NCBI GenBank assembly: GCA_964016885.1
Contig: OZ024740.1
Span: 434,806,001-434,870,000, forward strand
Direction: 5' to 3'
DNA from: Eledone cirrhosa
Taxonomy: Eukaryota
Length of the DNA: 64,000 bases
Below the pieces are notes generated by a model. The model was not told where the DNA came from and did not search any database. It saw only the letters and a list, made by a program, of their open reading frames with translations. Positions 1-64,000 of the stretch are shown in pieces (the first letter of the stretch is position 1; the number at the start of each line of letters is the position of its first letter). A program made the translations under genes and the position numbers.

Positions 1-13140: not shown

Positions 13141-13214
13141 AAACAGGGAAACCTAAAATTTATGAAACACTTTTAGCTAATGAAGCAGAGAATTTTAAAC
13201 TTATTGCTAAAAAG
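13141..13214 (+). CDS. ASPM: ASPM exon (first visible in window; CH2 region) ..TGKPKIYETLLANEAENFKLIAKK
   Basis: Polypyrimidine-CAG acceptor and GTAAGT donor; peptide resembles vertebrate ASPM YKELLENEKKNF; phase fits the next exon. Confidence 0.85.
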
Positions 13215-14159
13215 GTAAGTTGTTTCTGACAATACAGTGTAAAGGAAATTTGTTAATTTGAAAAAATTGTATTTTGTTGTATTTTGTGAAAGTGTTTAAT
13301 TAAAGGTATGTTTAATTAAAAGTATATTTAATTAAACGTAGCGAAATGTCAGTCATTGCTTCTTTTGTGATTGGCTCTTCACATCCTGTTCCACATGAAA
13401 CCACATTTGCAAGATATTTGTATAAAGTACAAAACAGCAGTTATTGCATTACATTAGAAATTAAAGTAGTTTCTCCAATGCTACAGATTTTCACAACAAT
13501 CTACCTGTCCAGTAGGAAAGATACTATAAATATTTGAATTAACAGACTCATTTAAAAAATATTTTCTACTAAATCATTACAAGATGTGAATTATGTTTAT
13601 AAGTACTATCAGAAAAACCACTCTTTGGGTGGTTTTCTGCTAGCATGTGTAATGTGTATATTGATATTATATGCAAATATACATGCATGTAGATATGTCA
13701 AATAAAATTGAAATTGACAATATGCACAGAAATTGAAGAGAGATTGTGTTACACTCTCTTCTGTAATCAGTAACGTAATCCATAATACATTTAAAAAGAT
13801 ATTATATATAAACTGCATTACGGTGAAATGTTATGAAAACGAAAGAAAATTAGCGACAGAAATATAACGGTGCAAATATATGATCGTTTATATAAGCGAT
13901 GTGATATAGTGTATGGTGAAGCGTTATGATATAACGGACGCTAACCGGAAGTATTGACATTTGAAAATATTAAAAGAAGTGAATCTTGAAATAAGCAATC
14001 ATTATATATAAGAATAATTATATTTAATCAAGAGCTACGAAATTTAGATAAATTACATAATATTCATTCATGATTTATTCAAAGTAATCCAACTTATTTT
14101 GTGTTCAGAAAAAGTATTCTTGACACAGTCTCTGTCCTCCAGTCATATATTAGATTTAA

Positions 14160-14614
14160 TCCTTTCATGACTGCATTTTTAATGAAATACACTCTATTTT
14201 AATTAATTAATGAAGAATTATTTCATTACTAAGATAGTAACTTAATGTAAGGTTCTCATATAAATTTGTTGGAAGATTTTAATCTAAATTGGAAACCTTT
14301 AAAATGGGTGATTTTATTTCATAGAACCAGAGCTGGTTTTAGCCAGGTTGGTAACTAAAGGGTTAAAATGGGTGGTTTTATTTCATAGAACCAGAGCTGG
14401 TTTTAGCCAGGTTGGTAACTAAAGGGTTAAAATGGGTGGTTTTATTTCATAGAACCAGAGCTGGTTTTAGCCAGGTTGGTAACTAAAGGGTTAAAATGGG
14501 TGGTTTTATTTCATAGAACCAGAGCTGGTTTTGGCCAGGTTGGTAACTAAAGGGTTAAAATGGGTGGTTTTATTTCATAGAACCAGAGCTGGCTTTGGCC
14601 AGGTTGGTAAAGGG
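14160..14614 (+). mobile_element. piggyBac-type MITE (family P1) with five tandem 64-bp copies of its right end
   Basis: TTAA-(T)CCTTT...AAAGGG-TTAA termini; other copies at 34337-34554 and 56008-56235. Confidence 0.75.
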
Positions 14615-14648
14615 TTAAATAAATATCTGAAGTATTTGTATGTTTCAG

Positions 14649-14849
14649 GTGAATGCCATTGGTGGTGTACCAGCTATGTTACGTCACACAGACATGTCTA
14701 ATACTATACCTGATGAGAAAGTGGTGATCACCTATGTTACGTACCTTGCCATACGTTTATTAGAAATAAGGCATGAATCAAGAGCAGCTATTGTTATCCA
14801 AATGGCCTGGCGTAAATATTTATGGCGCAAGAAACAAAGACTGCAAAAG
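14649..14849 (+). CDS. ASPM: ASPM exon: end of second calponin-homology domain and first IQ motif
   Basis: [34 protein letters not shown]...[11 protein letters not shown] contains the diagnostic ASPM/Asp motif [13 protein letters not shown]; AG/GT boundaries, phase 0-0. Confidence 0.97.
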
Positions 14850-15049
14850 GTAAGTCTTTCTCTTTAGTCTGTGTAATATCTAATCTTTAGTCTGTAATAT
14901 CTGTCTGTAGTCTGTGTTACATCTGTCTGTAATGTCTAATTTTATCTTTTCAAATTATCAAAACCGATTTTTTTTTTTTTTTTTTTTTTTTCCCCTTTTC
15001 CAATATATTTATCTCTTCTATAAATAGCTGTTTTTTTTTTTTTCTTTAG

Positions 15050-18000
15050 TTGAAGAGTAAATCTGCCGTAGTGACCCAGTGGCAGTGTGGTGCCAATACA
15101 ATGGATAAAATACAAATTCTTTCTCCTCTGAATAGTTCAGCAGAAAAGACTAGAAGTTCATTGGTAAAATATACAGATAATGAAGATATGGCCCTTTCAC
15201 CAGCACAGTGTGACCAGAAACTGGACAATCATGAACGGAATTTCTTGCCAAAGTGTAATTTGGACACAATAGCAGAGGTTTCATGTTTAGAGACATTCTA
15301 TGAGAAGAGTTGTCCAAGAGATTATGGAAGCTGCAATGAGTCACCACTCAACTTGGTCATTCATAGTCTAAAGGATTCCAATAATCTTGGTCAAGAGAAA
15401 TTGGACAATCTGAATGCTAGGGAGGAATACAACAGGGATAAAATCTCAGCAAAATTGAACCAAACAGTTGAATTTGAGCGTGAGGATTCCAGTAATCTCC
15501 TTAATGGCACATTTGATGTCAAATACAACACGAAAGCACACCTTACCCATTACTTAAATCGAACTATTGATATCGGGAATGGTGTTGAATGTAATGTTTG
15601 CAACGAGAAACTTGAAGAAGAGTTAGTGGCAGAAGACACTGGAATAGAACATTCTTGTAATAAATATTCAGGGAATAATGAAAACCTTACAGATGACATA
15701 ACTGATAAAGATGTAGCCTTTCATGAACGAGGTGTGGGCCTTGAGAGAGGTGCGGCCCTTAAAGGGGGAGGCATGAACCTTAATGAGGGAGGTGCAGACT
15801 TTAATGAATGTGAAGCCAGCAGCCAAACTGGGTTGAATAAATTACCTCTTGGTTCTCTGGATGATTCTGTTGGTCACTTGAAGAAAGACACCACAACTCA
15901 GGACTCTGATCTACCAGATGTCACCACTGATGGTCAGTGTGGTCTACCAGATGGCTATACCACTGATGGTCACTCTGATCTACAAGATGTCTATACTACT
16001 GATGGTCAGTGTGGTCTACAAGATGTCTATACCACTGATGGTCACTCTGATCTACAAGATGTCTCTACTGATGGTCACTCTGATATACCAGATGTCTCTA
16101 CTGATGGTCACTCTGATATACCAGATGTCTCTACTGATGGTCACTCTGATATACCAGATGTCTCTACTGATGGTCAGTGTGGTCTACAAGATGGCTATAC
16201 TGATGGTCACTCTGATATACCAGATGGCTATACCACTGATGGTCACTCTGATCTACCAGATGTCTCTACTGATGGTCACTCTGATATACCAGATGTCTCT
16301 ACTGATGGTCAGTGTGGTCTACAAGATGGCTATACTGATGGTCACTCTGATCTACCAGATGTCTATACCACTGATGGTCACTCTGATCTACAAGATGGCT
16401 ATACCACTGATGGTCACTCTGATCTACCAGATGTCTATACCACTGATGGTCACTCTGATCTACCAGATGGCTATACCACTGGTCACTCTGATCTACCAGA
16501 TGTCTATACCACTGATGGTCACTCTGATCTACCAGATGTCTATACCACTGATGGTCACTCTGATCTACCAGATGGCTATACCACTGATGGTCACTCTGAT
16601 CTACCAGATGGCTATACCACTGATGGTCACTCTGATCTACAAGATGGCTATACCACTGATGGTCACTCTGATCTACCAGATGTCTATACCACTGATGGTC
16701 ACTCTGATCTACAAGATGGCTATACCACTGATGGTCACTCTGATCTACCAGATGTCTCTACCACTGATGGTCACTCTGATCTACCAGATGTCTCTACCAC
16801 TGATGGTCACTCTGATCTACCAGATGTCTCTACCACTGATGGTCACTCTGATCTACCAGATGTCTCTACCACTGATGGTCACTCTGATCTACCAGATGTC
16901 TCTACCACTGATGGTCACTCTGATCTACCAGATGTCTCTACCACTGATGGTCACTCTGATCTACCAGATGTCTCTACCACTGATGGTCACTCTGATCTAC
17001 CAGATGTCTCTACCACTGATGGTCACTCTGATCTACCAGATGTCTCTACCACTGATGGTCACTCTGATCTACCAGATGTCTCTACCACTGATGGTCACTC
17101 TGATCTACCAGATGTCTCTACCACTGATGGTCACTCTGATCTACCAGATGTCTCTACCACTGATGGTCACTCTGATCTACCAGATGTCTCTACCACTGAT
17201 GGTCACTCTGATCTACCGGATGTCTCTACCACTGATGGTCACTCTGATCTACCAGATGGCTATACCACTGATGGTCAGAGTGGTCTACCATATGTCCGTG
17301 ATAGTCTGGAAAGTGACTCTGTTGTCTGCAGTATTGAATCCTTCACTTGTTCTGCTGACTTAACTACCAAAATAACCATGAACGTCAATAATTCCAGTTT
17401 AGTTGCTTATGAAGAGCTGTCTTCTAATTGTGATGGAGAATACCTGGCCCCGGTTGAACGAGGACAGTGTGACACCCCTGATGGTATTCAGGGAGAATAC
17501 CTGGCCCCGGTTGAACGAGGACAGTGTGACACCCCTGATGGTATTCAGGGAGAATACCTGGCCCCGGTTGAACGAGGACAGTGTGACACCCCTGATGGTA
17601 TTCAGGGAGAATACCTGGCCCCGGTTGAACGAGGACAGTGTGACACCCCTGATGGTATTCAGGGAGAATACCTGGCCCCGGTTGAACGAGGACAGTGTGA
17701 CACCCCTGATGATATTCAGGGAAAATACCTGGCCCCGGTTGAACGAGGACAGTGTGACAGCTCTGATGATATTCAGGGAAAATACCTGGCTCCGGTTGAA
17801 CGAGGACAGTGTGACACCCCTGATGGTATTCAGGGAGAATACCTGGCCCCGGTTGAACGAGGACAGTGTGACAGCTCTGATGGTATTCAGGGAAAATACC
17901 TGGCTCCGGTTGAACGAGGACAGTGTGACAGCTCTGATGATATTCAGGGAAAATACCTGGCCCCGGTTGAACGAGGACAGTGTGACACCCCTGATGGTAT

Positions 18001-18148
18001 TCAGGGAGAATACCTGGCCCCGGTTGAACGAGGACAGTGTGACAGCTCTGATGATATTCAGTTCCTGAATGTTAATGAAACCAATCCAGGTGCCGACATG
18101 GATTCTGAAATTGTCGTTGAAGAAAAAAGTCTGAAACTTCAGAATCGG
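15050..18148 (+). CDS. ASPM: Probable ASPM giant exon (3099 bp, 1033 aa): acidic low-complexity insert with two coding tandem arrays
   Basis: The open frame starts exactly at a strong acceptor (T-run TTTAG) and ends at GTAAGT; phase 0-0 matches both neighbours; no similarity to canonical ASPM that I can recognise. Confidence 0.78.
15905..17291 (+). repeat. Coding minisatellite, 36/33-bp units (TTDGHSDLPDVS-type), about 39 copies
   Basis: ACCACTGATGGTCACTCTGATCTACCAGATGTCTCT repeats; length variants are multiples of 3. Confidence 0.97.
17435..18061 (+). repeat. Coding minisatellite, 57-bp unit x11 (GEYLAPVERGQCDTPDGIQ)
   Basis: Counted in the translation; 11 x 57 = 627 bp. Confidence 0.97.
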
Positions 18149-18194
18149 GTAAGTTTAACATTTTAAAATAAATATTTTATCATCTTCTAAGTCT

Positions 18195-18640
18195 TTCTCT
18201 TCCTCAGGTTCTCTAAACTGTGTGTTTCATACTTCTTTATACAATTGTAATCTTCCATATGTATCACATGTCTATACCAGTGCAGCCCTCTCTTTTCTAC
18301 ACTCAGACACCTCTTGCATCTAGTTTTTCTCTCCACTCCTTTGTACTCTGTTCTTCACATTAACATCATATATCCAATTGTGCAACTGTACCTCATTTCT
18401 TCTGCTCTCAAGGTCCATGTCTCACTACCATGCAGCATTGCAGTTTGTGTGTTAGCATCATACAGCTTGCTCTTTTCTGAGATCTAAGAGGAAAGCATTT
18501 TGCTTCAACTGAGATAACAGCTCTCTGAACTTCTGTTGTTTGTGTTGTGACTACTATGCTACTCGTCTTTCTTCCTCCATTACTCATTAGATCACTGAGA
18601 TAATGGAAGCCATCTGCTGCTTTTTATCTGCAGTTAAACA
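18195..18640 (-). pseudogene. Decayed RTE 3' ORF fragment
   Basis: GTCCATGTCTCACTACCATGCAGCATTGC...GCATCATACAGC is the reverse complement of LYDA...AMLHGSETW; many disruptions. Confidence 0.75.
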
Positions 18641-18899
18641 TCTCAAGGGAACTTGTTTTCTTACTATTAACTACTCCTCTACCTCTACTACATACAAAGT
18701 TCACCTTTTCTGTCAGTCTGCTTCTAATCTCAGCACACTAATGTTGATAGTGACAGCCTTGTCTTACCATATTTCTAATAAAATAAACTGTATTTGAATT
18801 TAATGAAGGATTCGGAGAGATTTACTGCAATTATTTCTTTAAGAAGATATTTGTAACATGACAAAAGGTTCTGTATAGAATTAGGTTTTGAAGATTTTA

Positions 18900-20477
18900 A
18901 TTTAAACCGGCGGCCATATCCGGCCACAATTCTCTCACTTCCTGTTCAAACCGGCTCTAACCGGCCTCTCTTACTGATTTTAAGGTATTACTCTCAAAAT
19001 AAAATCAATCTCATAGATTGGGTGTTATGTAAGATATTATGTGAGGTAAAGCCTTTACTGTGAAAATATCTATATATATAAAACTGAGGATGTCTGTCTG
19101 TGTGTGAGTTTGTATCCCTAAAACTCGAGAACCACCCAACCGACTGTTTTCAAACTTTACACATGTAATACTTATGTTTCAGGGAGTGTCCTGAGCAAAA
19201 AAAAAATTCAAATTTTCAATGCCCTAGGGACCGCATTAGGCGATTTAGCCATTTCTCTCTATAATTCTTAGTCTTCCTCTTTTTAGATAGATACATACAT
19301 ATAACGTCGCGCCCTTAGAATGTCTGTCTGTCTGCATTACGTCACTTCCCTGAGGATGTGTGTGTTTGAATCCCTAAATCTCAAAGTACCCAACCGACTT
19401 TTTTCAAACTTTACATGTGTATTATGTTTCAGGGAGTGTTATGCACATAACAAAATTCAACTTTTTCATCCCTAGGGCCCGCATTAGGTGAAAAACTGCG
19501 TTTTTTCAGGTTTTTAGGGCTTTTTTTAAGCATTATGTCGAACCAATTTTCCCGAAATTTCAAGGCATATTATGCACATAAAAAAATCCATTTTCTTGAT
19601 ACCCTAGGGCCCGCATTAGGTGAAAACCTGCATTTTTCCTGCTTCGAGGAAAATCTGAAAGATTATCCAGCCATCAAAGTATTCGGTTCATTTTCTTTAC
19701 ATATTGTCGAGGCATGCAGTTTTTCCACGATTAGGTCTGTTGGCGGCCTGCGTTCCAAAATACCTTATCCCATGCAACGCCGGGTACCACTGCTAGTAAT
19801 AGTATATATAGAGTAGTGTAAATGTTATGAGAGATATTATGTGAGGTAAAGCCTTTACTGTGAAAATACAATAGTATATATAGAGTAATGTAAATGTTGT
19901 GAGGTAAAGCCTTTACTGTGAAAATACAATAGTATATATAGAGTAGTGTAAATGTTGTGAGGTAAAGCCTTTACTGTGAAAATACAATAGTATATATAGA
20001 GTAATGTAAATGTTATGCGAGATATTATGTGAGGTAAAGCCTTTACTGTGAAAAAACATTTACATTACTCTATATATACTATTGTATTTTCACAGTAAAG
20101 GCTTTACCTCACATAATATCTCACATAACATTTACATTACTTTATATATACTATTGTATTTTCACAGTAAAGGCTTTACCTCACAACATTTACACTACTC
20201 TATATATACTATTGTATTTTCACAGTAAAGGATTTACCTCACAACATTTACATTACTCTATATATACTATTGTATTTTCACAGTAAAGGCTTTACCTCAC
20301 ATAATATCTCACATAACATTTACATTACTCTATATATACTATTGTAATGTGAGATATTATGTGAGGTAAAGCCTTTACTGTGAAAATACAATAGTATATA
20401 TAGAGTAATGTAAATGTTGTGAGGTAAAGCCTTTACTGTGAAAATACAATAGTATATATAATGTAAATGCTAAAGGG
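18900..20477 (+). mobile_element. piggyBac-type MITE (family P2) interrupted by a Helitron, with tandem and inverted amplification of its right end
   Basis: Reverse-complement similarity to the complete copy at 43559-43756; ends TAAATGCTAAAGGG-TTAA. Confidence 0.75.
19069..19796 (+). mobile_element. Non-autonomous Helitron (728 bp)
   Basis: 5' TC(TATATATATAAA), (GTCT)n motif, subterminal CCCATGCAACGCCGGG hairpin, 3' CTAG; inserted between A and T without TSD; host MITE sequence resumes on both sides. Confidence 0.85.
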
Positions 20478-20975
20478 TTAAATAAGAATCTTTTAAAATG
20501 AGTGGTTTTGTCCTATATGTGGGATGGTATCAAAATGTTTTCAATCTGATAGTTGAAGTATGATCGTTGATGGTTCTGTAGGTTGGTAGGTCAGTGAATG
20601 TCTTCTGTAACTGAAAGAGATATTTGTCGGATCATCTGCTGACAATCAGGGTATTCTCACTTTATCATTTTACATTCACTTATCCATGTTTGCACATGAT
20701 GATGATGCTTACAACTTTACAGCATGGATCGGGTGCATTTTATTATGCTACCAGCACTAGAAAAGTTGTCTCAGACTAAGAGTCCTCAATATTCTGTATC
20801 GAGTTTTATTCAATGTGGCTGCTCTTAGACGGCCTGCCTTCACTGACTTATGAAGCCTCTATCTATATATAGAGGATATGTAAGTGTATGGAGGTTGTAT
20901 CATTCATTGTTTTGTCAGATTTTTAGAGTTGCATAGGTTAGACATGTCAGTTCTTATCTAGATTTAGTTTAATCT

Positions 20976-21087
20976 TAGATGGACTGGGGACCATTCCATG
21001 TTGGTACATTCTAGATGGGTTGGGGACCATTCCATGTTGGTACATTCTAGATGGGTTGGGGACCATTCCATGTTGGTACATTCTAGA
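20976..21087. repeat. 36-bp tandem repeat x3
   Basis: TAGATGGGTTGGGGACCATTCCATGTTGGTACATTC. Confidence 0.9.
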
Positions 21088-21119
21088 TTTTGGTTAATTT
21101 TTCTGAAATTATTTTGTAG

Positions 21120-23116
21120 GTAGGTGTTGCAGATCCAAGACCAAACATTTTAGGTATCTCTAACAGTGTTCTTGAGCAGCAGTGTGCCATTGTAATTCAA
21201 AGATGGTATAGGAATCTTCGAGAAAGTAACCATGTCGCCTCAGATTACCAAAAAATGAAAAGCTCTGCTATAGTTCTGCAAAGGTTTTACCGTATGTATT
21301 CTCAGCAGAGGAAGTACCAGAAACAACTTGATGCTATCCGTGTGTTGCAAGCAGCAGTGCGAATGCATCAGAAACGGCAAAACTATCTTTCCCTCTGCAG
21401 ATCTACAATTCTGATACAGCGATGGTACAGAGGTATTAGAATTGGTAAGACCCAACGGAATAAATTCTTAAATGAAAAACAGGCTTGTATAAAGATCCAA
21501 TCAATGTGGCGTGGTGTAAAGCAGCGCCAAGTGTTGAAAGGTGAAGTAGCGGCCGCTAGAATTATTCAGTCACATTTCAGGAAATATTATTGTCGAGCCA
21601 GATATTTAAAGTTACAATCGTCTGTAATTTTAATTCAGAAACTCTACAGGTCCAGGCTTGAAAGTAGGAAATTACGGAGACAGATTCTTCAGGAGTTGCG
21701 AGAAGAGAGACGACTTGAGGAAGAAAAGAGACAAGATAAAGCTGCACAACTGATACAAGCAACCTGGAAATGTTATGTGGCTCAGAAAGAATTTTCTAAG
21801 TTAAAAGCGGCTACTCGCACTCTGCAGCTATATATGTCTGCCTATTTGATTGGGAAACGTGTCCGCCATGACTTCATTGTTCAAAAGAATGCTGCTGTAA
21901 AAATCCAAAGTTATCTAAGAAGATTTATTATCCGACGTCGATATCGTAATATACTTGGTTCTGTTTCCTTGATACAAGCTCTCTTTCGAGGTTATCAAGT
22001 TCGAACAAAGTTACAATTAAAACACCACTCTGCTCTAATTATTCTGTCCCATTGGCGCACTTATTTGGCTAAAACTAAGTTTCAGGCTGATAAAAGAGCA
22101 ATTATTAGAATCCAAGCTTTAGTTAGAGCAAAGCAACAACAGAAAATATATTTGGACTGTAAAAATGCTGCTACTATAATCCAGAAATGGTACAGATCTA
22201 TTAGTGTAATGAGACAATGCCATAAAGATTATTTGGAACTTAGAAAATATACAAAGATTGTTCAAAATAGGTTCCGCGCTCAAAGAAGTATGAAATGTTG
22301 CCGCCAAGAATTTCTCCAAAGAAGAATTGCCTTCACTATAATTCAAGCATATGTCCGACAATTTTTAGCAAGGCTTAATTTCTGTAAACAAAAACAAAGT
22401 GCTATTATTTTGCAAAATTGGTTTAGGGCTTCTAAAGCTGCAGAAATTGACAGGGCATATTATCTTTCTCTTAAGACACATACTGTCAAAATGCAGTCAT
22501 ATATTCGTGGCAAACAGCAGCAAAAGAAGTTTCTAGAACTGAAGGATAGTGCTGTGAAAGTTCAGTTATGGTATCGTGCTGTTATTTCGATACAGAGAGA
22601 TCGACAAAGATACATTGAGTACCGAATGGCTGTTGTAAAGATACAGTCAGTATATCGTTGCCATAGAACACAGCAGAGGTTTTTCAAACAAAAACAGTGT
22701 GTAGTTAGACTACAGCAGTGGTGGAGGTCTATTTTAAGTATGAGAGAAGAACGTAGAAAATATTTGAAAAAACAAGTCGCTAGCCGAGTTATTCAAGAGT
22801 GGTTCCGTTCTCTCATTGCAATGAGGAAAACTAGAGAAGACTATTTAAAGTTGAAAGCTTCGGTAATAACAATTCAATCTTATTTACGACGAATCATTCA
22901 CAAAAGATATTTCAAAAGAAATGTAATAAAAATCCAACAATGGTATCAAGCTTATCTCCAAAAGAAGATTGACAGGAAGAATTATTGTAGCCTTAAGACA
23001 TCAGCTATCTTTTTACAATCAATCATACGAATGAAGATGGCACGCAAGAATTTCTTGAGACAGAGATCCAGTGCTATCAAAATCCAAAGATGGTTTCGAC
23101 AAATACAATATCGCAG
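21120..23116 (+). CDS. ASPM: ASPM large IQ-repeat exon (about 26 IQ-like motifs)
   Basis: Acceptor TTTTGTAG in frame with ORF 21255; repeated IQxxxR motifs; donor CAG/GTAATT, phase 2. Confidence 0.96.
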
Positions 23117-23184
23117 GTAATTGAGCTGTTTCACATTTTTTGACAAACTCATGTTTGTAAAATAGTGTCTTCATTTGAGACTAA

Positions 23185-23385
23185 CCCTTTAACATTTAAA
23201 CTGGCTCTATCCATCCAGAGTTCTTTCTGTTCAAACCGGCTGTAACCAGCCACTCATACTGATGTTAAGGTATTATTCTCAAAATAAATATCAAAATCTC
23301 ATAGATTCGATATTATGTGGGATAATTATGTGAGGTAAAGTCTTTACTACAAAAATACAACAGTATATATAGAGTAATGTGGTTA
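23185..23385 (+). mobile_element. piggyBac-type MITE P2, partial
   Basis: TAACCCTTTAACATTTAAAC start and body similar to 18900-19068. Confidence 0.7.
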
Positions 23386-23896
23386 ATGAACATAGATTCT
23401 CAACTGTAGTTTTAGAATACAATTTCAGGCCTGATAGTTACACTATTCACAAGATGCAATTCAGTTGATTGATTTTCAAATGTTTTTGAAATTTAGTCTG
23501 TTTAACATTTGTTTTGAACATTGATTTAAAGAATGAAAATCCTTGAAATCCCGCTCCTCCTCATTTTGCCATCCACTTTCCTTGCAAGTATTGGACAGGT
23601 CTACATAGACCCAGTGAGTACTGAAGTGGAGATATTAAGCTCCCACTTAGGCCAGGGATCTACGTATTGCTTATTTATGGTCTCGCATTCTACCGACAGC
23701 ACTAGAGAGGTTATGTCAACCAATGTGTCCTCCCAACTCTTTGTGTGGCAAGCTTTCTATGGCTGGATGCCCTTCCTATCACCAACACAGTTGGATCTCT
23801 ACCATTACAGTATAAAACATTTATGTTAATTTTGGTTCAATCTCATGACAACCTTCAGGGTCTCTTGTGATAGCTTTCAGCTGACTAATCCCTTAA

Positions 23897-24102
23897 CCCT
23901 TTACCATTTACATTACTCTATATATACTATTGTATTTTTGCAGTAAAGGCTTTACCACACATAATATCAGAGCTGAGATTTTGATATTATTTATTTTGAG
24001 AACAATACCTTAAGGTCAGTACGAGCAGCCGGTTATGGCCAGTTTGAACAGAAAGAGGTGAGAGAATTCTGGCTGCATGTGGCCTGTTTAAATGCTAAAG
24101 GG
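23897..24102 (-). mobile_element. piggyBac-type MITE P2
   Basis: TTAA-CCCTTTACCATTTA...TAAATGCTAAAGGG-TCAA. Confidence 0.8.
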
Positions 24103-24321
24103 TCAAGTGAAATTTGGTAGACAGAAACTGCAGATGTTGTGTGTCTGCATGTTGACAACTTTTAACATCCTGTACCACATGTGAGTACACCAGCAAGATG
24201 TTTTTGAAAAGTATAAAACAATGACTACATCATATTAAAAATTGGTGGGGGGGGGGGGGGGGGGGGGAGCAGGGGTGTAATATTTTTGTATATTTTTGTG
24301 TATTTTTGTTGTGTATTTTAG

Positions 24322-24403
24322 ACAACTGAAAGAAATAAAAGCCAGGCGCCATGTTGCTGCAACCATTATTCAGAGGTGGTTTAAGAGAACTGTTGCTGAA
24401 AAA
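24322..24403 (+). CDS. ASPM: ASPM exon (IQ motif AATIIQRWFK)
   Basis: TTTTAG/GTAAGA; phase 2-0 fits neighbours. Confidence 0.9.
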
Positions 24404-24834
24404 GTAAGAATTTATTTAATCTTGTTTTAAAAATATCAATTTCTTTAATATAAAGAATAGTGTACTCCTGTATGGAGATACTCTAGAATAGTGTGAAGAC
24501 CATTAAAAGATGGAAAAATAAGTTGCCATTGGCTGATATGAGGAATTGACCCCATATCTCCTTTATTTCTGAGTTACTGAAGGGGTTTGTGCATCTAGAT
24601 TCTGAAACTAATCAATTCAATTCTCAATAGGTTTTGTATTTTTCTGTTAAAGTTACCTGCTACTGTAATGCCTGATGTTTCACCCTCGAGGACTTGCCCC
24701 AGTATACAAAACTTGAAAAAAAAAAAATAAACATAAAAATAAATCTTGTCACTCATATCTGCTGTTAAACCTTTTTAACATAGTTTTACTTCTTTTGTCA
24801 GTTAATGTTCCCTTAAAACCGGGTTGTTGGAAAA

Positions 24835-25413
24835 GAGTGAAAATAGCAATATTGATACACAATATATAAGTATATCATTAGACAGTGGCCTCGTCTACCA
24901 GACTGCCCATACTGGAGTGAAAATAGCAATATTGATACACAATATATAAGTATATCATTAGACAGTGGCCTCGTCTACCAGACTCTGCCCATACTGGAGT
25001 GAAAATAGCAATATTGATACACAATATATAAGTATATCATTAGACAGTGGCCTCGTCTACCAGACTCTGCCCATACTGGAGTGAAAATAGCAATATTGAT
25101 ACACAATATATAAGTATATCATTAGACAGTGGCCTCGTCTACCAGACTCTGCCCATACTGGAGTGAAAATAGCAATATTGATACACAATATATAAGTATA
25201 TCATTAGACAGTGGCCTCGTCTACCAGACTCTGCCCATACTGGAGTGAAAATAGCAATATTGATACACAATATATAAGTATATCATTAGACAGTGGCCTC
25301 GTCTACCAGACTCTGCCCATACTGGAGTGAAAATAGCAATATTGATACACAATATATAAGTATATCATTAGACAGTGGCCTCGGCTACCAGACTCTGCCC
25401 ATACTGGAGTGAA
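24835..25413. repeat. 82-bp tandem repeat x7
   Basis: Units start at 24835, 24915, 24997, 25079, 25161, 25243, 25325; nearly identical. Confidence 0.97.
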
Positions 25414-25428
25414 GTTTTCTGATTGTGT

Positions 25429-25765
25429 CATCATCATTTCATTTTACGTCCGCTTTTCCCCTGCTTGCAAGGGTGGGACGGGAACTGATTCTGGCTTGAT
25501 TTCTACAGCTGGATGCCCTTCCTAACACCAACCTCATTTACAGTGAGTGCTGGGTGCTTTTTTGCCGTGGCAACTCCACGACCACTTTGCAGTGGGATGA
25601 TATGGACCCCAGTCCCTATCATCTCATTTCTACAGCTGAGTAAACTGGAGCAATGTGAAATAAAGTGTCTTGCTCAAGGAAACAACACATCACCCAGTCT
25701 GAGAATTGAACTCACAACCTTTCGATTGCAAGGCCAATGCTCTAACCACTAAGCCATGTGCCTCC
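25429..25765 (-). mobile_element. Full-length tRNA/CORE SINE with RTE-A-type 3' tail
   Basis: Head GGAGGCACATGGCTTAGTGG..GTTCAATTC, CORE-like CCTTGAGCAAGACACTT, RTE-UTR-like middle, tail nearly identical to the RTE-A 3' end. Confidence 0.85.
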
Positions 25766-26630
25766 ATGTGTATATATTAAAAAAAATTGTTTTTATGATA
25801 ATTAAGTTTAATTTATACATTTCATTGGGAGGTGATATAGAGGAGCTCAGATTACTGTCTAGCAGAGATAATGGTCCTCTGGAGTTAGGATATGTCTGAG
25901 AAACACAACCTTTCGTCTCCAAGAAGCATTGTAGATTTTTGAGACTTATTTTAGGGAAAAAAATAGCATCTTTGATACCAGGAAATATGGTATGTAGGTT
26001 AGTATCTTGGCCAATGTAGAAATATATTCCATCCAGTGGAACTCGATTGTCATGGCAATAAATAATTTATAAACATAACTTTAGCTTATTTCACCAGGTT
26101 TGTACATGTCAAATTACTGTTTATACTCAAATATCCCTCCCCCTCCACTTTATGCCTGAGAAATAGGCAAAACCCAAACCCTGTGTAAACCAAGACAACA
26201 CATTGTTTAGATGTCACAATTTTTTAATTTTCATGAGTAGAGAATATATTTTTTTTTATTTTTTTTTTAGTTTGTCTCACAACTATGTAATAGTTTTTAC
26301 CAATTTCTGACCATTTTGATGGTTATATTCATTCAAAATCTATCAATTACAATAGAAAATACAAATTTCATGTTGAAAGTGAAACTATTTTAGCATCTTG
26401 TTTATTTGAAGGTGATGAAGATCAACAAAATATTGACCTCGAATATAAGTTGACCTCAGTTTACATCGATTTTATTGTCATATTTCTTGGCTGTATATAC
26501 AAGAGTATATACAGTAATCTCTATGTAATAAGCTGGCTTTACTTGTATTGTCTGAATCGAGTTGTATTTTGGTTCTTACATAATCACCTTTGTCAGTGTT
26601 TTAATAGTTTCACAAATTTCTCTTTTACAG

Positions 26631-26696
26631 AAAGCCAGAAATGTTTACAGAATAACTTGTGACTGCTGTACTGTTGCTTCTTTACTGGTCGTCAAG
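26631..26696 (+). CDS. ASPM: Probable small ASPM exon KARNVYRITCDCCTVASLLVVK
   Basis: TCTTTTACAG acceptor, AAG/GTATGA donor, open, phase 0-0; no strong motif support. Confidence 0.65.
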
Positions 26697-26889
26697 GTAT
26701 GACTATTAAAACTTTTATATTTTATGTTGAAATAAGTGATTTGAAATTTGACTATTTCTAGCAGCTTGTGTGACCATATAAGTAGAGGCTCCCTTGTTTT
26801 CAATAAAATTCTTCAAGTAGATCTCACTCAGAATTAAATGTGTTATAGAAAAGTTAGTGCAGGGATTTCAGGTAAATAGATTTGGGTAT

Positions 26890-27277
26890 TTTGATACCAA
26901 ACTGCTCCTGGGTCTATGATATAAACACTTTAAAAACAAATAGGTTTGTATTTATATAAAAGCCTCCCATTATAATTTTATGTAAGAACCTTTGTTAAAT
27001 TATGTTACAAACACCAACCTAAGAAATTGAAAGTCATTTATTTTACTAAACCCCTCCAAATTTTGATTATTTTCAAAATTATTTTAAAATAATAGGCAAT
27101 ATCTTTCATTAGAGATATGGTAATGAAAGGGTTTAATAATATAAAGTGTCTTTCATTAGAAATATGGTAATGAAAGGGTTAATGACATAGACAGTGTCTT
27201 TCAGTAGAAATATGGTAATGAAAGGGTTAATTACATAGACAGTGTCTTCATTAGAAATATGGTAATGAAAGAGTTAA
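26890..27277 (-). mobile_element. Decayed piggyBac-type MITE with 4 tandem copies of its terminus
   Basis: Repeated AGAAATATGGTAATGAAAGGGTTAA; body distantly similar to P1. Confidence 0.55.
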
Positions 27278-27847
27278 AAATGTAAATGTGGTATGAAAAC
27301 TAAGATTGCATTTGATGGAAATATAGCTGAAAAAATATTTTTTAGGAACAAAAAGAAAAACATTTGTGTATTGTGGTGAGAAAAGATTAAATTAAAAGTT
27401 TTATCTGCATTTGTGGTGTTTGGGTCGATAAGTCTGTCTGGTTTCAAATACCTTTCCATGGTGAGTCCTTGATAGTGTCTTTGATATAAATGACCAGCTA
27501 GTTATCTGGTTGCAGTAGGTTTACTTGGTTTTTATTGCTGATTTCAGACTTAGATTAAGATTGGCAAATAGTTTCTTTGAGCTTGGTAACTAGCTGGCCA
27601 TTCACATCAGTTGGGTGTCATTTGAGGGAGATTGGGCTATTTCTATTAGATTAGTTCACCATATGAGGTTCCCTTGTTAGGTGTATGATAGGTATAGCTT
27701 GGAAGATTTGGGATGAAGTGATTTAATAGGAGCTTATAAGAAATAATGTATGGAAATATATATTCTTTAAATCAGTTTAATCTCGGCTAGGATGTAACAT
27801 AACTTAAGACACTGAAATAATTTTTTTTATTTTTTTTTTTTTTTCAG

Positions 27848-28036
27848 GCTTCAGCTGGATATTGGTTACTTAAAACACGGACAAGGAAATTAATTGCAGT
27901 TTGTACCATCCAGAAATATTGTCGTCATTGGTTACAACATAGACATGAAGCAGCTACAGTGATACAGGCTTTTACTCGTGGTTGGCTGCTTAGAAGAAAT
28001 CTGATGAAACAAACGGCTGCGGCTACTTTGATACAA
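27848..28036 (+). CDS. ASPM: ASPM exon (IQ motifs AVCTIQKYCR, AATVIQAFTRG, AATLIQ)
   Basis: T-run CAG acceptor, GTAAGC donor, 63 codons. Confidence 0.93.
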
Positions 28037-28229
28037 GTAAGCCATCTTTATATCATCTTCCAAATGTTATATTCTAGATTAGCAACACGTCATTATTGTT
28101 GAGCCTTAGATCACCTTGGACTTATTAGGATGAAAGGTCTTTCAGTTATGACCATCCTGTCAGCTAATGATGGACATCTGAAGCTTGGTTATTGTTACTT
28201 GAAAACTATTCCCAATAGGATCACATGAT

Positions 28230-28620
28230 CCAATATCATTTTACATCAATTGTTCCACGGGTTAGACGGGTCCTTCTCACTATAGCATCTTTCCACTTGT
28301 CGCATTCCTTTCTCACCTCTGTGAGCTTTAGCTATTTTAGATCAGCCCTCACCACTTCTATCCAGGTCTTCCTTGGTCTTCCTCTACTGCAGCCTCCCTC
28401 CACAGGGATTACTTAGCATTTTTTTCACCCAGCGATCATCATTCATGCACATCACATGTCCGTACCCTCTCCTGCACATGTTTGATTCCTTTTAAACCCA
28501 GTTTCTCCCTCAGTTCATCCATGCTTGCCTCATTTCTCACACATTAACATTGTACATTAAATGAATCACAGTTGCTTCATTTCTCTCCAGCCACCACATG
28601 TCCTCTGCAGTCACTGCCCA
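28230..28620 (-). pseudogene. Decayed RTE 3' end
   Basis: Reverse complement of RLERNE..YGHVM..GRPRKTW coding sequence with frameshifts. Confidence 0.8.
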
Positions 28621-29035
28621 TGTAGCACCACGTGTCCTCTGCAGTCACAGCCCATGCCTCACTACCATGTAGCACCACATGTCGTCTGCAATCACTGTCC
28701 ATGTCTCACTACCATGTAGCACCACATGTCCTCTGTAGTCGCAGCCCATGTCTCACTACCATGTAGCACCACATGTCCTCTGTAGTCGCAGCCCATGTCT
28801 CACTACCATGTAGCACCACATGTCCTCTGTAGTCGCAGCCCATGTCTCACTACCATGTAGCACCACATGTCCTCTAGTCGCAGCCCATGTCTTACTACCA
28901 TGTAGCACCACATGTCCTCTGCAATCACTTCCCATGTAGCACCACATGTCCTCTGCAGTCACAGCCCATGCCTCACTACCATGTAGCACCACATGTCCTG
29001 TGCAGTCACTGCCCATGTCTCACTACCATGCAACA
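28590..29035. repeat. About 47-bp minisatellite derived from RTE ORF sequence
   Basis: CATGTCTCACTACCATGTAGCACCACATGTCCTCTGTAGTCGCAGCC is antisense to [14 protein letters not shown] coding sequence. Confidence 0.9.
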
Positions 29036-29327
29036 TGGCAAATTATTTGAGGGAAATTTGGTTGCTATTTCTAATATGAAGGCATGAAGTCACGCACGCA
29101 CAAAGGGCTTCCACACAGTTCCCATCTACCAAATTCACTCAACTTAAGACAGATATTTACCCTATGGGGTTCAACCTAAGAGAGATGTACAGTGGAACTG
29201 ACACCCAGAATATCCTGTCACATTCTCTCACCAGTTCCTACTTACAATTTCTCAACTCCCTCTCTCTACAATTGTTCACCACACTGCTCACTTTTTAATG
29301 TCTTCTGGCTTTCTTTTGCTGTTTCAG

Positions 29328-29519
29328 AAAAATATTCGGTCTTTCTATGCAAGAAAACTTTTTGAAAAGAAGAAAAATGCCATCTTAACAATTGAGTTGT
29401 ATTTGAAAACATATCTCCAGCGCCGCAGTGACTCTGTTGAACTGATTCAGAGAGTTGCGAGAGGCTGGATTGTGAGGAAACGTATGAAGTATCTCCACCA
29501 CAACGCTACTCTTATCCAA
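29328..29519 (+). CDS. ASPM: ASPM exon (IQ motifs)
   Basis: TTTCAG/GTAAAT; KNIRSFYARK...ELIQRVARGWIVR...ATLIQ; 64 codons. Confidence 0.93.
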
Positions 29520-29551
29520 GTAAATTAATGTTTTTATTATCTGTTCTTTTG

Positions 29552-29750
29552 TTTAATAATTGTTTCTACTTTTGGCACAAGGCCAGCAATTATCCCCGGT
29601 ACATTACTGGTACTTTATTTTATTGGCCCTGTAAGGATGAAGGGTAAAGTTAACCTCGGCAGGATTTGAACCAAGAACGTAAAGGTTCATAAATCTATGC
29701 GTCAAAGCATGGTGTCCGACACTCTACCGGTACTACCAATTCACTGCCCC
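29552..29750 (-). mobile_element. tRNA-derived SINE, second family (Nin-like central domain)
   Basis: Minus strand shows tRNA-like head, CTTCATCCTTAC..ATAAAATAAAGTACCAG and TGGCCTTGTGCCAAAA tail; copies at 48703-48815, 49470-49660, 50908-51130. Confidence 0.75.
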
Positions 29751-30009
29751 TGGTCTGCTGTTTTAATAGACTTGGATATAAGCCAAGGAATATATGACCC
29801 CAAAATATCAATAGTAGAAGGGATAATAATGAAATTGTGTACAGTGCTCAGGGGCACTACAACTCATCAAAGGTGCATGTATAGTACATATGTAGTATTG
29901 GATTGTGGTCATGCTGGATCATTGCTTATTAGTGATATAACTACAGTGTTTAGTCCAGTACCCTATTCTGGCTTCCATTCACCAAGATGTAGATATACAC
30001 CCATGTATA

Positions 30010-30185
30010 CAAGTGTCGGCTGAATAGTTCATAGGCTGACCAAGATACTCTCATGGAATGACCAAATGAGGTTTATTTTTCAACATAGTCCATAGAAAGA
30101 AACAATGTAGTTAAGAAAAGTTGAAATTATTGCATGCAAGACTTCACAGCTCTAGCATCACTCTTTCATAGTCAGCCAACCCTCG
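30010..30185. mobile_element. Mariner/Tc1-type MITE
   Basis: TA-CAAGTGTCGGCTGA ... TCAGCCAACCCTCG-TA imperfect TIRs with TA flanks; partial second copy near 32168-32230. Confidence 0.65.
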
Positions 30186-30294
30186 TATCCCTCTACCAAA
30201 TATAATTTCCAAGTCTTAGGTCAACCTCATTCTATGGTAGACACTGGCCCTTGGTATTGTAAAGGGAGATTGAATCTGGAACACTGACTGGGAA

Positions 30295-30378
30295 CCACCC
30301 CACCACCACCATCACCACCACCACTACCATCACCACCACCACTACCATCATCACCACTGCCACTACCATCACCAACAC
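30295..30378. repeat. (CCA)n/(CAT)n trinucleotide tract
   Basis: Directly visible. Confidence 0.9.
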
Positions 30379-30511
30379 TTATATAAATTTGTCTCTTATA
30401 ATACCAGAATCAGTTCCCGTCCCACCCTTGCAAGCGTATCCTTTTCTTTCTCTTTTTAAACGTATTTAAATGTATGAGAATGAAATGTTTGTAATTCCTT
30501 TCTGTTGCCAG

Positions 30512-30701
30512 AGTTACTGGAGAGGCTACAAGATCCGATGTCAAAGCAAACAAACTGTGACTAGGTTGAGACAGCGTTTGTCAGCTGTAACAAAGGAAGC
30601 AACTGAAGATAAGAAAATAATTAGTCGATTTGCTGAAGGTTTTGATCAACTAATGAAGACCAAACAACTTTCTGATGTTTTGTTTGCCCTCGTAAATCTT
30701 G
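30512..30701 (+). CDS. ASPM: ASPM exon: last IQ (SYWRGYKIR) and start of C-terminal domain
   Basis: GCCAG/GTTAGT; phase 0-1. Confidence 0.93.
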
Positions 30702-31391
30702 GTTAGTCACAATTTTCTTTCCTTTCTTTGCGTTTATCTTATTCAAATTTCCAGAAAGTTTTCTGGAAATGTTAAACATTTGGAGCAGTTAATTTAACAA
30801 CTATTACCTTTTCTTGTTAACTATTCATGTAAAAAGCTAAAGAGGACCTTGTAATTTCACTGGCAAACTTAGATATATGAGGTAGAGCTGCTACATCTCT
30901 GAATTGAGAGATCACAGCTTCGATACTATGGGTATGTGGTTAGAATGTCTCGGGAAAGAATCGCTGGACAGATTTTATGGGCAAAACCAACTGGCAGGAA
31001 ACCCAGGGGTAGATCCTGATTAAGATGGTTGGATAACATCTATGAGATTGACTGGTCTCATTTGGAGATCCAGTTGGATAATTTGGAGATGGTTTCTTCT
31101 GACAGGACCCGCTGGAAGGAGTACTTGAGGACTCTTCCCCCCTTGACCCTTCCAAGTATAGTGGGGGAGGAGGAAGAAGGTATGTGTACACATGTAAGCA
31201 GCAGCACAAAAAATATTTTCTGGTACTTAAGTTCTAGCTATATCCCTTGCCTTTCAGCCTATATATCATCAATAAAATGCTTATTCTACTAATCTTAGAT
31301 ATAACCAACTAAGTTACTAACAATTCAGATATTTTTGTTTATCTTTGAATAAACCCCCCCCCCCCCCCCATTTTTTGTGTTTATTCTACAG

Positions 31392-31546
31392 AAGCTGCTT
31401 CTCGCCTTTCCCCTGTATGTTGTCTTCACCTGGCTAATGGTAACGCTGTTCCAGTCATACACAACATAATTAAAGGTTGTAATCGCAGTATACCTCACAT
31501 GGAACTCATTAAGTACAGTATACAAATATTTCTCAACTTAGCAAAG
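31392..31546 (+). CDS. ASPM: ASPM exon: ARM/HEAT-like region
   Basis: EAASRLSPVCC...IIKGCNRSIPHMELIKYSIQIFLNLAK matches conserved RLSPxCC and CNRSIP of ASPM; phase 1-0. Confidence 0.97.
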
Positions 31547-31810
31547 GTTTGTATAATTTATCTCGGTTTATTAAGGGTCCACGTGCCTTAGAGTTTAGGG
31601 CAAGTGTTTTCTTTTCTTATTTTTTGTTTGAAACATATTTAACAGTATAAAGGAGACCCCCAACATATAAACCCACCATTTCAGCAGAGCATATTAAGAA
31701 AAAATTTCCCCCAAAGCAAGCATTGTTCTACCAGCTACCCTGACTTATAAGACCTGGGTGATATTGTTAAGATATCAAATATCGACTTATTTACCACTGT
31801 TGCTATGGTT

Positions 31811-31960
31811 ACCATCCATATTATATTGTTAGTGTTGACTAACAATATAATATAGATGGTAGTTAACTACCATCTATATTATGTTGTTAGTCAACACTAC
31901 CATTTATATTGTGTTGTTAGTCAACACTACCATTTATATTGTGTTGTTAGTCAACACTAG
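31811..31960. repeat. Nested inverted plus tandem repeats of an about 31-bp unit
   Basis: ACCATC.ATATTATATTGTTAGT occurs forward, inverted, then forward three times. Confidence 0.85.
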
Positions 31961-32399
31961 TTAAATATGTCTGATTTCTTTAATCATTGAAACTATCGTG
32001 GGTGTGGCGCTAAACTATGGTCAGGCTCCAGTTTGAGGGTTGTGAGGTATATGGTGTTAGTGGGGTGACTATAATGTTGCTGGTGACTAACATTATAGAC
32101 GTCTGTGTGTCCTAATCAGTAGATAACTATTCCTATTAATCTACAAAAGAATATTGAGACACTCTATATGGAGGTCAGCTGAAAAGTTCATAGGCTGACC
32201 AAGATACTCTCATGGAATAATCAAATGGGGTTATTAATAAAAGTTGAAATTTTTACATCAAAGTGTCTCCATAACCGCTGACTCAACCTTCGTCGGAGGC
32301 ATGGGGGAGTTAGCAAGGCTGGGCTGGGATGTGGTTGCTGGATGTTACATGTCATTAGACACAAGGTCCTAGTAGATAGCCTGCCTTCTTACTAAGATT

Positions 32400-32705
32400 A
32401 TTTAAACAGTTTCTCTCTCAACTCATCTATGGGTTGAGGGATGAGTTGTAGTGTGAGGGAGAGAAGACTGCGATGGTATGGACATGTGATGCGCATGGAG
32501 GATGACTGCTGGGTAAAGAAGTGCCAAGAAATGCTGGTGGAAGGAAGACCACGAAAAATATGGGTGGAAGTGGTGAGAACAGACCTCAGATTGCTGAAGC
32601 TCACCGAGATGACGACAAAGGACTATGACAAGTGGAGAGATGCTGTGCTGAATAGGACCCATCCCACCCTTGCAAGCAGGGAAAAGCAGACATAAAATGA
32701 TAATG
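32400..32705 (+). pseudogene. 5'-truncated RTE-A 3' end
   Basis: ORF 32441-32695 closely matches the RTE-A C-terminus ([16 protein letters not shown]...PTLASREK). Confidence 0.92.
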
Positions 32706-32794
32706 GGACAGTTAAAATATGAAACCTTTGTAGTAGATTTTGCTAAGCCAGCAGAATTTAGATACTCTGTTGACCAAGACAATAGATTTTAAAG

Positions 32795-34316
32795 TACTAT
32801 CGATGCCCTCCGATGGCGGCGCTGGACGGAGGGCCCGGTGAAGTTGCTCGGGGTCTGGTTCGGACCAGACCTCCAGGTGGAGAAGAACTGGGGTGAGGTA
32901 ACGAACAGGGTGTTTGCACTGACCCAGAAGTGGGCCGAGTGCAAACTGTCCCTGAAATGTCGGGCGGAGGTGGCGAACACTTATATAGCGTCCGTCATCT
33001 ACTACCGCCTGACCGTTGTGCCTTGCCCAAGGGAAACGCTCGCCAAAATGGAGCGCGCACTCTTCCAATTCTTTTGGAAGAAGCGGGCTCCTTTGGTGAG
33101 GAGATCCATCTGCTGTCAACACCCTTCGAAAGGAGGGCTGGGGATGCCGTGGCTAATGATGCGTAAACACGCATTAAGGCTACGGCACCTCTACGTATTC
33201 CTCACCGGACAATCGGTGTGGGCCTCGTTTGTGAGGCGAGCCTTTACCAGACTCGTCTCACTCACCGAGCTGCAATCCTGGGTCAAGCAAAGACCGAGAA
33301 AACTGGGCGCCTGGCACACTGAGTGTGCCCAGGTGCTCACGGCTCTCTGGCAGGCGGACCCGGCTGTCAGTGGAGAATCCACCTCGTCATTCTATAGAGG
33401 GCTGGTGGTTAGCAGGTGCGACGACGCCCTCGGAGAAGCCCTAGGCATGGAGGAAGACGAACTGGCCAACCTGTTCGGTAGGACATTCAGCCCGGGACCC
33501 ATGGATAACTTCCAGAGGTCCCTGGCCTGGCAGTGCTACCGAGGGGCTCTGCCCGTTCGAGAAAGGCTCTACAGACACGGGCGCCCGGGTAGGGACCCCT
33601 CGAAAAAGATCTGTCCCAGATGCGTGTGCGACGAGGAAACCGTTGCACACGCATTGGTACACTGCTCGGGCATTGCCGATCTGTGGGGCTATGTCGAACA
33701 ACTGCTGCCAAGGGTGGGTCCGATCCGGTTGACCACCGAGTCTATTGTAACGATCAAGCCGCCTCCCCTCTTCAAAAACGAAGGAGAGGCGGTGTTTCTG
33801 TGCGTAATGGCCATGGCGAAAGAGGTTGTATGGTGGACGCGTCTGAAAGGACTGAGGTCGGGCACCTTTCTCTCTGGCCAACAACTGGTCCGTTTCTTCT
33901 GATATCATTTCGGAAGAAGGATCAGGATGGAGAGAGAGGTGCTGCACCCCAGCCGTTTCTATGAAAGATGGGTGAAAGTGGCGAGAATGGCCCGTGTGAA
34001 TGGGCCTTCACTCTACATCAGACTATAGGTGAGGAAGATGAAAGACCAAGGGAGCACCCCCTCTCTGTGCTCCCGAGGAAAAGGGTTGCACACTTTTTTT
34101 CGGGGGGGTGCGCGACCTCCCCTCCCCCCCCCCCCCCCCCCCCCCCCCAAGGCGCCTCCTCTCTAATGAGGACTTTGTTATAAATTTTATTTTTTGTTAT
34201 ATTTTATTTTATTTTTATATATTATTGCCTCCTCCTTATTGAGGAAGCCTTGTTTTGTAAACTCCCCCCATTGTACTTGTCCCACTTTTGATGCCCTGGT
34301 GGCAAATAAAAGAAAC
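32795..34316 (+). mobile_element. 5'-truncated L1/Tx1-clade LINE (end of RT, zf-RVT, 3' UTR with AATAAA)
   Basis: KLLGVWF, LSLKCRAEVAN, KGGLGMP, GALPVRERL, CPRC..EETVAHALVHC; the frame continues past TGA 33900-33902 to TAG at 34028. Confidence 0.9.
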
Positions 34317-34336
34317 ATATATTAAGAAGTCTTTAA

Positions 34337-34554
34337 GCCTTTGATGACTGCATTGCTAATGAAGTACTGTTTCAATTAATTAATGAAGAATTTTGTGGGA
34401 TTTACTGAAATTATTTCATTACTTAGATAGTAATCTAATGTAAGGTTCTTATATAAAATTATGTTGGAAAATTTCAATTTAAATAAGAACCCTTTAAAAT
34501 GGGTTTTGTTTCATAGAACTAGAGCGAGTTTTGGCCGGGTTGGTAATTAAACGA
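34337..34554 (+). mobile_element. piggyBac-type MITE P1
   Basis: Flanked by TTAA (34333-36 and 34555-58); body matches 14160-14365. Confidence 0.75.
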
Positions 34555-34576
34555 TTAAATCAATTTATCTTTTCAG

Positions 34577-34726
34577 TACGCTCCAACCATTGAGTCTGTT
34601 TACTATTCCCACCCAGATGCTATAGATATTATTCTCAAAGTTATGACAGTATTTCGAGAAAAGGGTGTTGTTTTCTCCAAATCCTGTATATTGTTGGGGA
34701 CTATAGCTCTTGATCTAAAAGAGAAG
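34577..34726 (+). CDS. ASPM: ASPM exon YAPTIESVY...VFREKGVVFSKSCILLG..
   Basis: TTTTCAG/GTAAGA; resembles ASPM YREK..IFTKTCCLL; phase 0-0. Confidence 0.93.
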
Positions 34727-34788
34727 GTAAGATATGTTTCTCATTTTTGTAGTAAAATATGTTGGCATAAGCTGGTTGTGTTGGCATG

Positions 34789-37700
34789 TAAACACGTTCT
34801 TATACACCGTCTTGTATCTAAACACGTTCTTATACACCGTCTTGTATCTAAACACGTTCTTATACACCCAGTCTTGTATCTAAACACGTTCTTATACACC
34901 CAGTCTTGTATCTAAACACGTTCTTATACACCCAGTCTTGTATCTAAACACGTTCTTGTACACCCAGTTTTGTATCTAAACACGTTCTTATACACATACA
35001 CCCAGTCTTGTATCTAAACACGTTCTTGTACACCCAGTTTTGTATCTAAACACGTTCTTATACACATACACCCAGTCTTGTATCTAAACACGTTCTTATA
35101 CACATACACCCAGTCTTGTATCTAAACACGTTCTTATACACCCAGTCTTGTATCTAAACAGGTTCTTATACACCCAGTCTTGTATCTAAACACGTTCTTA
35201 TACACCCAGTCTTGTATCTAAACACGTTCTTATACACCCAGTCCTGTATCTAAACGCGTTCTTATACACCCAGTCCTGTATCTAAACGCATTCTTATACA
35301 CCCAGCCTTGTATCTAAACACGTTCTTATACACCCAGTCTTGTATCTAAACACGTTCTTATACACCCAGTCTTGTATCTAAACACGTTCTTATACACCCA
35401 GTCTTGTATCTAAACACGTTCTTATACACCCAGTCTTGTATCTAAACACGTTCTTATACACCCAGTCTTGTATCTAAACACGTTCTTATACACCCAGTCT
35501 TGTATCTAAACACGTTCTTATACACCCAGTCTTGTATCTAAACACGTTCTTATACACCCAGTCTTGTATCTAAACACGTTCTTATACACCCAGTCTTGTA
35601 TCTAAACACGTTCTTATACACCCAGTCTTGTATCTAAACACGTTCTTATACACCCAGTCTTGTATCTAAACACTTTCTTATACACCCAGTCTTGTATCTA
35701 AACACGTTCTTATACACCCAGTCTTGTATCTAAACACATTCTTATACACCCAGTCCTGTATCTAAACACTTTCTTATTCACCCAGTCCTGTATCTAAACA
35801 TGTTCTTATACACCCAGTCTTGTATCTAAACATGTTCTTATACACCCAGTCTTGTATCTAAACACATTCTTATACACCCAGTCCTGTATCTAAACACATT
35901 CTTATACACCCAATCCTGTATCTAAACACATTCTTATACACCCAGTCCTGTATCTAAACACGTTCTTATACACCCAGTCTTGTATCTAAACACATTCTTA
36001 TACACCCAGTCCTGTATCTAAACACATTCTTATACACCCAGTCTTGTATCTAAACACGTTCTTATACACCCAGTCTTGTATCTAAACACGTTCTTATACA
36101 CCCAGTCTTGTATCTAAACACATTCTTATACACCCAGTCCTGTATCTAAACACGTTCTTATACACCCAGTCTTGTATCTAAACACGTTCTTATACACCCA
36201 GTCTTGTATCTAAACACGTTCTTATACACCCAGTCTTGTATCTAAACACGTTCTTATACACCCAGTCCTGTATCTAAACACATTCTTATACACCCAGTCT
36301 TGTATCTAAACACGTTCTTATACACCCAGTCCTGTATCTAAACACGTTCTTATACACCCAGCCCTGTATCTAAACACATTCTTATACACCCAGTCTTGTA
36401 TCTAAACACGTTCTTATACACCCAGTCCTGTATCTAAACACATTCTTATACACCCAGTCCTGTATCTAAACACATTCTTATACACCCAGTCCTGTATCTA
36501 AACACGTTCTTATACACCCAGTCTTGTATCTAAACACGTTCTTATACACCCAGTCTTGTATCTAAACACATTCTTATACACCCAGTCCTGTATCTAAACA
36601 CGTTCTTATACACCCAGTCTTGTATCTAAACACGTTCTTATACACCCAGTCTTGTATCTAAACACGTTCTTATACACCCAGTCTTGTATCTAAACACGTT
36701 CTTATACACCCAGTCCTGTATCTAAACACATTCTTATACACCCAGTCTTGTATCTAAACACGTTCTTATACACCCAGTCCTGTATCTAAACACGTTCTTA
36801 TACACCCAGTCCTGTATCTAAACACATTCTTATACACCCAGTCTTGTATCTAAACACGTTCTTATACACCCAGTCCTGTATCTAAACACATTCTTATACA
36901 CCCAGTCCTGTATCTAAACACATTCTTATACACCCAGTCCTGTATCTAAACACATTCTTATACACCCAGTCCTGTATCTAAACATGTTCTTATACACCCA
37001 GTCCTGTATCTAAACACATTCTTATACACCCAATCCTGTATCTAAACACATTCTTATACACCCAGTCCTGTATCTAAACACGTTCTTATACACTCAGTCT
37101 TGTATCTAAACACGTTCTTGTACACCCAGTTTTGTATCTAAACACGTTCTTATACACATACACCCAGTCTTGTATCTAAACACGTTCTTGTACACCCAGT
37201 TTTGTATCTAAACACGTTCTTATACACATACACCCAGTCTTGTATCTAAACACGTTCTTATACACATACACCCAGTCTTGTATCTAAACACGTTCTTATA
37301 CACCCAGTCTTGTATCTAAACACGTTCTTATACACCCAGTCTTGTATCTAAACACGTTCTTATACACCCAGTCTTGTATCTAAACACGTTCTTATACACC
37401 CAGTCTTGTATCTAAACACGTTCTTATACACCCAGTCTTGTATCTAAACACGTTCTTATACACCCAGTCTTGTATCTAAACACGTTCTTATACACCCAGT
37501 CTTGTATCTAAACACGTTCTTATACACCCAGTCCTGTATCTAAACGCGTTCTTATACACCCAGTCCTGTATCTAAACGCGTTCTTATACACCCAGCCTTG
37601 TATCTAAACACGTTCTTATACACCCAGTCTTGTATCTAAACACGTTCTTATACACCCAGTCTTGTATCTAAACACGTTCTTATACACCCAGTCTTGTATC

Positions 37701-40700
37701 TAAACACGTTCTTATACACCCAGTCTTGTATCTAAACACGTTCTTATACACCCAGTCTTGTATCTAAACACGTTCTTATACACCCAGTCTTGTATCTAAA
37801 CACGTTCTTATACACCCAGTCTTGTATCTAAACACGTTCTTATACACCCAGTCTTGTATCTAAACACGTTCTTATACACCCAGTCTTGTATCTAAACACG
37901 TTCTTATACACCCAGTCTTGTATCTAAACACGTTCTTATACACCCAGTCTTGTACCTAAACACGTTCTTATACACCCAGTCTTGTACCTAAACACGTTCT
38001 TATACACCCAGTCTTGTACCTAAACACGTTCTTATACACCCAGTCTTGTATCTAAACACGTTCTTATACACCCAGTCTTGTATCTAAACACGTTCTTATA
38101 CACCCAGTCTTGTATCTAAACAGGTTCTTATACACCCAGTCTTGTATCTAAACACTTTCTTATACACCCAGTCTTGTATCTAAACACGTTCTTATACACC
38201 CAGTCTTGTATCTAAACACATTCTTATACACCCAGTCCTGTATCTAAACACTTTCTTATACACCCAGTCCTGTATCTAAACATGTTCTTATACACCCAGT
38301 CTTGTATCTAAACATGTTCTTATACACCCAGTCCTGTATCTAAACACATTCTTATACACCCAGTCCTGTATCTGAACACATTCTTATACACCCAGTCCTG
38401 TATCTAAACATGTTCTTATACACCCAGTCCTGTATCTAAACACATTCTTATACACCCAGTCCTGTATCTAAACACGTTCTTATACACTCAGTCTTGTATC
38501 TAAACACGTTCTTGTACACCCAGTTTTGTATCTAAACACGTTCTTATACACATACACCCAGTCTTGTATCTAAACACGTTCTTGTACACCCAGTTTTGTA
38601 TCTAAACACGTTCTTATACACATACACCCAGTCTTGTATCTAAACACGTTCTTATACACATACACCCAGTCTTGTATCTAAACACGTTCTTATACACCCA
38701 GTCTTGTATCTAAACACGTTCTTATACACCCAGTCTTGTATCTAAACACGTTCTTATACACCCAGTCTTGTATCTAAACACGTTCTTATACACCCAGTCT
38801 TGTATCTAAACACGTTCTTATACACCCAGTCTTGTATCTAAACACGTTCTTATACACCCAGTCTTGTATCTAAACACGTTCTTATACACCCAGTCTTGTA
38901 TCTAAACACGTTCTTATACACCCAGTCTTGTATCTAAACACGTTCTTATACACCCAGTCTTGTATCTAAACACGTTCTTATACACCCAGTCTTGTATCTA
39001 AACACGTTCTTATACACCCAGTCTTGTATCTAAACACGTTCTTATACACCCAGTCTTGTATCTAAACACGTTCTTATACACCCAGTCTTGTATCTAAACA
39101 CGTTCTTATACACCCAGTCTTGTACCTAAACACGTTCTTATACACCCAGTCTTGTACCTAAACACGTTCTTATACACCCAGTCTTGTACCTAAACACGTT
39201 CTTATACACCCAGTCTTGTATCTAAACAGGTTCTTATACACCCAGTCTTGTATCTAAACACTTTCTTATACACCCAGTCTTGTATCTAAACACGTTCTTA
39301 TACACCCAGTCTTGTATCTAAACACATTCTTATACACCCAGTCCTGTATCTAAACACTTTCTTATACACCCAGTCCTGTATCTAAACATGTTCTTATACA
39401 CCCAGTCTTGTATCTAAACATGTTCTTATACACCCAGTCCTGTATCTAAACACATTCTTATACACCCAGTCCTGTATCTGAACACATTCTTATACACCCA
39501 ATCCTGTATCTAAACACATTCTTATACACCCAGTCCTGTATCTAAACACGTTCTTATACACCCAGTCTTGTATCTAAACACATTCTTATACACCCAGTCC
39601 TGTATCTAAACACATTCTTATACACCCAGTCTTGTATCTAAACACGTTCTTATACACCCAGTCTTGTATCTAAACACGTTCTTATACACCCAGTCTTGTA
39701 TCTAAACACATTCTTATACACCCAGTCCTGTATCTAAACACGTTCTTATACACCCAGTCTTGTATCTAAACACGTTCTTATACACCCAGTCTTGTATCTA
39801 AACACGTTCTTATACACCCAGTCCTGTATCTAAACACATTCTTATACACCCAGTCTTGTATCTAAACACGTTCTTATATACCCAGTCCTGTATCTAAACA
39901 CGTTCTTATACACCCAGCCCTGTATCTAAACACATTCTTATACACCCAGTCTTGTATCTAAACACGTTCTTATACACCCAGTCCTGTATCTAAACACATT
40001 CTTATACACCCAGTCTTGTATCTAAACACGTTCTTATACACCCAGTCTTGTATCTAAACACATTCTTATACACCCAGTCCTGTATCTAAACACGTTCTTA
40101 TACACCCAGTCTTGAAGCTAAACACGTTCTTATACACCCAGTCTTGTATCTAAACACGTTCTTATACACCCAGTCCTGTATCTAAACACATTCTTATACA
40201 CCCAGTCCTGTATCTAAACACATTCTTATACACCCAGTCCTGTATCTAAACACATTCTTATACACCCAGTCCTGTATCTAAACACGTTCTTATACACCCA
40301 GTCTTGTATCTAAACACGTTTTTATACACCCAGTCTTGTATCTAAACACGTTCTTATACACCCAGTCCTGTATCTAAACACATTCTTATACACCCAGTCC
40401 TGTATCTAAACACATTCTTATACACCCAGTCCTGTATCTAAACACATTCTTATACACCCAGTCCTGTATCTAAACACGTTCTTATACACCCAGTCTTGTA
40501 TCTAAACGCGTTCTTATACACCCAGTCTTGTATCTAAACGCGTTCTTATACACCCAGTCTTGTATCTAAACGCGTTCTTATACACCCAGTCTTGTATCTA
40601 AACACATTCTTATACACCCAGTCTTGTATCTAAACACATTCTTATACACCCAGTCCTGTATCTAAACACATTCTTATACACCCAGTCTTGTATCTAAACA

Positions 40701-41389
40701 CGTTCTTATACACCCAGTCTTGTATCTAAACACGTTCTTATACACCCAGTCTTGTATCTAAACACATTCTTATACACCCAGTCCTGTATCTAAACACGTT
40801 CTTATACACCCAGTCTTGTATCTAAACACGTTCTTATACACCCAGTCTTGTATCTAAACACGTTCTTATACACCCAGTCCTGTATCTAAACACATTCTTA
40901 TACACCCAGTCTTGTATCTAAACACGTTCTTATACACCCAGTCCTGTATCTAAACACGTTCTTATACACCCAGTCCTGTATCTAAACACATTCTTATACA
41001 CCCAGTCTTGTATCTAAACACGTTCTTATACACCCAGTCCTGTATCTAAACACATTCTTATACACCCAGTCCTGTATCTAAACCTGTTCTTATACACCCA
41101 GTCCTGTATCTAAACACATTCTTATACACCCAGTCTTGTATCTAAACACGTTCTTATACACCCAGTCTTGTATCTAAACACGTTCTTATACACCCAGTCT
41201 TGTATCTAAACGCGTTCTTATACACCCAGTCTTGTATCTAAACACATTCTTATACACCCAGTCCTGTATCTAAACACTTTCTTATACACCCAGTCCTGTA
41301 TCTAAACATGTTCTTATACACCCAGTCTTGTATCTAAACACATTCTTATACACCCAGTCCTGTATCTAAACATGTTCTTATACACCCAA
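34789..41389. repeat. 6.6-kb satellite, 32-bp unit, about 205 copies, in the last ASPM intron
   Basis: CCCAGTCTTGTATCTAAACACGTTCTTATACA with point variants and a few 38-bp units. Confidence 0.99.
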
Positions 41390-41677
41390 TTCTCTTCCTT
41401 TTCTCACTTTCTATTTCATCTCGTATTTCTCATTCTATCTCTTGATGAAGGACTAGTGTCTGAAACGTTAAGACTCTTCCTGCTATGTCAAGTGTTAAAC
41501 TAATATATTTCTTTATTGTACTGAGTTGTTTGCTGTGTTGTTTCTGTTTATTTTTTTGCATATGTACATATACATACGTACATATGTATATATATATATA
41601 TATATGTACGTATGTGCATGTGTAGGCTGACATTCACGTGTAGACCATGCACACACGTTTTCATAAGTCACATTTTC

Positions 41678-41743
41678 CACAACAGGACAACTCGTCTAGC
41701 CCATGCTAGCGTCAAAGAATGGACGTAAAACGATGATGATGAT
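41678..41743 (+). mobile_element. SINE/RTE 3' tail fragment
   Basis: CACAACAGGACAACTCGTCTAGCCCATGCTAGCG...GGACGTAAAAC(GAT)n. Confidence 0.75.
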
Positions 41744-41795
41744 ATCCATAAACTGATCCAAATTTCTCATTAGTTTTGTGAATTTCTAATTCCAG

Positions 41796-42104
41796 GGCAA
41801 ACTGGACGAGTTATTGAGTCGGAAGCAGTTTGTTGAAAAGATCATGTCCTTGTATAAGTTGACTGAACGTAAATATAAACAGGAAGAAAGTCGAGTTGTC
41901 ACCAGAGCTCGACTTATTGCTTCAAAGGATCCTGCTCTGTTTTATGAGAATGTCACACTCTCAAAGATTGGTCCCGACTGGTTACTTGGTAAGAAGAAGC
42001 TGCAGGAATTTGAAGAACCTTTAAAGGCAATGACATACTTAATGTATTGTCTTTCTTTGCAAGACAAACTCCCTAAACATTTACCTAAAAACCTGAAAAT
42101 ATGA
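41796..42104 (+). CDS. ASPM: ASPM terminal coding exon
   Basis: TTCCAG acceptor; KIMSLYKLT and SKIGPDWLL..EEPLKAM match ASPM C-terminal SLYKLT and PDW motifs; TGA stop. Confidence 0.95.
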   Translation, partial: GKLDELLSRKQFVEKIMSLYKLTERKYKQEESRVVTRARLIASKDPALFYENVTLSKIGPDWLLGKKKLQEFEEPLKAMTYLMYCLSLQDKLPKHLPKNLKI

Positions 42105-42378
42105 AAAAAAGTTGAGTTTCAGGCACGATTCATTTTTTTTCTTTTTTTTTTTCCTTTTCTTGCATTTTGCACTCAAGGTATTTTTAATTAACAAAAATAA
42201 TTAAAATAAGATTGGTGGAAAATTCAAATTGAAAAAAAAAATATGACTTCGGTTAAACTACAGACATATTTGCCTTATAACCACGTGGCTTTGGGTTGAG
42301 TCCCACTGCATGGCGCCTTGAGCTAGTATCTTGTACTATAGTTTTAGGTTGACCAATGTGGGTGAGATTGGGAAACTG

Positions 42379-42380
<2 letters not shown>

Positions 42381-42416
<36 letters not shown>
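42381..42416. repeat. (GT)n microsatellite in the ASPM 3' UTR
   Basis: Directly visible. Confidence 0.95.
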
Positions 42417-42418
<2 letters not shown>

Positions 42419-42478
42419 ATGGCAGTGCCCCAGCAGTCTGACAGAAACTTGCAAAAGAATCTAAAAAGTTTTTAAATC

Positions 42479-42584
42479 AATAAATATTTCCCCTTCAGTT
42501 TAACAGTTCCATTACAGAAAAATATAATTATGTGATTTTATTGAAGTTTCTAGAAAACAAAAACAATATTTGCAATAAAATAAA
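42479..42584 (+). terminator. Candidate ASPM polyadenylation signals (AATAAA at 42479, 42574, 42579)
   Basis: Hexamers downstream of the stop; AT-rich background makes this weak, and an alternative cluster exists near 45940. Confidence 0.35.
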
Positions 42585-43558
42585 CTGTAAATATAAATGT
42601 GGGTATTTAAGTGAAACATTAAACAGATATCTGTGGTTAGTATTTTGTATCTTTTGATGTGGTCAGCCATTTGTAAATATTGAGTAGCAATTGGTAATAC
42701 TGGCCCAGTTAATGGATATATTAAACATCTGACCTAGGATCACAACATAGGATCCTTATACAGTAGCAATTAGTAATACTGGCCCAGTTAATGGATATGT
42801 TAAACATCTGACATCACAATATATCTTATACAACCACTATAGGGAGTATGTCATGTGACAAGATGGCTGCTGTTTTGCTGTGTAACATGTTTGTATACAA
42901 GGTGGGTTATAATTAGCTTATTGTTAAGAAATGTCAATATTAAAAGAAACCACATTCATCATTATCATCATTTTAATGTCCACTTTCCCTTTTAACAGGG
43001 GTTGGATGGGTCTACATAGAGTACTGAAGCAGAGCTACTCACCTCCCAGATAAGCCATTGTGTTGTCTTATGTACGATCAGTTCTACTGAGTGCAAAGGA
43101 GATTCATGTCTTTGACACAAAGGAGGGTCCTCCCAACCCTTTGTTAAGCTTTCTACAGCTGGATACTCCCCTTCCAATCACATTAAATATCAAAAACATC
43201 TCTGTTCCTTCCCTACTAACAGTTGCAGCAAAGGTGGGCAAACTAGACTTGCACTCAATGACAACCCAGCACAGTATTGTAGACCATTGTTGTGTAGGTA
43301 AACTGAGTTATTGTAGTAAAATAAATGTAATTTTAATGAAGATTATTTAATAAAAGACATTCGTAATAAAATGTTGGTTGAAATAACATTAACAACTTAC
43401 ATAACTCTATTCCTCCTGCCTTATTAACTTTCGAATTATTTTGCTACTAATAAACTTTTGTTTAAATAAATCTGTTTATATTTTAGGTTGATTTAGGAAA
43501 TAATTTATTCTTGGTTTCTTAGTTAAATTACTGCAGTACCTTAGGTTTTAATGTTTAA

Positions 43559-43756
43559 CCCTTTAGCATTTACATTCTATATATGCTATTGTATTTTTGC
43601 AGTAAATCTTAGATAATATCGAATCTATAAAATTTTGAGATTATTTATTTTGAGAACAATACCTTAACATCAGTATGAGTGGCTGGTTACAGCTGGTTTG
43701 AACAAAAAGAATTGAGAGAATTCTGGCCGGATATGGCTGGTTTAAATGCTAAAGGG
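43559..43756 (-). mobile_element. Complete piggyBac-type MITE P2 (198 bp)
   Basis: TTAA-CCCTTTAGCATTTA...TAAATGCTAAAGGG-TTAA: 14-bp perfect TIR with TTAA TSD. Confidence 0.9.
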
Positions 43757-44429
43757 TTAATATTATTGAAAGGTATTAAAATATAATTATATTACTAAAA
43801 TGTAATTACCATAACAAAATACAATTTAAAGGTATTACAGTACTAAAATATAATTATTGTTTATTTCCAGTAATGTTTGTTTTCCGTTAACTTTTTTCCG
43901 ATCTGTAAACTCGAATTAAATAGTTAATGAGACAGGAATTTTCTATCAATGAAACCTGGCTCAAGTTAGACATGTTTTACTTGCTTTTTGTATTTCGAAT
44001 TTTGACTTTCTTTTACACAAAAAGCAAATTTGAATTTTTTTTCTATTTTTGCAGTATTTTATTTTACTGTTTATATATGTCTATGCTGGGCTGAATTCTG
44101 AAATATTTCTTGGAGAATTCTTCCTGCTTAACTGTTAACTATTTTCATACTAAGCTGTTTATTCTAAAGTTTTTATATTTATCTAAAAACCTATCGTAAT
44201 TTTATGTAAAAACTTGTTTCAAACACCAAATAATAATGGAAACATGATATATTGTATTTCATGACTCGTACACTGTTCATTTTCCTGACATTTGTACATT
44301 ATTCTATGTACTATACATGCATCTTTGATGAGTTGTAGTGCACCTGAGCACTGTACACAATAATTTTGTTATTACTAAAAAATCTCTCCAAATTTTTCAT
44401 TTTGAAAACAATGAAGGCCCTCCATTGTT

Positions 44430-44690
44430 TCCAGGGATAAGTGCTCTAGCTGATTTAATCAATCAAACTACTGCTTGTGGAATTAATGTGTAAGTGGCTG
44501 AGCATTCCACTGACACTTGCAACCTTAACATAGTTCTTGGGAGATTCAGCATGACACCGTGAGACAAGGCTGGGCCCTTGAATTATAGGTACAACTCATT
44601 TTTGCCAGGTGAGTGGAATGGAGCAATGTGAAATAGTTTTGCTCAATCATAAACACCCTAACCCTAACCACTAAACCACACACTTTCACA
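44430..44690 (-). mobile_element. Decayed CORE-type SINE
   Basis: TGAGTGGAATGGAGCAATGTGAAATA..TTGCTCAA segment shared with other SINE copies. Confidence 0.6.
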
Positions 44691-45600
44691 TTTGTAAACA
44701 ATAGGTAACGTCTTTCATTGGTAATCTAACGAAATGGTTAAGTTTGAAACATCTGTTTGACCTGCTTCTGTTTTCTTCACTTCCCAATGGTCCCCCCTTC
44801 ACTTCACTAACAGTTCCTCTTCATTTCACAAGTCCCTGAAGCTGTTTTATTTTGTTTCCCTTGATATTTTTTGGTTGATGTTTACTGTTTATTTTTTTAA
44901 TGTTGAGCTTTTGCGTTAAATATATACTAAGGACTTTTATCTAGAGCACAGCAAATATCAAGGGTTAGCATTTTTCCCCTTTGTAAATATTGTTGAGAGG
45001 CCATTACCAAGTGGTATTTCACTTACTGTGTTTTAAACTTTTCTCTGGTCAAGATCTCAACATGCCCTTCCTTCTATAATGTCATGGGAACAGGCTTCTG
45101 TTTTGATGGCTAACCTGTTTATATAAGCTCAAGTCCTGTTGGTATTTGCAGCGCAGGTGAGCAAAATGGATTAACATTCATTGATAATCCAGCAGACATT
45201 TTTGAACCAAAGTGGTGCAGTTATTTAGTTATTGTTATACAGGTAAAGTTAAAGATACAATTAAATTATGTTTAACTAAGTGTAGGAAATAAGTTTATTT
45301 GGAAGCCTAACAAACTACAACAATGTATGTGAGATAAGTGCCAAGGTAATAGAAATTGGAGAAAATAGGATAAAAGAACTGAGAAAAGAGTGAGAATCAT
45401 AGAATTTTATCTTTTTACCTTAGCAATGTTAATTATCCTAAATACTTTTTGTCTTACTCGTGGGACTGGATTGCAAGATGTATTGATTTTAGGAAATCAA
45501 TAATTTTGGGTGTTTTTAAAAATATTAAATATAAACGTGAAATTGTGTAATCTATTTTAATGTGGCACGTGGAGTTTTTTTTTTTTTTTCCTTAACTGTC

Positions 45601-45641
<41 letters not shown>

Positions 45642-46149
45642 ATCTCTCTCTCTGTGTGTGTGTGTGTGTGTATGTCCCCCCCCCCCCCCCACAAAATAGT
45701 TTCATTTGCACATGTGTATCATATCAAATGTGTGAGGTTGCTTCAAATTGTTTTTTGGAAGAATGAGTGACCTTATTTTTCACTTTTGTCTTTTCTGTTT
45801 GCTGAAGGAAGAATCTGAATTTAAATGTGTTTTGAAATGATTGTGAATGAGCTTTTCATTATTCTCTATCTCCCTCTCTCTATCAATCTCTGAAACTGTT
45901 GTATATAAAGTTCTCAATACATTTTATATCAAAATTGAAATAAAAAATAAATGTATTATTTATATTATGTTGTTTTTCCTTCTATAAACTGGAGAAAGTT
46001 CTGGAAGAGTTATTCTAACGAGGTTAATTAGATATCTTAGATAAGGTGTGGTCTGGCTAGACAAACAGCAGTTATATTTAGCTTTTGACTTTTGACTGGG
46101 TATTAGACCCTATAGTCAGGTGATCAGATAAACGGCTTGTGATGATTGT

Positions 46150-46705
46150 ACATATCTGTTGTAGCATTATGTGAAGGGACCAGTGATACCACTATGAGGA
46201 GAGACAGGCTGTGTCGAACCCTTCTCACAATGGCTCCCCAGTTCGGAAGCAACGAACCTTTCTCAATATGAAATCACATTGTGTGAGCCTGGTGTTAGTG
46301 GCACCCCAATTTTGGAGCCAGGCATTCTCCATGCAGCGAACCCTTCTTGATAGAAAGTGACATTGTGAGCCTGGGACTGCATGGTCCTATTATGAGGTGG
46401 TACCACTCTGAGGAGGGACAAGGGTGGATCCTCAAGTCAGGTGTTGGAGGTTGCGAGGGCTAGGTGTTTCCATCGTGACCTTATTTATATTATTTTCCAG
46501 TCAGCGATATTTGGGGTGTGTAGGTGATGTGGTTAGGTTTCCAAGATGGTGTCCTCCTTTTTCATTGGACTGTGGTATGGTGGTGGGTGAGAAAAATGTT
46601 TTATAAGAGATCAGGACGCTAAGTTTGTTAAAGGGACATTTAAAAACAAATTGATATAAAAATTTCCCTCACGATGGTGTTGCTAAATAAAAAACAATAT
46701 ATTAT
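46150..46705 (+). mobile_element. Possible old L1/Tx1-like 3' fragment
   Basis: GC-richer block; PVRK and VVWW peptide echoes; 3' end GCTAAATAAAAAACAATATATT resembles 34300-34325. Confidence 0.3.
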
Positions 46706-46904
46706 TTTTCCCCTTATATCAGCAAACTAGCAGCAGACATAAATGGAAACCCTTAGATATTGTCTCCTAAGGAGGTATTTGAGTGCAGTTATCTCGGTTT
46801 CAGGAGAGGTGACGTAATTATGATTCTGCGGGTAGGTATGTATTGGGGGCAGATGTGTGTGTAGGGAGTGTTCACATTCCTGAGAAATGGTGATGACAAT
46901 TACT

Positions 46905-47100
46905 TTAAATCTCAGTTGTAAAGGTAGTAGGCTCGTTACTGAGATTGCGAGTTCGATTCCTGGAACAAGTGGTGTTGTATCCTTGAGCAAGACACTTCAC
47001 TTTTACAATGCTCATAATCCACTCAGCTTGAAAATATGAATGGTTGCAACAATAATGGTGCCAAGTTGTATCAGCTTTTGCTTTGGACAATATTGGTAGT
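46905..47100 (+). mobile_element. CORE-type SINE
   Basis: B box GAGTTCGATTCC followed by TCCTTGAGCAAGACACTT. Confidence 0.7.
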
Positions 47101-47259
47101 GTAAAAAGAGTTAAGCTGAGCTAGACAGAGCTGTGTTAATCTGGTCCCAAATCAGATCAGATAATAGAGGCAGTCTGATAGTGTTGATTTTATATATATC
47201 ACGCATACCTTTTAATTTGTATATACATTACATATATATATATTTAAGATATATATATA

Positions 47260-48149
47260 TGCTGACAATCTGGTACTTATAGCAGAATCAAGAGGAGCTA
47301 GAGAATAAATTCTGGCTGTAGAAACTGCAGCTGGAATCGTGTTGATATAAGTAGGAAAGAGGACAAGACTGATTCCAGTAGGGAAATGGCCATGCTTGAT
47401 ATGTAGAAAAGGAGTTGGCATGAACTCTATAGAATGTGCACAAAAGGTGTAGTGGGATAACAGGAAAGGAAAACTTTGTATGTAGTAGATGTTCAGGGAA
47501 AATTAATAATAGAAGTGTTGGTGATAAGCATATTTTTCAAATGCAGGTAGGGTCTATAGAAGTAGTTGATAGCTTCCGATATCTAGGTGATCATATTAGC
47601 AAGGGAGGAGGGTGCACTGAGGCCATAGTATCTAGAATAAGGACAGGATGGAAGAAGTTTAGGGAGCTGCATCCTCTGTTGACAATGAAGGGTTTCTCCC
47701 TGTGAATGAAAGGTCGATTGTATGATGCCTATGTGAGATGCTGCATGGTAGTGAGACATGGGCAGCAACTGCAGAGGCTATGTGATGGCTAGAGAGAAAT
47801 GAAGCAAGCCTGCTCTGATGGATGTGCAATGTCAATGTGCGTGACCGACCAAACTTGGACAAGTTGAGAGTAAAACTGTCTAAGAAGAATAAACTGTAGT
47901 GTGCAGGAAAGAAGACTGTTGGTATGGTGGTGTGATGTGCATGGAGGATGACCGCTGGGTGAAGAAGTGCCTAGAAATCCTGGTGGAAGGAAGACACAGA
48001 GGGAGACCATGAAAAACATGGGCGGAGGGCTGACCTCAGATCACTGAAGCTTACAGAGATGACGAAGGACCGTGACAAGTGGAGAGATGCTGTGCTGAAT
48101 AGGACCCGTCCCACCCTTGCCAGCAGGGAAAAGGGGAGGTAAAATGATA
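47260..48149 (+). pseudogene. Decayed 5'-truncated RTE-A-family copy
   Basis: Starts TATGCTGACAATCTG (YAD.L); PHD and [20 protein letters not shown] coding; RTE-A 3' end; frameshifts and stops. Confidence 0.92.
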
Positions 48150-48167
48150 TATCATAATATATATATT

Positions 48168-48521
48168 CATCATCATCAACGTTTTACGTCTGTTCTTCCA
48201 TGCTAGCATGGGTTCGACAGGTTGTGGGCAGTGTCCGGTCGGCTGACCATGTCTTGCTCATACGGGAACTGATTCTGGTTTGATTTCTACAGCTGGATGC
48301 CCTTCCTAACACCAACCTCATTTACAGTGAGTGCTGGGTGCTTTTTTGCCTTGGCACCTCCACGACCACTTTGCAGTGGAATGATAGGGACCCCAGTCCC
48401 TATCATCTCATTTCTACAGCTGAGTAAACTGGAGCAATGTGAAATAAAGTGTCTTGCTCAAGGAAACAACACATCACCCGGTCTGAGAATTGAACTCACA
48501 ACCTTTCGATTGCAAGGCCAA
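48168..48521 (-). mobile_element. tRNA/CORE SINE, same body as 25429-25765 but with the alternative tail
   Basis: Body nearly identical to 25483-25740; tail matches 8121-8240. Confidence 0.85.
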
Positions 48522-48559
48522 TATATTATACATATGGTATATATATATATATATATATA

Positions 48560-48680
48560 TGTAGGTTATTCCGGGTTGAATCGGAGGTAACCACAGTAAG
48601 TAAGGTACTCGATACATAGCAGAGTCCTGATGATTTCTAAAGAATGAAACAGTTCTAGTCCTGTAGAATTTCATCTATAT
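48560..48680. mobile_element. Rearranged fragment of a hammerhead-bearing (Penelope pLTR-like) repeat
   Basis: CTGATGA T TTC-TAAA-GAA T GAAA CAGTTCTAGTC at 48627-48660; 48560-48625 is the inverted 3' end of the repeat seen at 51488-51612 and 53237-53380. Confidence 0.5.
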
Positions 48681-48702
48681 TATATATAATATATATGCCA
48701 TA

Positions 48703-48815
48703 CTGAGTTCAAATCCCGCCGAGGTTAACTTTGCCTTTCATCCTTACGGGGTTGATAAAATAAAGTACCAGTAATGTACTGAGTAATTGCTGGCCTTGTG
48801 CCAAAAGTAGAAAAT
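48703..48815 (+). mobile_element. Nin-like SINE, 5'-truncated
   Basis: GAGTTCAAATCCCGCCGAGGTTAACTTTGCCTTTCATCCTTACGGGGTTGATAAAATAAAGTACC. Confidence 0.8.
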
Positions 48816-48885
48816 TATATATATGGTATATATATATAATTTGTGTAGGCCATTATTTTTAATACACATTTGAAGATGAATTGAC

Positions 48886-49119
48886 TGACAAGATCCTAGA
48901 CCTCATTCACTTACCAATTGGGGTGGACTCATAAAATTGGTCGAATGAAACAATGTTTCCATCGGTCTCTCCATTGCTGATACAATCTCCCAGTTGCATT
49001 CCTGGCAGAAAGAGCAAAATGAAATAAAATGTCTTTTTTCAAGGACATAACACATCGGCTGGTTTGGGAATCGAACTCGCAACCTTATCATTGTGAATCC
49101 ACTAAGCCACGTGGCTTCA
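48886..49119 (-). mobile_element. tRNA/CORE SINE (family of 11690-11906)
   Basis: GGAATCGAACTC (antisense B box), CAAGGACATAAC, CCATTGCTGATAC. Confidence 0.75.
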
Positions 49120-49469
49120 TATTTGAAGAAGAAACAAAAACATTGGAAGGCTGTATCACTTTGGCTTTATTATACAAGTTGCAATAAAATAATTATTTAC
49201 AAGTCTCTACAAATGTTTGGAAAAACTCAGCTTTAGAGATTTAAAGATTTTCTCCCAATTGTTTAGAGATTCTTTCTTTTCTTTCTTCAGTTATGGTTAC
49301 AATTAAATCAAGCCAGATCCAGAACGACATTTTGTTTTCAAAGTTCCTCATAAATAAATAAATAAGATTTGAAAAACAAAAGTGTGTCAAGTTGTTAAAA
49401 AAGAATTTCTAAATTAGATTTCAAAATCACCAAATTTTTTTTTTTATGGTGGAATGAACATATTTAACA

Positions 49470-49660
49470 ATACAATAATAATAATGTTTCCACGTTTTGG
49501 CACAAGGCCAGCAAATTACTGGTACTTTATTTTATCGACCCCCATAAGGATGAAAGGCAAAGTTAACCTCGGCAGGATTTGAGTTCAGATTGGCAAGGAC
49601 CGTAACTATGCGTCAAAGCATGGCGTCCGACTCTACCGATGCTGCCAATCTACCGCCCTA
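49470..49660 (-). mobile_element. Nin-like SINE whose head seeds the adjacent satellite
   Basis: Matches 29552-29750. Confidence 0.8.
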
Positions 49661-50907
49661 ACATGGTGTCCGACTCTACCGATGCTGCCAATCTACCGCC
49701 CTAACATGGTGTCCGACTCTACCGATGCTGCCAATCTACCGCCCTAACATGGTGTCCGACTCTACCGATGCTGCCAATCTACCGCCCTAACATGGTGTCC
49801 GACTCTACCGATGCTGCCAATCTACCGCCCTAACATGGCGTCCGACTCTACCGATGCTGCCAATCTACCGCCCTAACATGGTGTCCGACTCTACCGATGC
49901 TGCCAATCTACCGCCCTAACATGGTGTCCGACTCTACCGATGCTGCCAATCTACCGCCCTAACATGGTGTCCGACTCTACCGATGCTGCCAATCTACCGC
50001 CCTAACATGGTGTCCGACTACCGATGCTGCCAATCTACCGCCCTAACATGGTGTCCGACTCTACCGATGCTGCCAATCTACCGCCCTAACATGGTGTCCG
50101 ACTCTCTACCGATGCTGCCAATCTACCGCCCTAACATGGCGTCCGACTCTCTACCGATGCTGCCAATCTACCGCCCTAACATGGCGTCCGACTCTACCGA
50201 TGCTGCCAATCTACCGCCCTAACATGGTGTCCGACTCTCTACCGATGCTGCCAATCTACCGCCCTAACATGGTGTCCGACTCTCTACCGATGCTGCCAAT
50301 CTACCGCCCTAACATGGTGTCCGATGCTGCCAATCTACCGCCCTAACATGGTGTCCGACTCTCTACCGATGCTGCCAATCTACCGCCCTAACATGGTGTC
50401 CGATGCTGCCAATCTACCGCCCTAACATGGTGTCCGACTCTCTACCGATGCTGCCAATCTACCGCCCTAACATGGTGTCCGATGCTGCCAATCTACCGCC
50501 CTAACATGGTGTCCGACTCTCTACCGATGCTGCCAATCTACCGCCCTAACATGGTGTCCGACTCTCTACCGATGCTGCCAATCTACCGCCCTAACATGGT
50601 GTCCGACTCTCTACCGATGCTGCCAATCTACCGCCCTAACATGGTGTCCGACTCTCTACCGATGCTGCCAATCTACCGCCCTAACATGGCGTCCGACTCT
50701 ACCGATGCTGCCAATCTACCGCCCTAACATGGTGTCCGACTCTACCGATGCTGCCAATCTACCGCCCTAACATGGCGTCCGACTCTACCGATGCTGCCAA
50801 TCTACCGCCCTAACATGGTGTCCGACTCTACCGATGCTGCCAATCTACCGCCCTAACATGGTGTCCGACTCTACCGATGCTGCCAATCTGCCAATCTACC
50901 ACCCTAC
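49619..50907. repeat. 43-bp (34-45 bp) tandem array, about 30 copies, of the SINE 5' tRNA head
   Basis: CATGGTGTCCGACTCTACCGATGCTGCCAATCTACCGCCCTAA; the minus strand has A-box-like TGGCAGCATCGG. Confidence 0.95.
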
Positions 50908-51130
50908 AATAATAATAATAATGATAGTTTCTGATATAGACACAAGGCCAGTAATTTTTGGGGAGGGAAAATTCGATTAAATCAACCCCAGTATATTACT
51001 GGTGCTGTATTTTATCGACCCCGTGAAGATGAAAGGTAAAGCTAACCTCTGGGATTTTAACTTAGAACGTAAAGAGCCGTAACTCTATGCCACAAAGTAT
51101 GTTATCCGACGCTCTACCAATCCATTGCCC
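50908..51130 (-). mobile_element. Nin-like SINE, more diverged
   Basis: CACAAGGCCAG...TTTTATCGACCCCGTGAAGATGAAAGG. Confidence 0.7.
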
Positions 51131-53492
51131 TTTGTATAATAATAAATGTGAAGGTGGTGGTGTAGGATTAATTTGTCACAAGTAACCGTTGTAAGAAGTT
51201 GTATTACTAGAGTAGTGATAAAAATAAAACTAATGCTGTTACGTTAATACTTGAGTTAGTCAACACTAATGGTAAAATATGGCTTGGCACTATGTCAGAT
51301 ATTTTACTCTGGAGGACATTTTATTGGGATTTTACTTTCGGAAATTTAATATTTTGAAATTCAATAAATTAATTGATTCAACAGTAATAAGAGGAAGACT
51401 TGTCCACTGATAACTGTGTGTGCATGTATGTAAATACATAGGTCAAAAGATTGACACTGAAAACCATATTTTAAGGTTGTTGTAGATATGAAACAGTTTT
51501 TGTCCTGTAGAAGTCATTTCTATAATAAAATGAATATATCTATACTCTACTAATGTATTGAGTACCTATTTCTTAAGTGGTTGCCTCCCAATTTACATCG
51601 AGATCCTCCATATATATATACACACACACACAGAAATACATGCATACATAAGGATATGCCTATAAAATTAGTATGTGTATAAAAAACTACACCTGTAATT
51701 CATAGGGTACCTTGAAGATCACATTAGGGGTATACATGTCTGTTGAATGTTTAAAAACACAATAAATAAATATATTTATATATATATATAATTGTAACCA
51801 AGTGAATGGGAGCAAGCTACATTTAAATAAAGTTTTTGAGCTAACTATGACTGCAGAGTTTTCAAGTGGGATTGTAATAGAAAGTGGTATTGACTTTCTA
51901 GGACAATACAGCAACATTCTTCTATGTCTCTCAGTTGCAGCTGGAATGCCATTGTGGTTGAAGATGTTGAAATAGATTTGGGACAAATTCACTGAGAGGT
52001 ATTAGGAATTATAGAACAATGTAGTTCCATTATAGTTGAAATAAAAGATGAATACAATGTTTGTATTATAGAAATCTTGCCTTATGTCACTGTATCCAAA
52101 CAAGGAAGACCACTCTTTACTCTGATATGGCAACACTTGTCAAATGACTGCCATTTTTTCAACAGCAGTTCCTTCTATCAATTTCCCTTTCTTATTATTT
52201 CCAGTGTTCGTTAATTCATAACTTATTATTCAACATATAAATTTAACAACTTGTATTTAAAAAAACAAACAAAAACAAAACAATGAAGTTTTATTTCGTT
52301 GTAAAATTCAGTTGCCAGAGTGTCTGCTTCCTGGCTGGAAAAAAACACACAAAAAGAACAGGATGCTGTTTTGCCAACAAATATGGAAGACATTTCATCT
52401 TTTGCCATTGAAATTATTTATGAACAAACAAAATGGTTAGATCATTATTATTTCTTTTTTCAAAACTTACCATTTTTGCTATATTTTTTATGATTTCGAA
52501 GACAACATAGCTGTCCAAATTGTTTTTCAATGTTTCATATTTTATAATTCAGTGGGGAAAAAAAGGCTTGAGTAAAGATATTTGAAAGCATAATGCATAA
52601 AAAAAAACAACTGAATAACATTTGTTTGTTTTTAGGATTCCAAATTGCAGAAATTTTCACAACAAATAATCAAATAGTTTATACATAACATCTCGTAACT
52701 CATATTTTTACCTCTTAAAAATACTATTGAAATATACAGAAATAGTATAATTTACTGTTTTATAAAGCATGAGATAGTGAGGGGATTACTTCAAGAAATG
52801 CTATCGGTTTTGATTTAGTACAACCTATATTTATAGCATTTTTAGTAAACAAGTTCATTTTGTTTTAACATTGTGTGTTAGTAATAAGTGTATAAATACA
52901 TGAATTTATGTACATTTACAACAAAAACAAAACAAAAACCAACATTTTCTAGCATATTTAGTTTTAACTAAATTTTAAAGATATTTGAATGATGTCAGAG
53001 TGAAAATAAAAGCAACTCCAGTATACTAAACAAGTATGGCCTGGTAACGAGCCAAAACTATAGAGAAGTCAGAGGAGTTGAGTGAGAACTGGTGAATCAT
53101 GTATAAACTGGATAAGTTCAAACCCTTTCAAATTTTCAGATCGTTAAAGGGCCAAGGGTAAATCAACTTTATCAAATGATATACATATATGTATATGTAT
53201 ATATATCATCATCATCGCCAGTTTAATGTAGTTTTCGATGACGTCTACAGGACTAGAATTGTTGAACGAAACAGTTCTAGTTCTGTAGGAGTCATTTCTA
53301 TAATAAAACGTATTGAGTATCTTTTTTAACTGTGGTGTTCTCTTGATATACTTCAGGAACCAACCTCTTATATATATATATGATGAGTATTAACGACAAG
53401 CTAATGAATTTCTGGACTTTTATTTTGTTTATATATTTATTATTTATTATGCACTACCATTGCGTAAACTTAGCAATTGCAGAAAAAGGCAT

Positions 53493-55324
53493 CTAAGGAC
53501 CAGACTGTTCAACTGAGTGGTAGGCTAGGCTCAACAACCTAAGGACCAGACTGTTCAACTGAGTGGTAGGCTAGGCTCAACAACCTAAGGACCAGACTGT
53601 TCAACTGAGTGGTAGGCTAGGCCCAACAACCTAAGGACCAGACTGTTCAACTGAGTGGTAGGCTAGGCTCAACAACCTAAGGACCAGACTGTTCAACTGA
53701 GTGGTAGGCTAGGCTCAACAACCTAAGGACCAGACTATTCAACTGAGTGGTAGGCTAGGCTCAACAACCTAAGGACCAGACTATTCAACTGAGTGGTAGG
53801 CTAGGCCCAACAACCTAAGGACCAGACTGTTCAACTGAGTGGTAGGCTAGGCTCAACAACCTAAGGACCAGACTGTTCAACTGAGTGGTAGGCTAGGCTC
53901 AACAACCTAAGGACCAGACTGTTCAACTGAGTGGTAGGCTAGGCTCAACAACCTAAGGACCAGACTGTTCAACTGAGTGGTAGGCTAGGCTCAACAACCT
54001 AAGGACCAGACTATTCAACTGAGTGGTAGGCTAGGCTCAACAACCTAAGGACCAGACTGTTCAACTGAGTGGTAGGCTAGGCTCAACAACCTAAGGACCA
54101 GACTATTCAACTGAGTGGTAGGCTAGGCTCAACAACCTAAGGACCAGACTGTTCAACTGAGTGGTAGGCTAGGCTCAACAACCTAAGGACCAGACTATTC
54201 AACTGAGTGGTAGGCTAGGCTCAACAACCTAAGGACCAGACTATTCAACTGAGTGGTAGGCTAGGCTCAACAACCTAAGGACCAGACTATTCAACTGAGT
54301 GGTAGGCTAGGCTCAACAACCTAAGGACCAGACTATTCAACTGAGTGGTAGGCTAGGCCCAACAACCTAAGGACCAGACTGTTCAACTGAGTGGTAGGCT
54401 AGGCTCAACAACCTAAGGACCAGACTGTTCAACTGAGTGGTAGGCTAGGCTCAACAACCTAAGGACCAGACTGTTCAACTGAGTGGTAGGCTAGGCTCAA
54501 CAACCTAAGGACCAGACTGTTCAACTGAGTGGTAGGCTAGGCTCAACAACCTAAGGACCAGACTATTCAACTGAGTGGTAGGCTAGGCTCAACAACCTAA
54601 GGACCAGACTGTTCAACTGAGTGGTAGGCTAGGCTCAACAACCTAAGGACCAGACTGTTCAACTGAGTGGTAGGCTAGGCTCAACAACCTAAGGACCAGA
54701 CTGTTCAACTGAGTGGTAGGCTAGGCTCAACAACCTAAGGACCAGACTGTTCAACTGAGTGGTAGGCTAGGCTCAACAACCTAAGGACCAGACTATTCAA
54801 CTGAGTGGTAGGCTAGGCTCAACAACCTAAGGACCAGACTGTTCAACTGAGTGGTAGGCTAGGCTCAACAACCTAAGGACCAGACTATTCAACTGAGTGG
54901 TAGGCTAGGCTCAACAACCTAAGGACCAGACTATTCAACTGAGTGGTAGGCTAGGCTCAACAACCTAAGGACCAGACTGTTCAACTGAGTGGTAGGCTAG
55001 GCTCCACAACCTAAGGACCAGACTGTTCAACTGAGTGGTAGGCTAGGCTCAACAACCTAAGGACCAGACTATTCAACTGAGTGGTAGGCTAGGCTCAACA
55101 ACCTAAGGACCAGACTATTCAACTGAGTGGTAGGCTAGGCTCAACAACCTAAGGACCAGACTGTTCAACTGAGTGGTAGGCTAGGCTCAACAACCTAAGG
55201 ACCAGACTGTTCAACTGAGTGGTAGGCTAGGCTCAACAACCTAAGGACCAGACTATTCAACTGAGTGGTAGGCTAGGCTCAACAACCTAAGGACCAGACT
55301 GTTCAACTGAGTGGTAGGCTAGGC
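53493..55324. repeat. 46-bp tandem repeat, about 40 copies
   Basis: CTAAGGACCAGACT(G/A)TTCAACTGAGTGGTAGGCTAGGCTCAACAAC, highly homogeneous. Confidence 0.99.
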
Positions 55325-56007
55325 CTATACCCAACAACTGGCTCTGTAATTTATATCATTTTGTCTTGTGCATTAAAAAAAATATTTTTTCCTTTGACAC
55401 ATGACAACACATTTATGATGAAAAGACACAATCGATTTATTTATTGATCCACCCAAAGGAATACAAAGGAAAATTGAGCCCAATAGAATTGAAATCGATT
55501 TAACAAAGTTATTCAGTCTAACATGCTATTATTTCTATCACTCTAATAATTTCTTACATCTGCACAAGGCCATAATTTTAGTAGGAAGGGAGTTATTCAA
55601 AATTGATTTAAACTGATATTTCTTTTATAGATACTCGAAGAGTGAAGAAAAACTTATGTTGACATTCTGAGATATTTGAGCTCAGATCATAACCAGATGA
55701 TGCAGCAAGGTGTTTTGTCTGATGATCTATCAATTCTATTGTCTACTTCCCTTTTAGTATTAATAATCTTGATTTTGAACTTACACATAAGACGACACCT
55801 TTTAATGAGAGGGTACATGTGTTGAACCTCGGAAGGATAAAAGGCAAAGTTAACTGCGGTGGGATTTCAGTTCAAAATGTAAAGGTATTCAATAATAATA
55901 GACACAGAATTTTACTCTGTATAAAGAATATAAAATGTCAAAGTTTTTTTTTTATTGTGGGCTTACTTCATCTATTGAGGTAAAGCTGTGAGCTGTTGAT
56001 ATGTAAC

Positions 56008-56235
56008 TTCATGTTACCAACCCAGCCAAAACCAGCTCTGGTTCTATGAAATAAAACCACCCATTTTAAAGGTTTCCAATTTAAATTAAAATCTTCCAAC
56101 ATAATTATATATAAGAACCCTACATTAAGTTACTATCTTAGTAATGAAATAGTTAATAATTTTAGTAAATCCTTCAAAATTCTTCATTAATTAATTGAAA
56201 CAGTGTATTTCATTAGAAATGCAGTCATGAAAGGG
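56008..56235 (-). mobile_element. piggyBac-type MITE P1
   Basis: Reverse complement of 14160-14360; ends GAAAGGG-TTAA. Confidence 0.8.
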
Positions 56236-56751
56236 TTAAGAGTTTCAAAACTTATAACAGCTATAGTACTGACAAAGGCCATTAGTTTTTATACCTAAAA
56301 CTATCTGATTGATAAAAACACGTTTTATTTCTACTTTACTGATTAGTGGTTATCAATAAACAAAAATTGTTGTAAAAATAGTAAAAATATTTAACGTCTA
56401 ACTTTAACAAAAACTATGCTAGCTTAGACAAGTGTATTACCTCTTGTGTTAGCCACAAAAATCTTGCCGATAACTTATTTAAAGATATTTATTGAAACCA
56501 AATTAGGTAGAAAAAAAAAAACAAATAAAAAAAAAAACACACACACACGAAACAAACAGAAAAGCAGATTAGAGAATATCACCCAAAACTGATTTCAACA
56601 TAAAAATATGAAAGAGTGCCACAGCTTTATCTGATATTTTAAAAAAGGTTTGTACTATTGATTTCTTCTGACTAGATATAAGGAAGGGATATGGTTGAGT
56701 GAACCTGGCTATGATATATTACTGATACTTAAGCTATAAAGGAAAGTTGCT

Positions 56752-57120
56752 TGACAAGATCTTAGACCTCATTCGTTTACCAATTGGGTGGAAGTTGTCA
56801 AATCAGTTGGTCTTTCCCTTGCTGATACTATCTACCAATCACAACTCCTGGTAGAATATATACAATTAGGGAATCTATCGACAAGATCCCAGATCTCATT
56901 TGCTTACTGAGTGTGTGAGGTGGGTGAACTTGACAAATTGGACCAAGGAAACAAGGTTTCCATTTATCTCCATTGCTGATACTATCTATTGGTTGCAACT
57001 CCTGACAGAAGGAGCAACTCCTAAAGACATATCACATTGCCCAGTCTGGGAATCGAACTTGCAACCTCACAATTGTGAATCCAATTCTTTAATCACTAGG
57101 CTACCTGCCCCTGCCTTCAC
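56752..57120 (-). mobile_element. Two adjacent CORE-type SINE pieces (family of 11690-11906)
   Basis: GACAAGATC..GA.CTCATT tail occurs twice; GGGAATCGAAC and GCCTTCAC head. Confidence 0.7.
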
Positions 57121-58443
57121 ATATTTTAATTTGGTGTTCTATAACTTTAGATAACTTCATCATCCTAGGAATTTATGACACAGAAATAAAAAAAATAATG
57201 AAAAAAGGGAGTATTTTAGTGATATTGTTCGGTAAAAGTTTGGAGCCCAGATTAATTCAATCTGAAATAATCATTTGAAGGATATTTTTTAATATTTTTT
57301 TTCTCTGGATTTAAAATATTTATATATTTTATTACAACAAATCTGAATCATTAAATAAGTGGTTTGAATTTATAAAGCAGTTGAATTAAAAAACAACTGA
57401 TTAAGTTAATTAAAATAAAACATCTCAACCACTTTCTCAGGATTCTGACAGCCAACACAATTGGCCAGATAAATATTTATATTTATACATATATAAAACA
57501 TAGCCTGATAAATATTTATATTTATACATACTTTAAATGTTTGTATATTACATAAATATATATAAAACATTCAACAGTGTACAGAGGAATATATATATAT
57601 ATATAATGTGTATATATAATATATATATATATCTGTTTTCAAGAAATATACATCAGAGACCTAAAGATGTGATGCAATGGGAGGCTATATATATACATAT
57701 GTATATACATCATATACTCATCCCTTTCCATTTAGAAGGTTTTAAACCCCATTATCAGGCTAATTTTGTCAAAATACGGTGAAAGCTTCTATTTTTAACT
57801 CAATTTCAAACTTCGCTCACCGTCTTCAAAACAACACGCTTGCTTTGTTAATACAGATATACATAGTGGCTGCCAACTCGTTTTCGAGTACGGCCACTAT
57901 TTTATATGCATGTAGGAGAACCCCTACCGATGCACTGAACGAGTGTGACTTTTTAGTCCAGCCAGCGACTTGAAAACTCTGGTACAAACAGTACACTTGT
58001 GACAATTATTGACACATAGTGCTGGGCCCATGGTACCATGTGACGACAAGTGCAGAGAGATCGCCAGATATAAAGCAATGCCTGTGCCGTGAAGCTTTTA
58101 TAGTGAGCAAAGGCACTGCACAAAGCCAGTCCCACTCTCTTAACCAAGCTGATATTTACCAAAAAGAAGAACAAGTCAACATCATTGGATACCATCAGGG
58201 TTGCAGGTGTTATATCAGAGTTTTCCTTCTACTAGAATTCTGCCTTGACAAAGGCTAAGGGGTCATCTCTCCCGGTGATTTTGGATGGCCATTGACTCTT
58301 AAGAGCTCCTTTGCCCTTTGACAGGTTTTGTTTTTAGTCCTGCCGGATGTCCAAAGTCACCCTCCTCACCAAGAAACCTTGGTGGGGTTGCCAGTTTAGT
58401 CGCCAACAACCCAACCATGGGACAGGTTGTACTGGGATACATG

Positions 58444-58474
<31 letters not shown>

Positions 58475-59682
58475 CACACACATACAGACATATACACACA
58501 TATATATGTCTAAACTTGATATGCAAAGGCTGAATAATATACATACCTAAATATATGTAAAATATTATGTATATATATATATATGTGTAAAACACTAACC
58601 AAACATAATATGCAAAGTCTTTAAAATATAAAGATCTTAAACATGTTATGTGAAAGACTATATATATATATACACACACATATCATCATCATCATGAGAC
58701 GTTAAACGATGATGATTATATATAAGTAGTATTTACATTTATTCACAGTAAAGGGCTGTATAATAAATAGTGTGAAATATTGTATATAAAAGGTTATATA
58801 ATACATAGACGTCAACATAATATATTAAAGGGGGGGCTGTACAATAGAGCAAATGACGACATATAAAAGGGTTGTGTATGTATATGGTATTCACAAGGAA
58901 ATTAGTTATGGAAGCTAAAATAACAACTGCATGGTGTTATTAGTTTGATGTCAAACAATATAATATACAGATTGTCATCCAAATCTAAATTGTAGGGAAT
59001 ATCTCCTGGTTTATCAATGGCCCCCACAAGAACTGGTACATTACTACCAGTTTCATAATATGGAGAAGTTAAATCTCCTCTCAGATGCCAGTCAGATATT
59101 GATAAACATTCTCAGAAGATCTTTTATGTAAAGTTGGTGAACAGTTGAAACATGTATTTACTGTTCAGCTACACAAATACCTGCAGCAGAAATGAACTCA
59201 ACAACTCACAGTCTTTCATTTTGTGATTTTACAAAGGTCTTTTGTTTGTGTTTTTTAAGTAGTTAAAATCATAAGTGTTGAAGGTGTTTATATCAGAAAT
59301 GATAGAAAGTTTGCCTGTTTATTTACACGATTAAATCACTAATTACTGTCGAGGCCTTTATTGGTGGGAGCAATGAGCTTTCAATCTGGCAGCAGGTGAG
59401 TATGAAATGGTAAACTACGAAGCCGTTATAAATCAAATATTTTTAACAATAATATAGATTCAATATTCCACAATTAAAAATTAAGAGAAGACAACTCTCT
59501 CTCATCTCTTTCACTTTTCCATCCTAAACACATTTCTTGGTTTTGTTTTCATTTATCAGAGATCTTCATCTTCACCACTTTATAATTAATAGTTTTCATT
59601 AATTTACAAAAACAAAGTCATAACAAAATGTAAATAAATACATTTACTTATCTAAAGTTTATTCAACAGAATAAAGGATATT

Positions 59683-59717
59683 ATATATATACGTGTATAT
59701 ATGTGTATGTATGTATG

Positions 59718-59752
<35 letters not shown>

Positions 59753-59835
59753 GTGTATATATGTATGTATGTATATATATATATATATATGTATGTATAT
59801 ATAGACATATACTGAAGATATATACATATATACAC
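59683..59835. repeat. (TA)n/(TATG)n microsatellite
   Basis: Directly visible. Confidence 0.9.
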
Positions 59836-60592
59836 AAGTATAGACATACGTATGAAGGAATCCAACAGGTACCAATTTTGCTCGTTGAAGGAATTAATAA
59901 GAATCAATTATTCAGAGCATAACAAAAATTATATTTGGGAAACGTAAATAAGATAAAGAAACATTTCCCTATTTACTGCAGTTTCATTGAGTAAACCTTG
60001 AACTGGGAACATCTCAAATCATCAGGGAACATTTTCAAACAAGAAAGTATTCAATTGAATTGTCCGCTACCATCGATAAAAATCAATATAAAGAGAGAGG
60101 TTGTTTAGATCTGAAATTGTTCCACATTACCACAGCGGCAGTGTTTGTTTAAAGTGGCTTTTGTCACATCTGTTTGCTACGAATAAATTAAAAATGGATC
60201 AAATGGTGGTGCTACTTCAACGTGAAGAAAATGACCATTCATTAAATATTACTTCTATATTTAGGTCAATAATTGCTCAGTATACCATGATAACATTACT
60301 ACTCGGTATATATTGTACCACTACTACTCAGTATACCATTATAACATTACTACTCAGTATACCATTATAACATTACTACTCAGTATATATTGTACCACTA
60401 CTACTCAGAGAAAAAAACCATTTGAGATACTTCCCACCTCAAACTAGGAATATCTTTTCCTACTACAAACAGAAACAATATCTGCCTTTCTTCCTACACT
60501 GTAATGTTGAGCTGCAGCAGACATCCAAAATGAGAGATAACCTATATTATTATCAAGAACATGGTACAAAGGAATAAAACAGTCTTTTGATG

Positions 60593-61955
60593 ACCTGACA
60601 GTAATACAAACCTAACAGTATTACTAACCTGATAGTAATACTAACCTGACAGTATTACTAACCTGATAGTAATACTAACCTGGCAGTAATACTAACCTGG
60701 CAGTAATACTAACCCGACAGTATTACTAACCTGGCAGTAATACTAACCTGGCAGTAATACTAACCTGACAGTAATACTAACCTGACAGTATTATTAACCT
60801 GACAGTATTACTAACCTGACAGTATTACTAACCTGACAGTATTACTAACCTAACAGTATTACTAACCTAACAGTATTACTAACCTGACGGTATTACTAAC
60901 CTAACAGTATTACTAACCTGACAGTATTACTAACCTGGCAGTAATACTAACCTGGCAGTAATATTAACCTGACAGTAATACTAACCTGACAGTATTATTA
61001 ACCTGACAGTATTATTAACCTGACAGTATTACTAACCTGACAGTATTACTAATCTAACAGTAATACTAACCTAACAGTATTACTAACCTAACAGTATTAC
61101 TAACCTGACGGTATTACTAACCTAACAGTATTACTAACCTGACAGTATTACTAACCTGACAGTATTACTAACCTGACAGTAATACTAACCTAACAGTAAT
61201 ACTAACCTGACAGTAATACTAACCTGACAGTAATACTAACCTGACAGTATTACTAATCTAACAGTAATACTAACCTGATAGTATTACTAACCTGACAGTA
61301 TTACTAATCTAACAGTATTACTAACCTGACAGTATTACTAATCTAACAGTAATACTAACCTAACAGTATTACTAACCTGACAGTATTACCAACCTGACAG
61401 TAATACTAACCTGACAGTATTACTAACCTAACAGTAATACTAACCTGACAGTAATACTAACCTAACAGTATTACTAACCTAACAGTATTACTAACCTAAC
61501 AGTAATACTAACCTAACAGTAATACTAACCTAACAGTAATACTAACCTGACAGTATTACTAACCTGACAGTATTACTAATCTAACAGTAATACTAACCTG
61601 ACAGTATTACTAACCTAACAGTAATACTAACCTAACAGTAATACTAACCTAACAGTAATACTAACCTAACAGTAATACTAACCTGACAGTAATACTAACC
61701 TAACAGTATTACTAACCTGACAGTAATACTAACCTAACAGTAATACTAACCTGACAGTATTACTAATCTAACAGTAATACTAACCTGACAGTAATACTAA
61801 CCTAACAGTAATACTAACCTGACAGTATTACTAACCTGACAGTAATACTAACCTAACAGTAATACTAACCTGACAGTATTACTAGTCTAACAGTAATACT
61901 AACCTGACAGTATTACTAACCTAACAGTATTACTAACCTGGCAGTAATACTAACC
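60593..61955. repeat. 17-bp minisatellite, about 80 copies
   Basis: AACCT(G/A)ACAGTA(T/A)TACT. Confidence 0.98.
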
Positions 61956-62517
61956 ACAGCAAAAATATTGTCTTCCCTGTGTTTGAGTGAAAGCAAGTAG
62001 CTAGATTGGATATATTAGCTAGGATGTAACAATACACATGTGTGTAGATATACATACACACACATTATATATATATATACATACACTAACATACAAATGA
62101 TATACAATGACATCGAGATATACAATGACATCGAGTTTTAAAAAGTTAATAATTAATTAAAAATTAACAATTAAAATGGTATTTAAAAAATAAAAATGAT
62201 ATAAACTAAGAAATTTCTTTTTTAAAACAGCTTTCAACAAATCCCAGCATAAATTGAAAAGAAAGGAAAGATGAGGAAGATATATCAGTTGGAACCAGTA
62301 AATATCTTGTTTAGGAAAAGAAAATGTTTCACTTTAAATTGACTTTAATTTCCTTCCTGTTGAATAATTCCTTTCATATGTTAGTTGCTGGTGTTGTTAA
62401 TCTACTGGTTGAGGCACTAACAGCCAACCACAGCTGTTAGTGCCTCAACCTTTAGAGAAATTGATTTTCTTTTTGAGATGATTGAACTGGCTTGTTTTAG
62501 TTTAATTTTTTCAAGCT

Positions 62518-62838
62518 TCATAAAGCAGCTTCTTTATCTTCAAGTGATCTTTCAAAAGACTGTACAGTTTTCTCTAACACTGCCAAGCTGTCATCTTCTC
62601 CCTCAGTTTCATTTTTTTGTAATTCCGTGTCTGTATTGCTGGGGCTGAGGTCAAGAAAGCCATTCAAATGAGCTGAAGTATCAGATTTACCCTCAATTAT
62701 TTCAGTTAAAGTCCTGTTAAGTGTTTCAGAATCCATTAATTCTCTCATTTCTTCATCATCTCCACCAACACTCATGAAACTGCCAATCATGGTTGCAGAT
62801 TCGAAACCTGACCCATGGTCCATTTTTAGTTGCAGTAC
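62518..62838 (-). CDS. Terminal coding exon of an unidentified convergent gene (106 aa, acidic)
   Basis: Minus-strand acceptor TTTCAATTGTACAG in frame with ORF 62518-62823 (VLQLKMDHGSGFESATMIGSF...EDKEAAL*); non-repetitive and protein-like. Confidence 0.7.
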   Translation of the reverse strand, partial: VLQLKMDHGSGFESATMIGSFMSVGGDDEEMRELMDSETLNRTLTEIIEGKSDTSAHLNGFLDLSPSNTDTELQKNETEGEDDSLAVLEKTVQSFERSLEDKEAAL

Positions 62839-62959
62839 CTGTACAATTGAAATAGAAGTTAGAAAGATATTTCGTTGAAAGGTCTGTTACTCTGCATCTC
62901 TTTCTCTAGACCCTGTAAAAATACAAGAGGATAAATCTAAAGTCTGTCTTGAGCTTGGA

Positions 62960-63140
62960 GGCTCATCTGGTTAGTGGTCATCCTGGTTTCCATGGCGAGA
63001 AGTGACTGCAAGTACAAGACTTCCCCCTGGACAGGACACCAGTCCGTCACAGGGTTAAACCCCCAGCTATTACTGGTATTAATTTTCAGTTGAGTACACT
63101 GGAGCAATGTGAAAATGAAGTGTTTTGCTCAACACATAAC
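62960..63140 (-). mobile_element. SINE 3' part (CORE-type)
   Basis: CTGGAGCAATGTGAAAATGAAGTGTTTTGCTCAA shared with other SINEs, with a different distal domain (CCCCCTGGACAGGACACCAGTCC). Confidence 0.65.
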
Positions 63141-63606
63141 CCAGTCCATCGCAAAATTATAATTGTAAGTCCAACACACCACTAGACTGCACACCTCCAC
63201 AATTTCTTTCTTTAGATCCTGTAAACTCCTGCTAGAGTAAGAGGAATACTGTAATGACATAGAGTGTTTCTTGAACATTTTGTTTAAACCTGGCAAAGCC
63301 CCCCTTTCCTGCCCGATCTGAATATGGCAAATTTCTTCCAGAGTAAGGAAGATAGATAGCAAAAATCGACCCCAACACTGTACTGGTACTTTTTTATTGA
63401 CCTCAGAGCAGTGAGGACCTGAAACTGCAAAGTATTCTACCTGTTGTTCTGTCATTTTACTACCACAGGGGTAGCAATATATAGAATGTCGTATATTGAG
63501 GGTGGTTGTGTGTGGGTGAGGGTCTTCAGAATATTGTGGGTGGTTACTTTAAGTTGGATTAATTCTATGATGGAGTTTCAGAAGAATATTATCCTAAATC
63601 GAAGGG

Positions 63607-64000
63607 TACACCACTGAAGGGTGGGGAGTGCGATCTAGTTTCCCCTTACACCACTGCAGGGCGGGGAGTGTCATCTAGTGTCCCCTTACACCACTGAAGG
63701 GTGGGGAGTGCCATCTAGTGTCCCCTTACACCACTGTAGGATGGGGAGTGTCATCTAGTGTCCCCTTACACCACTGTAGGGTGGGGAGTGTCATCTAGTG
63801 TCCCCTTACACCACTGTAGGATGGGGAGTGTCATCTAGTGTCCCCTTACACCACTGTAGTGTGGGGAGTGTCATCTAGTGTCCCCTTACACCACTGTAGG
63901 GTGGGGAGTGTCATCTAGTGTCCCCTTACACCACTGTAGGGTGGGGAGTGTCATCTAGTGCCCCCTTACACCACTGTAGGGTGGGGAGTGTCATCTAGTG
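63607..64000. repeat. 40-bp tandem repeat, at least 10 copies, runs off the window
   Basis: TCCCCTTACACCACTGTAGGGTGGGGAGTGTCATCTAGTG. Confidence 0.97.

What the first reader, a model, noticed from the sequence alone, without database searches (positions are those of the whole stretch)
15050..18148. 1033-aa acidic, repeat-expanded cassette exon inserted in ASPM between CH2/first IQ and the IQ array
Seen: a 3099-bp open frame bounded precisely by a strong acceptor and GTAAGT, phase 0-0, so it can be skipped in frame. It begins with a decayed IQ-like motif (KSAVVTQWQ) and is strongly D/E-rich, next to a very K/R-rich IQ exon. Established: ASPM/Asp is a spindle-pole microtubule minus-end protein controlling neural progenitor division (MCPH5), and in vertebrates and flies CH2 runs directly into calmodulin-binding IQ repeats. 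Inference: a lineage-specific disordered spacer in a brain-size gene of a probably large-brained mollusc. It could change spindle-pole reach, mask the basic IQ array electrostatically, or be alternatively spliced.
Basis: partly seen in the sequence, partly recalled or inferred. Interest (0 to 1): 0.8.

Follow-up and report, generated by a model that had tools for sequence, protein, structure and literature searches.

The report
Octopod ASPM's giant acidic spacer exon
In this octopus-group animal and three relatives, a short ancestral exon of the cell-division and brain-size gene ASPM has grown into a 500-1000-residue acidic spacer that is spliced into RNA here, and its conserved front end likely recruits a mitotic phosphatase while its fast-changing repeats probably act only as filler.

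Summary
The exon is real: 3099 nt, 1033 open codons, phase 0-0, 21% D+E. One apparently RNA-derived run splices it in at the 5' junction (shown) and the 3' junction (inferred); no skip form was seen. It is not private to this genome. ASPM models of Octopus vulgaris, O. bimaculoides and Argonauta hians carry it (904, 500, 764 aa), while 223 of 223 non-octopod ASPM records lack it, including 24 gastropods and bivalves. No squid or nautilus ASPM was retrieved. It is not a new cassette: it sits in the slot of an ancestral 65-codon phase 0-0 exon (human exon 17 equivalent, IQ2-IQ4) and keeps IQ2's first ten codons. The first 200 residues are conserved, with an LxxIxE PP2A-B56-type motif in 4 of 4 species and two to three LNxT-hydrophobic motifs. 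The tandem repeats differ between species and show no amino-acid constraint within this genome. Best reading: a constitutive disordered tether with a phospho-regulatory docking patch. Binding is untested. A brain-size role is unsupported: a land snail evolved a similar acidic repeat insert elsewhere in ASPM.

The parts
13141..13214 (+). ASPM exon, late CH2 region
   Evidence: 87% to O. vulgaris ASPM 1114-1143; its 3' letters are the loose end of a spliced X4 contig at 14647
14649..14849 (+). ASPM exon: end of CH2 plus IQ1; its donor lies 13 residues after the IQ1 tryptophan (ancestral intron position)
   Evidence: 89-92% to three octopod ASPMs; same donor position in 5 genomic ORF fragments and 10 of 45 anchored animal contigs
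15050..18148 (+). The expanded exon, 1033 codons, phase 0-0, in the slot of the ancestral 65-codon IQ2-IQ4 exon
15050..15079 (+). Relic first half of IQ2 (Q at codon 10)
   Evidence: Q at +10 in 203 of 212 non-octopod ASPMs; rank 1 of 1024 ten-mers on the IQ2 profile
15080..15700 (+). Conserved low-structure block shared by octopods (57-60% to Octopus, 47% to Argonauta over residues 1-200)
   Evidence: single copy in the genome search
15245..15286 (+). Most conserved patch, holding the LxxIxE motif (15260-15277) with Ser at position 8; candidate PP2A-B56 docking site
   Evidence: 12 of 14 columns invariant, permutation p 0.0033; motif rules from PMC10970375
15452..15574 (+). Three L-N-x-T-hydrophobic-acidic motifs; candidate Polo/Plk1-type sites (kinase consensus recalled, not from a call)
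   Evidence: 3, 3, 3 and 2 copies in the four species against 4 in 102,609 residues of ASPM N-terminal disordered regions
15903..17296 (+). Repeat 1: 38 units of 11-12 residues (29 x 36 nt, 9 x 33 nt), no K or R, net -113
   Evidence: relatives have arrays with a similar STDG core but different units
17435..18061 (+). Repeat 2: 11 units of 19 residues (57 nt); the matching stretch is single-copy in the two Octopus species
   Evidence: found only at this locus in the genome search
18062..18148 (+). Unique 3' tail of the exon, weakly IQ-like end
   Evidence: rank 2 of 1024 on the IQ profile; 117 unique letters 18032-18148 equal the unplaced 5' length of X4 contig 25
21120..23116 (+). Large basic IQ-array exon (human exon 18 equivalent)
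   Evidence: Pfam IQ E 2.3e-39; 74% to Octopus ASPM; covered by one spliced X4 contig
24322..42101 (+). Remaining IQ and C-terminal exons of ASPM
   Evidence: seven tblastn segments at 61-88% to O. vulgaris ASPM 2780-3201

Best explanation
This is an exon of octopod ASPM, spliced into RNA here and likely constitutive, that replaced the ancestral 65-codon IQ2-IQ4 exon with a predicted-disordered acidic tether whose conserved front 200 residues likely dock the phosphatase PP2A-B56 and would be phosphorylated by mitotic kinases. Shown: open frame, 5' splice junction, presence in four octopod species, absence from 223 other ASPM records, ancestral slot and phase, conserved LxxIxE patch, species-specific repeats. 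Inferred: the 3' junction; that inclusion is the rule in all tissues; that B56 binds the motif; that Polo-type kinases hit the LNxT sites and Ser8 of the motif, so that PP2A recruitment beside the CH1-CH2-IQ1 head tunes microtubule minus-end binding; and that the repeats serve only as flexible acidic length between the head and the calmodulin-coated IQ rod.
For: Splicing: an X4 contig joins 14849>15050 at GT..AG and runs to 15435, a second covers 15445-15724; none of the 3 X4 records laid has a loose end behind 14849. X4 contig 25 reaches 21119 at its letter 117, and exactly 117 unique letters lie between the last repeated 31-mer and the exon end. Orthology: O. vulgaris 904 aa, O. bimaculoides 500 aa, Argonauta 764 aa inserts at the same place; 5 of 229 anchored proteins have more than 130 aa after IQ1 and all 5 are octopod. 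Ancestral slot: Q at +10 in 203 of 212; two animal contigs, L025 and L026, show a 65-codon phase 0-0 exon there; human exon 16 starts at c.3742 (PMC6074201) and exon 18 at aa 1356 (PMC10436222), leaving 108 codons = 43 + 65 in the macaque sequence. Motif: L, I and E kept in 4 of 4 species in the most conserved patch, p 0.0033; D at position 2 in 3 of 4, S at position 8 in 4 of 4, as in BubR1 where Plk1 phosphorylation at position 8 strengthens binding (PMC10970375). Precedent: fly Asp binds PP2A-B56 through an N-terminal LxxIxE that supports pole cohesion (PMC12701367), and Polo phosphorylates Asp (PMC10047693). The octopod N-terminal disordered region has no strict LxxIxE. AlphaFold2 gives pLDDT under 50 for 820 of 1033 residues. 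Repeats: 3 of 15 distinct codon variants are synonymous against 0.25 expected without selection.
Against: No binding or phosphorylation was tested. LxxIxE is short, and L..I.E strings also occur in folded CH and C-terminal parts of many ASPMs. The four species are only about three independent lineages and the 14-column window was chosen after looking. The conserved block is no more conserved than the N-terminal disordered region (O. vulgaris vs Argonauta 50% against 59%). No basic patch was checked for and positions 7 and 9 are not acidic. X4 is one sample of unknown tissue whose kind is not on record, from the same study as the three other runs; contigs drop rare forms. The 3' junction letters were not displayed. 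One older O. bimaculoides model (P0005) lacks the insert. The Plk1 consensus is recalled; searches for a source failed. A single-sequence AlphaFold2 run gives low confidence for folded proteins too.
Confidence: 0.55

Rival explanations
1. Tolerated expansion without a specific job: the exon grew by slippage at a permissive hinge and only the reading frame is kept; the front block is conserved merely as any coding disordered region is.
For: Length varies twofold (500-1033 aa) and units differ by species; repeat variants look neutral; the land snail Bradybaena has an independent acidic repeat insert of about 250 aa late in its IQ array; the genome is rich in minisatellites; fly Asp lacking five IQs still rescues brain size (PMC4674283).
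Against: Conservation is patchy, as expected of motifs: 12 of 14 invariant columns, and LNxT motifs occur 2-3 times per 200 aa against 0.008 expected.
Confidence: 0.25
2. Alternatively spliced cassette: some tissues skip the exon and make a compact CH2-IQ1-IQ-array protein.
For: Phase 0-0 allows it; human ASPM has an isoform without exon 18; model P0005 lacks the insert.
Against: The 0-0 phase is inherited from the ancestral exon; no skip contig in X4; all 3 full-length O. vulgaris isoforms include it; P0005 also lacks the first 21 residues of the next exon and several other stretches, as a homology-guided model would.
Confidence: 0.2
3. Electrostatic autoinhibitor: the acidic repeats fold back on the basic IQ array or CH head, like a tubulin-tail mimic, until calmodulin or phosphorylation frees them.
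For: Net -169 beside a +121 exon.
Against: Insert charge spans -46 to -169 while the IQ region is +149 to +158 in the three relatives, so it is not matched; IQ motifs are normally covered by acidic calmodulin (established).
Confidence: 0.13
4. Adaptation for large brains: the insert changed neural progenitor divisions in cephalopods.
For: Found only in octopods among 229 records; octopod ASPM is remodelled more widely, with an N-terminus of about 615 aa against 1022-1664 in 24 gastropods and bivalves and 33-37 IQ-like sites against 47-73 in 22 of 24.
Against: No squid, cuttlefish or nautilus sequence was found, so the link with brain size is untested; in flies the N-terminal fragment alone restores brain size; a snail has an analogous insert; ASPM also acts in germ line (octopus testis transcript, PMC6341066).
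Confidence: 0.07
5. The insert was captured from a transposon, another gene or ASPM's own N-terminal disordered region.
For: Octopods have a short N-terminal region; mobile elements sit in neighbouring introns.
Against: A profile of the conserved block finds no non-octopod match among 273 session proteins (best E 0.44); one genomic copy only; 1.84 billion representatives gave O. bimaculoides ASPM and one spurious bacterial repeat protein.
Confidence: 0.05

Closest known systems
ASPM/Asp (MCPH5), human exon 17 and its animal orthologues
   Same: Same gene, same intron 13 residues after the IQ1 tryptophan, same 0-0 phase, IQ2's first ten codons retained in register.
   Different: Ancestral exon is 65 codons of basic IQ2-IQ4; here it is 500-1033 codons, acidic, and those three IQs are lost or decayed.
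Octopus vulgaris CAI9716381.1, O. bimaculoides XP_052827235.1, Argonauta hians GAB1599350.1 ASPM models
   Same: Carry the same insert with the same conserved front block and an STDG-core repeat.
   Different: Shorter (904, 500, 764 aa), different repeat units, and no 19-residue second array; the insert carries no annotation in the hit tables.
Drosophila Asp LxxIxE / PP2A-B56 (Wdb, Wrd) site, PMC12701367
   Same: LxxIxE in an unstructured part of an Asp/ASPM protein.
   Different: Fly site is N-terminal (aa 350-356) with acidic positions 7-8 and is tested; the octopod site lies after IQ1, has Ser at 8, is not homologous by position and is untested.
BubR1 KARD motif (PMC10970375)
   Same: L1, I4, E6 with a serine at position 8.
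   Different: Unrelated protein; BubR1 has a Cdk1 serine at position 2 and Asp at 7.
Bradybaena similaris ASPM (P0135) acidic repeat insert
   Same: Acidic tandem repeat interrupting the IQ array.
   Different: About 250 aa, near the distal end, different sequence; independent origin.

Membership tests
ASPM/Asp | N-terminal ASH domain | tested here: met
   First exon 72 kb upstream is 84% identical to O. vulgaris ASPM 1-146, which holds Pfam ASH at 35-129
ASPM/Asp | Two calponin-homology domains | tested here: met
   13 upstream segments without stops cover O. vulgaris 1-1116, two more in the window; Pfam CH x2 in the orthologues
ASPM/Asp | IQ-repeat array | tested here: met
   PF00612 E 2.3e-39 on 21120-23117
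ASPM/Asp | Conserved C-terminal region | tested here: met
   76-88% segments to O. vulgaris 2934-3201
ASPM/Asp | Spindle-pole, minus-end localisation and calmodulin binding | not testable with these tools
   needs cells or purified protein
Alternatively spliced cassette exon | Frame-preserving exon with canonical sites | tested here: met
Alternatively spliced cassette exon | Both inclusion and skip transcripts exist | tested here: inconclusive
   Inclusion seen, skip not seen, in contigs of one sample
Newly inserted exon | No orthologous exon in outgroups | tested here: not met
   65-codon phase 0-0 exon at the same acceptor in L025 and L026; IQ2 relic in register
PP2A-B56 LxxIxE docking motif | [LMFI]xx[ILV]xE, best with L1 and I4 | tested here: met
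   4 of 4 species; rule from PMC10970375
PP2A-B56 LxxIxE docking motif | Acidic or phosphorylatable residues at 2, 7, 8, 9 | tested here: inconclusive
   D2 in 3 of 4, S8 in 4 of 4, positions 7 and 9 neither
PP2A-B56 LxxIxE docking motif | Lies in an accessible disordered region | tested here: inconclusive
   pLDDT about 30 there, but from a single-sequence model; no Pfam domain
PP2A-B56 LxxIxE docking motif | Binds B56 | not tested
Beta-solenoid repeat domain (repeat 2) | Credible fold with structural relatives | tested here: inconclusive
   pLDDT 56-80 over about 800-1000 but no PDB match at E <= 0.001; AlphaFold2 over-predicts solenoids on perfect repeats (PMC11795689 abstract)

The most novel reading that the evidence does not exclude
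Octopods rebuilt ASPM: they gave up three IQ motifs next to the microtubule-binding head, shortened the N-terminal region and the IQ rod, and grew in that hinge a new phospho-switch (PP2A-B56 dock plus Polo sites) on a tether of up to 1000 residues, giving a lineage-specific way to control spindle poles that contributed to their large-scale neurogenesis.
Probability: 0.12. Interest if true: 0.85.

Novelty: new variant of a known kind. Interest (0 to 1): 0.5.

Why it matters
ASPM's CH2-to-IQ junction is fixed in length across 223 animal records, so a natural 500-1000-residue break after IQ1 marks where the head and rod can be uncoupled and suggests IQ2-IQ4 are dispensable in this lineage. It offers a clear case of regulatory motifs arising inside an expanded exon, in the gene most often mutated in human primary microcephaly, in a lineage that evolved large brains independently. 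The tests are direct: junction counts, motif binding, and a fly or human-cell swap. It also corrects a trap: phase symmetry here is inherited and does not indicate a cassette.

Tried and rejected
No RNA holder was listed by the run search; the RNA nature of X4 is read from its spliced contigs. X4 has no cover at 15733-15900; contigs cannot show absence. No squid, cuttlefish or nautilus ASPM appeared or recognisably. The Atlas gave no usable hit. Pfam YLP on repeat 2 (E 5e-8, 0 stretches passing alone) and Apolipoprotein on Argonauta are repeat artefacts. P0274 is a Mycoplasma repeat protein, taken as spurious. Relocation of the N-terminal region: no profile match; a crustacean N-terminal LxxIxE stretch scored only E 2.5. 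In one search a strict anchor missed 110 proteins and was replaced by a profile anchor (229 of 233; the 4 missing are P0006, P0017, P0033, P0108). In one search, 11 of 56 loci had no anchor; of 45, the donor lay at W+13 in 10, W+8 to W+11 in 30, and was not found in 5; the next exon was resolved in only 2, and hits in the other loci were not trusted. No complex prediction was run. The ASPM-katanin paper (Jiang 2017) and two Plk1 motif papers were not held; and 85 found 0 papers. Earlier scan findings: none by sequence or full words; 7 by 'ASPM', none on this feature. No supplementary files were read.

Full report
Observation. The stretch 15050-18148 on the plus strand is an open frame of 1033 codons between a poly-T acceptor and a GTAAGT donor, phase 0 at both ends. 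It is 21% D+E with net charge -169; the next exon's frame is 23% K+R, net +121. The non-repeat first 284 codons have no stop while the other five frames have 9-42, and 0 of 20,000 shuffles stay open. Two arrays fill most of it: 38 units of 33 or 36 nt and 11 units of 57 nt.

Gene. The flanking exons are ASPM. The IQ exon is 74% identical to Octopus vulgaris and O. bimaculoides ASPM and 60% to Argonauta hians. Thirteen upstream segments without stops, starting 72 kb before the window, and ten in the window cover the O. vulgaris protein outside the insert. Searches of the 3.0-Gb genome returned one copy of the CH2 exon, the ASH exon and the insert's front.

Transcription. Four runs of one study hold the stretch; none is on record as RNA. 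X1-X3 cover introns. X4's contigs skip introns at GT..AG, so it behaves as RNA. One X4 contig joins 14849 to 15050 and continues to 15435; another covers 15445-15724; none of the 3 laid has a loose end behind 14849. A 3750-nt X4 contig covers the IQ exon from its letter 117 and splices on to 24322. The unique sequence between the last repeated 31-mer and the exon end is exactly 117 letters, and this contig was not among those laid on the upstream exon, so the 18148>21120 junction is inferred, though its letters were not shown. This is one sample of unknown tissue, and contigs drop rare forms.

Distribution. O. vulgaris (3 of 3 full-length isoforms), O. bimaculoides and Argonauta carry inserts of 904, 500 and 764 aa at the same place. 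Of 233 proteins of 1400 aa or more, 229 could be anchored at IQ1; 5 have over 130 aa before the next IQ and all are these octopod records. The other 224 are 223 non-octopod records, among them 24 named gastropods and bivalves and 5 other lophotrochozoans, and one older O. bimaculoides model (P0005) that also lacks other pieces. No squid, cuttlefish or nautilus ASPM was retrieved, so the age is bracketed only as octopod-wide or older within cephalopods.

Origin. The upstream donor lies 13 residues after the IQ1 tryptophan. Five genomic ORF fragments from unnamed animals turn into intron at that place, as do 10 of 45 anchored contigs; 30 have the donor 2-5 codons earlier and 5 showed none. After this boundary 203 of 212 non-octopod ASPMs have the IQ2 glutamine at +10, as do the octopods; the first ten-mer ranks first in three species and seventh of 755 in Argonauta. 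In the two contigs where the next exon could be resolved, L025 and L026, it is 65 codons, phase 0-0, ending on the IQ4 glutamine; residue 65 is Q in 22 of 28 proteins printed. Human exon 16 starts at c.3742 (PMC6074201, passages) and exon 18 at residue 1356 (PMC10436222, passages); the 108 codons between split as 43 + 65 at this boundary when counted on the macaque sequence, so the slot is that of human exon 17 (the split itself is inferred). The exon is therefore an expanded ancestral exon, with IQ2-IQ4 lost or decayed, and its phase symmetry is inherited.

Anatomy. Residues 1-200 are 57-60% identical to Octopus and 47% to Argonauta, less than the IQ exon (74-75%, 61%) and a little less than the N-terminal disordered region. 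Conservation is patchy. The densest patch has 12 of 14 invariant columns (permutation p 0.0033, window chosen after inspection) and contains LxxIxE in 4 of 4 species, with Asp at 2 in three and Ser at 8 in all. These fit the published B56 rules, and position 8 is a Plk1 site that strengthens binding in BubR1 (PMC10970375, passages). Two to three LNxT-hydrophobic-acidic motifs follow, against 4 in 102,609 residues of ASPM N-terminal regions; their match to the Plk1 consensus is recalled. Repeat 1 shares an STDG core with the relatives but units, counts and homogenised variants differ; repeat 2 is an 11-fold copy of a stretch that is single in Octopus. All length variants are whole codons, and 3 of 15 codon variants are synonymous against 0.25 expected, so residue identity looks unconstrained. 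AlphaFold2 on the single sequence gives pLDDT under 50 for 820 residues and a beta-rich model for repeat 2 only, with no PDB match; such solenoids are a known artefact (PMC11795689, abstract).

Mechanism. Most likely the exon is constitutive and forms a disordered acidic tether between the CH1-CH2-IQ1 head and the calmodulin-bound IQ rod, with a docking patch for PP2A-B56 and Polo-type sites next to the head. Fly Asp binds PP2A-B56 through an N-terminal LxxIxE that supports pole cohesion (PMC12701367, parts 1-2 of 6 and passages) and is phosphorylated by Polo (PMC10047693, passages). The octopod N-terminal disordered region lacks a strict LxxIxE. Binding, phosphorylation and any spindle effect are untested; confidence 0.55.

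Results against. Insert charge varies from -46 to -169 while the IQ region is +149 to +158 in the relatives, which argues against tuned masking. The snail Bradybaena has an independent acidic repeat insert of about 250 aa late in its IQ array, and some mammals have short acidic breaks, so the array tolerates such things. In flies the N-terminal fragment alone restores brain size (PMC4674283 and PMC12520113, passages), which weakens a brain-size reading of a change after IQ1. The Argonauta IQ2 relic scores poorly. L..I.E strings also occur by chance in folded parts of ASPM.

Novelty. The insert is present in public protein models. Open-access searches for ASPM with octopus (12 papers) and with cephalopod (17 papers) showed no title or abstract start on it (listings); I read one passage, a testis expression mention (PMC6341066). 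Searches added nothing on it. Subscription journals and supplements were not searched. I rate it a new variant of a known kind, interest 0.5.

Noticed in passing
window 26631-26696 (+): A 66-nt in-frame exon with a Cys cluster; present in the O. bimaculoides and Argonauta ASPM models, absent from all three O. vulgaris models. A better candidate for a true cassette exon, or an annotation miss.
   Followed up: partly
window 4912-7914 (+) and 8422-11544 (-): Two tail-to-tail non-LTR retroelement frames (endonuclease, reverse transcriptase, PHD finger; 1000 and 1040 aa open) inside one ASPM intron.
   Followed up: partly
window 32793-33902 (+): Fragment of another retroelement (zf-RVT) in a downstream intron.
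   Followed up: partly
window 34789-41388: 6.6-kb array of a 32-nt unit (205 copies, strong GC skew) in the last ASPM intron; many other minisatellites with periods 17-82 nt.
   Followed up: no
window 2320-2710: A long near-perfect inverted repeat (hairpin) between AT microsatellites, seen by eye.
   Followed up: no
window 19830-20460, 23180-23370, 23890-24080: A very high-copy short interspersed repeat with a 58-nt internal unit; summed contig depth in the hundreds of thousands in the DNA-like runs and about 100,000 in X4.
   Followed up: no
P0135 (Bradybaena similaris ASPM), about residues 3430-3650: Independent acidic tandem-repeat insert of about 250 aa in the distal IQ array.
   Followed up: partly
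P0002, P0003, P0004 against 24 gastropod and bivalve ASPMs: Octopod ASPM has a much shorter N-terminus (about 615 against 1022-1664 aa) and fewer IQ-like sites (33-37 against 47-73 in 22 of 24).
   Followed up: partly
P0084 (Macrobrachium ASPM) 66-130: N-terminal LxxIxE followed by LNKT motifs, a similar motif order to the octopod insert, but only E 2.5.
   Followed up: partly
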